In this document: positions 1 through 64,000 of the stretch, in pieces | Layout of the letters: the number at the start of each line of letters is the position of its first letter | Position numbering within the stretch: position 1 is the stretch's first letter | NCBI GenBank assembly: GCA_964658305.1 | Contig: OZ210885.1 | Location: 4,464,001-4,528,000, forward strand | Source: Leptogorgia sarmentosa | Taxonomy: Eukaryota | Reading direction: 5' to 3' | DNA: 64,000 nucleotides | Notes under the pieces: model-generated | Told to the model about the DNA's origin: nothing | What the model saw: only the letters and a program-made list of their open reading frames with translations | The model's database searches: none | Translations under genes and position numbers: made by a program

Positions 1-10
1 GTAAAATATG

Positions 11-274
11 TTAACAACGTATTGAATTGTTATAAACTAGGCAACCGTTATAATAGAAAGACTTCTTGACTGCTTCGAGCCTCACAGAAGGCAAGTATAA
101 AAGATCACTTCGAGTTGTTCTAGACATAACATCGCGATTATAGTAAAAATAGTTTGTTAACAACTGTGGCACTTTCTTAGCCAAGCATCGGTTTACTAAA
201 CATAAAACATGCATGTTTCTACTGTCTTCCAGGTAATTCAGTTTTAGTTGATGAATGTATACGCGATTGTACAC
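11..274 (-). pseudogene. 3' end of a CR1/L2-type LINE ORF2
   Basis: C-terminal motif LYLPSVRLEAVKKSFYYNG matches the LxLPxxRTxxxKKSFxYxG ending of the other LINEs in this window (48201, 52453). Confidence 0.65.
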
Positions 275-329
275 TGGTCGAACCCCCCCGGCACTGAAAC
301 CACACCAGAAGAAGGCCCTGAAGCAGCCA

Positions 330-641
330 ACATGGATGAATATTGATGAATTTTGCCCGATTTTTCTCGTCTGATTTTATGATTACCACGTCGCCAATCT
401 ACAACCCCATTGATTTCGTCCCTTTGGATTGGTTATGTCTTTCACGTAGCGCACACAAATACTCATTGGCCCATCTCGCCATACTTCATCCTTGCATCTT
501 GACTAAAATCTTGCTCTTCTGCATAGATCAGTTTCTTCAAGATGGTGAGGCTCAAGTTCTGGTAATGCGTTCGAACCGACAAACATAATTGAATTTGGAG
601 TTAGAGTTGGCATTTGAATATCTTCATCGACATAGCTGAGT
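330..641 (-). pseudogene. BEL/Pao post-integrase fragment
   Basis: Reads LSYVDEDIQMPTLTPN, then EYLCALRERH and VVIIKSDEKNR, the typical BEL/Pao C-terminal region; frameshifted. Confidence 0.6.
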
Positions 642-1884
642 ATATAACTGCATTTGCTCATTTTCACTCTGTTTTTAGATTTGAAATCATCTTTAAGAAA
701 GTTGAAGAGATATGTTTTATCCTTGGAAAAACATGAAATTAGATTCAGATCTAATTCACCAGCTCCTACATCATCCAATAACATAAGTAATTATGATCTG
801 TTATCTGTATACTGTCTTACAATAGGAAAAGATCTAAATTAATATTTTTACTATATTCTATAATAATTATAATATCGTTTATTTAATTATTCGCTGACTT
901 TTACTAAGGAATTTTATTCCGTTGCATGTCACTTGAAGTGTTTTTGTGGTAAAGAAGGTAGCTTCTACCCTTAAAGCCTCATAAAAATGAATTAATTGAA
1001 TGAGCATTTAGACTTAGAATATATGTTTTTCATGCTAATTATTTTTAGCAGAGGCAAAGTCAGTTAAACAATGAAGAGGAATGTGAAGAAAATGGATGTA
1101 TGCACAAAAGAGAAAACATTTTGTTGAAAGAAAAAATTAAATTATTTGAAAACGAAAATAAAAGTCTCAACGACGAAATAGATCATGGGAATGGTAACGT
1201 ATAGATGAGTAATTTATAATGATGTATAGTTTTGGTAGCTTTGCTTGTGTGTTTTCAATGTAGCTATGAGTGGCAACATTGCATTGCAACAGCCAAACGG
1301 TCACTTCTCCAGCCAGACACGGTGGATATGTTCGTTTTCTTGATCAAAAACTTGTGAACTTTTAAAACATTTTATTGTAAGCCCAAGGGACCTCTAATGT
1401 TTCGAATTAATCATAGCATATGCGTTCATATCGTGTTATCCATTATACAATTATTCAAATTTACGTTTAAACTTGTTCGTTGTTTTCATTCTTTTGAACG
1501 TTTCATAATTTTGACAAAGACTTCCAACTATATAGCAGTTATTGTAAAATATAGCGTACAGCACCTTAGCACAGTTGCGTTTCATCATGACAACCATTCA
1601 ATAAGAAATCTCGTTTTTAATGGAAAACTTCAGTGTGTCCGATCTTCAGAAAACGGTTTATTTTACTCAAAACCGCCAAAGCGTAGCTGTGATAGATAGT
1701 ACGGCACAGAACTGTGTTGGAAATCCAAACAGCTTGCTATATGTATATAACTGCATTTGCTCATTTTCACTCTGTTTTTAGATTTGAAATCATCTTTAAG
1801 AAAGTTGAAGAGATATGTTTTATCCTTGGAAAAACATGAAATTAGATTCAGATCTAATTCACTAGCTCCTTACATCATCCAATA
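642..1884 (+). repeat. Dispersed direct repeat of about 140 bp (642-780 and 1745-1884)
   Basis: Near-identical copies of ATATAACTGCATTTGCTC...ACATCATCCAATA; each contains a polypyrimidine-AG acceptor-like site. Confidence 0.9.
1268..1358 (+). pseudogene. hAT transposase C-terminal dimerization-domain remnant
   Basis: TAKRSLLQPDTVDMFVFLIKNL* fits the hAT end consensus KRxxLxPxxVxxLVFLxxN. Confidence 0.6.
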
Positions 1885-2902
1885 CCTCAAAGTCATCTAA
1901 AGTGTCGGCCGAAGAAAGAAATGCACCTATTGCATCAAGAAAATCTGCCTTTGTGCCAGTGCATGAGAATACAGAGGCTGTGCTACAAAATAATTTCTGA
2001 GAAAGAACCTGTGGAAGGCATTGGGCCTGTCCCTTCACCACCGCCATCAAATACAATGACAGAACCAGAATCAAATTTATCTGCAGAATTGGTGTGTAGT
2101 GTTTATCTTATGCTAGATATATATCAACTTAATTTTTACATATCATATATCTTATCATGCCGTACACCACGATAGATCAATAATTGGCCCAATAAAAGAA
2201 TGTTGTAAATTTCTTTCAGGTGACATTGGGTCCAAAACTTGTTTTAAGTAGTGCTAAATTGAAGAAAATAAAGCAAAAAAAAGTTAGCTTGTATGTTGCC
2301 AGCTTAATGGGGGCTACGCTATCGCGGGAAAAAATGGCTACCCACAGTTACAAGGTCAAGGTTAGGGTTGTAGACTTTTGTGGCAGAAGTTGTGTGATAT
2401 GTAAACATACATACTGTGCTTTGGATGCACAATAATATTGTAACCGGCACTATTAGTAAAACATTCATTTTTTTTTTCTAGAGCATGCGAAAGCAGTAAA
2501 ATATCCATATTTGGAACGTCAAGTTATTGACGAAGATGTTATTAAAGCGATAAAATTCAAACCAACAATGAAGATAAAGCATGGAAGAAGCAAAAGGAGC
2601 ATTATGAGTAACATTATGATATAACATTTCCTACCGTTTGAGTTGACTCTTGTGTAATGTTTATAAGCATTTTTTGTTATTTGCATTTTTTCATATTTTT
2701 TGTTGTTTAAAATATGGATAATCTAATATAGCTATACATGCAATTATCCAAAATTATTACAATATGACATATACATAAATATGTATTTAAAAAACTATAG
2801 TTAATTTTACTAAAGTTTATATTAACTATACTATTTATAATTATATAGTTTTTGAATCTGTTGTATTTTACTATAGTTTTAAGTTATATGCTATGAAACT
2901 AT

Positions 2903-3014
2903 TTCCAGGTTTCCAAACGCGCAGCTTTTACAAAACGCTCAGGTTTCCAAACGCTCAGCTTTTTCAAAACGCTCAGGTTTCAAAAGGCTCAGGTTTTTCA
3001 AAACGCTCAGGTTT
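2903..3014 (+). repeat. Minisatellite AAACGCTCAG(G/C)TTT
   Basis: About six degenerate 17-20 bp units. Confidence 0.85.
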
Positions 3015-3605
3015 GTATTAAATGTGTAACCAGCCCAATCAAGCGTTTGAACTGGCCACCCCACCGTGGTGCTCTCCTAAGGTTGAATTGCCAATGGATG
3101 TCCTTTGTAGCCAACAGGTTTTGGAGCCTTTCGTCCTTTTGTACCAACTTTAACCATTGTGAGGCGGCCAAAAAGGTTTTTCCGTTGTCGAAATAGATTT
3201 TGTCCGGTCTTCCTTTTCTTGCAATGAATCCTTTCACACTCTTTATGAACTCACTGGTTGATGTATGCCTTTGCTTCTGTCTTGTTTCCTTTCTTGTACC
3301 TTAGTGGTCCCGCAAAGTCCACTCTGATCATTTGGAATGGGCAACTTCCTTCTGTCTGATCGCGTGGGAGCATCCCCGGTACAGGAATGGAATGGCATGG
3401 AATCTACGGCAGCCATAACATTTCTTGATGGCTTTCCGAGCAAGTCGGCAAAGTCTTGGAATCCAGTATTTCTCTCGAATGTGAGCCATGGTCATTCCCA
3501 CTCCCACTCCCTCATGTAGGGTGCGCATATGGCCTTGTTCGACCAGCTTTATCGTAAAAGGATGTGTATCTGGTAAAAATATGGGGTAATCGCCTTGAAT
3601 TCTTC
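3007..3605 (-). pseudogene. BEL/Pao integrase fragment
   Basis: Zinc-binding H..H..CxxC, then FIARKGRPDKIYFDNGKTF and APRWGGQFKRLI; broken frames. Confidence 0.85.
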
Positions 3606-3669
3606 TATGACATACTAACACTCCCTGTTCGTTTGGTGTTTGTCAAGAGCTCGCCGGAACAAAAAGCGA

Positions 3670-5162
3670 AGTTGTGGTGGGTACCACAACTTAGATCAAA
3701 AGTAAAGAAGTTAATCCACAAATGCAATATCTGCAAGTTGTATTCCACGAAGCCTTGTGGTTCACCATTGACGAGCAACATGCCCAGCTTTAGAACAGAA
3801 ACAGGCAAAGCATTCGAAGTCACAGGGGTTGATTTTGCCGGGCCCATAAGATACAAGATCGCAAAGAATAAAGAAGGAAAATGTTACATATTAATCTTCA
3901 CATGTGCAGCATCTCGTCCGATGCACTTGGAACTAACTAAGAGTCAAGAAGCGGAGGAGTTCCAAAGAAAGCTCAATTTTTTCATCGGACGAAAATGCAG
4001 GCCTCGATTAATGATATCAGACAATGCAGCGACATTTAAAACGACTGCAAAACTAATCAAAGTTATAAGGAAGAGCGAGAAGTTACACGATTTCCTAGCA
4101 ACACAAGATATACACTGGAGATTTAACCTTGCCAGATCTCCATGGTGGGGAGGCATCTATGAGAGATTGATTCGTGAAATAAAGAAGACCTTGTACAAGA
4201 CCCTAGGAAGATTGCACCTTTCATTCGAGAATTTAGAAATGGTTCTTATGGATATTGAAATTAATATGAACAATCGTCCCTTAACCTACGTAGAAAGTGA
4301 GAGTGGGAGGAAGAAGTGCTGACGTCAAATGTTCTGATCCGAGGAAAAAAAACTTATCTTTTGAATGACTTAGAGAACGATGCTGACGAGCTTACGAAGA
4401 TGCAGAGGAGGGTCGTTAAGGCAAAGAACGGCGCTTGGAAAAGATGGCAATGGGAATACATACACAGCGTAATGGAGAGCCAACGAATAACAGAGTAAAT
4501 GGAAAGCCAGTTTGCCCGCCTGAAGTAGGAAAATTAGTTTTAGTTGTGGGAGAAGAAAATAATCGGATTGAATGGAAGAAAGGAAAGTGGTTCGACAAGT
4601 AAAAGGCAAGGATGCTGTGGTGCGTGGTGTGGTGCTGTCTCACAAGGGTCACACTATCGAAAGACCACTACAGTTGGTGTATGTCCACTAGAAATTCGAT
4701 GCACAATGCAAGTAGAAGAATGACAGAACGAAAAGAAACGCGAGGTTGAACCGCAAAGCCTAAGAAAGAAGAGAGGGGAAGCAATGGAAGCAAGAAAGAA
4801 AATACGAGAACGAGGACATTTGACATTTAGTTGAAGTTATAAAAATTAAGTTTAAATTTTTAGGGGAGTAGTATACGGGAACGTTATACAACAGGGGGGC
4901 GGGGCAAGTCTAAATATAGAAATAAGTAATATAGGAGGGCTTTTTGTGAGAGACAGAACTCAACAACGTTGTGAGTTTTGGGAGGATTTATAAATTTTAG
5001 TTTGTAAGTTTATTTTTGGTTTATATTTTGAAATATATAGTATACTTGGGAGCGTGTGATGAGTTCGGTATAGTGGGATAGACTTTTGTAGAATTCGTGT
5101 ATTTTCCCTGGGTTAGATCCGTTGATTACTAGTAGGTTTATGACTTCCCCGATATAGGCGTT
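3670..5162 (+). mobile_element. BEL/Pao 3' part: integrase, post-integrase region, polypurine tract and LTR (about 4906-5162)
   Basis: [26 protein letters not shown] and NNRPLT motifs; GGGGGGCGGGG tract before the LTR; close paralog at 41272-42660. Confidence 0.9.
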
Positions 5163-5164
5163 TA

Positions 5165-5861
5165 TAATCTCGCTTGTTTTCCCCTATTCACTCTTTAGAA
5201 TGTTCTTAGCTCTTTCGTACCCTTCCGTGCTGAACGCTAGACCCTCTATTTCTGATTGTACGTTGGGTTATAGTAATTCTTTCAGATATCCAAACTTCGA
5301 CGCCGATGGCAAATTGGTTGAGACTATTTCGGCTTCAAAGGTGTTCCAAAAGGATAACCACTCGGAAAATTTTCCGTTGAATTTGGTGATGGAGAGTTTT
5401 GGCAATTTCACGTTTTTCACGAGATTCTCTTTAGAATTTTCTACGTTCGATTCTCGAGCTTTTTCGAACTTCATTTGTTGCTGCAGGATCACATCTTGGT
5501 GCTCTAATTCTCGTTTACGTTCTTCCTCTTTGTGTTTGCGCTCGGGTTCAATTCCCACTTTCTCGATTTCGATCTGCTTTTCTGTTTCTGCGTTGATCGC
5601 TTTACGTCTCGTCTCTTCGTGTGACTTTTCAAAGTACACACATGCAAATTCATGTCTTTCTTACGCGCAGGTCTTGATTAATCTGTTGCTGATTCATATG
5701 TGTTCCATTACTTTACGTTTGTTTTGGATGCGAAGGTACCAGGTTATTATACTGCGATTTTGTTTCCTATTAATTTCTATGACTATATATAAGTAAATAT
5801 AAAGGTTACTGATAAGGTTATACAAGGGTATATTGTTTACTTTAATCGAACGTCTCCGACA
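5165..5861 (-). mobile_element. BEL/Pao 5' remnant: short LTR, PBS and gag fragment
   Basis: VKLPKLSITKFNG..WLSFWNTF..KFGYLKELL gag motif; minus-strand TGGTACCTTCG PBS-like site near 5740; LTR-like segment starting TGTCGGAG at 5861. Confidence 0.7.
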
Positions 5862-6010
5862 CAAGCTCCCGAAGGTTGTTCTAAAAGGATTTCAAACTAC
5901 TGAGATTTTCTTGGGATACAATAACCAAAACTAAGAAACTTGGATCTAGCAGTTTTGGTTCGGTGTATCTGGCTACACATGGTAGCAATTCGCAAAGTGT
6001 CATGATCATG

Positions 6011-6305
6011 AAACTAAAAAATACATAATAAACACTCGCAGACGCGCTTCATAAAAGAGGCGAGATGAGGACACAAACTCACATTCCATATCAATAAACT
6101 GCAGAAAGTCTGCGAGAGAACTCACAGTTTTCTCCACTCCAAAGTAACCGAAACTCGAGTATTGCATGCATCATTACCGAGTACGGCTCACTGCAAAACC
6201 TTAAAAAATAAAAACGAGCTCGTATTGCGGCGGCCTTTGACGCTATTTAGAATTCTCGCCTCTTATGAAGCGTGTCTGGGAGTCGATAGATGTATTTTTT
6301 AGTTT
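6011..6305. mobile_element. MITE-like element with imperfect inverted arms of about 55 bp
   Basis: AAACTAAAAAATACAT..GCTTCATAAAAGAGGCGAGA pairs with TCTCGCCTCTTATGAAGCG..ATGTATTTTTTAGTTT. Confidence 0.6.
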
Positions 6306-6374
6306 CTTGACCTATATGAAACCTAGGTCTACTAACTGTGATGAAACAAACCAGTGCTATATGATATAATCGAC

Positions 6375-8354
6375 GGGTAGGGATAAAACGCGGAACCGGG
6401 ACGTGGAACCGGTATGCGGAAACGGAATGCGGAACTGGAATACGGAGCAGGAATTGGGTATAAAACGCGGAATTGGGGATAAAACGCGGAATAGCCGTGG
6501 TAATGGCTTTTATATTTTCGCTCTATATACCCATTGTTACACCCGGTTCATGCTCATTACATTACACATTAATACATTATAACATAACACAACACAAAAC
6601 ACCAGTGTTATAAATGTGATCATCACGTTGCCGTGCCTAAATACAAAAGTATACAAAGTTCGCAAACTTTAAATGACTATATTTTCCGCATTTTGCGTTA
6701 TTAATTTTTTGTAATCAAATTTAACAATTCGAAAGTGCATCTGAAAGGGGCAAAGTCCATTCGTGACTGCCCACTCTTATAATCTCTCATCCTTGTTTGA
6801 CCGGGTCTTTAGAACGCCACAGAAGCGTGCTTTACAAATAACAATAGTGTGTACTTTGAAAAGTCAAAGGTATAACATAACACAACATAAATTTCAATGA
6901 GTTAGTACAAGTTTGCATGGGCACATGCCTATACCATGATGCATTTAAGGTTTCAATAAAACCCCAAGCTTCGAAGGAAGTGAAAATGTTCTGGCCTTAG
7001 GTGCTGTGCAGCATTTCTCTCTATTTTGCCATCCGAATCATAAAATAGGGTTGTTTCCTTTTGACGCAATTCAAATTTAAATGGAACTATACGTTTCCTC
7101 GTTTACTTTTAAGTTTGCCTGTAATGGGTCGAAATAACTTCTCTCCATTTTTGACGTAATTGTGAGGTCATGTGGAGGGTTGGGAATGTCACCGGGTAGC
7201 CAATCGGTGGTTGTGGTGTCACATTAAGCTGCTGCGTTGTGTTCGATGCAGGATTAACTGGTGGGCAAGTCAAAACGTGCGAGGGATGTACTAGACGTGG
7301 CTGCACTGGATTTCCACTTCCCGAATAACTTGACAGATTATTGCAATGGGGTGTAAATATCGCAGGAACTGTTGAATTAGCTGCAGCATTCAGTAGAAGT
7401 GGTTCTGCTCTAAACCCGATCCAGTCCACAACAACTGCTGGCGGGGCTTTTTCAGCATTTCTCCCTCCCTTGCGCACACTGGTGGCATTTCTCCTTTTTT
7501 TGCCAACGCTTTTGGCGGTATCGCAAGTCATTAATCTTGTTAAGTTTACTCTCTTAAGGCCGTTTGTCTTGAACCATGGTATAAATTTAGCTGTCACACC
7601 AAGCTTTTTTTTTTGCCAACGCTTTTGGCGGTATCGCAAGTCATAAATCTTGTTAAGTTTACTCTCTTAAGGCCGTTTGTCTTGAACCATGGTATAAATT
7701 TAGCTGTCACACCAAGCTTTTCTGCCGCCGCTAATGAGTGTGCACAGAGGTTTCCTGCTTTCCAACTCGGGCAGTCACTGCAAGATACCTTTCCATTTTT
7801 CTACACGGTGACATGATGGGGGGTCTAGGAGACGTATCACTTTCAACCATGAAAGTGGTGTTGCCTGCCGAACCAGGGGCTTTTGCAACTGCGACATGTG
7901 TTGCAATATGGTCGGATCAACGGATGTTATGCCTGCGTTGAGCAAATCAAAAGATTTGTGGTCTGGATTCTGCATTGGTGTAGCTGAGCTTGTGGTTGCA
8001 GTGGCGTTGATAACGTGGCTGTTTGACACTCTTGCACTACGAAATTTTTTTTACGCAAGCTTCCTGAGCCCCTTTTTTTTGAAACCACTCATCTTGTGGT
8101 ACTTCTAAATATAAAAACGTTGGCGTTAAACAGTATGGACCATGGTTCAGGATCGCAGAGTCAACATCCTTCTTCTGGCGCATAACCAAAATACTCATTT
8201 CCTGACAGAACTTAGTCATCTCTCTTTCTTCGAATTGAACGCCGCGTTTAATCACAGCATTGATGGACTCCGGAATGTTGTTGTAATAAGCAGTAGGGGG
8301 TCTCCACAGGCCTGCATGTTCATGAGCTGCTTTGAGCATAGACTGAGTGATCAT
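6375..8354 (-). mobile_element. Decayed DNA transposon end with possible MULE-like transposase fragment (8037-8354)
   Basis: Terminus GGGTAGGGATAAAACGCGGA with subterminal GCGGAA repeats; YNNIPESINAVIK resembles the NxxESxN catalytic-E motif of Mutator-type transposases. Confidence 0.45.
7497..7722 (+). repeat. Tandem duplication, period 113 bp
   Basis: TGCCAACGCTTTTGGCGG...CACACCAAGCTTT starts at both 7501 and 7614. Confidence 0.9.
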
Positions 8355-8689
8355 TTCTTTCTAAAGTGAATAGAATTAATGACAAACATATTAGCACATG
8401 AATGGGGTGATGGAGTTACCTGTACTATAAATCGCAGGGATTAATATTCTAGGCAAAAACAGAATTTCAGCACTTAAAAACGGGATTAGTGAATATCCTA
8501 TTACCCGGCATCTAGTTGCTTTGCTTACAAGCGACTTTCATATGTTAGTTTCGTTTCTTTGAATAACCCTATAATCATCAATGCTAACGAGCCTAACATT
8601 GTACCCACCCTTTCCATGATGTAGCTGTAGACGATATCGGTGCCAGAAGTGGGTGACAGCCTGTTCTCAAGTCATACTTATGTATATTA

Positions 8690-11600
8690 GTTTTACAAAT
8701 CAACCTCTTACATGGATGATTTTCTGAATTTAATATGTTATCGTATTCTTTGCTTGTTGGCAGTTTCTTCTTGATTCAAGCGTCTCGATTCCACCTCTTG
8801 GCAAGCCAATGATATCCAAGCAGCGGTTTTGTACTCTTTCGATATCCTCCTTTGGGCAATTTGGTAGGCCAGCCCAAATTGGTGCTGCATATTCGAGTAT
8901 GGGTTTTATTTTTGTGCAATAGGTTGTTGTTAATGCTATATCGCTTGGAAGATTTGCTTTCTTGCAGGACCTCACGAAATAAATTCTTTTACTTTCCTTC
9001 TTAACAATATCTTGTACATGTGACTTCCATTTAAGGTCATTTTGCATGGTAACCCCAAGGAGTTTGAATTTTGTAACTCTTTCAATCATTTCGTTGCCAA
9101 TGCAGATATTGGGGGAGCTGGATTTGACTTCGAAAAACCTATCCACATAACGTTTGTCTTATCAGCATTCAACTCCATTTTATTTTGGGTAGCCCAGTCT
9201 ACCAGAAAGTTTACTACTTCCTGCATTTTACTGTTTGCTCCCCTGGAAACAAGCTCATATTGGCTATAATCATCGGCATACTTACACATGGTTGTTGGGA
9301 GTTCGTTTGGGATACAATCTTCCATGTCATTGATATAGATGTTAAATAGTGTGGAGGAGATAACAGTCCCGTGGGGGACACCAGCCGGTACTACTTCCAC
9401 TCTGGAAAGGATATCTAAGAATTTAACTTGCTGTGTCTGATTGGTCAGAAAACTCTGACACCATAACCAGAATGATTTATTTACACTCATACTTCCCAAT
9501 TTCGTTAGTAGGATCTCATGGTCAACCAGGTCGAACGCTTTCCGGAAATCTATAAACAACACATGTACACCGTCATTTGGGCTGTCTTTATCTGTGGCGT
9601 CAAACCAATCTTGACTCATGCTAGTCAGAGCGCTAACTGTTGATCTACCCCTCGTAAACACGTGCTGGTTGGTTTTAATTTAAGATCAGCTTGGTTTAGC
9701 TTTGATTGTATCTTCTCCAAGACTTTTGCGACTTGCAGTAGGATTGAGATCTGCCTGAAATCAGTACTTAAATCCTCAGAATTGTTTACTTTCGGAATGG
9801 GATTGATCAGAGCATGTTTATAAGGGGTTGGTTATTTACATTGGAGGATACTGGCGCAGATAACTTCGTGAATACACAGGGCTAATTCTTCATAGAAACG
9901 CTTTAGTACCCAAGCAGGTATACCTTCTTAGGATTTAGTAGTTTTAATATTGTTTTAACTTGTCCGATGCTTGGTAATAGCAGTTTATGATCTTTAATTC
10001 CTACGTCCGTGACACTGGCAGTTAATGAATTTGGTACTCAGTTAGCCCAAAGAGCAATAAATGCATCAAGTAACTTATTCGCCATTGATTCTGATTCTGT
10101 TTGTGTTGTTTGTATTGGTATGGATGAGTACTGTTTTTCGGCTCCACATAATGAGTAAATACACTTAAACCACTTCCTTGGATTGGAGAAGTGAGTAGAA
10201 CTTGCTTTATTCTCATAGTACCTTTGTTTAGCTTTCGTGATTAGATTAGCAACTTTAGCACAGTCTCTTATATTCATATTTGTTTCCTTTGGTAAATGCT
10301 TTTTATCTTGCCTTAATTTGGTTGGGTCTTGATATATGGCGTCATCCATTCTTTATCATTTGGGTGTATACATACACCCTTTGCTGGAGTATAGGTATCT
10401 AACATACTTCCGATGATTTCATTAAAACATTGAATCTTATCGCCCACATCATTTGCATCATAGACATCCTCCCAGTTTTCGAGTTAAGTGCGAGGCCTAG
10501 CTTTCTTTTCCCGGATTTAATGGGGTGAGAAGGACACATTGATGGTCGGATCGGCCCAAAGGAGGGAGATGTTGTACTTTGTTATAAAGTTTGGACATGT
10601 TCATGACAAGTTGATCCAGAGTATTTGAACCACGTGTAGGGGCAAGAACTGTCTTTCGTAAATTAAATCTTTGACAGATTTGACTTGGGTTCAGATGATT
10701 AAAGTCCCCAGTTACTACTATAGCCGCTGCTGGCCTTTCCTTAAGTATAGAGTCAAGACATTTAGTTATATAATCGGTGAATTCTTTAGCTTCATTTGCT
10801 GACTTACTCGGGGGAAAGTATATTCCAGCAGTTATTATGCAGCTATAAGGTCTGCACATTCTGGTTGGGTTGTGTAAGAGCCAGAGCACTTCCATATCAT
10901 TTATCTCAAGATGGCAAAGTCTTTTGGTAGGTATGGAATTATGTACATAGGCTAAGATGCCACCACCTGGAGTAGATCTATCTTTGCGATATATATTAAA
11001 AGATTTTCCAATATTTACCACCGACTAGGGGATATTATCTGATAGCCAGGATTCCGTTACAATGGTGATATCAGCGTTATTTAGTTCAATAACACTGGCA
11101 AGTTCGTCAACTTTGTTTGTTATGTGACATGCATTAGTTACAAGAAACGAAGGGATTTTTTTACATAATTTTGGAGCCACCGTTTTCATGAATACAGTTT
11201 GAAGGAACATGTCCCCTGACCTTGTCACTATCGCTGATGTACTGTCTAATGTAAATTGGGGGTGGGGAGTTCTCTAATAGTAATAATTCTCTAGTGGTAC
11301 AATTGCATGAGGTGACCCGGACGGGTATTTTTTGCTCCTTGTTACACAGGATACTACACTCAGTTGGACTAACCACTCCAGGGAGTAATGACGATAACCT
11401 GTCCGGTATGAGGGGATATTGTAACAGCAATCTCGAAAAGGACGACGAGAAAGATTGGTGCAATGTTCCTGCGACTTCACGCGATCCGCAGGTGGCAAAA
11501 ACTGGCCGTAATTACAATTTGCTGGCCCAGGAACTGGGTCCAAGTCTGAAGGACCTAATGCAGGAAAAGACTCCTACGAGTGCAGACCAACCTCTTTACC

Positions 11601-12610
11601 AGGCTGAGGAACCAACTGACTATTCACAGCATTCATGTTATGGTCAATAATCCTCATCGCTGTGTTGTTGTATGCAAATTTGATTGCTCAGGCTTAACTG
11701 GTCATTGTCTTCGATAATAACAACATCATCTACCTCACCGCTGTACTGTTGTATGCATCTTTGGTCATCTGAACTCAGCTCTTCGCGCACACCTATAACT
11801 TCATTTTCAGACGGGAGTAAAACTAGCTGGTGTGGGATTTCAAGAAGTGTTTTCACTGACTCCTCATCAGGCTCATCTTCGTAAATTTGAAATCCGTCAT
11901 CGCACTCCTCGGCAATTTCCCCATTATTAGGAAGATTAACATCTTTGGCAAAACCCATTGAACCGCTTTGATATATATTTATTTTGTCAATTTCTTGCTG
12001 GAGGCGTTCAACTGCTCGTTCTAAAAGTCTATTTTGTATCTTCTCCTCTTCTAAGTCCAATTTCAATAATGTTATTTCGTTATATAAGTCGCCAACCTCC
12101 GAAGTTATTGGGCGTCTCTGAGAATCCACCAAGACTTGTAAAGAGTCCATTTTACTTTTCAAAATGTCCAACTCCAAAATTATATTTTCAAGACCCTCAT
12201 AACAGTCGATACGACAACCACTACAAAGCTTTATTAAACATTCCTTTGCTAGCTCGCCAGTACTGCCGCTAAATGTTAACGTGTTGTGTTTACCAGGGTA
12301 CCAAATAACTCGAAATTCAGCACTGGAAGTTTCAAAACATTTTGAACTGCCTCCTGGATCTCTCCATTTTCCTTGTTGACAAAAGGCAGATTCGATAAAT
12401 ACTTTCAAGGGTTCGTAGTTATCGCACCATTTCACCCTTGTTCCATCATATACAATCTTCGCAGACTTTATACACTCATTTATTTTAACAAAATCCCAGC
12501 AGACATTAGATTTGTTTGTAATTTTGTTGGAGCTTCCCAGAGCATTACTATCCGCCATCATATATTATTATTATTAGTATTGAGCATTACTATCCGCCAT
12601 CATATATTAT
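8690..12610 (-). mobile_element. Near full-length degenerate LINE (CR1/L2 group): ORF1 11644-12561, APE-RT ORF2 about 8730-11228
   Basis: APE motifs VTESWL, GDFN and SDH; RT motifs DFRKAFD, GVPHGT and YADD; coiled-coil ORF1; many frameshifts. Confidence 0.9.
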
Positions 12611-12699
12611 TGATGCAGCATTAATGATTCCGCCTTTTTCTTCATGTACGGTGCGATATGCCTCTAATTAGGTTTAGGTTTCAAGGCCCCGCCGGCACT

Positions 12700-13785
12700 G
12701 TCTGATTCTGGATTTTTCTTCTCTACTTCTCCAGGTTTGCTCGATTCTGTGACAACTGAGTTATTACTGGCTACCAATTCGCTAACTTGCGCTATATCTT
12801 CTGTCTCTAGAACTGGGACTTCATCTTGGCTTGTACTGTTTGACTCAACATTATTGCCCCCACATGGATATTATGGTCACTATCTATATTCGATTGTTCA
12901 TGAATCTGTTCACTCTGTTCGCCGTTTAAAGACATTGCGTTAGCGTTATGGGGCATGGAGATGGACTGAAGGAAGTCTTCTACTATTTCTTCAATGTCAT
13001 ATAAACAGCGCCGGATTAACCCATCACTGGGCCGGGGACAAAAAAAAAGTAAAGGGCCGAAATTTGGAGAATATGAAAACATGAAACATATATGTAATCA
13101 AATTGAAAGTCTTGTCCATTATATCGTCAAGACCTATAATATGCATGAACATAGGGAATAGCATTTTAATGTTAAAGTGGCATTTACCACTTCGACATTG
13201 ACTTAGGTGAGTCTAGTATTTCGTGTTCAATGCTAAGTAGATTGAGGTTGCAATCTCATCGTTGTCTATAGACGCAGATAATTCTTGAGTGATTTGGGAC
13301 TCTAAAACTTCTTGGCTTTCAATTGGCCTATTTTTAATGAAAATGTATGTAGTTGCTTTCAATTGGCACAGTAACTGAAATTTTTTAAACATTGTTTTTC
13401 TTGGGCCGGTAAATAAGCTTTTGAGCTGGGCCAGGGGCAAATGCCCCCATTGCCCCCTAGATAATCCGGCACTGCATATAAATCGTTTTTCAAAACATCT
13501 TCCCAGTCATCCATGGCTGCTGTTTGCGTTTCATCGGCATATTCGTACATGTCTGCATGACACTCATGCGCTAGCTCAAAGTCTTTACGAACTTGAACAA
13601 TCTCTTTCTCGATTCGTTTGCGCATCTCAGCACCTTGGTCAATAAACTTCTTAACTCTATTTATTGATCTGGTAATCTTACCTCTGAGTTGAGTGCGCTT
13701 TTTCTTTAGGTCAACTTTTACCTTTGTCGCTAGCTCACCGACACTCTGCGCCGCACTTTGGGACGTTTCTATGATGCGCCGAACA
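12700..13785 (-). pseudogene. LTR-retrotransposon gag N-terminal remnant split by a MITE
   Basis: ...DDWEDVLKNDLY joins DIEEIVEDFLQS once 13006-13474 is removed; starts with a KKRTQLRGKITR-type motif. Confidence 0.5.
13006..13474. mobile_element. hAT-type MITE
   Basis: TIR CAG(C/T)GCCGGATTA; 8-bp TSD CATATAAA at 12998-13005 and 13475-13482. Confidence 0.92.
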
Positions 13786-13979
13786 TTTCTTTATTCCTAT
13801 CGTGAATGAAATTATTCGCATTGAATTTCATTTATTCGCATTGCGAATTTCATCAAATTAATCATATTGTGTACTAGATAGATTACATATGAATTTAGTT
13901 TTATTCCCATTAAGGTGATTGCAATTTGGGCGATTACATTCACCAAAATCTAGCTTACATAAACATATTTATTCTGCAG

Positions 13980-15215
13980 GAATATAATTTTAAATTCAAT
14001 CTCGAATTTGACATACACTCCCAGGGCGCTTTGCATTCCAGACTCCGAGCGCCGTTTGCAAGTGGATGTGGTGTAACCACAGATGCCTTACTGAAAATTT
14101 CTGGTCAAGGTGCTGTCTATGTGAGACTGTTGGACAAATATGATATCAGTGATTCTGACACAGATTCAGACTCTGGTGAAGAGCTGATTCAAACCACATT
14201 ATCTTTTTGTAAGTCCAGAAGAATTACATTAACAAGTAACATGTACTTTAATTGTGTAAACCTCTTTAATGTCATCATGTCAGCAAATCTGTCACTATCA
14301 TCATTGATCATGGAATCATACTTCTTTCAACAGCTACAGATGCTACTACAGCTAACAAAAGAAATGATCAAGAAATAATGAGCAACAGATCTAGATCAAC
14401 AGGTGATCGAGTGGTGTTACCATTTGAAGGTATACAGAATTTGCAATTGTTCATATTTTAGTACTACAAGGCTGTTTTTGGAATTTGCATCCTCTTAACT
14501 TATCCTTACACTTGTTGTCATTAACTGAAGCCACATACAACATTTACGGTACATTTATATTACAAATTGTACATTGTAACAAATGATTTTTACAATCATT
14601 TTAGATGTCTTTGGCAATGATAATGATCTGGACCAAACATTATTAGAATTGCCTGACATGTCAGACACTGCAGTTGGCCAAGTCTCACGAGGATTACTGG
14701 ATTCAACAGAAAGTGGACAAACTTCTGAATCAAATCCGGGTGCAGGGGACCCTGTTTTACTATTGTCGGGAGAAATACAAGAGAGAATGGAAATTTCTCT
14801 TCATAGAACCATTCTTAGAAAAGAACTGATGTCTATCTTCGAACACAAGGACATCATGACCAAATTCGTGGTAGTAAAGATGATCAACGAACATGGGAAC
14901 GAAGAAAAAGGGGAAGGCATAGGAGTGATTAGTGATGCTCTCTCCCTCTTCTGGCAGGATGCATACATCAGTTTGATGTTGGGAGAAGACGAAAGAGTGC
15001 CTTGCATACGGCATGATATGAACAAAAATCATTGGCAAGCTGTGGCTCGAATTTTTCTGAAAGGATTTATCCAGGAAAAATATTTTCCAATTCAGATATC
15101 TCAAGTTTTCATTGTATCACTAGTTTTTGGAGAAGAACTGATTTCCAAGGAGATGTATTTGGAGTCAGTTAAAAGATATGTGTCAAGAGCAGAGGTAGAG
15201 CAGGTAGAGAACGTT
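13980..15215 (+). pseudogene. Spliced, truncated HECT-like (G2E3-type) domain gene fragment
   Basis: EEKGEGIGVISDALSLFWQ..WQAVARIFLKGF..YFPIQIS resembles a HECT N-lobe; acceptor-like sites near 13979 and 14605; ends abruptly at the next element. Confidence 0.55.
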
Positions 15216-16357
15216 TGGGAATGAAGTGTTGACTGGTAATGTTAAATTTTTCCTGTGGTTCGCAAAGAGCAACGAAATGATTCTTCCTTGAAGGGATTTT
15301 TCTTTTTTCCAAAAAGTCTAGTGGCATGGTAGCACAACGAAATATGTGCACATTATTTTCAGGTATATCAAAGTTCAAACATTCTCGTGGATGGATGGTG
15401 CAATTAAACATTTTGGAAAGGGAATTCCACTTTTCTTGTGGTGTCTGATCATTTACTACAGGGTAATAAGACTCTATGGTACAGGTAGAAACTGATGCCA
15501 ATGCAAACATACACACCATAGAAGAAAATTCATAATTATGTGCATTATTCTTAGCTTCTGCTATAATTGCTGCCAAATGATCCTCTTCCTCATACACCGA
15601 AAGTGCAGTATTTGATAAGCACATTGCAAATGTATTGTTAAGTGAAGTGAATGCCCCAACACCATGCTGCTGTTTAATTAAAGGATGGTCGGCGTAGTAT
15701 CCAGCATGCTCAAACAACTCAATACTGGTAAGACAGCGCAAATATGCTGACAGGTTTTCACATCCAACAAGGGCAATTGAGCAGGCATTGTATAAACAGT
15801 TCCCATTAGCCAATGTATAATAGTCAGAAACATTGGATTTGAATTGGTATTATCAAGAATCAGTGCAGTCGGTCGTATCAAATCATATTTATGATCAAAT
15901 TCACGTCAAATACGTCCATGGCACTACGACTGAAGGTGCTTGAACATTCCTTCTTGCACAATTTGTCAATTTCAGATTCGTATTTTCCGGAGTAATGTAT
16001 ATCAATTTACATATTATATACCATTTTATAAATCATTTACATAATATATATTTACATACAGAGTGGGCACCCCACGCTTTGAATCGACATTATTGAACCA
16101 TACCTAACAGGAATCCTGGATTGTGATCTTCTGATCTGACTTTTGGGAAACTGTAGCTTCGAAAAGTGACATTTCCGAACTGTAATTTGGTCGCCACTTC
16201 GAGCGGCACAAATGCTCTCCTGAATGACGACCTTTTCACATTGTTCTCGCAGCAGCTTCAGCAGTTGTGTAATATCTTTATTACAATTTGATTGTCTAAA
16301 AATATCCCCGAGTTTCTGTAGAACGTTACCATCCACCATTTCACTATGGCATGACAA
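15169..16357 (-). pseudogene. Vertnin-like OTU cysteine protease gene, frameshifted
   Basis: ANGNCLYNACS (catalytic Cys box) and NHFVAL (His box) in ORF 15169-15813; broken coding sequence upstream. Confidence 0.7.
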
Positions 16358-19300
16358 GCAAAGTGAAGGCGCGCAATTAAAGACACTGCTTTCCGATCGT
16401 TTCCGCAGATTTCATTTCAAATATATTGTGCAATAAAAACAAGGCCACTGTTGCCAACGTTGGCCAAGTCATACCCAACTGATCAAATCTGTGATATTTG
16501 ATTGGCTGCCTCCCCTTTAGCGTTGCCTGAATTCGCTAAGAAGTCTGCTGACTGTTGCCAAAATTGCGGTCGCATATCTTTACGAAATCTTTCTGAACCA
16601 GTTGAAGTACCATTCAGTTTGTAATCGCCGATCTTCGTAGTACGATCGTCTTTGCGGGTTTTCCCCTTCCACTGCAAGGGTCATAGATCATGCGGAACAA
16701 TTTACAACAACATGTTTCAATCAATCCGCATAAAAGAACCTTGATTTCAAGTTCCTCTCTTTTGGGAGAAATATGAAATATGAATTCGATGAGAATTATC
16801 ATATGAGATTGTTTTATATATGTGAGTATTTATAGTTATATCCTTGTCAAATTCTGACTGTCGCCCGAGCAACGTTGGCCATCGCTTGGTCCGCCCCTGA
16901 GATAGCTAGTTGTTTATTTAAACACTTGCCTTCAATGAAAGACACACATTTCTTAAGATCAGGTGACGTCTTATTCTTATAGTACATGCATACAAGTGTG
17001 TATACTGTTCCATCCTCCACAATATCTTCACTATCTGTTGCTTTGACCAAACCATTTTTGTGTGAAAACGAATGTTTTTTAGTTCCATTGTTTTGCCACA
17101 CTCTCATGTCCAGCCCAAGATTTAAATTTGGAAACATCCAGTAAAAAGGTCACGTTGTTTGATACGTTTGTTGGAACCACGTCGCATGTTCGCTCAGGTG
17201 GATGTGGTCTCAGAAGAACTGCTACCATTTCTTCAACTGGTAGAATATACGTCCCAGTTTTATAGATAGGAAGGGAAAGGTCGTCTCTGTAATATCCTTG
17301 AAAGTCCCTGTATGATTTAAATAATGCAAAGCTATTTTACCTGTACATATATGCATGCATGCTGGTCTGATGCATGTCTTCTTTTGGAAAACAAATCATT
17401 GTTGTATACGTACTCTTCATCAGTGTCATTATCACTGTCGTGCCAAGATTCTGACATGGAACTCTCCTCATCGTCAATGAACTCCTAGATAATAGATATT
17501 AGTTTGCATAATTTACAGCTACCACAAGAATTAGCTACGAAAAACATAATGGTGAATATGTAAACAACAGCATTATTGATTATAACCAAGTTGCATATAA
17601 TTCTATACCTTTCATTCTTTTCTTTTCAACTTTTTGACGTGGCCAGCAGAACTGAGAGGAGAAGGCGTTCTGGATTTGCTGCATGTAATTACAGAAAAAG
17701 AAATATCAATACTTATAGTTCAAATGTACAAAAGCGCCAGACAATAATGCATAAAAGAAATTTATCTTTCCAAGTTATGACGTAATTACCGTTTAATTGG
17801 TGAAAGTTCGTCCTCTGAGCTTAAAACTAGTACTATTGGTGTGCTCTTTGAAGCGCCATCCTCCTGTAAAAACATATTACCATTCATTCCTGTTCAATTC
17901 TAGAGTAAGACATCTCACTGATAGTAGCAGCTTTGGGCCCGAAAGTCTGAGTCTTAAGTTTACATGCAGTATAATTTCAGGCAACTCGTCTAGGCGTCTT
18001 CTTATTGTTTTAATTACAATATTCAGTCATTTTGTTGCCAGACCACGTTTGTGAGTTCTCATGATTTTTATAATTTTTATTAATTATTAAAATTATTATT
18101 AGTTAAAAAAGGGTAAGTTCAAAAAATTAGCGTCCACGCCCGCATTTTAACTACACCCTGCCGCAAGGTCAGTAGGTCGCATTTAGCAAAAACGGGGATG
18201 CGTTTAATCCGAACACTATGCGACAAAATCGATAAGTAATAACTTTACTGCTAGGGTCATTAGGATTTCCTAACCACAAAAACCTCAAAAAATCTCGATC
18301 CGCTTCGTCTACTTCAACGTTTAAAAAGGCCTTTTCAATATCGCCTACTAATGCTACTGTTTTCTCTCGAAATCTCAACAAAATGTGAAATAACAAAGGG
18401 TTAAGTGATGGCCCTTTCAACAAACAATCATTTAACAACATGCTCGTCTTATCGTTCTTAGCTGAGGCGTCATAAAGGACTCTTAACTTTGTGGTTTTGG
18501 CTTCTCTTCTAATAACTGGGAGATGCGGAATATGATAAACTGTCATGGACTCATCCTCGTCCGGAACCTTTTCTACTACCCCAGATGTGATTTGTTCGGA
18601 AATCACCTTATTATATTCTTGTAGTACGGCCGGCTCTTTTCTAAGTTTTCGAACCTGTGATTTCAAGCCCGCCAAACTCAATTCGTAATTACTGGGCAGG
18701 CTGTCATGACCATCTCGCCATGGGAGCTTAACGGAATAGCGACTCCCGTTAAACGTGATGCTTTCAACGAATTCATCATGTATCTTGTTGCTTTCGACAA
18801 CCCCTAAGGTCTCCAAATCCCACATTCGTTTTACCCTCTCGTCTAGTTGTTTAGTACAGTCTGTAACAAAGTTTACTCCCACCTCAGTACTTGGGCTGTG
18901 CTTCATTGGGCCACTCGTTACCCATCCTAAACAAGTCTCTAAGGCTTCTGGCTCGTCTACCGTACCTCGCACGATTTTGCCTGTCTGAAAGCGCCACAAA
19001 TAATCTGTTCCTATTAAAATGTCTATTTCTAACTTCTCATCCTTCCTACAAACATCCGAAAACCATATGTTAGCCAAATGTGGGTAATCATTTCGTGCAA
19101 TTTCCAGGTGCTCATTTTGAACTTGTGAAATCTCCGGCACAACAATCGCTTCCAAACTTGTGAAATCTCCGGCACAACAATCGCTTCCAAACTTGAAATT
19201 TTACCTCCCCCCACAGGAGCTAGGTCGACATGCATTACCTCTCTGAGGTTAGAGCCTACAGCTTTCTGACCAAAGGTGTTTAACGCTACCCATTCTTTTC

Positions 19301-19646
19301 GCAGGGCTCGCAATCCTAGCGCTGTGGTGGCTCGCGCTGTGATGAACGACTTATGCCTACCAGTATATCGAATAATATGCGCACTCTGTGTTTGCTTTTA
19401 CCTAGCGCCTGTGCTTGTGCCGTCTGTAATACTACCCTATTACTAGTTATAACTTGACAGTTGGTGCAGTTTGCTTCCTTATTGCCATCTTCTTCAGGGC
19501 TATTCCCTTCTCTTTCAACACCACACAATGCTTTGTGGTGCTCACCTTTACATGCACTACACTTAACTGAAATCTTACATTCCCTAGCTAAATGTCCTTT
19601 CCTTAAACAATTATAACATCTACCAAACTTCAATTCTCTCGTTATA

Positions 19647-20158
19647 CAGTACCGACCACGGGAAAGTTAACAATCCCGTATCCCGTCCCGTGGGATTGGA
19701 ATCCCATCCCGTGGGACGGGAATCCCATCCCACGGGATAAAAATCCCGTCCCGCAGGATTAAAATTCTGTTCTGAAATTCCGTATAATTCCGCACAATCA
19801 ATATAAATACATAGTAATTCTACCCCTTCACCTTCTAAAATTTGCAATATTTGCGATGGTTTATAACCTTCTTCCTTCAATTTCACAATCCGCTCTTTGC
19901 TGTGGTGGTTTAACCTTCCCATTTTGGCGTGGAGTTGTGAACAGTTTCAAATTTGAAAGTTATGTAACATATACGTAAACAAATACTATTGTAACCCAAG
20001 CGACGCATTTCCCTTCCCACGCTATGGCATGCATTCTCGTCCCGCGAAAAATTTTTCCCGCGGGACTAGAAAGCTATCCCGCGGGACTAGAAATCCCGTC
20101 CTGTGGGACGGGAATCCCGTCCCGCACAGGACTGTTAACTTTCCCGTGGTCGGTACCG
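19647..20158 (-). mobile_element. Tc1/mariner-type non-autonomous element
   Basis: TIR C(A/G)GTACCGACCACGGGAAAGTTAACA, TA on both sides, subterminal TCCCG/CGGGA repeats, residual HTH-like N-terminus MGRLNHHSKERIVKLKEEG. Confidence 0.88.
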
Positions 20159-20488
20159 TACACATGTTCAACAGTTCATTTATGTACGTTCGCTGTATTA
20201 CCATCTTTACCGTAACATTTCTTTAATAGGTTGACAGCGGCCTCGTAATTATCGGCGGTTAAGGCAAACCCTTGAATGGTCGATCTTGCGGGTTCCAACA
20301 ATAGACCACGCAAATAAGAAAATTTGTCTACATCACTTAGGTTGTCATTTTCATGGATAACACTGGTAAACCTGTCCCAGAATTCCTGCCACTCATGAAC
20401 TTTTCCCAAGAACTTGGGAACTTCAAGTCGGGGCAGCCTTATATTTGATGTCTGTGGTACAGCGCTACTCGATGCAACTGACGCACTT

Positions 20489-20850
20489 CAGTGGCGTAAC
20501 ACAACCTCTGGGGGCCCTCCAACAGTCGACCACTTTGGGGCCCCCTTTGCTCCACTAATTAATAGGGTGAATTTACCACTTATGTCTACACAACGGCAAA
20601 ACTCACTTTGTTACGGAATAGACTCGAACCGGGGAGGGGCATGGAAATAAGTATGTATACATTGTATGCAAAATGATAACATAATCACATTAATAGGCAA
20701 CTTCACCGGCACCTGCCTATCTGTCTGTTTTTCGTATTTGAATTTCCCAGAAATGTGCTATCAATTTTTTATGTTCATTTTGTCGGGGGTCCCTAAAGTT
20801 CGGGGGCCCCCTGTCACTGGAAACCCTGACACCCCTATGTTACGCCACTG
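20489..20850. mobile_element. hAT-type MITE
   Basis: TIR CAGTGGCGTAACA; 8-bp TSD ACGCACTT at 20481-20488 and 20851-20858. Confidence 0.92.
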
Positions 20851-22543
20851 ACGCACTTGCAAACGAAACTTCCTTTCTGACGTTCTTGTTAAGTTTATTG
20901 TTAATTTTCAAAAGAATTTTTTGTACCTCAGACGTGAAGGTTTCCGACTCTTCTATATCGTCCTCAATCTCCCCTTCGTTGTCACTCTGGCCACTCAGGA
21001 TGTTGATGATCTGATCGTCCAGATCCTTCAACGTTTTTAACTTTCCGGTTAAGGTGATTCTTCTTTCATCTAAGGCAATTCTCTCTTCTGCCCCGTTCGC
21101 AAAGGACTCCAACAACTCGCCGGTTGTGCCAAGAAGCTTTTTCACGTAGCTTCTATGCCCACCACAAGTCTTTTGCGTTTCTTTGCCAAGTCTGTCATTT
21201 TCCTTCGCTATCTGGCTCGAATGACCAGGTTTCGCAAACTTTACCCACTGTCGCAATCAGGGAAGCTTGCACACACTGGTTCTTTATTTCAGGGACTGTA
21301 TCTTTTGTTTTAATTCTTTATTATGTAAAATTGCGTTACAAAGCCTATTTACAACAATCGTTTGCGGTCTATCACAATCTAATTTCATGTCTGCGTCTCT
21401 CTGACTATCTCTCTCTCATCTAAATTTTTCTCCTTCTTTTATAATCGCGTTTTTAGTGCAAAGTTTCTTCAAAACTTTGCAGTATTGTGATGAGTGGGGG
21501 AAAATTCACATCAGCGATTCATTCATAGTGTAAACTCCGGGGGGAGCGTCCCAAATTCTCCTGATATGCGAAACTCCATAGTTGACTGATATCCTTGGAA
21601 TGTTTAAACAAAAATGATTCGATTGCAGTTATATATCATTGCTCATCATTATTTGCAGTTGTTCTCATCGATACGAAAGTTAGTTAGATGAGAAATGTGA
21701 TCAAAGAACTGAAAGAAGCTCACAAATACAATACACAATGGCGGAGGCCCCTCCGGAATTTCAGTTTTTGCAAAAATTGCAACTCAGCACATCTCTGGGG
21801 AATGAAATTACACAATATGGCGGACGCTAAGAGTGGGACCGTGAATCAGTAATTCACTGTAATGATAATATAATGTAGCCAACATGTCTGAATGCGTTGA
21901 TGAAGCAGATAAAATGTTCTTTATATATCAGCAATGAATCTAGAGATTTGAATTTATTATCATTATTAGTAGAAGAAAACTTGTATTTGGCTCGTCATGC
22001 ACAATTTAAAATCGCTACTGTTAACTGCCGCCGTGCGTATTATATTAAAACATTTAGTTGGCCGACATTGCCTTCGCAATTTGCAAATAGCGGGCAAACT
22101 GAGATGTGTAGCACAGTAGAACTCGTCATAACAAGATAGCCATAATTTTGTATGGTATTTAGTTAATATGGTTGTCATAGCCAACATATTTGCGAGCTTT
22201 CGCATTTATAGCTTTCGTGTTTGTTTTCGCCGTCTTCGACTCTTCCCGTCTTCTGGCCTCGCGGTTGTTTGTTTCTACCGGGGATTTACAGAATTTTCGA
22301 TACTAAAAGAACTAAACCATATACAGGCATACAAAAGTAAATTTAACGTTCGCCTGATACTGTGAATAAACTGGATATTTTATTACGACGCAGAAGTATC
22401 AGTACGATGTGTAGGTATTTTAAAAAGGTCAGAGGTCAGAGATTTATCTGATTTGCTTTTAACACGCGCGCTGCTGCGACTGCCAGTTGCTTTCTAACAA
22501 TAAAATAGGGATTATTTTCAAAATATGATTTTAATGTCTTCTT

Positions 22544-22673
22544 AAGCCCGTTTCAAACGTGGAATTTTGGTCGCATCGAATGCAATTCAAACAATGGATG
22601 AGATGACTAACTTCATTATCTATTGTTTGAATTGCATTCGATGCGACCAAAATTCCACGTATGAAACGGGCCT
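22544..22673. mobile_element. Palindromic MITE (Harbinger-like)
   Basis: Arms of about 50 bp, GCCCGTTTCA.ACGTGGAATTTTGGTCGCATCGAATGCAATTCAAACAAT; TTA/TAA flanks. Confidence 0.75.
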
Positions 22674-22961
22674 TAGAAACTTTGCACTATCCTTGGATCC
22701 CTAGTTCTCACTCTTGGCACAAACAATATATTTTTGCTGCCAAGGCGCGTGTTCCAGCATAAGCTGCTAGCATTATTTCAATTTCCTACGTGTATATCCG
22801 TACATACAAATAACTTTTACTTGGCACAAGCAACATGTTTGTGCCCACAGATGGTTAATCACTATAATAATCATCATAATTTTAACCACAGATGGTTAAT
22901 CTTGTTTTTGTGCTTTTGCATAACGACATCCATATCCGCGACAGCCATATGAAGTTGTGAA

Positions 22962-23887
22962 CTAGACAACTAGTATTTCTCTAAAACCTGCTGCAACACT
23001 TTTGAAATACCAACACTTTTGAACGGACGCCATGCCTGGCGTCGTTTCTAACGACAATGGGTTAACGTGGTTTTTTGATATCCAGCATCCAAGGACAAGA
23101 CATAAATACTTACTATATCTGGTAGGATTACTGAGATATATGGGTGGAAAGTCTTTTGTTGGTAAATTATAACACGTGGTTATATTCTTAAACAAGGCGT
23201 CATTGTAACATGAAATTGTAACATGAAATATTTTTTCGGCCAAATCAATGTGGCACAGACTCCAATGATTACCAGGATGCTGGTCATTTCCCATGTATGT
23301 TTTACCTTTTTGGTCCCTGCCAATGTTTATGGCAAAAAAGAACTTTGTTGTGGTTTTTTCTCCATTGGTGAATTGCTTATGAAATGCAGGTGGTTTGTTT
23401 GTTCCGTTCATATATACATAGTAAGTAGCACTCTGAACTTTATTTAGGTTTGTCATTAGCCAGCAGATGTGGTCAGATGATACCCAACGGTCTCCACACA
23501 GATGTGATAATTCATCTGGAGATATACCATATGGTTTCAATATCTCGTCATACCGTTTGCAGTAAAGAAACTGTTGGAAATCAGCTATTTGGGCTGGTGG
23601 TGGGTGTTGGACAACTGTTACAGGTTTGTTGTATGGCTGTGAGAACCATGTAACTTCTTCTCTACCTCTACAGATGCTTGGATGCGCTTCATGGTGTTGA
23701 TCCTTGACAACTGGTTTGGGCAAATTATATTACCAACATTTGGTAGGGCACATTCATAGGCCAGTCCTCGACTAAATTGATTTAGCAATGGTGCCAGCTT
23801 CTTGGAGTTTTTCTTGAGAAAAGTCACCTGTAAATAGCATTCAATCTTGTTGAAATACAACCTAAAACGTTTCTCAGGATACCGCAT
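22962..23887 (-). pseudogene. Ulp1/C48-like protease fragment, probably transposon cargo
   Basis: LCGDRWVSSDHI and NHWSLCHID match the Ulp1 WLxDxxI and HW boxes; no catalytic QxNxxDCG box is visible. Confidence 0.55.
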
Positions 23888-24044
23888 CTAGTTGTTGCAT
23901 CAAAATAGTCAAAACAAACAGACGCATTATATAAAAATTTGTAAGTATGACCCGTCACCAGTGTAGATAAATTAAAAATTAGCTTACCCCTGTCTCTGCG
24001 TTCCACATTTTGGTTCAATTGTGTGTGAAATAGAAATATTGGAA

Positions 24045-24243
24045 ATATAAAATAAAATAAAAATATCGAATTATGGGTACTTTTCGGGTACATTTCCCAG
24101 ATGAGGACGCTATGAGGGAGGTGTAAGTCGGCCCCTAAACCTTGTTTGAGAGACACCTTTGCTTCGGTCGGGAGTTGAACCCAGCAATCACGGTGTTGCA
24201 CACACTGCGCGGACAGCGCGCTTGATCACTCGACCACCGTGGC
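24045..24243 (-). mobile_element. tRNA-derived SINE
   Basis: Minus-strand A box TGGTCGAGTGA and B box GGTTCAACTCC, then an unrelated body and a (TTTTA)n tail. Confidence 0.7.
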
Positions 24244-25837
24244 TTGCTGTTTGTCAAGGAGAAATCTTCTTGAATAGCGGGAACTATACTCTAAATAACA
24301 TGACGTTTGTGAAGCGACGACTGCTGGCACTCCCCAATGCTATTGACATTTTTTGCGAAATATGGGCATTTTTATTACCCTTCTTAACTTTTTAGGCTTT
24401 TCAACCCTTTTCACAGTGTTTGGGATGTTTGTCATTTAAAAAACGATTTAAAAGTTTCTTTGAAACTTTGCACTAAAAACAACTTTGTTCCTTTCAATCC
24501 TTTGCCGAATGTTGTTGGACGCAGTAATCAAAAAGCACCCGCACATGGAAGATTCGAGGTCGGTACTAGATCATGGTGACCTTACGCACATATCCGCGAC
24601 TGCTGTACATTCACGTCAGCGGTGATAGAAATTTCTATTGCCTGTAGCCCATAGCATTTGTATAAAGCGTTCAATATAAATACTTATCATTCGTATAAAT
24701 AGTGTTTGTATAAATACTTATAGCTTGTTGCAGGCGCTTTTTTCTCAGTACTGGAGATGAATTCTCAGCCGAACGATAGATTTCATTTCCCTTTTCTCGC
24801 CATTCGCACGAGACTGATTTCGACAGCATCTTTGAAATCACCTTGTTTGAATTTTGAAAGTGAAACTGCGTATGTCATTCCAGAAGTAACAGGGAAATAA
24901 TCTAACTTCGAAATACCAGAGGAGTAAGGAATAAAACATGGATGCGAACCTCTGGCTGAGGAAATACGTGGGTATAAGAAAATTAATGCGGGTAGAGGAG
25001 GAAATGTAGGGGAGAAACGGGTGGACAGGAGGATAAAACACGGATAAGAATATACGGATATGAGGAACCGCGATAAAACGCCGTGATATATTAATAACGC
25101 TAGAAACATTGTATGGCCAGTTGTTCAAAAACCGCTTAGTTTAACCCTGGGTTAACTTAAAATTTAAAGCAAATTGCCATGAATTTGTTTATGAATTTAG
25201 AAAGGTTTCTCCAGAAATCTTGTGCAGATCATTAATACCAACGTACTGTAAAACACTGGGTTAAATTTTAACCCAGGATTAGCCTCAACCTAGCTTTGAA
25301 TTAATATCTGAATTAATTAAATGTTGGTAATATATGAATAATATAAATGGTATCAAAAATCAACAAGCAGGTAAAGATCTAGTGCTACTGTACTATTGCC
25401 ATGATATAAGTTGAATATACACTTCTTGGATGACCTTTGATGTATTTATTTCTTACTAAAATAAGTCTTGGCTGGCCGGATTAGCGAAATATCTTTCAGC
25501 ACAATTGTGTACTACCTAGACTGTGGTCAGTACCTCATTGTTGTTTTTATTTTCTCAGATCTCTGATGAATACTTAATGACTACTTACATCAGTCTTCCA
25601 ATCATCCAAGGTGCACTTTGCAGAAACATATAGCTTCAAAGGAAGTGTATGAACACAAAAATATTCGAATAGCAGCACCAAATTGTCAGGCTGGCTTTGC
25701 CACTGCTATTTTTAACATCACAATATAATGGAACTATGTTTTCAAATCGAGGGAAATTTGACGATAACATTGATTAATATTTATTCGTGATAATTTAATT
25801 ATTATGATAAACATATTTAATAAGTATAAAAATATAC

Positions 25838-25918
25838 TGCAAATTTGAAAAGTGTAACATCAGATGTTACACTAATTTGAAAAGTGTAACATCAAATGTT
25901 ACACTTTTCAAATTTGCA
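25838..25918. repeat. Palindrome with internal duplication
   Basis: TGCAAATTTGAAAAGTGTAACAT...ATGTTACACTTTTCAAATTTGCA. Confidence 0.8.
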
Positions 25919-26079
25919 GTTTGTAAAGCTGTGCACTGGGCCAGCTTGTGTTGTACAGAAGCTGGCCTTGTGGCCACGTTGGCCACATCTCCAACACTTT
26001 GATCCTGTTGGGGAAAAAATTTATGGTCAGGAATAAATTGATTTCACTACAATTATACCTGTTGACATAAAAGGACAAA

Positions 26080-26595
26080 CCCTGTGGACATATCTTGACA
26101 CTGGTGCGGGCCGAAATTTTATTTCTCATGAGGCTGTGAAGAAGCTTGGTCTGAATTCAACACATCATGAATCCCGTGACATTGTAACCGTGAGTGGCAC
26201 ATCTACTCAATCCGTGCCTATATTCAAAACAACCATAACTTCTCTTGATGGGAAAGTACAGGAAGAAAGCGAATTAGCTGGTTCTAGGCTCCAGGATTTT
26301 AAGACAGTAAAGAGATCCGTAATGAACGAAGTAAAGATGAAGTATACGCACACTCAAGATAAAAGGTTTTATATGAACGCTAAAGGAGAATATCCAATCC
26401 ATCTCATACTCGGTGATGGAACGTACAGCAGAATCCGAACGGAGAATGTTTATAAAGGAAATCCTGGAGATCCTCTTGTGGAAGAAACAACATTTGGATG
26501 GGTCATTCATGGTGGTGAAGATTACTCGAGCGATGTGTGTGCATGTTCGCTAGAGAAATTAACGATTACGAACAGTTATACAGTCTTGATATTCT
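26080..26595 (+). pseudogene. BEL/Pao protease region, left part of the interrupted host element
   Basis: YLDTGAGRNFIS (aspartic protease DTG), IHLILGD, ETTFGWVIHG; ends EQLYSLDIL at the insertion point. Confidence 0.88.
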
Positions 26596-26610
26596 TCTTA
26601 ATACGTATCC

Positions 26611-27105
26611 CTAAATATTGTTCCTTTAACAATGCCATTTAAAGGTCAATTTCGCATGATTCACGGTCTGCTGCGCATATAACCGTTATTGGGCCAAACC
26701 ACAACATTATACGCATGGTCAATGAAGCGAAAAAATAATTTAAATTTGCAAATACGTGGTAGGAGAAGTGAAAATGTTTCACTATCATGTATGAATATAT
26801 TAAAACATAATATTAGGAACACATGTAAATGAAGGGGTCGTTCCCCTTTTGAAAAGGAACAGGTATTTAAACGGAACACATTGTTCCGTTTCAATTTAAG
26901 TTGTTCCGCACCGCCTATGTTCCGAAATTCGGAACGCTTTAACAAATGTTCATTAAGGAACAATAATAATTGGAGTTCCTTTATTTAGGAACAAAACCTT
27001 CCGCTCTTGCACATATAATAGGTGTTAAAGTGGAACGATTTGTTCCCTTTTCTTGGTCCCTTTTATTGTTCCCTTTGGTTGTTCCCTTTTATTGTTCCCT
27101 TGTGA
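26611..27105. promoter_or_regulatory. GGAAC/GTTCC pentamer cluster, putative protein-binding or origin array
   Basis: About 17 pentamers in both orientations within 500 bp; repeated at about 34380-34665. Function is inferred. Confidence 0.55.
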
Positions 27106-27244
27106 AGGAAGCAATGTCATGAACAATACATCTCTCACAATGCAGTGCCTTAGGCTGTTAATAAGAAAGTCAATTTATGCAGTTTGCATAAGTTGTTGTT
27201 ATAAAAGCCAAGGTACTTTTGATCGCAAACATTTTATCGTTTAT

Positions 27245-28887
27245 ATGTTTGCACGTAGAAAAGCTCAAATAGATTGGAAGTCTGTAGACGGGGCGTTTAC
27301 AAAACCGAGGCGATTGCATTTGGTGAAAGGCAGCGATGGCTTACATCATTGTCCAGTAATAGCTTGTGAACATTCAAGATTTGGCAGTCAAAGAGGCTGT
27401 CGTAAACATGTTAAAACTATACATGCATGATATTACTATTTTGACAAAAGGCCCGAAGTGTGCCTTTCGCCGCTTGCAATCACCGAAACGCAGCGAAGAT
27501 CTGGTAAAGCAGTCCCGGGCTGTTCCACAGATAATGACTTTGCTAGATCGTTTTCAAAATGGCTTCAAAGCAGCTGTGGCGGCGGCAAATCTGCCACACA
27601 ATCGGACGTTTCGGTTAACCGAGCATTAAAGTTCATAAAGTTTTGTTGTGACGAGAATGGCGAGGGCGAAGAAGACGTGCTCAATGCACCTAATCTCATC
27701 GATTACGCCTTGGGGTCTCCACAACTAGTAACAAAGTTTGTGGACGCTCTCAAAGAGAAGTGGTGTATTGGACACTCAGGAGAAATTGGGTATGTCGCAA
27801 GTATTTCTGATTTACTAGATTTTCGCAAATTCAATCGTCCCCCTGCAACGGTGCTTCAAAACTTCGCAGTTACCGAAGTGTATGTAAAGAGAGCGCGAAA
27901 GTATTTAGCCAAAGACATGAGATCAAATTGGACCACCGAACTGGGTATAGAAACCCTCGAATCCCGTAGAAGTTGGGCGACTATTTCCGAAATACAATCC
28001 GTCATTCCATTTCACGAGGACCGTTATAAATCTGTATTAGAAAATTGTATGATATCACCTTCTACAGTCAAAACAGGGGACGTCACATTTGCCACCAGAT
28101 TCGTTGCAGCTTACATGTTCCTCAAAGTGAAAGGTTGCCGCGCAATGACCTACCAACATCTCACCTTGCGAATGTTTGAATGTGCGAAAAGAAATGAAGG
28201 AATAGTGGATCAGAAAGTATTCAAGACCGCTAAAACGTATGGGTTTGACAGTGTTTACTTTGACGAATGCAGCATCCAGTTACTGGAAAAGTATATAGCG
28301 TATGTAAGGCCCCTTCTCACACCCACTTGCGACTATGTGTTGGTGAATCGAAACGGTAAACAGTTCCAAAAACTTTCTAATCTTTTGAGTGTATTGGTGT
28401 TTGAAGCAATAGGAAAATACATTCATCCAACTAGGTACAGACAGATCATCGAAACAGAAAGTGCGCAAGTTCTCCTGCCAAACGAACAGCAGTGGATATC
28501 TGAAGACCAAAAGCATAGCTCCAACATTGCCCGTGTACATTATCAGAAGAAAAGATCCCGTGAAGTGGCCATGAGAGGATGTGAGTGCATGAAAAAATTA
28601 ATTGAGAGAAGTACTAGTTCACAGAGAGAAGATGAGCATGAACAACAGCCCTCGTCTGGCCCCACACATGTTGGCGAAGACACGCCCATCGTTTCCAGCC
28701 CGAAAAAAGCCAAATATACTCGAGGCCCTCGCTTCACAGGTGTGAGGAAGATAACGCCATACGCTTGGGCATTACAAAGTTCGGTTTTTGTTGGACAAGG
28801 ATATTACGCCATCCAGAATATAACTTTCATGCATGTAGACTGGCAAATACTTTAAGAAAGAGGGCGGAAGCCTTGAAATTAGTGTAA
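27245..28887 (+). pseudogene. C2H2 finger - tyrosine recombinase - Myb/SANT protein, copy 1 (546 aa when repaired)
   Basis: CPVIAC..HVKTIH finger; catalytic-like GCR, KTAK, HPTRYR and KHSSNIARVHY; TGA stop at 27428-27430 and 2-bp insertion near 28741 relative to copy 2. Confidence 0.85.
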
Positions 28888-29171
28888 TGATTGCGTGTAA
28901 ACCTTAAATAATTGTAGGTATTATTAGTGTGAATTACATGGGGAAAATGTTGTAAAGAGAAATACAAAAATCAATGTACACCTGCCTATGTGTTATTCTT
29001 TTTCCAACACTCCTTATAATATAATAGTCGTGGAAAGGAACACTACAAAAATCTGTGACATTAAATACATTCACTTTGCATCATCCTTTTGCTTGTATTG
29101 CATGACTCCAGAAATGACAAGAAAGCCTAATTATGACAACTGACAGAACAAATAATGATTGCTTTTATCAA

Positions 29172-29451
29172 CCAGGTGATCTCGATACACGGAAAAAGAC
29201 TGGGACTAGCTGTCAAATAGAAATCCATTTTTCGACCGAAACAACTGAATATCTCTCATAATATACTTTATTTCGATTTCATATTTTTGTCAGAGCTATA
29301 ATTCTCATAACCAAACATAATTACAAAGTTTCAAGTAGTTTCGTACAGAATAACAAAAGATATAAGCGTGTGAATATAGCAAAATGGATTTCTATTCGGG
29401 CAACCCTTTCTGAGCGCTGATTGGCTGAAACACGAATACAAGATCATCTGG
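29172..29451. mobile_element. 280-bp MITE nested in unit 1
   Basis: TIR CCAG(G/A)TGATCT with AA on both sides; absent at the matching site of unit 2 (ATCAAGACTGTG, about 36726). Confidence 0.85.
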
Positions 29452-29453
29452 AA

Positions 29454-31068
29454 GACTGTGAGAAAGAAATAGGTTAGGGTTAGAGTAAGGTTTGGGTGTG
29501 GATTATTTATAAATAACCCCAACCCGGCCCGTAATCTGACCCTAACCTATCAAGAAATAGGTTAGGGTCAGACTACGGGCCGGGTTGGGGTTATTTATTA
29601 ATAACCCTAACCCAGCCCGTAATCTGACCCTAACCTATCAAGAAATAGGTTAGGGTCAGACTATGGGCCGGGTTGGGGTTATTAATAACCCCAACCCGGC
29701 CCGTAATCTGACCCTAACCCATCAAGAAATAGGTTAGGGTCACACAACGGTTTGGGTTGTGATTATGACTTCAATAATCCACACCCAAAACTGACCCTAA
29801 ATTATTGTCCAAATACTTTTACAAACAAGTGCAAACGCAATGTATGCTTCGTTACAACCGTCACAATGTTGTGGTAAAAAATGTTGAAAGTATCGCTTGC
29901 AAAAATTTTCTAAGTAAGTGTCGAGTGTATTTAGTTTTGTCAAAACATGACCGGCTACCCAATATAAATACTAATAAAATCGACCGGCTACCATCTAAAA
30001 TAACCGGCTACCGCCATGTGGTAGCCGGTCGTCAAAAATTTTCTAAGTGTCGAGTGTATTTAGTTTTGTCAAAACTTGACCGGCTACCGGCTACCCAATA
30101 TAAATACTAATAAAATCGACCGGCTACCGACCGGCTACCATCCAAAATAACCGCTACCGCCATGTGGTAGCCGGTCGTCAACAATTTTCTAAGTGTCATT
30201 TGGCAAAATGTTGTAAGTGCCATTACAAACGTTTTGTAAGGATTTAGCAATAGCGTTATAATAATAATAATCTATTAATTAAAATCACATTGCAGTAGAA
30301 CTGAATTACATGATTATATGACAACTTTAAATAGCTACAATAAAATATTTATCGAAGATTAGGACAATGATTAATACACCTATATATACACATTGTGAAG
30401 GCTATAATACTCTAGTAATTGTACTATAATTCTCACCAAAAGTATTTAAAAGTATAAAAAAAGTATAAATGCAATAGAGACTTAGAAAATTTTTGACGAC
30501 CGGCTACCACATGGCGGTAGCCGGTTATTTTGGATGGTAGCCGGTCGATTTTATTAGTATTTATATTGGGTAGCCGGTCATGTTTTGACAAAACTAAATA
30601 CACTCGACACTTAGAAAATTTTTGACGACTGGCTACCACATGGCGGTAGCCGGTTATTTTGGATGGTAGCCGGTCGATTTTATTAGTATTTATATTGGGT
30701 AGCCGGTCATGTTTTGACAAAACTAAATACACTCGACACTTACTTAGAACATTTTTGCAAGCGATACTTTCAACATTTTTTACCACAACATTGTGACGGT
30801 TGTAACGAAGCATACATTGCGTTTGCACTTGTTTGTAAAAGTATTTGGACAATAATTTAGGGTCAGTTTTGGGTGTGGATTATTGAAGTCATAATCACAA
30901 CCCAAACCGTTGTGTGACCCAAACCTATTTCTTGATAGGTTCGGGTCAGACTACGGGCCGGGTTGGGGTTAATAAATAACCCCAACCCGGCCCGTAGTCT
31001 GACCCTAACCTATTTCTTGATAGGTTAGGGTCAGATTACGGGCCGGGTTGGGGTTATTTATTAATAAC
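29454..31068. repeat. Palindrome array plus long inverted repeat (arms about 29590-30195 and 30478-31068)
   Basis: Alternating inverted 40-bp monomers ATAGGTTAGGGTCAGAYTACGGGCCGGGTTGGGGTTAT; inner 130-bp tandem units rich in GACCGGCTACC; ORFs 29805+ and 30433- translate almost identically. Confidence 0.92.
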
Positions 31069-31284
31069 TAACTTATTTCAAGTGCACGAATGGCAAATGA
31101 GGACAACGATATTCTTGAAGGTATAATCGATGTATTACAGTGACTTGCAAGAAGAGTTGGGCAAACAAATGACACATAGGCGGTTGTAAATTGATGTGTG
31201 TATTATTTTTTTCACTCTGGCAATAATAATAATAGAAGTTTCACAACTTTACACTTTGAAAGAATAGAATGATCAAAAGAAAAG

Positions 31285-33921
31285 TCATCTGGACATCCAG
31301 TTTCTCACACTTTGCCAAAAGCTTACTTGTGGCGCTGTGCTGTATGCCGGGTTGGTCTCATCTCCACTGTCGTCGCCGTCATCATTCTGGACACTCGTAG
31401 CACTCTCCACATTGTCATCCGAGATGGAATGCTCCCCCGCACTGCCATCATCCGCCACACTGCTATCAGGAGCCACACTCGCGTCACCAAGGAGACTCGC
31501 CTCATCAAGGATGCTGGCCTCGGCAAGTACACTGGCGTCACTCTCTCCACTTGCGTAACGTTCGACACTCCCATCTCCCCTACTGCCTTCCTGCTTGGTG
31601 TCTGCGCTGTGCGCTTCTTCCGAGTTTTGGGAGGATGCGTCGTTGTCACTTTCTGGAACGATGGAGGAGAGGATAGTGGACTCTGCATCTGTGTTCTGTT
31701 CCTGCGACGCATTTTGCTCCAGGTCGGAGGGAATGGCTGCATTCGAGGATGAAGTGGTCTCCTCGTGTCTTCTCCTTTTATCACTTCGCCTGGCTACTTT
31801 GCGGGCACGAGCCTCCACGTGAAATGCCGGATGAATGTTGTCATCGTTGCTGTCATGACTCAGTGCTTGTGCGCTCGTGCGCTCGTGCTTGGTGCTTGCA
31901 GATCGGCATCCACAATTCCGGCGATGGCGTCACGCTTCCACAGGGAGGAGGACTTGTTTGCAGTAATGACGTTTCGGCGGCCATTTCCTTCTTCATACCA
32001 CAATTCCTCCGGAGGAATCAGGTGGCGATGGTCGTTAAGTTCGTTGGCTATCCATGCAATGCAGTGCATGGCATTGTTGTATAGCCAACGATCTACGCCT
32101 GGATACACGGAAGGGAGAGAGGTGGTGCGGTATATTTCCACTCGTCTCTTGACGTTCTCGTCGTCCTCGCCGAAGTTTGGCACGTCGTTTGTGGTGATGT
32201 AAAACGGGCTGTTGTTGTTTACACACCTGGGGGCGGCGTGTTTGACAGCCGTGACCATCCAACCGCCTTGAAGCAGGGTCTTCGCCAACTCAGCTGACAT
32301 GTGCACCCTGCTCCACTCGTCGATTATGACCAAACACGTGTCCTCGTTTATCATCGCGGCCGAAAACTGTGCCTCACTTGTCACCGAGACAATGTCTTGC
32401 GCAGGGATGACACGTCGCAATACGTTTGCCCACACCGTTTTACCCGAGTCACGCGGACCAACCAGTACCAGTTTCCGGGTTTTGTGGGGCATGTTGGAAC
32501 CGCAGATGCATTGGTAAAATTGTTCAGGAATGCAATTCTCACGTTCACATCCGGAAACGAATTAACAACGCCTTCTTCGAAGAAGCGCGGGTGTTGGTGG
32601 TGTGGAGGATCGATAGGGCATGAATGCCAGCGGCGAAACCTTGCCGATCTTCTCCGCGGAAATGGCGTCGGGAACGAATGAGCGGCAACTTATCGGGAAG
32701 CAGATTCCTTCAGACACTTCTATGAGGTCGGAATCGAACTCCATCTGCTCCACAAGTTCGCAGGCAGGGTGCGACAGGATTCTTTCGATGGTACTGAAAT
32801 GTCTCATCAGGGCGTCGTTGATGGCCGCGTTGCGAAGTATCTTGTTCAGATATGAGGTCACGTCCATCATTCTCACATAAGTAGCGGTCGCTCCTTCCGC
32901 TTTGCCGTAGATGGCCGAACGATGGAGGGTGTGTTCGCATATTGCCATCATGCGAGAGATCTTCTTTATGGTGCTTGTGACCTCGTTTTCTTTGGGAACG
33001 GATGTCGCCACGTTCGATTGGTGCGAGTGCAAGGTGAGACCATCCGATCGCACTCTGTCCACCGCGGTGTGTATGCCATGCTCGTACCCCTCGTGGTTCA
33101 CAACGGTGAAAACACAGGGCAGGGTTGGGAAGTGCTTCGGTTGGAAGTGCTCGTCTTCATCCTCTGCCTCATCATTCGACGACGACTGCACGTCCTCATA
33201 ACAATGGGCATTGGAGGCATCTAACATCTCCTGCACCGTGGCGTTGTTGTGGTCTTTCACAACCTGGAACAACTGCCGGCGGCAGTGTCCATCTGGTCGT
33301 TGTCCCCCTTCCTCACATTGATTGACTGGAAAAAGAGGACAGGTGTGAGGTGTAAGAAAGTGTGCATCATTTCAACACCTTGGATTGTTAGCTACACATC
33401 TTCAAATTACGTTTACCTTAATATTAGGTTCCAGGTCTTCATTGTGGAGTCGGGCAAAGAACGTGTCCTGATTGCACTCTTCGGATGGGGTGTACACAAT
33501 AAAGTACGCAATCGCGGGATACGCCTCATTCTTGGATTGCCCGGTGCTCGATCGCTTCTCGTTGGTCGATACTGCCGTGATGCAGGAGAAAAAGAAATGG
33601 ACGGATTTCATGCTTTTAATGACGTCATCCAACTTCAAGCGTTTCGACGCAATCTGGAGTGTCACCAACTCAACGTCTTCTTCCCGTACCCGCCATGTAG
33701 CACGGCACACAAGTGCTTTGTAACTTGGTCTTATCTGGTAGGATAGAGACGGATTGACCAATGTCCATGTAAATATTTTATGAACATGTGAATATGCAAT
33801 TTGTAAAAATGTGAGCTCTACATATGTGATTAAATGCACTTACCAAACTTAAAATGTTCGCTCGAAGCGAGTTTTGTATGCGCTTGGAGTCTAACTCCTT
33901 CCGCGGTTTTGGTGGCGGCAT
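31285..33921 (-). pseudogene. Spliced superfamily-3 helicase (Rep-like) gene, copy 1
   Basis: Walker A GPRDSGKT, Walker B IIDE and motif C YITTN; start MPPPKPRKELDSKR; GT-AG introns at 33735-33843 and 33326-33416; several frameshifts; acidic Ser-rich tail. Confidence 0.88.
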
Positions 33922-34807
33922 TTCTGCTCACTTTGCTTTCCTTGCTTTACTTGCTTTACTTTTCTTGACTTTCCTTTCCTTTTCTTCACTGTCCTTTCCT
34001 TGCTTTCCTTTTCTTTCCTTTACTTTCCTTTTCTTCCCTAATAACTTTTCTGAACTTTTTTTTGGAGTGTCACTCGGCGAACGGTGCAATGTTTATGGGC
34101 AAAGTGTAAATCGCGTTCGCTTTTTAAGCGTTTTCATGTACGAAATTTGCATTTGAACAGAAAAGGAACAACATTTAGTACTTGGGTCTTAATAACAATG
34201 CCATTTAAAGGTCAATTTCGCATGATTCACGGTCCGCTGCGCATATAACCGTTATTGGGCCAAACCACAACATTATAGGCATGGTTAATGAAGGGGAAAA
34301 ATAATTTAAATTTGCAAATACGTAGTAGGAGAAGTGAAAATCTTTCACTATCATCTATGAATATATTAAAACATCATGTTAGGAACACATGTAAATGAAG
34401 GGGGAGTTCCCCTTTTGAAAAGGAACAGCAATTTAAACGGAACACATTGTTCCGTTTCAATTTAAGTTGTTCCGAAAATGGGAACGCTTTAACAAATGTT
34501 GATTAAGGAACAATAATAATTGGAGTTCCTTTATTTAGGAACAAAATGTTCCGCTCTTGCAGATATAATATGTGTTAAAGTGGAACGATTTGTTCCCTTT
34601 TGTTGTTCCCTTTTATTGTTCCCTTTGGTTGTTCCCTTTTATTGTTCCCTTTTATTGTTCCCTTGTGAAGGAAGCAATGTCATGAACAATACATCTCTCA
34701 CAATGCAGTGCCTTAGGCTGTTAATAAGAAATTCAATTTATGCAGTTTGCATAAGTTGTTGTTATAAAAGCCAAGGTACTTTTGCTCGCAAACATTTTAT
34801 CGTTTAT

Positions 34808-36446
34808 ATGTTTGCACGTAGAAAAGCTCAAATAGATTGGAAGTCTGTAGACGGGGCGTTTACAAAACCGAGGCGATTGCATTTGGTGAAAGGCAGCGAT
34901 GGCTTACATCATTGTCCAGTAATAGCTTTTGAACATTCAGGATTTGGCAGTCAAAGAGGCTGTTGTAAACATGTTAAAACTATACATGCATGGTATTACT
35001 ATTTTGACAAAAAGCCCGAAGTGTGCCTTTCGCTGCTTGCAATCACCGAAACGCAGCGAAGATCTGGTAAAGCAGTCCCGGGCTGTTCCACAGATAATGA
35101 CTTTGCTAGATCGTTTTCAAAATGGCTTCAAAGCAGCTGTGGCGGCGGCAAATCTGCCACACAATCGGACGTTTCGGTTAACCGAGCATTAAAGTTCATA
35201 AAGTTTTGTTGTGACGAGAATGGCGAGGGCGAAGAAGACGTGCTCAATGCACCTAATCTCATCGATTACGCCTTGGGGTCTCCACAACTAGTAACAAAGT
35301 TTGTGGACGCTCTCAAAGAGAAGTGGTGTATTGGACACTCAGGAGAAATTGGGTATGTCGCAAGTATTTCTGATTTACTAGATTTTCGCAAATTCAATCG
35401 TCCCCCTGCAACGGTGCTTCAAAACTTCGCAGTTACCGAAGTGTATGTAAAGAGAGCGCGAAAGTATTTAGCCAAAGACATGAGATCAAATTGGACCACC
35501 GAACTGGGTATAGAAACCCTCGAATCCCGTAGAAGTTGGGCGACTATTTCCGAAATACAATCCGTCATTCCATTTCACGAGGACCGTTATAAATCTGTAT
35601 TAGAAAATTGTATGATATCACCTTCTACAGTCAAAACAGGGGACGTCACATTTGCCACCAGATTCGTTGCAGCTTACATGTTCCTCAAAGTGAAAGGTTG
35701 CCGCCCAATGACCTACCAACATCTCACCTTGCGAATGTTTGAATGTGCGAAAAGAAACGAAGGAATAGTGGATCAGAAAGTATTCAAGACCGCTAAAACG
35801 TATGGGTTTGACAGTGTTTACTTTGACGAATGCAGCATCCAGTTACTGGAAAAGTATATAGCGTATGTAAGGCCCCTTCTCACACCCACTTGCGACTATG
35901 TGTTGGTGAATCGAAACGGTAAACAGTTCCAAAAACTTTCTAATCTTTTGAGTGTATTGGTGTTTGAAGCAATAGGAAAATACATTCATCCAACTAGGTA
36001 CAGACAGATCATCGAAACAGAAAGTGCGCAAGTTCTCCTGCCAAACGAACAGCAGTGGATATCTGAAGACCAAAAGCATAGCTCCAACGTTGCCCGTGTA
36101 CATTATCAGAAGAAAAGATCCGGTGAAGTGGCCATGAGAGGACGTGAGTGCATGAAAAAATTAATTGAGAAGTAATAGTTCACAGAGAGAAGATGAGCAT
36201 GAACAACAGCCCTTGTCTGGCCCCACACATGTTGGCGAAGACACGCCCATCGTTTCCAGCCCGAAAAAAGCCAAATATACTCGAGGCCCTCGCTTCACAG
36301 GTGAGGAAGATAACGCCATACGCTTGGGCATTGCAAAGTTCGGTTTTTGTTGGACAAGGATATTACACCATCCAGAATATAACTTTCATGCATGTAGAGT
36401 GGCAAATACTTTAAGAAAGAGGGCGGAAGCCTTGAAATTAGTGTAA
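34808..36446 (+). pseudogene. C2H2 finger - tyrosine recombinase - Myb/SANT protein, copy 2
   Basis: YR domain open (GCRP, HPTRYR, KHSSNVARVHY); a 2-bp deletion near 36168 separates the Myb domain RFTGEEDNAIRLGIAKFGFCWTRIL..LRKR. Confidence 0.88.
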
Positions 36447-36730
36447 TGATTGCGTGTAAACCTTAAATAATTGTTGGTATTATTAGTGTGAATTACATGG
36501 GGAAAATGTTGTAAAGAGAAATACAAAAATCAATGTACACCTGCCTATGTGTTATTCTTTTTCCAACACTCCTTATAATATAATAGTCGTGGAAAGGAAC
36601 ACTACAAAAATCTGTGACATTAAATACATTCACTTTGCATCATCCTTTTGCTTGTATTGCACGACTCCAGAAATGACAAGAAAGCCTAATTATGACAACT
36701 GACAGAACAAATAATGTTGGGTTTCATCAA

Positions 36731-37012
36731 GACTGTGAGAAAGAAATAGGTTAGGGTTAGAGTGAGGTTTGGGAGTGGATTATTTATAAATAACCCCAAC
36801 CCGGCCCGTCGTCTGACCCTAACCTATTTCTTGACAGGTTAGGGTCAGATTACGGGCCGGGTTGGGGTTATTAATAACCCCAACCCGGCCCGTAATCTGA
36901 CCCTAACCTATTTCTTGATAGGTTAGGGTCAGCTTACGGGCCGGGTTGGGGTTATTAATAAATAACCCCAACCTGGCCCGTAGTCTGACCCTAACCTATT
37001 TCTTCATGATAG
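36731..37012. repeat. Palindrome array of unit 2
   Basis: Same 40-bp monomer in alternating orientation as at 29454; lacks the inner long inverted repeat. Confidence 0.92.
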
Positions 37013-37566
37013 TCTTTCTAAAAGTGGACATTATGTGAATGTGTAGTCAAGGTTTTTTCCTTCCTACTCAGGGGATCTTTCTCTAACTGTTGCCCTTCCC
37101 AGCTGTAATTAGACAAATGCCATTAACACACATATTTTAATTGAAATAATTATAAGTCATAGTGCACATAACGCACTAGAAAAATGTAAGGTTAATAAGT
37201 TGAGATTACATGAAATTTGTTCACAGTCACAGCGTTCAATAACATTGTTCGTACACTAATGGGTTGTTACACACTTTGAATCAACGATGATTTAATATAT
37301 TACAACACTTCTTCATAATCATATAATATAGAAAGGATTTAAACAACAGCAGCCTGGATAACGGTGTCATCTGCAGGCGAACGGATTTCATAGGTAATGC
37401 CAATGGATTTGAAATGGGATATTTCATGCAGATTTCCCTTCAATTTTCAATGGAAGTTCAGGAAACGAAATGCTTATTCAATTGTTTCGTTGCGGAAGTT
37501 TTTGGGCAATGTACATAAAATAAGATGAAGGGAATCGGCTTGTATTCATGCACACTGACAATTGTT

Positions 37567-40025
37567 TCAACCCCACCAGTTTCGAATGGTTGTCCAGTAC
37601 GATGGTTGGTTCTCACGATGTTCAACTTGAACAGGGGATTCTCCGGAAACATCTGGGGTGTCGGTGGTGGTTTGTTGTGATAGACCAGCTTCTGTTTGTG
37701 CAGTTGAAGTTGATGGTTGAAGGTCGGATTCCGCTAATGCAGTGGGCGACGGAGGAACATTCGGTGTGGAAAAAGTTTCTTCTGATTCGCGACTGGTGTG
37801 TTCCAGGTGGTGAGCAGGTGCAATTGTGGGACCTTCGCTATTGGACGTATAAGAATCGTTCCCATCTCCTGTCATTGCGGGTGTGGTTGGTGTTGATGGC
37901 GACCGCAAGCTTTCCGTGGGTTTGGGAGAGGTCACTACATTTGGCTGATGCTCCTCGTCAGACGAACTGGCGGTGGAATTTACTGGCCTCGCACGTGGTC
38001 GTTTCCTCATCATGCGTCTCCTTCTTGCTTCCATCGTGAAGCTCGCATGGATTGTGTCATGTGTGGTGGTGGGTTGGGTAGCGGACTCACCATGAAGATC
38101 AGCGTCGGTGATCTGTACAATCTCCCGTCTGTGCCACGGAGTGGGGGTGAGTGACTTAAAGTGTGCTCGTCCTCATACCAGCGCTCCTCCGGATGGATGA
38201 GGTGGCGATGCCTAGTTATCTCCTCGGCGGCCCACGCGATGCAGTCCATCGCGTGATCGTACATCCACTGGTAAGCGTCAGGTGTTATGGTTGGGAGGGA
38301 GGAGGTGGTGAAGTTCTCAACTCTCCGTTGGACATTTGTGTTCTCTTCATCAAAGTCCGGCACTGCATTGGTGGTGATGTAAAACGGGCTGTGGCAAGTT
38401 ACGTGTCTTGGTTGGGCGTGCTTTACCGCAGTTACTAACCAACCGCCTTGCAGGATGGTCTTCGCGAGATCGGCGGACATTGTGTTTGCACACCATTCGT
38501 CAATGATGACGAGTTGGGTGTCCTCCTTGATCATGGCAGCTGAAAATTGGCGCTCGTTCGTGATGGATGCGATGTACTGGGGTGGAACTATGCGTTGAAG
38601 GATACGTGCCCACGAGGTTTTGCCGGAATCGCGAGGTCCTGCGACAACCAATTTTCGCGTCTTCTGAGGGATTTTCTGCGCGAGTAGGCACTGGTAAAAT
38701 TTATTCATGAAGTTCGTGCGCACGTCGACATCGGGAAAGGAATTGTAGAGCCCTTGGCGAAAGTATAGAGGTTGAGGTGGTGTGGAGGAGTCGTAGGGTA
38801 TGTACGCTCGCGGCGACAACTTGCCAATGCTTGCTTCTTGGATGGCATTTGCTATGAAGGCTCGACTGCAAATAGCAAAACAAACACCGTTGGACACTTC
38901 AATAAGGTTGAAGTCAAAGGCTAGCTGCTCGATGATCTCGCACGCCGGATGGGACAGTATGGTTTGGACACTTTTCATATTTTTGACCAGCTGCTGATTG
39001 ATAGCGTCGTTGACAAGCAGTTTGTTTAAATAGCTGCCAACGTCCATGAGCCGTGTGTAGGTGAATTGCGCTCCATCGGGAGTTGCATAAATGTCACCAC
39101 GGTACAGGGCGTGTTTCGACAGGTGCATAACCCGTTCCACCTTGCGGATGGTGGATATCACATCTGTGGACGGTGAGTCAGACGAACGTGGGTGGAAGTT
39201 TGGGCGCGGTGTAGTTTCCACAACCAGGCCATCAGATTGGGTCCTCTCTATTGCAGCGTCAAATTCCTCGAGATAACCTTCGTGATTTACGATGACGAAA
39301 CAACAAGGAGAGGTTGGAAAATGGACCGGGCAAAATTCCTCCTCTGACTACTCGTCTTCCTCCTCCTCGCTTTCACTGGACGCAGCGGGTGCATTGCTAT
39401 AGCAGTAGGTGTTGGACGCGTTCAGCATTTCCTGCACGGACGGATTGTTATGATCTTTCACCGTCTGGAAGAGCTGTCTAGCTGCAGTTTCCAGATCCGG
39501 CTTTCCGCGGGTGCGCACCCTGATCGGCGTTATTTCTGGCTCCACGTCCTGATTGTGCAATGCAGCAAAAAAGGTCCCCTCGTGGCATTTGTCGCTGCTT
39601 TCGTAGACGATGAAGAATGCCACACAAGGATAGGTGTCGTCGTCGTTTGTGTTGCTGCTTTGCCCCTTCTTCGTGTTCGCATTGGAAGAGACGGCAGATA
39701 TGGCCGAGAAAAAGAAAGCCACACCTTCGATTGCTTCTATCACCTCGTTGAGCTGCAGACGTTTGGAGGCAATTTGTAACGTAGCCTGTTCAATGTTCTC
39801 AGAAGGAACTCGCCATGTAGCGCGACATGCGACCGCTCGATGTTTAGGTTTAAGCTAATGCAAAATAAATGCGATATTATTTAGGTTGCATATACGTCGG
39901 GTACATAGGTTTTTGCCAAAATGTAGATAAAGAATGTCATGGGAACTTACCAAGCTCAAAACATTTGCGCGCAGAGAGTTTTGCAGGCGTTTCGAATCTA
40001 GTTCTTTTCTTGGCTTCGGCGGCAT
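37567..40025 (-). pseudogene. Spliced superfamily-3 helicase (Rep-like) gene, copy 2
   Basis: GPRDSGKT, IIDE and YITTN; start MPPKPRKELDSKR; intron at 39855-39950; in-frame TAG at 39348 and a frameshift near 38150. Confidence 0.88.
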
Positions 40026-40392
40026 TTTGCAAGAGAACTAATTGTTGTGTGCACTTGCAAGAGAACTTGTTGTGTGCACTGAACGGAAATGTTGAATGAA
40101 TTTATATGTTTTGCTATGATGGTATTAACATTTTCGCAAATTACCGCCTCCCGGATATGAATCTGCGAAAAATCACCCTCAAATTTTGAATATAAAAGAT
40201 ATATTATAACAACCACTCGCTTCTCTCAAAAACCCTCTCTCTAAAATATATTACAACCACATGTAAAATAACCCTTCCCATTGGCTGCCCGCTAGTTGCT
40301 CTACTTCCGGTCCCGCGACCTTGGCAACTTCCACATTTTTTTCTCAGCCAATTTCCAACAAACATAGGGAACAATATTTAGTACTTGGGTCT

Positions 40393-40530
40393 AGTTGAAG
40401 ATCGTGGTGAAAACGACCAAATGCAAGTCCTTTCAGAATTTCGGGAAAGCATAACCAGGCAAGAAGATGGCAGATACCAGGTTAGCATTCCGTGGATTCC
40501 TGGCAGTAAGTTGACAACTACAAATGGTCA
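40393..40530 (+). pseudogene. Continuation of the interrupted BEL/Pao pol
   Basis: VEDRGENDQMQVLSEFRESITRQEDGRYQVSIPWIPG is homologous to GVVESNKIHDEFVESITFNGSRYSVKLPW in the 18169 ORF. Confidence 0.85.
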
Positions 40531-40904
40531 GATTAGTATTAAGGTCGAGGCTGGTCTCTTGATGGTGATCGATAGTCAGGTGCTGGTGAAATTGTGGCCA
40601 GTCAGCCGGTTCAACATCAAGAGAAGACTAATAGAAGATCATGGTGATGGTTATAATGGTGATCTGATGATCGTGGTGATGGTTATAACCATAGGTGATG
40701 GTAAATTATGATGGTGCTATAGAAAAGAACGTGGCTAACCGGAAATGGGCAGGTTAATGGTTTATGATGTGTCTTTGTGCAATGAGTGGAATCAAGACTG
40801 ACGACAGACTTTCTTCACTGTTATGGTGAAGGAGGTGGTAGTTAGAATGACTGTAGTTGTAGTCGAGGCTGCTCTCTTGGCGGTGATCCATATTCAGGTG
40901 CTGG

Positions 40905-41248
40905 CAGGGGCGCCGGAAGCCACTTGCAGCGACAGGGGCAGCCATTTAAAAAGGGCACTTTTTCTAGACATTAAATGTTCCTGTGCGGTAATGTTCGGTA
41001 AGATTTTCCTATATGGATACTGGACCACACTGCACAAGATGTTTTTATATAAAATAAATTCGATACAATTTTATTTTACGTATTACTTTACATTGAATTA
41101 TATTTAAGAAACACAATTACACCTGTTAACGCTAATAATGCATGATTAATGAAATATCCTTCATATCCTCCATGTGGAAAAGGGCAACGAGATGCCCCCG
41201 CACCTTAAGGGCAACAGGGGCAGCTGCCCCGTGCTTCCGGCGCCCCTG
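40905..41248. mobile_element. hAT-type MITE
   Basis: TIR CAGGGGCGCCGGAAGC; 8-bp TSD GGTGCTGG at 40897-40904 and 41249-41256. Confidence 0.92.
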
Positions 41249-41271
41249 GGTGCTGGTGAAATTGTGGCCAG

Positions 41272-42660
41272 TCAACATGCCCAGCTTTAGAACAGAAACA
41301 GCCGAAGCATTCGAAGTCACGGGGGTTGATTTTGCCGGGCCCTTAAGAGACAAGATCGCAAAGAATAAAGAAGGAAAATGCTACATATTAATCTTCATGT
41401 GTGCAGCATTTCGTGCGGTGCACTTGGAACTAACTAAGAGTCAAGAAGCGGAGGAGTTCCAAAGAAAGCTCAATTCTTTCATCGGACGAAGAGGAGGCCT
41501 CGATTAATGATATCAGACAATGCAGCGACATTTAAAACGACGGCAAAACTAATCAAAGTTATAAGGAAGAGCGAGAAGTTACACGATTTCCTAGCAACAC
41601 AAGATATACACTGGAGATTTAACCTTGCCAGGTCTCCATGGTGGGGAGGCATCTATGAGTGATTGATTCGTGAAATAAAGAAGACCTTGTACAAGACCCT
41701 AGGAAGATCGCACCTTTCATTCGAGAATTTAGAAATGGTTCTTATGGATATTGAAATTAATATGAACAATCGTCCTTTAACCTACGTAGAAAGTGAGAGT
41801 GGGGAGGAAGAAGTGCTGACGCCAAGTGTTCTGATCTGAGGAAAAAACACTTGAATGACTTAGAGAACGATGCTGACGAGCTTACGAAGATGCAGAGGAC
41901 GGTCGTTAAGGCAAAGAACGACGCTTGAAAAAGATGGCAACGGGAATACGTACACAGCCTAATGGAGAGCCAGTTAGCCCGCCTGAAGTAGGAGAAATAG
42001 TTTTAGTCATGGGAGAAGAAAAGAATAGGAGTGAATGGAAGAAAGGAAAAGTGGTCCGACAAGTAAAAGGCAAGGATGGTGTGCTGTCTCACAAGGGTCA
42101 CACTATCGAAAGACCACTACAGTTGGTATGTCCACTCGAAATTCGATGCACAACGCAAGTAGAAGAAAGCCAGAACGAAAAGAAACGCGAGGTTGAACCG
42201 CAAAGCTTAAGAAAAAGAGGGGCAGCAATGGAAGCAAGAAAGAAAATATGAGAACAGGCAGAGAACGAGGATGAACTGTAGATAAGGACATTTGACACTG
42301 AGTTGAAGTTATAAAAATTAAGTTTAAATTTTTAGGAGAGTAATATACGGGAACGTTAAGATATAAACAACAGGGGGGCGGGGCAAGTCTAAATATAGAA
42401 ATGAGTAATATAGGAGGGCTTTTTGTGAGAGACAGAAGAACAACAACATTGTGGGTTTTGGGAGGATTTATAAATTTTAGTTTGTAAGTTTATTTTTGGT
42501 TTATATTTTGAAATATATAGTATACTTGGGAGTGTGTGATGAGTTCGGTATAGTGGGATAGACTTTTGTAGAATTCGTGTATTTCGTAGAATTCGTGTAT
42601 TTTCGCTGGGTTAGATCCGTTGATTACTGGTAGATTTATGACTTCCCCGATATAGCCGTT
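41272..42660 (+). mobile_element. BEL/Pao 3' part: integrase, polypurine tract and LTR
   Basis: GVDFAGP and following integrase motifs; highly similar to 3775-5162. Confidence 0.9.
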
Positions 42661-43111
42661 AGTAGTAATATAGGTACCGATCGAGCCGGATATTTAGGGG
42701 TGCGCAGGGGAGCGCGGAGGGGTGCGTGAGGCTGCGTGAGGTGGTGCTAGGTGGCGCATGCATATTGAGGTTATGAACTTATTAGAATATCGTGCTATGA
42801 TTGGTTGAATTTTACAATTCGGATACGTGTCTGATCGTGTTCTGATTGGTCGAATTTGTCTTTACAATTCGGATTATGGATCTTTACAATACGTGTCTTG
42901 TCTGATCATGGCCTGATTTCTTTACAATTCGGATACGTATCTGCATGTAATGCTCTGATTGGTCGAACAGCGTTACGTTATGCTATAGCCGCGCTCTGAT
43001 TGGTTCATGGTTTTGGCCATAAGGCTATATAACTCCACTGTCAAGTCATACCCACATCAATGTTTGGGTTTCACTTGGTTTGGTGTCTTTGCTTTAGTCA
43101 AAAATCGAGCT

Positions 43112-44119
43112 TTACCGTGCCGTAAAAGAAGACGGTAAATTTCAACTGTCTCGAAATAAAATAAGAACCTGGTTGAAACAACAAGATACATACACTTTAC
43201 ATAAACCAGTCCGATACAGATTTAAGAGAAATAGAGTGTTTGTTGGGGTATATATAAAGAATGGGAAGCTGATTTAGTTATTATGGATTCCCTGAGCATA
43301 GAAAACACTGGTTACAAATATATTTTGACCGTTATTGATGTACTTTCTAAGTATGCGTGGGTAGAACCCTTGAAAACAAAGTCTGGGGAAAACTTCGTTA
43401 AAGCATTTGAAAAGATATTGAGAAAAGGTCGGAAACCCGAGAAGTTTCATTCTGACAAGGGGACTTAGTTCACGAATAAACACTTTCAAACATTTCTAAA
43501 GAAAAAGAAAATCCTATTTTTCACCACATATAACGAAACCAAAGCGTCAGTAGTTGAAAGGTTTAATCGAACGTTGAAAGGGAAATGTGGAAATATTTCA
43601 CTGCCAACAACACACTAAAGTATATTGACGTCCTACAAAAATTAGTGCGTTCCTATAATCATTCGAGACACCATAGTATTGGGATGCGACCATTTGATGT
43701 CAATGTCGAAAACGAAAATATTGTGTGGGAAAGATTATATGGTGGTGAGGGAAATAAACACAGCAAGTACAAGTTTAGTGTTGGCGACCAGGTTCGAATA
43801 AGTAAAGCGAGACGAACGTTTAAAAAGGGCTACCTACCCAATTGGACTAGCTGAAGAAGTGTTTACTATCACAAAGCTGATACCAAGAAAACCCCCTGTG
43901 TATAAAATTGCTGATTATCACAGAGATGAATTAGAAGGCGCGTTTTATGAAGACGAACTACAAAACGTTATCAAGCGAGATAGTGACTATTATAGAGTGG
44001 AGAAAGTTATCAAATCACGCATGCGTAATAAACAGGAGTATTTTGTCAAATGGTTAGGTTATCCAGATAGTTTTAATTCCTGGATACCGGCTAGCAATGT
44101 AAAGAAAACTTCGAAATAA
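43112..44119 (+). pseudogene. Polinton retroviral-like integrase with C-terminal chromodomain
   Basis: YTLHKP, WEADL, VIDVLSKYAW, HSDKG and VVERFNRTLK; YRVEKVI..YFVKWLGYPDSFNSWIP; stops and frameshifts. Confidence 0.9.
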
Positions 44120-44188
44120 AAGTTATAATACCAATTATTTGACGTGTAAAATATCCCAACAATAATACGAACAAAATATATACATGTT

Positions 44189-44902
44189 TTATACACTTGA
44201 GTCAGAATATACCGTAGTACTCGATCCTGAAGATGAACTCGTGGTGAAGTTCGTCGATATAATTTCGTCAGTATTCTGATGTCGATCTCGCCAACAGCAA
44301 CATAAAAAACGCTTTAGTCTTATAATGGTATATATTAGTAACAGAGTGAAGACGAACGTTGAAAGGGATATCGCTATTTCTCGGGATCTGTTGTGTGTTT
44401 GGGATTTGATATTATTTGGGTGGTGAGTAGTGGTGTAGAATAACTGATCTGTAATTAATGAAGGTTTCTTGTGGTATGGAGTTGAGGGTGAAGTTTTGTA
44501 GCTACGATGAGTGGGCATTGTCGAAGAATCTGCGCGTGTTGATAATTGCGGTGTATGAATATCGGATGTTGGCGTCGAATAGCAGTCACTTTTGACTTCA
44601 ACCTTCTTCAATGTTTTTATTTTACCGCATACTTGTGGATTCTGACGCAGGTCGATCACATTCTTGTATGCTGAGATAGTTTCATCGTCGATCCAGGTTA
44701 TGTTGTTCCCTCTCAGATCCAAGGTTACGACCACATCGTGTTCATCGATAAACGGAATCTTTTCGAGAGAACACCCCACACAATCCAATAGTAGGATACT
44801 TTTAATGTATTTACAGCAACTGTGATTGCCAGAAACTTTGTTTAAAAATAAAATAAAAAGTAAAATGCTGAGAAACTCTATTGAATACATCTTTCTGTTC
44901 AC
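44189..44902 (-). CDS. Single-pass membrane protein with short LRR ectodomain and Ser/Thr stalk
   Basis: Hydrophobic N-terminus, LDCVGCSLEKIP cap, LDLRGNNIT and IDLRQNP repeats, TM IAISLSTFVFTLLLIYTII; open 237-aa frame. Confidence 0.7.
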   Translation of the reverse strand: MNRKMYSIEFLSILLFILFLNKVSGNHSCCKYIKSILLLDCVGCSLEKIPFIDEHDVVVTLDLRGNNITWIDDETISAYKNVIDLRQNPQVCGKIKTLKKVEVKSDCYSTPTSDIHTPQLSTRADSSTMPTHRSYKTSPSTPYHKKPSLITDQLFYTTTHHPNNIKSQTHNRSREIAISLSTFVFTLLLIYTIIRLKRFLCCCWRDRHQNTDEIISTNFTTSSSSGSSTTVYSDSSV

Positions 44903-45015
44903 GACGCGAGAAACACCTTATAGCACAAAGTGTCAAATATGAAAAGCACGCGTACTCTCATACCGCCGGGCGATTTCAGATCAAACTTATAATCATTTGT
45001 CACTTACTCATCGCC

Positions 45016-45720
45016 ATGGCTAGTCAGTTTTATCTTACTTTACCATCAAACAGTTCAATGGAATATTTTCCAGGCAATACTCTGACAAATTTTAAAACTA
45101 AACTTGCACAACCCATTGAACTAACAGGGGATTGGGAGGTGGCTCTTTCTGAATTCCAGTACCCTCGTAGCTGGTATAATTTACGCGATTTTGATAATCA
45201 TATCTACTACGATAGCGGTGGACAGGATATCTATTCGACAAGTGTTATCCCCCATGGGTACTACCCAACCATTAAAGAGTTTGTTGCGGCTGTAAATAAA
45301 ACGTTAAAGACAGAAGGGCATGGAGATATTTGGCTAACATACAATAAAATAACCCGCAAAATCACGGTACATGTAAAAAGTAAGGCAAAGTTGGCTTTAG
45401 CTGGTCGCTTTGCGAGTATGATTGGATTTGAGGAGAAAGAGGTAGTTATAACGAGGAAAACAGAAGCTCCACTACCCGTCGATTTAGAAGCTGGATTTCA
45501 CGCCATGTATTTGTACACAGATATTGTTGAACCACAGTTAGTAGGGGATACTAAAGTTTCCTTGTTGAAAGTAAATGTTAGTTTTCCAAATCTTCAATAC
45601 GTTCCAGTGAATGTAAAGTCATTTGAGACCGTTGAAATAGATATAAAGGATGACACACACATTTCAGACAGAGAAGATCTCCTCTATTTATATAACCATG
45701 AGACAAACATTTATACCTGA
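45016..45720 (+). pseudogene. Polinton minor capsid (penton-like) protein
   Basis: FYLTLPSNSS..LTGDWEVALSE and LYTDIVEPQLVGD motifs; the C-terminus looks internally deleted. Confidence 0.75.
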
Positions 45721-46195
45721 CGCAAACGATTGCAAAATGATTTTGTTTGAAAAATCAGAATGGTGGGACCCTTTCCGGTTTCCATGGGGCTATAGAATAG
45801 AGCGGGGGTATGGACTTGGTAGTTTTTTCAAGAGTATTGCTCGTGTTGCCATACCTTTGGTGAAGAAGGGTGTAAACGCAATTGGTAAAAAGGCAATAGA
45901 AACCGCTGTAAATGTTGGCCAAGACGTACTAGCAGGGAAACGTGTAAAACAAGCAGTCACAAGCAGAGGGCGACAAGCTGTGAGCGATTTAGCAAAGCAG
46001 GGCGTGAATAACGTCAAAAACCAAATTGGGTGCGGTTCTAAGAGGAAGCGAGCAAATCGGTCAGGCCCTTTAAGAACTGGTTCTCAAAGGAAAGTTGTAA
46101 TTTCTACTCAAACAAGTAAGCGGAGAACATCACCATTGGATACACAAGAGAACATTTTTGCTAGTCCACCTACTAAGAAACGGCGCAAGCGATAA
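45698..46195 (+). pseudogene. Polinton small basic protein with N-terminal amphipathic helix
   Basis: RGYGLGSFFKSIARVAIPLVKKG, basic tail PPTKKRRKR; lies between the two capsid-like genes. Confidence 0.6.
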
Positions 46196-46199
46196 ATAC

Positions 46200-47445
46200 C
46201 CTACATAAAGATTCATGCGGCTGCGGAAAATCAGAACTCGAATTATTTACAGTACCACCTACACAGATTGAAATGAACAAAGGTTTTTGGGAAAGTGTTG
46301 ATCCTGTTGCAAGCGTTCAAACCTCTGACACTATTGAATTTCTTTGTTCTGCTAACCCCGACGTCTACACAGACCTGGCGAATAGCTACCTTCACGTGAA
46401 AGCGAAAATAACAAGGGCGAATGGTGCTAACCTAGAGGTTGACGAACAAGTAGGGCCCGTGAACCTGTGGTTGCATGCAATGTTTTCTCAAGTTGAAGTT
46501 TTCTTGAACAATAAACTTGTTACACCATCAAGCACGGCGTATCCCTACAGAGCGTACTTAGAAACCGTATTAAATTTCAGTAAAGACGCCAAATCATCTC
46601 AGCTAACGTCCGCGTTGTTTTACAAGGACAAAGCTGGGAAAATGGACTCTGTGAATCCTATGGCAGATGACGATAATGTGAATACCGGACTAAAAGATCG
46701 CTATAACCATTCGAAGGAAAGCAAAATGGTTTCCATGGAGGGAAAAATTCACTCTGACCTTTTTGCCCAAGAACGTTACATTTTAGGTGGGGTTCCTATT
46801 AAGCTCAAGCTTGTGCGATCAAGTGCAGCGTTTTCGCTGGTGTCTTCAGTCGATCCAGCTGCCTACAAAGTCGTGATAGAAGATTGTGTCTTCCGTGTGA
46901 GTCAATGTTTCTTCTACCGTCATGATCGGTCATACAGAAGTCCTGAAACATACCACGGCAAAGTATCCCATCAACAGAGTCGAATGCAAAGTGTTTTCCG
47001 CTCCGAGAGGAAACTATTCTGGAAATCAACCCAATATCTTTCAGGGACAATTGCCTGATAGAATTGTCATCGGCATGGTTGATTCCACGGCTTTCAATGG
47101 GTCCTTCAGGAAGAATCCGTTTAATTTTAAAAACTACGATATGACCTATCTTGGACTAACCGTAAATGGGGAGCATTTGCCTAGCAAACCACTTCAGATG
47201 AAATTTGGTGTCGAACAAGGGGCCAACTACGTATCGGCGTTTCAAACATTGTATGCTGGTGCGAATAAGCTGTTTCAGAACGAAGGTAATGGCATCTCGC
47301 GCGACGAGTACCCTAACGGTTACACATTGTTCGTGTTTGATCTGACAGCCGATCTTTGTTCAAGAGATCATCTACAACCTATTAAAAACGGCAACGTCTC
47401 ACTGGAAGTTCAGTTTGGTACAGCTCTTAACTGGGCTATAAAGCT
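46200..47445 (+). pseudogene. Polinton major capsid (hexon-like) protein, frameshifted and truncated
   Basis: KSELELFTVPPTQ, YPYRAYLETVL, KNPFNF and GYTLFVFDLT motifs. Confidence 0.85.
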
Positions 47446-47797
47446 ATTAACTTGGGCACTTACTGAGATGTAAAATGTTAAAATTGATTGCCTAAACTTT
47501 CGTATTAGAAGACTACACTTTACATTCTATCGGGGCAAACATTGCAACGTTATATTAACATGCTGCTGTTTTGAATATTTTTCGAAATGTAATGGCACAT
47601 TTACTGGGATTTATACTGCGCAATGCAACTGCAATACTGCGAGAGATAATTTACAGAATCGCAACTTCTAATTAGACGAAATAACACGCTGAGATTTATA
47701 TTGCGCAGTACAACCACAATACTACGAGATCAAGTTTACGGTACGGTACGTCATCACAAAAAAATTTAACAAACTTAACTTAACTTAACAAACTTAA

Positions 47798-48007
47798 TTA
47801 ACCCCTTCACTTTTTGGTCGATTTTGGGCACTTTTTCAACTTTTTTAATATCGTTTTAAAATGATTGAAAAACACTTAAAAGGCCTTAAAAAACAATTTA
47901 AAAGGGTTTGCCTTCATATCTGAGACGTTGTTGAAAAGTCATGAAAAAAAGTCAAGGTTAACCCCTTTACTTTTTGGTCGATTTTGGGCACTTTTTCAAC
48001 TTTTTTA
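47798..48007 (+). repeat. Direct repeat of about 50 bp (47798 and 47959)
   Basis: TAACCCCTT.ACTTTTTGGTCGATTTTGGGCACTTTTTCAACTTTTTT occurs twice. Confidence 0.8.
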
Positions 48008-48010
48008 AAA

Positions 48011-50840
48011 TTATTATTATTATTATTTAAATATATTTAATCACGGTAGCCTTTCAGTTTCCTGGTTTTCAAAGGGCCGCGAGTAACAAATAAAATCTAA
48101 ATACTAAGAAAAATACATATTTACAACAAATACTGTTCTAGACAATTAATATTACGCTATTTACAAATGAGGATCAAATCTGCGCGCTCCCCTGGCAAAG
48201 TCATTGGGCTTTTAAAAGTCGTTTAAATGCAAGTAATGAATGATTTTCAAAATCATGGACAATTTCATTTGGTAATTTGTTCCATGCCATTGCGCCACGA
48301 TATAGAAAGCTTTTCTTTAAGAAATTTGTTTTAGGTTTTGGTAGATAAAGCTTTCGATCGTTGCTTCTCAGTGTGTAAGTATCGTTATGACAAGTGTGAA
48401 ATAAGTCTGATATGTATGTTGGTGTCATTTTTCGTAGAGCCTTAAATACCATTACTTCTTCACGTTGGTCAAGGGTACTTTTAATTGGCTGCCATTGTAG
48501 CCTATTTAATATGTCTGAGCTTCTGACATCGTAATTCGAACTGGTAATAATTCGTGCAGCTCTTTTCTGTAATTTTTGTAACTTGTCAATGTGTAATATT
48601 TCCTTGATGCCACACTGTTGAACAATAAGTAAAGTATCATGGTAGAACTAATGAGTTATATAATGTAATTAGCCCGTTTTCTGTCGTGCATTTTTAGCCC
48701 TTCTTAATAGGGCAATATTTTTTGATATTTTCTTGCATTGAGTGTCGATATGTTTATGCCAGCTGAGATTCTCGCCTACAAATACTCCAAGAAATTCCTT
48801 TTTTTGATACTCTCTTTATCTTATGGTCCCCAATACGAATTTCTGGGTCCGAAAGTATATTTTTAAGCCTGTTCTGGGAACCAATGATCATGTACTCTGT
48901 TTTTTTAGTATTTAATGTTAATTTGTTCGATATTAGCCATTTATGGACATTGTCAAGGTCTGTGTTAATTTTCTGCTCAATATCCGCTGATGATTTTCCA
49001 TTACAGTTTAAATTAGTGTAATCAGCAAACATCAATGCGTCCGTGGTAGTCAAACAGTTGGGCAAGTCATTAATATAAATCAGGAAAAGTAATGGCCACA
49101 AATTTTACCCTTGCGGAACTCCGCAAGTGATTTTGGCCACTGTTGAAAATTCCTGATTAATCTTACAGACTTGCCTTCTTTCTGAGAGATAGGATATAAA
49201 CCATTGCAATGTCAAACCTTGTATTCCGTAAAGATTTAATTTGTCAATAAGAATCTTATGATCTACCGTGTCGAAGGCTTTCTTAAGGTCCAAAAATAGC
49301 AAGCCATTGATAAAGCCCTTGTCCATATTTATAAGACATTGATTTGTACTGTGTAAGAGTGTGCTTTCTGTAGAGTGCTGAGTACGAAATCCGGATTGGT
49401 TTGTTGGCAATAAATGATTGTCGTCAAAGTACTGGCTTAATTGTTTGTATACAAGTTTTTCGAAGACTTTTGCAACCGCTGAGATTGCTACAGTCTTTCC
49501 TGTCCTCTGATTTATAGATTGGAGTCACTTTAGCATATTTTAATTCGTCTGGAAATATCCCGGTGTTAATAGAAAGGTTGAAAATGAAAGTCAGAGAATT
49601 AATTATGGTCTCTCCTACAGATTTTAAAAGTTTGAAATTTTGTCAAGTCCTGATGATTTCTTAGCTTTGGTTTTGTCAATTTCGTTTTTAACATCAACAT
49701 AAGTGAAATCCTTAAAGCTAAATGTATTCGGTCCAGGCTTTATATAGCTTAGAGGGTCAATGTTATTGTTGGGCAAGTTCTCGCATAGCTTCGGACCAAT
49801 AGTCGAAAAGAATTTGTTAAATTCGTCCGCGATATTTTTATCTCCGGTAACTGTTGTATGTCCATTTTCTAGCTCGTTGATTATGGTGGATTTAGACTTT
49901 TTATTATTTAATAAGCAGTTCGTTAATTTTGCTGTTTTCTAACTTGTGCTTAAAATAATTGGATTTTGTATCTTTAATAAGACGGTTTAAATTATTTCGA
50001 CAGTCCTTGTATAACTTGTGGTATCTAGGAGAGTTGTGCCTTATTGCTTTCTTTTTTAAGTAATCTCTATGATGGCTAAGGGACTTAATTTCGCTTGTCA
50101 CCATGATTGTATTCACTCTTAACCTTTCGCTTTTTTAATGGAGCGTGGTGATCAGCAATTTCCAGAAAGGTTTCTTTCTATATATGCCAGGCAGCATTAG
50201 CATCCGTGCAATTATATAGTTGCGTGGAGTTAAATGCGTGGCTAAGGTCTTGTTGGAAATGATCATTGTCGAAAAATTTGAATTGCCTTGTTTCTACTAT
50301 TTTTGGCTTACTTTTAGGAACGCTAACTTTTCGACATAGGTATACGATACTGTGATCACTGAGTCGATTATTTTAGTGTCGTCCATTTTAGTAATTATGA
50401 TGTCTAGTAGTGTTTTAGATGTAGGGGTGATTCTGGTTGGATCTTTAATATTTTGCTGAAGTTGGTATTCAGTCAGTAAGTTGTCTAGTTTAGCGGTATG
50501 CTCATTATATTCAGTTGCTAAGAAGTTACAACTGAAGTCACCCGTTATGACAATGTCTTTGTTCTCGTCATCCGCTTTCCTTAAGAAGTCGTTGAAAAAA
50601 TCAAGTAATTCTATGTTCGCGCTTGGTGGACGGTACCATGTGGACATTAGCAGTGCTTTACTCTTTGGTTTTCTGATTTCAAGGCATAATGCTTCAACAT
50701 TAGTTACTAACAAATCATTGCGCTTTGTGTATGGAATAGTACTTCTTACGTAAATAGCTACACCTCCCCCATTTCGGTTCCTATCTCTTCTAGTAAGGTC
50801 ATATCCTTTAATCTCGACTTCGTTATTGTCTATAGTAGGC
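48011..50840 (-). mobile_element. 5'-truncated CR1/L2-type LINE, degenerate
   Basis: APE fragment (GGGVAIY, YRPP, GDF), RT motifs DLKKAFDTV and GVPQG, (TAA)n 3' tail at 48011-48026. Confidence 0.9.
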
Positions 50841-51109
50841 CTACTCTGGGGTCTAAACTCGCCCAAACTCGCCTAAACTCGCAGCATATTGAAAGGATCT
50901 TTTACCCTTAACTCGCCCAAACTCGCCTTACTTAACTCGCCTTAACTTACAATTATTTAACAACTATTATTACTTATGACAAGTTTTCAAACACCATGGC
51001 ACAATTAATGTGGCAATAGTTTTTATCAATGAATGAACACCTGAGCTTGTGCGCAAAGGCATTATATTAAAACAGAAGCAACCTCATTAACAACATGCTT
51101 TGAGTACTA

Positions 51110-51669
51110 CAGGGTGTCTCAAAAAAAGGTAATCGAACTTTGGCATGCCATTGTGCGTTAATTACTGGGTGTACGAACGTGATTTTTGCATGGTCATAAA
51201 TTTCAAGGTGTTAGCAGTTGAATGACATATTTCTTGTACGATATGGAAGAAAATCAGGCAAATGCGAGCGTGTTGGAAAATCTCGGTGAAAAACGCATTC
51301 TTTCACCTCTGTGCCTAATTAAAGCAGTGCCATGCGAATGTGTCATGGTAACAAAGATTTTATCAGGATTATTAATAATTATGCATAATCAGGTCGATTG
51401 TTGAAGGGAAGGTCCTCATCTTCGAGTCCGAGGGAGTTAATTTTGAATAAGTTTAGCTGCAATTCTCAGAGGTGAAAGAATGCGTTTTTCACCGAGATTT
51501 TTCAACACGCTCGCATTTGCCTGATTTTCTTCCATAGCGAACAACAAATATGTCATTCAACTGCTAAGACCTTGATCTTTATGACCATGCGAAAATCACG
51601 TTCGTACACCCAGTAATTAACGCACAATGGCATGCCAAAGTTGGATTACCTTTTTTTTGAGACACCCTG
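51110..51669. mobile_element. Tc1/mariner-type MITE with inverted arms of about 200 bp
   Basis: CAGGGTGTCTCAAAAAAAGGTAATC termini with TA flanks. Confidence 0.92.
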
Positions 51670-51940
51670 TATATTAAAGAATATTGATTGTTTGCTTATT
51701 AACTTATTAACAAAGTTCACATTCTGCAGTTGCAAGCCTGGTCTAATTTTTAGACACTCCGAAAGTATCTCAAGCTAGTTGTAAATACTAATATTCTCCA
51801 ATTGTTTAATTACCAGCATCATGATGTATAAATAATTAATATGTTAATTTGATTTGATTTGAATAAATTACATACGTTGTCTGATTGATCCTGGAACTCC
51901 ACTAGGCCCACTACGCTATATTATGTAAATTTTACCTTAC

Positions 51941-52187
51941 CTTGGTGGCAAACGGCCGGCAACGTCGCTTCAGAGTGTCTGTTTTTAGGTTCCTTATCCA
52001 AGGTTTCCCGCTCAGACTCTGCTGACGAATAAGACACATCTGATGGCGAAATTCTAGATTGGGCCCTTTTTCGCCGATGTCTCTTGGATCCCGAATGACT
52101 TCGCCGTTAAGAGCGTGATCGTGACCTCGACACTCTAGATCTTGACCTCCGTGAACGACTTCGCGAGCGACTCCTCGAACGACTTAG
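51941..52187 (-). pseudogene. RS-rich exon remnant
   Basis: SRSRSRSRSRSRRSRSRVSRSRSRS*RRSHSGSKRHRRKR.. ends at a GTAAGG donor at 51940; abuts a LINE tail. Confidence 0.5.
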
Positions 52188-55100
52188 ATAGATAGATAGA
52201 TAGAAAACTTTATTTAATCACGCTTACAACGTCAGCCGTAGCTGGTTTCCACGAAGGGCGTGCGAATTACAAAATTTAGAAAAGTAAGGTATTAATGATA
52301 CAGTATATGAACAAATATAAGGTCTGCTGATGCTAATTTTACTACGACTATTACAAAATGTGTTGCTAATATAATACTAGTCCCCAAAAAGTTTAACTAT
52401 TTATATAAAGGTTTATAAGTGTTGTTACAAATTAAGTATATACATTTACATTTTATTTAATTTCATGAACAGCGATTCTCTTAACAAATTGTGAAAATGT
52501 CCCACTTTGCCTAATTTCAGCGGGCAAAGAGTTCCATGTTGATGCGCCGTTGTAGCTGAAGCTCTTTTTTAAGCTATCAGTACGGGGTTTGGGTAGGCAA
52601 ACGGCTGATGATATGCCTCTAAGATTATATTTTGGTGTTTCTACGTTTTTGGGAGTAAATATTTTTGAGAGACTTTTTGGTCCTTGATCATTTAGAACTT
52701 TAAACATTAATTTAGCTTTTGCTTTTTTTCGTTGTTCTTCAAGTGTTTGCCATCCCAATTTTTCTAGAACAATTTTGTGATCAACATCGTTACTTATTTG
52801 AGTAATAGTTCGTGCCGCTCTGTTATGTAATTTTTGTAAACGAGTTGATTGAGTTTTTCCTAACACATCCCAAACTTCGCAACAATAGCTAAAATGAGGC
52901 TGTACAATGGCATTGTATACAGAGAGGAGTGAGTCTTGGTCAACATATTCGGTTAGTCGTCTAATGGCACCTATACCTGAGGAATTTTTTTTGCACAATT
53001 TCTCAATATTACTTTTCCAACTTAAATGTTGATCAACACTCACACCTAATGTTTTGCACTCGAAAACTTGTTTAATTTTTCTGTCGTCTATTTTGATATT
53101 TATTTCTGTATCTTGTGTCTTATGCAACATATGTTTGGAGCCTATTATCATAAACTCAGTTTTGGCAACATTGAGACTTAATTTGTTTGTGGTCAACCAT
53201 TCTTTAAGGTTGACTAACTCTGAGTTCATGACGGCTTCAACATCAGCAATTGTTTCACCAATTGCAGTTAAATTAGTATCGTCAGCAAACATCCGAGGTC
53301 TGGTCTTGTCTAAACATTGTGGCAAGTCATTTATATATAGTAGAAACAACAATGGTCCCAATATAGATCCTTGAGGAACACCACACGTGATTGTGCTTTT
53401 AGAAGAAATTGAGCCGTTTACTTGACATATTTGGGTTCGATTTGATAAATAGGAATTTAGTAGTGACAGGGCATTCCCTCCAATTCCATAAAGTTCAAGT
53501 TTCCGTAACAAAATACCATGGTTAACAGTGTCAAATGCTTTTTTTAGATCTATAAATACTACTAAGTTAAATAGTTTTCTGTCCATGTTAATATACCATT
53601 CATTTGTGCAATCTAATAAAGCAGTGGCAGTTGAGTGTGATTTGCGAAAACCAAATTGATTTTCGGAGAGCAATTCATTTTCGCTCAGATAATTATATAA
53701 CTGATCATAGAGTAAACGTTCCATGACTTTGCTGATAGCAGTTAAAATTGAAATTGGCCTGTAGTTTTCTGGTAAATTTCTTGACCATTTTTGTAAAGAG
53801 GAGTAACTCTTGCTGTTTTCCATTCATTTGGGAATGTACATTGATCAAGAGTTTGATTAAATAGGTATGTTAATGGTGATGCAATAATTGGTGCTGATAT
53901 TTTAATGATTTTACTGGAAATCGTATCAATACCAGTTGCTTTATTAGTTGAGAGTTTACTTAAAAGATGGTAAATGGTATTAACAGTTACAGGATTAAAT
54001 GCTGTGAATTCAGATATGGGTGGTTGGATAAAGTGTTCAAAATTGCAGTCATTTGTTGGTATTATATCTGCTAAATTTTGACCTATACTGACCTAAACAG
54101 CAATCTCTTCTGGGGATTGTAAAGTATTATTTGATATTTGAAGTTCATTTATTATTGTTGGTTTATTGTTTTTGCGTCCTAATATTTGGTTAATTGTCTT
54201 CCAGGCTTCTTTTGGGTTTGCTTTTTGACTGGCTATTTTATTAGAATAATAATTTGTTTTTGCTTCTCTTAATTCTTTATTCACTTTATTTCGTAATTGT
54301 TTATAGCTTTTCCAATCAGTTTCAAGGCCTGTAATAATTGCTTTTCTTTTAAGTTTATCTCTTTCATTCATCAATGTTTTTATATTGCTTGTTAGCCATG
54401 GTATTTTATGAGAACGAACTTTCTTGGTTTGGATCGGTGCATGTTTATTTAATATTTCTAGGAAAAGCTCTTTCCAAATTTGCCATATGTTATCAGGGTC
54501 ATTTTCCAAAGAAATATACATATTCCCATGGCTGATTTGCAAGATCAGCAAGAAAGAGGTCCTGATTGAATTTTTTCATATTCCTAATTTCTATAGTATT
54601 TACCTTTTCTTTCTTAACATTGTTTATTTTCCTTATTGCAAATATGAGACTGTGGTCACTCATACCTGTGTATGACATGACACCAGAGCAAGAAATTTTT
54701 TCAGGCCTGTTTGTCACTACATGATCAATGAGTGTGGCAGTTTGTATATATTGCTTCCTCAATTAATTGTGACATCTGATACATTTCGTATACAGATGTC
54801 AATTTCTTAGTTGGTGCATCATAATTTTCTTTTTTCAGATCACAGTTTAAGTCACCGAGTATAATTGTTTCTTTCATTTCATAATCAATTGATTTGATAA
54901 AACTTTCGAAATGTGTAAAGAAATCTTGTGATGCACTTGGAGGTCTATATACTGTAAATAAAATGAAAAGTTGACTATTGGGTTTCATAATTTCTAGACA
55001 TACAACCTCCAGTTGATCTGGTACTAAATCATTTCTAACCTTGTAATTAATTGAGTTACGAAGGTAAATACAAACGCCACCACCATTTCGAGCTCTATCT

Positions 55101-56330
55101 TTTCTGACAACATCATAACCATCAATGTGGATCATATTGTCAGTGATGGTCGAATCAAGCCTAGTTTCGTTTATAGCAAATATGTCAAGTATTTTGTTTG
55201 ATAGAAAGTGGCTAATTTCATCTATTTTCTTTGGGAGGCTTACAATGTTTAGGCAAGCCATTTTAAATCCTCTTTTGTTTGGAATGCAGTTAAACCTGTT
55301 GAGAGAATCATTGCTCATGTGGTCATCAATCTGGCTATGATTATTATTTAATATGTCATTCGAGTTACAAATTGAAGGTATCTGGTCCATTCCTCTCGAG
55401 CATTCTGGGGTCTCGGGTATAAAAAATGGTTTGGATACAATGAAACTAGATTACTTGCTTTTGGCCTAAGAGATTTAAGATAAGAGCAAAAAGCTTGGCC
55501 CAACACTCTGTCTCCATTTCTGTTTAAGTGTAAGTTAGATTTATTTAACAGGGATTTGTCTATGTTCCTGTTGTCAATAAAACTAACCTGATGTTTAGTA
55601 CAGAGTTGCTGTAATGAATTGTTGAGAGAAGTAATCTTACTTGGAAGTACTTGGTAATCATATCTTCTTACCACACTTGAAACTCCAACATTGTCAGCAT
55701 GGTTCTTGGCTTTTATGATCAGGCTCTCCATTTTGTTTGCCACTGCGTCTGCTTCTTCATCTGGCAAGTTGTTTGTGCCAACGTGTAGTACAATGGCTTC
55801 ATAATGCTCGCCATCGTTACACCATTCACTCTCTAGTTGATCTTGTAATTTCTCTACAGTGGCTCCACTGTATGTCTTGCAGCTTGATTTCATTTTGGCG
55901 GCTCTGGAAATTTTTTTCTCATCGATGTGTTTAACCATATAAACGCCCAGGATTAATACTTCTTTTGATGACTTTGCCTTTGGTGGATCATTATTCTTGG
56001 TATTTTTCATTGGAATTTTGCTCGACCTTTTTGGGTTATTAGTACCGTTTATGTGGTTTTGTTTGTGGCATGATCTGTATATGTTTATCTGTTCAGTGAA
56101 CTTGGTCATCGGGTTTGCGGTTGTTGTTGTGCTCGAGGATGGGTTGCCATTCTCTTCATCACTGAGGAGGGGTGAGAATCGGTTTCTTGTTTCGATCGGC
56201 GGTGATTTGATCTGGTAGTGGTTTGTGTCATCTTTATGATTTTTTGTTTGTGCCTGTGGGATGGTCTTGGTTGTGGTTTTCCCCGAGCCTCGAGATTCAG
56301 CTTGAATCCATTGGTTTTGTTTTATATCGA
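52187..56330 (-). mobile_element. CR1/L2-type LINE with SGNH-esterase-like ORF1 (55348-56109) and APE-RT ORF2 (52453-55390)
   Basis: LHVGTNN and NLHLN esterase blocks; INETRL, GDLN, DLKKAFDTV, GVPQGSILGP and FADD; (CTAT)n tail at 52187-52203. Confidence 0.92.
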
Positions 56331-57700
56331 GTAAATTGGCTAAACAGGCTAATTAAGATTCAATCGTAGCCAACTACTTCTGGCATCATGTATAAGAGAT
56401 TGATAAACGGAGAAGAATGAAGGAATGAATATATTGAGGAACGTTACTCGATTATGCCACGTTCACATAGAAAAGTGCTCTACATGTGTACACTGTAAAT
56501 TTCTGTCAGAGTTCTTTAATGTCACAACAGGATAATCACTGGGATAATCGAAAGGATAATCACTAGGATTACGCAGAGCAATCAATAGGGTTAAACTTGG
56601 TTTTAGAATCAGGATTAGAGATTCGTTGGGATTGTTAATGTGGGAAACTGAGCCTATTTAATCGTAATGAATAAATTTTCCGCTACTTTAATTCGCATGT
56701 GCTCCAATGCAAAAGAGCCATTTAATCACAATTTCAGTTTCTCAATAAAACATTTAATCTGGATTAAAATCAAGTGTTAATGAGTTAATCTACATCATAT
56801 GTACCAAGGCAGTCATAATAACCAAAACTTCCCACCTGTACCCCCCTCGCGGAGTTTGTCCACCCTGTATATTATTCATTTTCGGTGCAGGAAGTGCGTG
56901 CTCCTGCTTTTAGGCCATTTAAGGGGAAAACAGGAACCATGTGATACGAAGACGTTGCAATGGGGAATTTAGAAAGAAATTGTCTTCACTGACCGCTCTA
57001 TAAGTATTATAAATACTCTAAAACGTACGACAAACACAGCTATCGTGAAATAGGAAATGCGCACTAGCAGTGTCATACTCAACATTACATCATCTTGACC
57101 TCCAGGAATTTCATCAGCCAAAATTACCATTGTCCAACTTTATACTAAATTCACAAACTTCTAGTTCAATGCTTTCAACAAGGCTGACATTACCATGATG
57201 AAATTTTCAAATAATGCAGTAAATTTCTTATTAGCTACATGTACACTAATTCGAATAGAACGTTTGGCTACATTTTGTTATTTCTATAGTTGTGTTGCAA
57301 AACCAATGATTGAACTTAAAACGACATGCACCATGCATTAATTGTAATACTTGCTCAATCATGAGAATCATAACTAAAAGTACTATTGATGTTTAATTAT
57401 GTCCAAAGGCGAAATGCAGTTTTTTAAATTCTTTTTGGTGTAAACAATAAACGTAGCGTTATTTCAACCCTGTTTCATATTACCTTTTCAGCTGTCGTTC
57501 TTGAGTATTTTCCTCCAAAGCAACTCATTCTTGAATGTACTTCTTCACAAGACTGTGTTCACGGATATATACGCTTTTCTGCTAAATACGTCTCCAATAA
57601 GCCGGGCTATTATTATAATCACATGCATGACTGACTTTCCAAGAAAAGGCGAGACAGCAATGTTTTTCTTTCACTTTCTATTGCCTCTGCTCTAATCCTG

Positions 57701-59094
57701 GGGTTAGGATAAAACGCGGATACGGATGGCGGACGGCGGATACGGATGGCGGATGAAAATGGCGGACGAAAGATAAAACGCGGATGAAAATGGCGGACGA
57801 AAGATAAAACGCGGATGAAAATGGCGGATGAAAGATAAAACGCGGATGAAAGATAAAACGCGGATGAAAATGGCGGACGAAAGATAAAACGCGGATGAAA
57901 GATAAAACGCGGATGAAAATGGCGGATGAAAGATAAAACGCGGATGAAAATGGCGGATGAAAGATAAAACGCGGATGAAAATGGCGGACGAAAGATAAAA
58001 CGCGGATGAAAATGGCGGACGAAAGGTAAAACGCGGATGAGAAAAGTTATGCTATTGTTGTTTCTAGAGCATTTTCAGTATTTTCGAAGCTTGAATTTGT
58101 GAGATTCATTGCCGTCGTGATCAATATTGACTTGTGATAGTTCATTTCTAGCTGTAATATTTACACTTCTCACAGCTTCGCAGACGGGCGCACGGCTTAA
58201 TGTTTTCAAATCTGCCCGGCAGCAACGCTTTCCCAAAGCTGTGTGCGTGCATGTGTAAACAGTAGCGCACACTTGTCGCTGGTTTATATTTATCTTTATA
58301 GTTCGTGTATGAAGTGTTTATAAATTGGATTGTTTTACTTAAGTCCAGTTCAGTCCCTGTGATATTCTGTCGCGTGCGCTATGTATAGCTAAATGCTTAT
58401 AAAATGTAGTGCCTTTTTCCACTTTCGGGATGTCGCTATTCGGAGGTTTGTCGACTGAAGATAAAGATACAACCACAACGTCTGCGACCGGGTTTGAAGT
58501 CAACGGCTTGCCATGTTTTAAATACTCTAACTTGGTAAATAAAGATGAAATAGGTCGAGGCGGCTTCGCAGCGGTTTTCATTGCAGAGTTATCTTCTGGT
58601 GGCCAAAAAGTTGCTGTCATGAAGTTCCCTCACATTGAAGCAGAGTCTCATTATGACTATCATAATTAGTCAATATTGATCGTGACGGCAATGAATCTCA
58701 TAAATTCAAGTTTCCAAAATACTGAAAATGCTCTAGTAACAACAATAGCATAACTTTTCTCATCCGGGTTTTATCTTTCGTCCGCCATTTTTATCCGCGT
58801 TTTATCTTCCATCCGCCATTTTCATCCGCGTTTTATCTTTCGTCCGCCATTTTCATCCGCGTTTTATCTTTCGTCCGCCATTTTCATCCGCGTTTTATCT
58901 TTCGTCCGCCATTTTCATCCGCGTTTTCTCTTTCGTCCGCCATTTTCATTCGCGTTTTATCTTTCGTCCGCCATTTTCATCCGCGTTTTATCTTTCGTCC
59001 GCCATTTTCATCCGCGTTTTATCTTTCGTCCGCCATATTCATCCGCCATCCGTATGCGCCGTCCGCCATCCGTATCCGCGTTTTATCCTAACCC
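57701..59094. mobile_element. Foldback element with inverted arms of about 440 bp containing 30-bp tandem repeats
   Basis: Termini GGGTTAGGATAAAACGCGGATACGGATGGCGG on both sides; units GATAAAACGCGGATGAAAATGGCGGACGAAA; arms 57701-58140 and 58658-59094. Confidence 0.92.
58430..58626 (+). pseudogene. Protein kinase N-lobe fragment inside the foldback
   Basis: EIGRGGFAAVF (Gly loop) and QKVAVMKF (subdomain II-like); nothing of the kinase follows. Confidence 0.7.
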
Positions 59095-59588
59095 ATTTAG
59101 AGCCTCCAGATCGCCGGAAACGGCCATTTCAGAGTGTTAACCAAAGCCTTAACACCCAGAATAGAGTATAGAGGTCTTAGATTTTGTACAACCACAGCTT
59201 GCGAACTAACCGCACACGGACATAGACAACAGACATATACTTTTACATATTTAACTTTTCTACTCTCTCTGTGATTTAATGACATAAATGGAAAATTTCC
59301 CGACCGCTTTGGCTTGGTGTCACACCCTACCCCCCCCCCCCCCCCCGCTACGCCCCTGATAATGTCATGTGCCAATGTTTGAGTAGCCGTTTTGAAGTTA
59401 TTCTTACGTCGTCTTTGACGTTTTGGTCTTGGATTAATTTGACTAACTGGCGAGGTTCAGAAAACACGTCGTGACGCCAAAGAAGACGAAAGAATTTACT
59501 TCGTGAAAAACGGTGAAACGCCCATCTACGGATATCCCATTGAAGTATATACAACTGGAAGGCTACCTTATTAACACAGAGTATCATA

Positions 59589-59779
59589 CAGAGGTGTAAC
59601 TCAATAAATTTAATATAATTAAAGTAACATTTTTCAATTCGATCGGCAAGAAATGATCAATTACGCATGCTTGGCAAGTTTAAATTTAGTCGTCATCAGT
59701 TCGTCATTCAATCAGATGCACGCATCCAGTAACTTGCCGAGCATGCGCACAAAAATAGTGGGTACAACAGACACCTCTG
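59589..59779. mobile_element. Small TA-flanked MITE
   Basis: TA-CAGAGGTGT ... ACACCTCTG-TA; internal inverted GCATGCT.GGCAAGTT. Confidence 0.6.
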
Positions 59780-60026
59780 TATGAGTAATTACTGTGTTAT
59801 ATTATACAAATAATGAATGTTTATGCATGAGTGCAATGGAATGTTCTACGTCTCGACCAATGCCCCTCGTCGGGAATTAGTAAAAGTGAAAACACTGAAA
59901 TATGCTCTCAATGAACTGGATTTATTGTCATAGCTTTAGGGAAAGCGTTATCACAACGCAAAGCTACAACGTTTAGTCGAGTAATGTTGTAAATACTGAA
60001 AATGTAATTTGCGTATTTTCACACTA

Positions 60027-60655
60027 CAGGGTGTATCAAAAAAAAGTTTACTGATGAAAAACATTCTCTAAACTAACGAGCGCTCAAAATTTCCAAAAAC
60101 TTTCGGTTAGCCAGGGTAGTTTAACACCCTCTGGTATATCTATCACTAAGTTTATTTTAAAAACAAACTTTTTTAGCATGGGAAATGTGGTTATTGAAAG
60201 GCCCATTAAAAACGGCTTGCGCGGAAAAAATAAGTTTTCTTCACACAATTTGATTTAATCAGATGAAAATATGGAGTATGATATACAAGCTATTCAAGTT
60301 TTGAGAAATTTTGTGCACGCTGAGACGAACGTGCGATGTCCGAAACCTGGATTTTCCGCAATTTCTTCGCGTAATTACGGACCTTTGGGAATTAGCTTGA
60401 ATTTGCATTGGTAATTAATGCAAATATCCAATTATGCATAAATTAATCGGTAATCACGCAAGAAAGAACGCAAAATCCAGTTTTTGGACATCGCACGTTC
60501 GTCTCGGCGTGCACCAAATTTCTCAACACTTGAATAGCTTGTATATCATACTCCATATTTTCATCCGATTAAATCAAATTGTGTGAAGAAAACTTATTTT
60601 TTCCGCGCAAGCCGTTTTTAATGGGCCTTTCAGTAACCACATTCCCCATTCTAAA
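60027..60655. mobile_element. Tc1/mariner-type foldback MITE, right end lost
   Basis: Left end TA-CAGGGTGTATCAAAAAAA; inverted arms at about 60178-60380 and 60450-60650. Confidence 0.75.
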
Positions 60656-60909
60656 GTAGAATCATACTCGTATACTATTGCAAATGCTGCAATTTGATTG
60701 GCTACTCTACTCGCTATCTATTCCTCGATAGATAGCGAGTAGCAAAACATGTGAATTTTCGTTCAAGAAAATGTCTTCTGAGACGCGGTTTTAAATTATT
60801 TTTTGCAATATTTTCATGTTTGATCTCTGATTCTACTAAAACAATTAGATTACAATTAGAAAATAAAAATCTCGAGCTCGTAATCTAATTGTTAATTATT
60901 ACTCATGTT

Positions 60910-63900
60910 CTAACAAACAACGTTAGTCCCATGTTTTGTATGATGCGGTTTACTTTCGTTATTTCGACGGACCCGGAAATTTGATTCAATCAACCTTGGT
61001 AACTGTTCTTCATCGGTATCAGGGCTCAATACTACTCTATTCTCATGTTCAGAATTTACTAGTACAGGAAGACGATCCTCTCTTATGTCAATTCTATTTC
61101 TAGACGCACCAGTTCTTCTAACGGGTGATTTTCGCTTTCGTTTTTTGCGTGGAGCTTCAATTGGTAGCACTGGTTTCCCCTTCAATGTGCGAAACTGCAC
61201 AATCAAGCCAAGTATGGTTATGGAGCCCCAGACACCGGAAAGTATGTAATCTATAAGAAGGCGATCATATATATTAATGACATTATTCGGAAGTGTGCCA
61301 GAAGTTGTAAACAATTTTATAAAATGACCGGAAGTAAGTGAAAAAGACTGCGCGCGCGTGATTGGCTAACCAGCCGTGTTGATGTGAGATATGTAATCAC
61401 AGCTATTTCCCGCTGCTTCTCGCTATTCCGTTATTCCGCTTTTGTCATCGTGTTGTTTTATAAAAGCAATAGAAAACATTTTCCTATGTTTACATTGAGT
61501 TGTGTAAACACTCGTGCTAGTTTGGGAGAACTCGAAAGGTGTGGAAACACTCCCCCTTCGGGCTTGTGTTTCCACACGTTTCTCGTTCTCCCAAACTTGC
61601 ACTCGTATTTACATAACTCGATGTAAACATGGAAAATGTTTTCTATTCCTTAAATTGAATTCGGTTCTCGTAGGACATGACGAATTGTCAAGACAGAGGC
61701 TTGTGTCATCTACAGAAGGCCGAGGCAGATAAGACAAATCACGGCCTAGGTAGGTCTTCATATCCTACGAGGACGGAATTCAATAGTTGTATTATTTAAA
61801 AAATTGGTTGCGAAATGTATTGTAAAATGACGAAAATGAAGCCTTGCTGAATTTGGTATATTTTTGTATTACGTGCAGAACTTTTGAATATTTTTGGCTT
61901 AATTAAATGTAATTAAATTTTTAGCGTGAAATATAAAAATATACAGAAAATTTGCAAATTTCAGCTGGCTATATTTTCCGCATTTTACAACATTTCGCAG
62001 CCAAACTTTGCAATTGTACTAATTTTAAATTGCTCTTTTTAGGCTGTCGTGATTGATTCGTTCTTGCCTGGATTGAAACTCGGTCTATGGCTGAAATTGT
62101 CTATTGTTATGGTCAACGTTTCCTCTCCGATACCATGTTGGTTTCAGTTTTAGTGGTATGACATTTTCTGTCTTGTAATATTTTACTGAGGGAGACTAAC
62201 GACAGACAAACAAACAACAAATTTTCTGTTAAATGTCAATTTTTGTTGGGATACTTTTGGGCTAAGTCCAGAGTTCATAAGAAAACAAAATGGTGGTTTC
62301 CGCGAGCTTTCTGGAAGGTTGCACGACTTTACAGGAAGGAATTGGTCTGTTTCATCATACTGAATTGAGTGAGGGTTGACTTGAAATGTCTCAACATTTG
62401 TTACTTGGAAACTGATTCGAAATAAACCTTTAAAATGCTTGCGCACGCCAGTGTCAAAACAACGAATCGCAATGCAATGTGGGAAACATGTGGGAATAAA
62501 TTTACTTGTGTATACGTATTTATTATTTGAAGTTTGTACAATCACTTTCAAAAGTAGTTGGGACACCAATGGTCTTAGGACATCAGTGGCATCGTGCTAA
62601 TAATTACAAACAAAACACTCCTCGGCCCTCCCCTCCCACCACCCCATTCATTGTTGTTTTTCCAAACATACATTATTGTACGCAAAAACCAATTGCTAAC
62701 TACAACACAACATTGAATTGGGGGCAAGGGGATTGATGTTTCAGGAAATGATGGCTATTTGGGGCATCTGTCCCAACACATTTGAAAGTGATTGTAGTTT
62801 ACACCGCGTAATTTTATTATCGCAATAAAATAATTGCGATAATAAAATTAGGTGGTGTAAACTACTTTTCCTGATGGAAAATCCACGTGACGTAAGACGT
62901 AAGATATATACTACCGCAAAATAACATTTCTTTACTGAAACCTCGGGAAATAGTGAGTTTTGTTTCCACAAGACTCACTGTTTCCCTCTGTATTAGTAAA
63001 TAAATGATATATATTAAATATTTAAAACTATATCGAGCTACGTCAAATTTAGTTACTCTTACCTTTTGTTTGGAATGGTATATCGTACTTGACAAAATCA
63101 TCCACTGTGGCTTTCATAACAATATTGAGTATGATGTACGTCATGGATGACTTCAGGAATGTATCAATACCTATACATAAAGCAAAGCACGTCAAATTAA
63201 ATTCAGCACAATTCTATAGAGAAGAAAATCGTCTGCATATGGAACGAAATTGAGCTACAAACAGCCCAAAATCCCATCGATACAGTATGTGGTATTTGTG
63301 CTGGTATATGAAAGACGCACGCTTTATGAGCGGTGTGATTTTACGAGATTGCAATTTTATCAATAATTGCCAAAGGGTAAGTTTAACCTTAATCAGTTAG
63401 TATTACACAACACATTAAGTACACTCTACCTACTACAAATCCATAAGCTCCAACGAAAGAACTTGCCAATATGGCAAACTAAAAAAGAAAGTAAAAACCA
63501 ATGGTGAAAACCCTATTCTATAAAAACTCCAGCCTTACGCAATGCGGCCATGCCTTAAAATTTGTCATTTTGCGTGGTAGGCCTAATATTATTGTTTTTG
63601 ACCATTATCTTTTGTCAAAAGAATTTTACCAGTAACTTATTTCGCAAGTCGAACTGCGAAATTTTCATGGCGTATTTTCTAAACCAATTTTTCAAACGTT
63701 TGGTGGGCGACACTTGAACACTTCCCATGCACATATTTAAGCTAGTGATTTTACCAGCCAAAATGGCGGATTTGAGGCCTGGTCGCAAACTGAGAAAAGT
63801 TAATTAGCAGAAGCGAATTACTAGCCTTGCTATATCATGTCTTACCACTTTTAGACAGATGAGAAAAATGCATGGAAGCGTAACTGACATACACAAGAAA

Positions 63901-63943
63901 ACAGTCCAGTAGTTAATGTCATTCTTCCAGTAATGTAAGTTTC
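60910..63943 (-). CDS. TM7SF3: Transmembrane 7 superfamily member 3-like, last four coding exons (63846-63943, 63430-63478, 63063-63170, 60910-61250)
   Basis: Phase-compatible GT-AG splicing gives GNLHYWKNDINYWTVFLC..FAILASSFVGAYGFVVGIDTFLKSSMTYIILNIV..IPFQTKDYILSGVWGSITILGLIVQFR..GKPVLP, matching the TM7SF3 C-terminus as I recall it; the 5' part lies beyond the window. Confidence 0.8.
61468..61647. repeat. Palindromic MITE-like repeat in the TM7SF3 last intron
   Basis: AATAGAAAACATTTTCC..TTTGGGAGAAC pairs with GTTCTCCCAAA..GGAAAATGTTTTCTATT. Confidence 0.75.
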
Positions 63944-64000
63944 CTAACAGAAAATATAAACAAACGAGCGATTAGAAGACATTTTAAGGAAAATACGTTT

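What the first reader, a model, noticed from the sequence alone, without database searches (positions are those of the whole stretch)
26581..26630. Exact insertion site: removing the element restores the host BEL frame, with a 3-bp TCT core
Seen: the left junction is GATATTCT-TCT-TAATA, the internal junction (34181-34194) is CTTGGG-TCT-TAATA, and the right junction (40384-40400) is CTTGGG-TCT-AGTTGAAG. Joining the flanks at one TCT gives an open frame, LYSLDILLVEDRGENDQMQVLSEF. The BEL paralog at 18169 has LETLGVVES here, so the empty site may have read LGV and the core bases may come from the element. Inference: crossover at a very short core as tyrosine recombinases perform, not a DDE-type target duplication.
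Basis: partly seen in the sequence, partly recalled or inferred. Interest (0 to 1): 0.8.

Follow-up and report, generated by a model that had tools for sequence, protein, structure and literature searches.

The report
Coral transposon swaps host's three bases
In what is likely a soft-coral genome, a 14-kb double jumping element that carries a predicted DNA-swapping enzyme (tyrosine recombinase) and a predicted virus-like helicase has the same three letters, TCT, at all three of its joints, and it likely replaced three host letters instead of duplicating them, a way of inserting best known from bacterial elements.

Summary
The three TCT junctions are real (26596, 34187, 40390). Both flanks belong to one BEL family and lie in register. 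TCT is probably not host sequence: 46 of 49 scorable intact BEL relatives have Gly at that codon and none has Leu, so the empty site read NGG. Three host bases were likely replaced, and nothing was duplicated.

The insert is a 13.8-kb head-to-tail pair. Each unit carries a tyrosine recombinase (R-K-H-R-H-Y conserved; Xer/Cre-like model) and an SF3 helicase, and the outer ends carry a 14-bp subterminal inverted repeat. Public runs give the same ends at other sites: 3 of 5 other host junctions read TCT, one TTA, one TCG. One run holds an intact right-end|TCT|left-end joint. A distant relative (L003) is a similar dimer in a microsatellite with three different 3-bp cores, one of them the host's.

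Best reading: a Crypton(V)-like recombinase integrates a circle across a roughly 3-bp overlap that tolerates mismatch, like Tn916/CTnDOT coupling sequences (0.72). No empty allele was seen as DNA, and CryptonV membership could not be tested. New variant of a known kind; interest 0.6.

The parts
26037..26595 (+). Host BEL/Pao retroelement, left flank (protease region up to ...LYSLDI; changes frame near 26540)
   Evidence: Pfam aspartyl protease E 8.5e-8; 86% identity to intact BEL polyproteins
26596..26598 (+). Left core TCT
   Evidence: same boundary in other insertions
26599..26628 (+). Intact left end; 14-bp subterminal inverted repeat at 26611-26624
27245..28884 (+). Tyrosine recombinase gene of unit 1 (in-frame stop near 27430; frame change near 28740 before the Myb-like tail)
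   Evidence: 96.7% DNA identity to unit 2 over 26627-29171
29452..31068 (.). Palindromic hairpin block of unit 1, between the convergent recombinase and helicase genes
31285..33839 (-). SF3 helicase gene, type A (interrupted by stops)
   Evidence: Pfam DUF5906 E 4.5e-7, PPV_E1_C E 4.7e-5; tblastn
34165..34186 (+). Right end of unit 1 (inverted-repeat copy with 1 mismatch at 34165-34178)
34187..34189 (+). Internal core TCT (right end | left end joint)
34190..34206 (+). Left end of unit 2, lacking 25 bp that include the inverted repeat
34808..36443 (+). Tyrosine recombinase gene of unit 2 (R299, K327, H394, R397, H424, Y433; frame change near 36170 before the Myb-like tail)
36708..37037 (.). Palindromic hairpin block of unit 2
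   Evidence: z -22.6
37567..39854 (-). SF3 helicase gene, type B, with a possibly Rep/E1-like N-terminal domain (interrupted)
40132..40365 (.). Later 234-bp nested insert with an AACAT duplication (40127-40131 and 40361-40365); polymorphic between runs
40368..40389 (+). Right end of unit 2; 14-bp inverted repeat at 40368-40381
40390..40392 (+). Right core TCT
40393..40523 (+). Host BEL, right flank (VEDRGENDQMQVLSEF...)
   Evidence: another repeat starts near 40524

Best explanation
The 13.8-kb insert is a head-to-tail pair of related elements, each encoding a predicted tyrosine recombinase and a predicted SF3 helicase, and it likely integrated from a circular form by strand exchange across a roughly 3-bp overlap, so that the element's TCT likely replaced three different host bases with no duplication. 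Shown: the ends, the three TCT cores, the 14-bp subterminal inverted repeats, the same boundaries at other sites, variable cores (TTA, TCG), and an intact right-end|TCT|left-end joint. Inferred: the recombinase binds the subterminal repeats, excises a circle whose joint reads right end-TCT-left end, and exchanges strands with a target that need not match fully. The mismatched overlaps are then fixed by repair or replication, usually to TCT and sometimes to the host triplet. At this BEL site both overlaps ended as TCT, either in one event or through excision and re-entry; the dimer shows that at least two events are recorded here. Further inferred and untested: the helicase copies the circle, which would explain tandem arrays and why TCT dominates.
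For: Empty site: 46 of 49 scorable BEL relatives have Gly, 2 Arg, 1 Glu and 0 Leu at this codon (66 examined). Only 0.1-6% of TCT sites in a copy 2-15% diverged would have arisen by two changes. Other junctions shown in the loose-end tables: left TCT (X6), TCT (X2), TTA (X2); right TCT (X6, X1), TCG (X6, X2). Right end joined to an intact left end across one TCT in X3. Recombinase: R, K, R, H, Y invariant in 42 of 42 aligned relatives and the first H in 38 of 42; the best structural matches are XerA, XerD and XerH at Z 10.5-11.3, with tyrosine-recombinase-family domains filling the top 20 ranks. Independent relative L003 (51% recombinase identity): head-to-tail dimer with a 13-bp subterminal inverted repeat, inserted in a (TTTCTCTC)n microsatellite; after a shared TC its cores read TCT (left), CTA (internal) and TTT (right, the microsatellite's own). 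It also has a helicase N-terminal remnant in the same orientation, E 5.5e-11. Precedent: Tn916 Int needs no homology between coupling sequences and makes heteroduplexes (PMC5812530, passage); IntDOT uses a conserved dinucleotide plus a variable coupling sequence (PMC2817482, passages).
Against: No empty allele was seen as DNA in the 5 runs laid (4 per junction); the host triplet is inferred from proteins of relatives up to 86% identical. A single heteroduplex event would leave one host core after replication, so TCT on both sides needs extra repair or a second event. 5 of 7 host-facing junctions read TCT, which also fits a TCT target preference. The flank sample is small and unpaired: 18 loose ends and 2 were not shown, and three X4 contigs gave an unresolvable mixed consensus. 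Typical tyrosine recombinase spacers are 6-8 bp with arms next to them (PMC3212892, passage); here the 14-bp repeats lie 23 bp apart. Foldseek gave no recombinase match at E <= 0.001 (best 5e-3), and Pfam gave none for the window proteins. The X3 joint may be an integrated tandem, not a circle. Both window recombinase copies are broken.
Confidence: 0.72

Rival explanations
1. Classical Crypton/DIRS model: the recombinase needs an identical TCT in the target. This BEL copy had already drifted to TCT, and the TTA and TCG junctions are later mutations.
For: 5 of 7 host-facing junctions read TCT. The model is published for DIRS (3-bp joint recombining with an identical genomic triplet; PMC3266345, passage) and observed for CryptonF (CACCG end, CAYCG target; PMC9977147, passage). 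The BEL copy is decayed.
Against: It needs two adjacent changes in a codon that is Gly in 46 of 49 relatives, an estimated 0.1-6% of such sites. TTA differs from TCT at two of three positions. L003 has three different cores, one equal to the host's.
Confidence: 0.17
2. The helicase protein's Rep-like N-terminal domain nicks and inserts single strands, as in Helitrons or Replitrons; the recombinase only resolves multimers.
For: The N-terminal 200 residues of P0188 are nearest to CRESS Rep and papillomavirus E1 DNA-binding clusters (scores 0.86-0.87, a lead only). Head-to-tail arrays occur. The left junction starts TC, and the BEL right junction happens to read CTAG.
Against: CTAG is not kept at other right junctions, and the base before TC is T, C or A. 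In 29 of 120 helicase relatives that hold the domain, no His-x-His pair is conserved; the conserved His residues lie 35 apart. In L003 the recombinase frame is nearly open while the helicase is a remnant. The Helitron end rules are recalled, not from a call.
Confidence: 0.07
3. DDE cut-and-paste insertion with a 3-bp TCT target duplication.
For: A 3-bp direct repeat flanks the insert.
Against: No terminal inverted repeat at the very ends. No DDE family among the 13 element ORFs scanned. One TCT, not two, at head-to-tail joints. The host triplet was probably not TCT. Junctions with TTA or TCG exist.
Confidence: 0.03

Closest known systems
CryptonV (Kapitonov and Jurka 2012, Repbase Reports; known here only through a passage and the reference list of PMC8869645)
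   Same: Tyrosine-recombinase DNA transposon; named relatives are cnidarian; relative L003 sits in a microsatellite, as reported for some CryptonV families.
   Different: The window's copy sits in BEL coding sequence, and its other flanks differ from each other. It carries an SF3 helicase, which the passages seen do not mention. No CryptonV sequence was available to compare.
CryptonF/S/A/I (PMC3212892: passages, section 8, supplement 1; PMC9977147 and PMC13465315: passages)
   Same: Recombinase without reverse transcriptase; no terminal inverted repeats; short direct repeat at the ends; a circular intermediate is proposed.
   Different: Their repeats are 4-6 bp (5-9 in supplement 1) and match the target; here the core is 3 bp and probably did not match. 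Animal CryptonA/I have no C-terminal domain and no terminal repeats; this family has a Myb-like tail (30 of 42 members). The second genes listed for Cryptons are a DDE transposase, a peptidase or an HTH protein, not a helicase.
DIRS1-like retrotransposons (PMC3266345, PMC7192593: passages)
   Same: 3-bp circular junction, no target duplication; their table shows ends with one mismatch (for example ATT/AAT).
   Different: No reverse transcriptase or long inverted terminal repeats here; the DIRS model assumes an identical target triplet.
Tn916 and CTnDOT coupling sequences (PMC5812530, PMC2817482: passages)
   Same: A tyrosine recombinase exchanging across a mismatched overlap; the variable core is carried from site to site.
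   Different: Bacterial conjugative elements with 5-6 bp coupling sequences and transfer genes; this is a mechanistic analogue only.
Polinton-like viruses and RepE1 cressviruses (PMC11131425 passage; PMC11071296 section 12)
   Same: Helicase plus tyrosine recombinase in some PLVs; E1-like Rep sequences endogenised in sea anemones.
   Different: No capsid or packaging gene was recognised inside the 6-7.6-kb units, and 4 scans of viral contigs found no relative.

Membership tests
Crypton (broad sense) | Encodes a tyrosine recombinase with R-K-H-R-H-Y | tested here: met
   ESM Atlas lead to Phage_integrase at 0.88, 15% of members
Crypton (broad sense) | No reverse transcriptase | tested here: met
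   No RT family among the 13 element ORFs scanned
Crypton (broad sense) | No terminal inverted repeats or long terminal direct repeats | tested here: met
   Ends are not complementary; only a subterminal 14-bp repeat
Crypton (broad sense) | 4-6-bp direct repeat at both ends | tested here: not met
   The shared core is 3 bp: bases on either side vary between insertions. L003 can be read as TC plus 3 variable bases.
Crypton (broad sense) | Direct repeat matches the target sequence | tested here: inconclusive
   Protein relatives point to a non-matching target, but no empty allele was seen as DNA
CryptonV | Recombinase clusters with Repbase CryptonV proteins | not testable with these tools
   No Repbase sequences held; review not held
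CryptonV | Cnidarian host | tested here: inconclusive
CryptonV | Microsatellite-specific insertion (some families) | tested here: inconclusive
   Met by relative L003; not by the window's copy. One X2 flank looks like a short tandem repeat.
CryptonA / CryptonI | No C-terminal domain and no terminal repeats; DUF3504 for CryptonA | tested here: not met
   Myb-like tail in 30 of 42 members and no DUF3504 hit in any; definition from PMC3212892 section 8
DIRS1-like | 3-bp circular junction without target duplication | tested here: met
DIRS1-like | Reverse transcriptase/RNase H, long inverted terminal repeats and internal complementary region | tested here: not met
DDE cut-and-paste transposon | Terminal inverted repeats, DDE transposase, duplication of host bases | tested here: not met
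Helitron / Replitron | HUH nuclease motifs and fixed 3' CTRR end (end rule recalled) | tested here: not met
   No conserved His-x-His; right junctions differ after TC
Polinton-like virus | Capsid and packaging ATPase genes | tested here: inconclusive
   None recognised by Pfam among 13 element ORFs; small ORFs were not folded

The most novel reading that the evidence does not exclude
A self-copying animal DNA element: a Crypton-like tyrosine recombinase paired with a Rep/E1-like SF3 helicase replicates as circles, swaps helicase modules between subfamilies through tandem dimers, and integrates without needing target homology, overwriting three host bases as bacterial Tn916/CTnDOT do. It would be a capsid-less link between Cryptons and small DNA viruses, and the first animal case of coupling-sequence transposition that I could find.
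Probability: 0.4. Interest if true: 0.8.

Novelty: new variant of a known kind. Interest (0 to 1): 0.6.

Why it matters
Published models for eukaryotic tyrosine-recombinase elements (DIRS, CryptonF, Starships) assume recombination with a matching target, and animal Crypton ends have mostly stayed undefined. An insertion into a conserved coding sequence gives a rare readout of the original target, and it points to replacement of host bases. If that holds, the short direct repeats of such elements cannot be read as target motifs. The insertion also gives exact ends and candidate binding sites for an abundant coral family (1076 recombinase relatives), which makes the mechanism directly testable. 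The linked helicase offers a concrete answer to how Crypton-like elements gain copies although they excise, a puzzle raised in PMC9977147.

Tried and rejected
No whole genome is held for this window, so flanks came only from public-run contigs. Four scans of viral contigs with the recombinase, the helicase and their alignments found no relative. The one metagenome scan, with a degenerate end pattern, gave a single match with no similarity to the window, taken as chance. The genome-contig scan gave 4 loci; only L003 was long enough to show ends.

The paralog at 18169 is too distant to give the DNA of the empty site. No run showed a clean empty site. X2 had no cover over most of the BEL flanks and X4 none over the right one, which proves nothing. 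Foldseek on the recombinase model gave no hit at E <= 0.001. The helicase N-terminal domain was not folded alone and is barely tested. The profile search of protein representatives with the helicase alignment had not left the queue, so the family's full range is open. Four look-ups of earlier scan findings returned nothing.

A tblastn of L003 missed the helicase remnant; the profile search found it. The CTTGG shared by the element's right end and the expected host site is 4 bases out of register with the crossover and was set aside as chance. By eye I saw no target consensus beyond the core in 7 flanks; this was not tested statistically.

Eight literature searches listed no paper describing a Crypton with an SF3 helicase or target-base replacement in animals. 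Repbase Reports and one review could not be read, and bioRxiv supplements are closed; these may already describe it.

Full report
Observation. The three junction strings occur once each, with TCT at 26596, 34187 and 40390. They delimit two head-to-tail units of 7,588 and 6,200 bp, 13,791 bp between the outer cores. The right ends share 24 of 25 bases. A 14-bp inverted repeat lies 12 bp inside the left core (26611-26624) and 8 bp inside the right core (40368-40381); 1 of 3000 random window pairs reached that length. The very ends are not complementary. The internal left end has lost 25 bp including this repeat, so only the outer ends are complete. The left junction is bridged by contigs in runs X3 and X6 and the right one in X1 and X6, from two studies. 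X5-X7 may be the window's source sample, so X1 and X3 are the independent support.

The host site. Both flanks belong to one BEL family: 15 of 17 residues left and 38 of 42 right match the same intact relative. Between the last full left codon and the first full right codon there is room for exactly two codons, so no host length was gained or lost. Of 66 BEL relatives, 49 could be scored at the second codon: 46 Gly, 2 Arg, 1 Glu, 0 Leu. Among the 17 unscored rows the printed stretch shows Gly in 9 and Trp in 1, and is uninformative in 7. Keeping one TCT would give Leu there. The host triplet in register with the core was therefore most likely NGG, and it is absent from both junctions. If the element needed TCT, this copy must have changed two adjacent bases first; at 2-15% divergence only 0.1-6% of TCT sites arise that way (a rough model). 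No clean empty allele was seen as DNA.

Other insertions. Element depth in the runs is roughly 10-20 times that of the BEL flank (the tool warns that this is not a copy number). The loose ends shown at the left boundary give two new flanks with TCT, one with TTA in place of the core, and in X3 the unit-1 right end joined across one TCT to an intact left end (18 loose ends not shown). At the right boundary they give one new flank with TCT (X6, X1), one with TCG (X6, X2) and three unresolved X4 contigs (2 not shown). So 5 of 7 host-facing junctions read TCT, or 3 of 5 without the BEL site (chance 5e-5). The bases outside the triplet vary, which bounds the shared core at 3 bp. Left and right flanks cannot be paired.

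Genes. The + strand ORF has 1076 relatives at E <= 0.001; the named ones among the 120 listed are from an octocoral and a stony coral, so the host is likely an octocoral (inference). Pfam does not recognise it. R299, K327, R397, H424 and Y433 are invariant in 42 of 42 aligned sequences and H394 in 38. The model (mean pLDDT 80) matches XerA (Z 11.3, rmsd 11.4, 272 aligned), XerD (Z 11.2, rmsd 4.4, 161 aligned) and XerH (Z 10.5) best; Foldseek agrees in rank but only at E 5e-3. 30 of 42 relatives end in a Myb-like domain. Both window copies change frame before it, and unit 1 has an internal stop. The - strand gene is an SF3 helicase: Pfam PPV_E1_C/DUF5906, D5/SaPI primase-helicase at E about 1e-9, AAV2 Rep40 at Z 13.6. 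Its N-terminal part is nearest to CRESS Rep and E1 DNA-binding clusters at 0.86-0.87, a lead only, and lacks a conserved His-x-His in 29 of 120 relatives holding the domain. Four contig lengths are shared between the two lists of 120 relatives (compared by eye), weak indirect evidence of linkage elsewhere.

An independent relative. L003 (51% recombinase identity) has the same plan: head-to-tail dimer, 13-bp subterminal inverted repeat, TTGTTCC repeats before the recombinase, hairpins after it, and a helicase N-terminal remnant on the - strand (E 5.5e-11). It sits in a (TTTCTCTC)n microsatellite, so its target can be read from the repeat. After a TC shared by host and element, the cores are TCT (left), CTA (internal) and TTT (right), the last being the microsatellite's own. 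That is the pattern expected when a mismatched overlap is exchanged and one junction keeps the host bases. It is one locus, and microsatellites mutate fast.

Mechanism. Shown: ends, cores, subterminal repeats, variable cores and head-to-tail joints. Inferred: excision to a circle, exchange across a short overlap without full homology, and fixation of the mismatches mostly to TCT (0.72). The bacterial precedent is Tn916, whose integrase needs no homology between coupling sequences and creates heteroduplexes (PMC5812530, passage), and IntDOT, with a conserved dinucleotide plus variable coupling bases (PMC2817482, passages). The weak points are that TCT on both sides needs extra repair or a second event, that TCT dominance also fits a target preference, and that typical spacers are 6-8 bp (PMC3212892, passage); the true overlap may be longer than the visible core. 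A role for the helicase in copying circles is untested. The dimer may come from insertion of one circle at the other's end, or from recombination through the shared 97% arm; the data do not separate these. Rivals: matching TCT target (0.17), Rep-type strand transfer (0.07), DDE duplication (0.03).

Comparison. It works like a Crypton or DIRS element in using a recombinase and a short core without duplication (PMC3212892, passages, section 8 and supplement 1; PMC3266345 and PMC7192593, passages; PMC9977147 and PMC13465315, passages). It fails the 4-6-bp repeat feature and the CryptonA/I definition. The cnidarian relatives and the microsatellite target of L003 point to CryptonV (PMC8869645, passage and reference; PMC5753468, passages), but no CryptonV sequence could be compared, so I do not file it there. 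PLVs can pair a helicase with a recombinase (PMC11131425, passage), and E1-like Reps are endogenised in anemones (PMC11071296, passages and section 12), but no capsid gene was recognised here. PMC3706591 (passages) added nothing. Eight searches listed no description of this gene pair or of target-base replacement in animals; Repbase Reports, one review and bioRxiv supplements were not readable.

Verdict. Observation confirmed; interpretation supported and sharpened. This is a new variant of a known kind, with exact ends and a testable, unexpected insertion rule. Interest 0.6; the most novel reading has probability 0.4 and interest 0.8.

Noticed in passing
window 26521 / 40461, run X1 (record 5): One 208-nt contig joins the BEL left flank directly to the right flank at a shared GAAGAT, lacking the element and about 70 bp of BEL on each side. 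The same run also holds the element|BEL right junction. This is an imprecise-excision or deletion allele, or a deleted paralog.
   Followed up: partly
window 26627-29171 vs 34193-36730; 31990-32788 vs 38170-38968: The two units share the recombinase arm at 96.7% but the helicase arm at only about 65%, with the switch at the hairpin block. This suggests module swapping between subfamilies; X4 shows a further right-arm type.
   Followed up: partly
window 29452-31068 and 36708-37037; L003 10910-12020: Near-perfect hairpins lie just downstream of the recombinase gene in both units and, with unrelated sequence, in L003. They may be intrinsic (an origin?) or nested miniature elements. The window's hairpins carry telomere-like CCCTAA motifs, and the family's Myb tail best matches MYB21 and TRF1/TRF2 domains.
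   Followed up: partly
window 27040-27100 and 34590-34665; L003 7459-8217: Tandem repeats containing TTGTTCC upstream of the recombinase gene in both loci; the same heptamer is part of the subterminal inverted repeat, so these may be extra binding sites.
   Followed up: no
window 40132-40365: A 234-bp nested insert with a 5-bp AACAT duplication; present in some run contigs, absent in others, and found at other loci.
   Followed up: partly
L003 3349-12409: A coral-like dimer in a bacterial genome record, most likely host contamination. Unit A has a left end and a helicase remnant, unit B the recombinase; the whole lies in a (TTTCTCTC)n microsatellite.
   Followed up: yes
window 44872-47473: Four + strand ORFs that recall polinton/adintovirus penton, core and capsid genes. 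The label is from memory; Pfam found nothing.
   Followed up: no
window 3776-5162 vs 41273-42660: Two copies of a BEL integrase region at 88% identity; whether the right one belongs to the interrupted BEL was not tested.
   Followed up: no
window 57701-59094, 51091-51686, 60172-60655: Further palindromic elements, one with 31-bp tandem repeats in both arms.
   Followed up: no

Follow-up and report, generated by a model that had tools for sequence, protein, structure and literature searches.

Organization of the insertion

The window analyzed, a stretch of 64,000 nucleotides from Leptogorgia sarmentosa (GCA_964658305.1 OZ210885.1:4464001-4528000), contains an LTR-retroelement remnant, which we take from its motifs to be BEL/Pao-like, surrounding two units arranged head to tail (Table 1). 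The insertion was originally predicted to extend from 26626 to 40025; both bounds were too narrow and have been corrected. Each unit is 6 to 7.6 kb in size and carries two genes: behind the left end lies the tyrosine recombinase (YR) gene, followed by a palindrome array, by the SF3 helicase gene, which runs on the opposite strand, and by the right end. A check of open frames and Pfam matches detected no third gene between 26596 and 40392, and no reverse transcriptase is encoded within these ends, as expected of Cryptons in the broad sense. Capsid and packaging genes were absent, all of the gene-sized frames within the ends overlapping the YR or helicase genes. No relative of either protein was detected in three scans of viral contigs, there were no matches to Rfam families in positions 26000 to 41000, and none of the public runs listed was an RNA run carrying element sequence.

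Table 1. Coordinates of the features of the insertion
Feature	Position	Strand	Remarks
Left flank (remnant of retroelement pol, including aspartyl protease)	26037..26595	+	Frame resumes at 40393
Entire insertion (two YR-helicase units, head to tail)	26596..40392	.	Host retroelement frame continues across insertion
Left end of unit 1	26596..26624	+	Core TCT at 26596-26598; arm CTAAATATTGTTCC at 26611-26624, predicted to be bound by the YR
YR gene of unit 1	27245..28884	+	Stop near 27428, frameshift near 28740
280-bp insertion	29172..29451	.	Unit 1 only; short terminal inverted repeats, 2-base duplication; empty site in unit 2
Palindrome array of unit 1	29452..29766	.	Units of ~88 bp; folding energy of one unit, -42 kcal/mol with DNA parameters
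0.6-kb inverted repeat	29590..31068	.	Unit 1 only; arms 29590-30197 and 30477-31068 (94%), 279-bp AT-rich hinge
SF3 helicase gene of unit 1	31285..33921	-	Two introns (second, 33326-33416); several frameshifts between 31860 and 33280
Middle junction	34165..34192	.	Unit 1 (right arm and core) meets unit 2 (left end)
YR gene of unit 2	34808..36446	+	Catalytic core open; frameshift near 36167 removes Myb-like tail
Palindrome array of unit 2	36729..37016	.	Unit-1 similarity ends inside; no CCGGCTAC block after
SF3 helicase gene of unit 2	37567..40025	-	One intron; stop near 39349, frameshift near 38130
234-bp stretch between 5-base direct repeats	40127..40360	.	Skipped in contigs of X1, X3 and X5
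Right end of unit 2	40368..40392	+	Arm GGAACAATATTTAG and core TCT (40390-40392)

The recombinase and helicase genes

The YR protein consists of a zinc-finger-like start, a YR core and a Myb/SANT-like tail, the last of which is present in relatives also. The catalytic set R-K-H-R-H/W-Y, for which we assume the motif names of standard YR nomenclature, was highly conserved, with R, K and R present in 48/48 rows, the H positions in 44 and 47 rows and the Y in 47 rows. The best structural matches of the fold were integrases and Xer recombinases (Z of 12.3 to 12.6 and rmsd of 5.8 to 13.3 A over 250 to 269 residues), with Cre likewise among the top matches, a fold of core-binding plus catalytic domain. 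The sequence itself had no match in Pfam or PHROG, and DUF3504 was not matched at E values up to 1 in five full-length YR relatives. With a full catalytic set and a modeled integrase fold, the protein is judged to be a member of the tyrosine recombinase superfamily. Named YR relatives among the matches listed came from Paramuricea and Oculina. Contig depth over the YR was ∼10-fold that over either helicase in runs X1, X5 and X7, although contig depth is no measure of copy number.

The helicase matched PPV_E1_C and DUF5906 in Pfam, and the nearest neighbors of its fold were the SaPI5 primase-helicase (Z of 14.4), AAV2 Rep40 (14.1) and vaccinia virus D5 (14.0). The middle and ATPase parts aligned with E1 at a Z of 12.2, against 14.4 for the SaPI primase-helicase. 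Walker A, Walker B, motif C and the arginine finger were kept in 47 to 58 of 58 rows at key columns, and exon 1, intron 1 and the ATPase motifs were conserved across distant copies. The modeled fold identifies the protein, in our judgment, as an SF3 helicase of the D5/E1 type. The unit-1 type of helicase occurred in runs X1, X3, X5, X6 and X7, on contigs that differed from the window by ∼2% and were missing some of its frameshifts; the unit-2 helicase was 96 to 97% identical to P0001, P0287 and P0291. Named helicase relatives among the matches listed were from Dendronephthya and Paramuricea. The four genomes labeled as bacterial behind L031 to L035 contributed two weak ATPase matches.

The N-terminal domain of the helicase had no match in Pfam, PHROG or PDB sequences, and neither the helicase sequence nor an N-terminal profile matched PDB sequences. 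An alignment of 16 rows contained two invariant histidines and no conserved H-U-H or YxxK motif. HUH Reps were not among the structural matches of the helicase, whose rows were filled by the helicase core. One Atlas search placed CRESS Reps and E1 DNA-binding domains as neighbors of the domain (scores of 0.79 to 0.82, to be read as leads), and a second returned nothing. The order of strands and helices would be compatible with an inactivated HUH-fold origin-binding domain.

Palindrome arrays and candidate origin repeats

The large inverted repeat of unit 1 contains all 16 of the CCGGCTAC/GTAGCCGG sites of the window (29951 to 30706), which are predicted to be origin repeats. A GGCTAC block is absent from unit 2. 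Clusters of GGCT[AG]C were present behind the helicase in 6 of 29 related loci; the remaining 23 had none in their last 300 bases, many of these loci ending early. A hairpin telomere was also considered for the inverted repeat and was rejected, because the arms are only 94% alike and the hinge is non-palindromic. The 280-bp insertion that precedes the array of unit 1 is a MITE-like repeat; many contigs with unrelated flanks terminate at its edge (29171/29172).

Ends and junctions

At the ends, a 3-base core is flanked by inverted arms of 14 bp; the left arm of unit 1 has its exact reverse complement at 40368 to 40381. The core TCT was found at the left, middle and right junctions. The right ends of the two units (34165 to 34189 and 40368 to 40392) matched at 24/25 bases, in agreement with the predicted return of similarity in the last ∼25 bp. 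At the middle junction, unit 2 is without 25 bases of its left end, including the arm, whereas a complete left end was present in contigs of X1, X5 and X6. The locus L013 has a complete right-end/left-end junction, and L032 contains, in one stretch, a left end, a cut-off helicase, a junction, a YR, palindrome arrays and a right end. The right-left junctions of the window, L013 and L032 are compatible with circles or tandems alike, the contigs being short. The original prediction did not recognize the pair as a YR transposon dimer whose recombination ends are defined.

Joining of different loci by an assembly error through the near-identical YR repeat, producing a false tandem order, would be consistent with two observations: none of the public-run contigs listed bridged the middle junction as assembled, and the less frameshifted, ∼2% divergent contigs with the unit-1 type of helicase may be other loci. 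We consider such an error very improbable. Both outer junctions were matched in public runs, the left by X3 and X7 contigs that cross from the flank 30 bases into the left end and the right by an X1 contig that spans the start of helicase 2, the right end and 107 bases of flank; the middle junction is end to end; and junctions and tandems also occur in L013 and L032. Furthermore, the YR halves differ by 4% in their 5′ part and each has private changes, unlike a false duplicate. Even if the order were wrong, the occurrence of a single YR type with both types of helicase would hold. False haplotype duplication was rejected because the middle junction holds no flank DNA.

Divergence between the two units

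The original prediction was that near-identical YR halves are joined to strongly diverged helicases, and this was borne out. The YR halves (26627 to 29171 and 34193 to 36730) were 96.7% identical by BLASTN over 2,558 columns, with differences that were unevenly distributed: 25 substitutions in the 5′ noncoding 0.6 kb (95.8% identity), 11 in the 1,356 coding bases (99.2%) and 11 in the 3′ 0.57 kb (98.1%). Similarity was thought to end in the palindrome array. It does stop inside the array of unit 2, but the break at 29171 was caused by the 280-bp insertion, behind which the match resumes and continues through the array to 29722/36999 at 87.6%.

The ATPase cores of the helicases shared exactly 85/124 residues, the ∼70% that had been counted by hand, and silent sites were saturated between the units. 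Tails, introns and flanks had been described as not aligning by eye; at the protein level, the helicases align over their whole conserved length, with identities of 24/26 residues in exon 1, 55/108 in the N-terminal domain, 94/197 in the middle, 112/178 in the ATPase region and 46/210 in the tail. Intron 1 is in the same place in both genes, and the second intron of unit 1 is missing from unit 2. In the helicase tree, unit 1 formed a long branch and a single clade of units 1 and 2 was rejected (p-AU 0.004). A plain tandem duplication is excluded, as had been argued, because a YR coding divergence of 0.8% is set against saturated helicases and a tree that rejects their sisterhood.

An alternative is that two diverged units lie in tandem and that one YR half was overwritten by gene conversion from its neighbor, with no traffic of modules. 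Tandem neighbors undergo gene conversion readily, and a run of 670 coding bases identical between the units (27472 to 28141) is longer than expected by chance for 11 differences (p of ∼0.007). In comparison with an X1 contig, six coding changes were common to both units. That contig differed from unit 1 at only 21/1,758 bases, however, indicating that near-identical YRs are usual in these runs, and the common changes were mostly silent (4/6) while the private ones were mostly damaging: at the 11 sites that differ, unit 1 has six amino acid changes of its own and unit 2 has four. As each YR carries damaging changes that the other lacks, the pattern can be explained without conversion of the whole YR half, one of the two explanations first offered; a short local tract is conceivable. 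Judging by these private changes, the two units decayed separately after pairing. Conversion is, in our estimation, unlikely to account for the locus, and the data from other genomes described below also weigh against it.

Probable helicase exchange across the family

Linkage of the two genes was examined among the matches listed, which comprised the best 120 of 150 helicase clusters and the best 120 of 900 YR clusters with at most 15 members per cluster. Contigs of equal size (>10 kb, up to 1.8 Mb) were taken as one, and tandem units may be mispaired. By this measure, the YR and helicase co-occurred on at least 26 other contigs among the 196 helicase and 185 YR contigs listed. Two helicase clusters were present on at least 10 contigs and two YR clusters on at least 10, as tandem arrays would give. 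Among 11 pairs of nonwindow contigs with YRs of ≥93% identity, the helicases were 52 to 64% identical in 8 and ≥95% identical in 3. Conversely, 10 pairs had helicases of ≥85% identity, and in 6 of these the YRs were only 51 to 83% identical. In one of these six pairs, which involves contig 334933 and a YR identity of 51%, the YR may be an unrelated neighbor.

Distances for the two proteins were not significantly correlated across linked contigs (Mantel rho of 0.13, p of 0.19), and AU tests rejected congruence of the YR and helicase trees both ways (p of 1.7e-5 and 0.007). In the public runs, at least two further sequences followed the array or repeat block (X1, X3, X5, X6 and X7), and the right end was joined to a third helicase fragment on an X5 contig. 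Module exchange, proposed from this one locus, thus gained support from beyond it; congruence of the trees would have spoken against it. The recurrence of mismatched YRs and helicases on separate contigs of other genomes and the different sequences that come after the array in five runs are the further points against gene conversion; together with the rejected congruence, the recurrent mismatches suggest that exchange is likely a trait of the family and not a quirk of this locus. Our overall reading, which we hold to be probable, is of a head-to-tail dimer in which one recombinase lineage is combined with two distant helicase lineages, with re-pairing likely to be family-wide.

The stretch in L032 includes a YR unit without a helicase, and the YR can therefore travel alone. 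This raises a different explanation, that the YR part is an ordinary CryptonV-like element and the helicase a passenger or separate selfish gene that repeatedly lands between the array and the right end and does not serve replication of the element. One derivative with a helicase fragment only, the lack of a repeat block in unit 2 and the excess of YR over helicase clusters (900 versus 150, obtained with different queries and limits) would also fit. Yet no end-like arms were found between the YR and helicase, and the start of the helicase is within ∼100 to 370 bases of a right-end motif, both in the window and in all nine related loci (of 29) in which such a motif was found. Conservation of the ATPase motifs, exon 1 and intron 1 across distant copies, and the six loci with GGCT[AG]C clusters behind their helicase, are likewise not what a passenger would suggest, and we think it improbable that the helicase is one.

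Proposed mechanism

Most probably, the element is a cnidarian transposon of a CryptonV-like type. It would leave the chromosome as a circle, likely replicate by means of its own helicase and exchange helicases by way of dimers. The YR would excise a unit as a circle by joining the right and left ends, and the circle would reinsert elsewhere, including into the end of another unit, giving rise to dimers. Copying of the circle by the helicase is predicted to start from the GGCTAC repeat block and to use host polymerases, with the N-terminal domain binding the origin, as the Atlas lead suggests, in the manner of the corresponding domain in papillomavirus E1. A dimer of unlike units could be resolved by a crossover within the YR/array region that both have in common, rather than at the ends; the resulting circle would combine the YR half of one unit with the helicase half of the other. 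Such a crossover would place the boundaries where they are observed, and the route would need only one site-specific and one homology-led event. Loss of the arm at the middle junction would stop units 1 and 2 from separating. Given that the pair is a dimer with defined recombination ends, dimers are a likely route of helicase exchange.

How Cryptons multiply is not explained by circle excision and reinsertion, which leave the copy number unchanged; a family that encodes a replicative helicase and carries a candidate origin makes this question testable. Many-to-many pairing of YRs and helicases would mean that a DNA transposon of animals evolves in a modular, virus-like manner, and consensus models of the family, when derived from the YR, would conceal several of its helicase lineages. 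As the element occurs widely in coral assemblies and its ends are sharp, circles and exchange points can be searched for directly.

Comparison with known systems

CryptonV is a YR-encoding DNA transposon of cnidarians, some families of which target microsatellites (Kapitonov and Jurka 2012, via PMC8869645, in the portions available). The hosts are similar, the named relatives of the present element being octocorals and a stony coral. Related copies also lie in microsatellites, as do some CryptonV copies: the right ends of 6/9 related loci were in simple triplet-like repeats (end motifs picked by eye from the same loci), and both ends of L032 were in a microsatellite (TTTCTCTC repeat). Unlike microsatellite-targeting CryptonV, the insertion in the window sits in a retroelement. 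A helicase is unmentioned in the available description of CryptonV (PMC8869645), with which the comparison is by description and not by sequence. The RepeatMasker label "Crypton-H," undefined in the consulted part of PMC10942377, might extend to elements of this kind.

Cryptons A, F, I and S have a YR transposase and are proposed to excise as extrachromosomal circles, with a short direct terminal repeat, of 4 to 6 bp in fungal and oomycete groups, and inverted YR sites (Kojima and Jurka 2011, PMC3212892, as far as its text was available). The present element resembles them in its YR and inverted YR sites, and the 3-base TCT at all three junctions may correspond to their short direct repeat; an empty target site was not found. 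The available sections of PMC3212892 mention no helicase for these groups. Animal CryptonA and CryptonI are described there as having no C-terminal domain and no terminal repeats, in contrast to the Myb-like tail and 14-bp arms found here, and the lack of a DUF3504 match further sets the present YR apart from CryptonA.

Polinton-like viruses also combine a YR and an SF3 helicase in an integrating eukaryotic element with frequent replicase swaps, but they are 14 to 40 kb in size, have capsid genes and carry an AEP or PolA domain on the helicase (10.64898/2026.10.13.758929 and PMC11131425, from the extracts available). The present units measure 6 to 7.6 kb and are limited to two genes, with spliceosomal introns but without a capsid or any primase motif that could be seen. 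According to the accessible part of PMC6668415, papillomavirus E1 and polyomavirus large T are comparable in having an SF3 helicase behind an N-terminal domain without HUH motifs and clustered short repeats, here as a candidate origin. They differ in that the present element has an integrase and no capsid and that its helicase core matches D5 and SaPI proteins as well or better. The HUH and catalytic tyrosine motifs of the rolling-circle transposons Helitron and Replitron are missing from the N-terminal alignment of the present helicases.

SaPI and P4 satellites are capsid-less bacterial replicons with an integrase, an SF3 helicase and exchangeable modules. The present element would share all of these features (structure 7ola was among the helicase matches), and it differs in its eukaryotic host and introns, with no primase domain seen and no known helper virus. 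In the literature searched, which did not extend to Repbase Reports or subscription reviews, no description of a two-gene YR and SF3 helicase element was found in animals. A bolder reading, offered tentatively and with the balance somewhat against it, is of a capsid-less integrative plasmid of corals that combines a Crypton-type YR with an E1-like origin-binding SF3 helicase, exists as a chromosomal insert and a self-copying circle and reassorts ancient helicases via tandem dimers. If true, it would explain how a cut-out-and-reinsert Crypton gains copies, and the element would be both an animal counterpart of the bacterial integrase-helicase satellites and a missing link from YR transposons to small DNA tumor viruses.

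Organization of the insertion

The two units lie head to tail, each running from a left end through a tyrosine recombinase (YR) gene, a palindrome array and an opposite-strand superfamily-3 (SF3) helicase gene to a right end. The 3-base core, TCT, of the predicted recombinase site was present at all three junctions (left, middle and right), while at the middle junction the right end abuts a left end lacking 25 bases; a complete left end was present in public sequencing runs X1, X5 and X6. No arm-like site was found between YR and helicase in the units, and each unit was therefore regarded as one element. Of the 16 CCGGCTAC sites in the window, every one falls within a 0.6-kb inverted repeat of unit 1, and none in unit 2. 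Stops or frameshifts break all four genes (two YR, two helicase).

Features of the insertion and other repeats in the window
Feature	Position	Remark
Whole insertion	26596-40392	Within a retroelement pol remnant, presumably BEL/Pao; host reading frame continues across
Left arm	26611-26624	Exact reverse complement of outer right arm
Right arm, outer	40368-40381	Exact reverse complement of left arm
Second right arm	34165-34178	Middle junction side
280-bp insertion, unit 1	29172-29451	Interrupts unit 1/unit 2 match, which resumes beyond
Second copy of host retroelement	3776-5162 / 41273-42660	88%; without insertion site
MITE-like pair	51091-51686	220-bp inverted repeats, 93%
LINE remnant	52453-56352 (-)	GDSL-esterase-like ORF1, endonuclease, reverse transcriptase
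Foldback-like element	57701-59094	0.44-kb inverted arms made of 31-bp tandem repeats

Divergence of the two halves

Comparison of the window with itself bore out the original observation of near-identical YR halves (26627-29171 versus 34193-36730, 96.7%), while the helicase cores were only 65% identical over 807 bases. The original hand count of 85 identical residues in the helicase ATPase core was confirmed, at 85 of 124; third positions of identical residues agreed at only 46 of 104, and dS was undefined, i.e., saturated. The break in similarity at 29171 is the 280-bp insertion in unit 1; beyond it the match continues through the palindrome array, where it had originally been seen to end, as far as 29722 and 36999. 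In a global alignment, the YR halves were 95.8% identical in the 5′ noncoding part and 98.1% in the 3′ part, with 11 differences in 1,356 coding bases.

An alternative raised at the outset was gene conversion of the YR half. A 670-base identical run between the YR copies (P of about 0.007) is compatible with a short conversion event at a later time or with polishing across the repeat. Among the 11 coding differences, private amino acid changes numbered six in unit 1 and four in unit 2, and of six differences common to both copies relative to an X1 contig, four were silent. This pattern fits two sister copies of one active YR lineage that would have decayed separately.

YR and helicase phylogenies

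A total of 278 helicase and 281 YR proteins were linked through source contigs of equal size, a link that places both on the same contig but not necessarily in the same unit; 26 contig sizes above 10 kb were common to 196 helicase and 185 YR contigs. The comparison took in the two window units and the 21 contigs that had a single cluster of each kind; in 188 pairs, both proteins aligned over at least 60 columns. For the 11 nonwindow pairs with YRs at least 93% identical, helicase identity was 52 to 64% in 8 and at least 95% in 3; conversely, YR identity was only 51 to 83% in 6 of 10 pairs with helicases at least 85% identical. YR and helicase distances gave a Mantel rho of 0.13 (P = 0.19).

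Trees were built from 16 of the 21 contigs, after removal of 5 in which the ATPase region fell below 120 residues. In the YR tree, the two window units were sisters. A helicase clade of the two was rejected (p-AU, 0.004), upholding the view that they are not simple tandem duplicates, with the qualifications that unit 1 is a long branch and that the helicase tree had been seen beforehand, although the pair itself had been set by the original observation. Congruence on the linked contigs failed in both directions: for four contigs sharing one YR cluster a helicase clade was rejected (1.7e-5), and for four sharing one helicase cluster a YR clade was rejected (0.007).

Public sequencing runs

Part of the stretch was found in 13 runs of 4 studies, and contigs of five were compared in detail; the best-matching run may be the window's own sample. 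Run contigs covered both helicase types at ∼98 to 99% identity. One X1 contig runs from helicase 2 through the right end into the flank, while X3 and X7 contigs hold the left flank and 30 bases of the element, one short of the bridging rule. The middle junction was spanned by none of the run contigs listed. Two different loose ends, each recurring in three or four runs, were seen behind the array or the repeat block (the 16-site cluster in the inverted repeat of unit 1, a predicted origin). In other contigs the array directly abuts the repeat block. One contig of X5 connects part of a third helicase with the right end. Across 25800-41000, C-to-G and G-to-C differences from the runs were as frequent as transitions, an odd spectrum.

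The two proteins

The YR had no Pfam or PHROG match by sequence. Its model (mean pLDDT, 80) best matched phage integrases and Xer recombinases (Z, 12.3 to 12.6), with a Foldseek E value of 0.015 at best. The six catalytic positions were retained in 44 to 48 of 48 aligned rows, and relatives end C-terminally in a Myb-like domain. The helicase matched PPV_E1_C and DUF5906, and a model of a 96% relative (P0001) matched the SaPI5 primase-helicase, AAV Rep40 and vaccinia D5 (Z, 14.0 to 14.4). Atlas neighbors of its N-terminal domain were CRESS Reps and papillomavirus E1 DNA-binding domains (0.79 to 0.82), a lead only; a second Atlas search was blank, and the domain alignment contained no HUH or YxxK motif. 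Papillomavirus E1 and large T bear an inactivated HUH domain (PMC6668415, excerpt). Homologues formed at least 900 YR and at least 150 helicase clusters, the named ones among the matches listed being corals.

A GT-AG intron in the unit 1 helicase (33326-33416) also occurs in an X3 contig, whereas unit 2 and most related loci read through at this place; one of the helicase lineages of this mobile element has therefore gained an intron. Four distant helicase relatives (L014, L018, L020 and L024; 36 to 41%) have A-runs at their contig 3′ ends, as expected of spliced polyadenylated transcripts.

Relatives in other assemblies

A metagenome scan yielded 30 loci, and in no case did the short contig also carry a YR. 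A right-end motif could be located in nine of 29 loci and adjoined simple triplet-like repeats in six of these, and GGCT[AG]C clusters lay at the end of 6 of 29 (3.8 versus 0.7 per kb). In locus L013, a complete right-left junction precedes the helicase. The animal-like contig L032 (19 kb) comes from a bacterial bin. Its element lies within a microsatellite and begins with a left end and a cut-off helicase, followed by a junction and then by a YR with palindrome arrays and a right end but no helicase. Its arrays behind the YR (10686-12170) conserve the position and hairpin form of the window array but differ in letters, and its helicase is interrupted by tandem 249-bp repeats with tRNA-like sequence (3959-4904). 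The animal-type YR contigs L031 to L035, in genomes labeled bacterial MAGs, are probably host contamination.

Possible mechanism and comparison with known systems

Ten contigs carried two helicase clusters and 10 carried two YR clusters. Together with the end-to-end junctions in the window, L013 and L032, these suggest that units insert into one another's ends. A mixed dimer could then be resolved by crossover in the shared half, which would exchange the helicases and place the boundaries at the array and at the end site. The helicase is predicted to replicate the element from the repeat block; the absence of that block from unit 2 and the existence of units without a helicase argue that the element can do without replication functions or receives them in trans. 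For Cryptons, circle excision is the proposed route (PMC3212892, excerpt).

Among named groups, CryptonV would be the nearest; these are cnidarian Cryptons, some of which target microsatellites (PMC8869645), and the name further appears in tables of PMC4455052 and PMC5753468. A literature search, with Repbase beyond its scope, found no two-gene YR-plus-SF3 animal element. Capsid-bearing polinton-like viruses are known to pair a YR with an SF3 helicase and to shuffle their replicases. The observation is real and is best read as a YR transposon with exchangeable helicase modules.

Follow-up and report, generated by a model that had tools for sequence, protein, structure and literature searches.

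Positions 26596-40392 of the window, the whole 64-kb stretch of DNA analysed here, form a 13.8-kb insert made of two units lying end to end; in the open reading frame (ORF) survey of the window, a plus-strand gene and a minus-strand gene converge in each unit (Table 1). The best explanation, given a probability of roughly 0.7, is that the insert consists of two related Crypton-type elements in tandem. The join between them would then consist of unit 1's right end, a short core, and unit 2's left end minus 25 bp, and the end sequences would likely be arms to which the elements' own tyrosine recombinase binds, on either side of a spacer of 6-7 bp.

Table 1. Features of the insert and its flanks (window coordinates).
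Feature	Position	Strand	Remark
Left flank: BEL/Pao retrotransposon pol region (aspartic protease), broken by the insert	26037..26595	+	Pfam Asp_protease_2, E 8.5e-8
Left spacer/core TCTTAAT, 7 bp, predicted strand-exchange region	26596..26602	+	Internal join repeats these letters after its right arm
Conserved 13-bp left arm, likely recombinase core-binding site (predicted)	26603..26615	+	Aligns with the left ends of 12 relatives
Left copy of the repeat first noticed, 14 bp extending to 17 bp; outer part of the arm and GTTCC block	26611..26627	+	
Unit 1 left subterminal region, rich in GGAAC/GTTCC; candidate accessory sites or origin	26628..27195	.	13-bp tandem array 27040-27101
Unit 1 tyrosine recombinase gene, broken	27245..28884	+	Stop 27428-27430, frameshift near 28741
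Palindromic 88-bp repeat arrays around an inverted 600-bp segment (unit 1)	29452..31068	.	Between the convergent genes
Unit 1 SF3 (D5/E1-type) helicase gene, broken	31285..33839	-	3-4 stops relative to intact relatives
Right arm of unit 1: 17-bp outer repeat and 8 inner bases	34162..34186	+	Aligns with relatives' right ends
Core and 25-bp deletion point, internal join	34187..34194	+	Unit 2 left arm gone
Rest of unit 2 left subterminal region, GGAAC-rich	34195..34786	.	13-bp array 34590-34664
Unit 2 tyrosine recombinase gene, catalytic part open	34808..36443	+	Frameshift near 36166-36172, before the Myb-like tail
Palindromic repeat array (unit 2)	36729..37037	.	Unit 1/unit 2 identity stops at its start
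Unit 2 SF3 helicase gene, broken	37567..39854	-	One stop and one frameshift
Right arm of unit 2, including the repeat 40368-40381	40365..40389	+	Aligns with relatives' right ends
Right-junction TCT	40390..40392	+	
Right flank: BEL/Pao reading resumes	40393..40520	+	

The recombinase modules of the two units (26627-29171 and 34193-36730) are 96.7% identical. The helicase genes agree at 65% over 807 nt, and the sequence common to the two right ends is limited to the last 25 bp and one weak 86-bp match. An earlier, sequence-only reading of this DNA had called the insert a dimer, but helicase genes that are 35% different mean that it is no replication dimer; it is a tandem of two subfamilies. All four genes of the pair carry stops or frameshifts, and because of these lesions the pair is most likely immobile now.

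Both flanks are parts of one BEL/Pao element. The protein of the left flank has 66 longer relatives, many of them with the Pao peptidase family (PF05380), and the motif at the insertion site is present in 56 of these 66. Its residue is glycine in 53 of the 56 and leucine in none, while the window's flanks, if joined, would give leucine. A clean duplication of TC(T) at the site is therefore not supported, and three target bases seem to have been replaced. Either this BEL copy had changed earlier or the three bases were replaced on integration, as a mismatched overlap could do. Elsewhere in the window, a 1.4-kb pair of sequences that are 88% identical (3776-5162 and 41273-42660) is probably the integrase end of two BEL/Pao copies.

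The plus-strand genes encode a recombinase whose predicted structure (mean pLDDT 74) has the Xer/Cre fold, with matches to XerA (E 4.2e-4) and Cre entries and also to phage and large-virus integrases. Pfam holds no family for either window recombinase, and a sequence search of the PDB with the recombinase finds nothing beyond the Myb-like tail. Candidate catalytic motifs, which we take to be the R, K, HxxR, H and Y of tyrosine recombinases, are conserved in an alignment of 33 recombinases, 26 of which have the Myb-like match. No DUF3504 match at E <=1 is seen in any of the 33. As expected of a Crypton, the ORFs of the units and of two complete relatives include this recombinase and no reverse transcriptase. 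There are 961 relatives of the recombinase; the named ones belong to corals and octocorals. Named relatives of the window's proteins come from Paramuricea, Oculina and Dendronephthya and point to a coral as the likely host of the window, and cnidarian hosts are what would be expected of the CryptonV group.

The minus-strand genes encode a helicase that matches the Pfam families DUF5906 and PPV_E1_C (the papillomavirus E1 helicase family), and the protein of unit 2 is 94-97% identical to the database protein P0121. The structural model of a relative, P0122, has the SaPI5 primase-helicase as its top match (Z 14.7, rmsd 4.7, 298 residues aligned) and also matches poxvirus D5, the SV40 T antigen and AAV Rep. 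The match to the SV40 T antigen spans the whole length of the model. Residues 1-215 form a well-predicted N-terminal alpha/beta domain with weak matches only (ferredoxin-like folds; Rep nuclease, Z 6.8); judged from the model, this may be an origin-binding domain. SaPI-type phage satellites carry an integrase and a primase-helicase. The present elements are like them in having no capsid and in pairing an integrase with a D5-type SF3 helicase. They differ in their animal host; also, no primase domain is shown and no helper virus is known for them.

The ends of the elements are best seen in relatives from metagenomes, where a scan gives 177 relatives, of which 80 are kept as loci; these counts are not independent because many loci are the same family from several samples. 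The helicase lies downstream on the opposite strand, in the convergent layout, in 23 of the 80 loci. The flanks of near-identical copies part abruptly, and a conserved 13-bp motif lies 6 bp further in. On these contigs of cnidarian type, it marks the left end in four families and also in several single loci. The right ends carry the same motif inverted. In all four relatives with both ends, 10-12 of the 13 positions of the two arms are complementary, and the spacer is 6 bp in both of the intact junctions. No contig among the 80 loci is circular, and junctions of the circle type are seen only within tandems. The well-mapped relatives form a recombinase clade separate from that of the window, at 41-56% identity, which weighs against the best explanation.

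With a profile drawn from the ends of 13 relatives only, the site at 26603 scores 15.7 bits, second best in the window; the better-scoring arm-like site at 37512 is internal and so is not an end, as is the case for an arm-like site inside L044/L046. At arm position 10 the window has T, with A as its mirror image in both right arms; most relatives have A/T there. The right arm is poor in its inner 8 bp, letters that are the same in both units: it is complementary to the left arm at 7 of 13 positions and has a profile score of -14.4, which also weighs against the best explanation. A shifted register for this arm scores no better. Even so, the right arms of unit 1 and unit 2 are identical at 24 of 25 bp in surroundings that cannot be aligned. 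Both pieces of the canonical tyrosine-recombinase site, two arms and a short spacer, are thus found, at 10-12/13 and 6 bp in the relatives and at 7/13 and 7 bp in the window.

What first drew attention to this place is a 14-bp inverted repeat. As the sequence-only reading had it, 26611-26624 is the exact reverse complement of 40368-40381, and a copy with one mismatch lies at 34165-34178. With one mismatch or none allowed, the 64-kb window has no match besides these three copies, and for unit 1 the repeat is longer, at 17 bp with one mismatch (34162-34178 against 26611-26627). A perfect inverted match of at least 14 bp arises in 3 of 20,000 random pairs of 40-mers from the window, and none of 87 40-mers from the GGAAC-rich left subterminal region has an inverted match above 11 bp. 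The claim that the repeats are recombinase binding arms is partly upheld. The end sequences are supported as arms, but the 14-mer covers only the outer 5 bp of the conserved 13-bp arm together with an outer GGAAC block. Most right ends, and L001 too, have this outer block at a fixed distance, and it is absent from the left ends of the other relatives.

The internal join resembles a circle junction in its make-up, with a right arm, a core and left-end sequence, and the gap in it, reported as about 25 bp, is exactly 25 bp relative to the left end. The alignment of left end and join contains this one gap, which can be placed in three equivalent ways (26602-26626, 26603-26627 or 26604-26628) through a 2-bp TA microhomology. 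The conserved 13-bp left arm lies inside the missing 25 bp, so the deletion did take one arm, as had been proposed. In one placement, the limits of the gap coincide exactly with the core border and the end of the 17-bp repeat; this was noticed after the fact and suggests that a nick at the predicted cut site may have been repaired through microhomology. The deletion, a local accident, has limited importance. Just inside unit 1's right end (33830-34156), there is also a pyrimidine-rich 5/10-bp repeat (33931-34039), which on the minus strand would encode a Lys/Glu-rich stretch upstream of the unit 1 helicase.

The distance of 23 bp between the 14-mers across the core is real (8 + 3 + 12), but the unusual 23-bp spacer read from it is not supported. 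The left arm at 26603-26615 belongs to the 25 bp that are missing, which puts the predicted spacer at 6-7 bp: the 13-bp arm stands directly beside 6 bp in the relatives and 7 bp in the window. At the place of the window's left spacer, the relatives have a 6-bp core that begins with TC. Of 17 left ends, 15 have a core that opens with TC; of 7 right ends, some of them first chosen with a filter for TC, 6 have TC after the arm. Without that filter, TC follows the arm in all seven terminal right-arm matches (L001-L084). The left core travels with the element, as the same core is found in two different flanks (L081 and L096), and the right side keeps only TC (L081 compared with L091, and L044 with L046). 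Simple repeats flank 11 of 24 ends, compared with 45 of 5,000 background stretches. The relatives thus show the target-specific insertion, in part into microsatellites, that is described for CryptonV, while the window's own flanks are not simple repeats. As far as the letters allow, the geometry of the predicted site is ordinary for tyrosine recombinases, and the unusual point is that the spacer varies while only TC recurs.

Of the relatives, L001 is the nearest one with DNA and has a recombinase only. It keeps the spacing of arm, 4 bp and GTTCC seen at the window's left end. One of its ends abuts a CA-type (CAACAG)n repeat rather than TC, and this counts against the best explanation. Its GGAAC-rich end lies downstream of the gene, the reverse of the usual layout (845-2533, 3200-3750). 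DNA of the window's own subfamily is not found in the viral contigs or in the assemblies behind L081, L082 and L084; these three assemblies also lack a close copy of unit 2, and neither the right-end motif of the window nor the junction motif of the relatives has a match in the viral contigs. The three assemblies added one right end (L091) and one left end (L096). Of nine pattern matches in them, six were judged to be chance and dropped and two are L081's own; another 13 matches with one mismatch, 7 of them inspected, were dropped as chance. In L057, L013 and L024, the ends are rearranged or cut, and no junction was obtained. L081, L082, L083 and L084 are animal-type elements on contigs of assemblies labelled bacterial, likely through host contamination.

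Natural tandems speak to the question of whether the lost arm trapped the pair, as had been suggested. In L081, two related units with different right ends lie in a microsatellite, and their join has a 6-bp spacer between its two arms. A second intact join of right end and left end, again with both arms kept, opens L035. Tandems can therefore persist with no loss of an arm, and since unit 1 of the window also retains a full left arm and a full right arm, the pair was probably not trapped by the deletion. The shortened join looks like an ordinary right junction, with an arm, TC and non-arm DNA. Excision of unit 1 or of the whole pair could in principle still be feasible, and only unit 2 on its own would be disabled. 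The L081 contig, though its assembly is labelled bacterial, is inferred to be host DNA. Part of it (3344-7296) is an internally deleted derivative, with a left end, helicase fragments and a right end, beside a recombinase-only unit, and a second copy of each end of this derivative is present in the same assembly (L096 and L091).

The movement of such an element can be pictured as follows. The element would leave as a circle, with a join made of the right arm, TC and 4-5 variable bases, and the left arm. The circle would integrate where the target offers TC, often a TC-type microsatellite, and a match would be needed only on the TC side of the spacer, as with IntDOT. The left junction would then retain the element's spacer, and the right junction would retain TC and the target. 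An existing element end would also offer a matching core, so that a second, related element could insert there and form a tandem. Finally, a nick or break at the border of core and arm, repaired at the 2-bp microhomology, would account for the loss of 25 bp.

The regions next to the left ends are rich in GGAAC/GTTCC. This pentamer occurs 17 times in the first 600 bp of unit 1, against an average of 1.12, and 10-44 times in the first kilobase of 9 of 9 relatives, against 1.0-2.6 per kilobase elsewhere. The enrichment by the left end is 5- to 30-fold (L004, L010, L016, L018, L025, L041, L071, L076 and unit 2 of L081). Between the genes of both units are palindromic arrays of 84-88 bp with TTAGGG-like motifs (36729-37037, 29452-29800 and 30857-31068). 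Since the identity of unit 1 and unit 2 stops where the array starts, the array may mark a point of module exchange. Other palindromic arrays lie in similar or subterminal places in relatives (L081, 10900-12030; L017, about 8230-8310).

Several other explanations of the insert can be considered. The one that keeps most of the best explanation takes only the inner arms to be catalytic and the outer GGAAC repeats to be sites for the helicase (origin iterons) or for the accessory domains of the recombinase (its zinc-finger-like N-terminus and Myb-like tail), with the tandem inserted once, as a replicated or co-integrated circle of two subfamilies. This is quite possible, if not the favoured account: the pentamers are enriched in all nine relatives, the helicase model resembles the SaPI5 primase-helicase, poxvirus D5 and the SV40 T antigen, and the Myb-like match recurs in 26 of 33 recombinases. 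However, the structure does not give the order of events, and the account departs from the best explanation in two respects only, how the tandem arose and what the outer block does. A still broader claim is tentative and rather doubtful. It would make the elements a widespread animal family, with two genes and no capsid, whose circles replicate by their own D5-type helicase from an origin of GGAAC iterons and integrate by a tyrosine recombinase that needs a 2-bp match, leaving mixed tandems with swapped modules; this would be a eukaryotic counterpart of phage satellites and integrative elements.

The model of the sequence-only reading, in which the 14-bp repeats are the recombinase arms, the spacer is an unusual 23 bp and the loss of an arm locked a dimer, is improbable. 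It can point to the repeat of 14-17 bp as the only perfectly symmetric part in the window's subfamily, where the inner 8 bp are asymmetric, to the fixed distance of GGAAC in most relatives' right ends and L001, and to a deletion that removes the whole left repeat. But what is conserved across families is the inner arm beside a 6-bp spacer, the outer GTTCC is absent from the relatives' left ends, the tandems of L081 and L035 persist with intact arms, unit 1 keeps both of its own, and a 35% difference between helicases does not suit a replication dimer. It is just as hard to credit that the elements are remnants of an integrating DNA virus, now without capsid genes, and their ends proviral att sites. 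The helicase is of a viral type and the recombinase model matches phage and large-virus integrases, yet the complete relatives L016 and L018 (8,167 and 7,817 bp) have the recombinase and the helicase as their only long ORFs, the others being short and overlapping the helicase. The viral contig collection, too, is without a relative of either protein, and the recombinase-only L001 and the deleted derivative in unit 1 of L081 fit the behaviour of transposons. Less credible still is that the left end of unit 2's subfamily is short by nature, or that the gap or the whole tandem is an assembly error. The gap is known from a single assembled copy of the subfamily, but it removes a motif that no mapped left end lacks, the divergence between the units is too great for collapsed alleles, and L081 is a natural tandem of the same build.

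Among known systems, Cre/loxP and Xer/dif recombination needs a matching spacer; here, in contrast, the spacer is not constant from one element to the next, nor is it the same at the two junctions of a single element. The coupling sequences of Tn916 are comparable to att sites of the IntDOT type. In CTnDOT, IntDOT acts on a 7-bp overlap with a conserved dinucleotide on the left and five variable bases, according to the sections of PMC2817482 that deal with it. The present elements share with it the short overlap, the conserved left dinucleotide, the variable right bases and the imperfect inverted arms (PMC2817482, same sections). The difference is that IntDOT belongs to bacterial conjugative elements and uses GC, where TC is used here with 6 bp in the relatives; the likeness is one of pattern, and by analogy we infer the same mechanism. 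The likeness to Cre/loxP and Xer/dif is in the match to the XerA/Cre fold and in the arms of 11-13 bp around a spacer of 6-8 bp, which the relevant part of PMC3212892 gives for tyrosine-recombinase sites. By these analogies, the elements would work as Cryptons do, but with arms of the lox type and a relaxed need for homology of the IntDOT type.

CryptonV is the named group that comes nearest; its members are described as Cryptons of cnidarians that are target-specific, some of the families lying in microsatellites (Kapitonov and Jurka 2012, Repbase Reports, as cited in a portion of PMC8869645). Membership is likely on the description of that group, the only basis of the comparison in place of its sequences: a tyrosine-recombinase DNA transposon, cnidarian hosts and some families in microsatellites, with the difference that the window copy sits in a BEL element and not in a microsatellite. 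The RepeatMasker label Crypton-H also exists and was compared by name only. CryptonA and CryptonI are likewise recombinase-encoding DNA elements of animals for which movement as a circle is proposed (Kojima and Jurka 2011, in the parts of PMC3212892 on these groups). The same parts describe them as having no C-terminal domain, no terminal repeats and a DUF3504 match; the present family differs in its Myb-like tail, inverted arms, helicase and lack of DUF3504 (0/33). Identity with CryptonA is rejected on this count and on the Myb-like C-terminal match in 26 of 33. Nor do the ends fit the 4-6-bp terminal direct repeats and absence of terminal inverted repeats expected of Cryptons, as they have 2-3 bp (TC, TCT) and 13-bp inverted arms. 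The CMITE tandem arrays of corals are piggyBac-related and not of this family, going by excerpts of PMC2872659.

In the literature covered, which lies outside Repbase Reports, Kojima's 2019 review and supplements, no element of cnidarians that combines a recombinase with an SF3 helicase was found. None is described in the portions seen of PMC11071296, PMC13465315, PMC5753468, PMC11934779, PMC12070523 and PMC13465017. Animal Cryptons have been described as lacking terminal repeats, and the junctions reported here offer a concrete, testable site, with 13-bp arms, a spacer of 6-7 bp and a 2-bp TC match. Natural tandems are seen in them as well. A recombinase adapted to eukaryotes with almost no need for target homology would be of interest to transposon biologists and genome engineers alike, and the main value of the insert lies in the testable anatomy of the site and in the helicase-bearing family. 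Beyond the insert, the window holds more inverted-repeat structures with short internal tandem units (57701-59094, 60172-60655 and 61464-61651), which are probably MITE-like.
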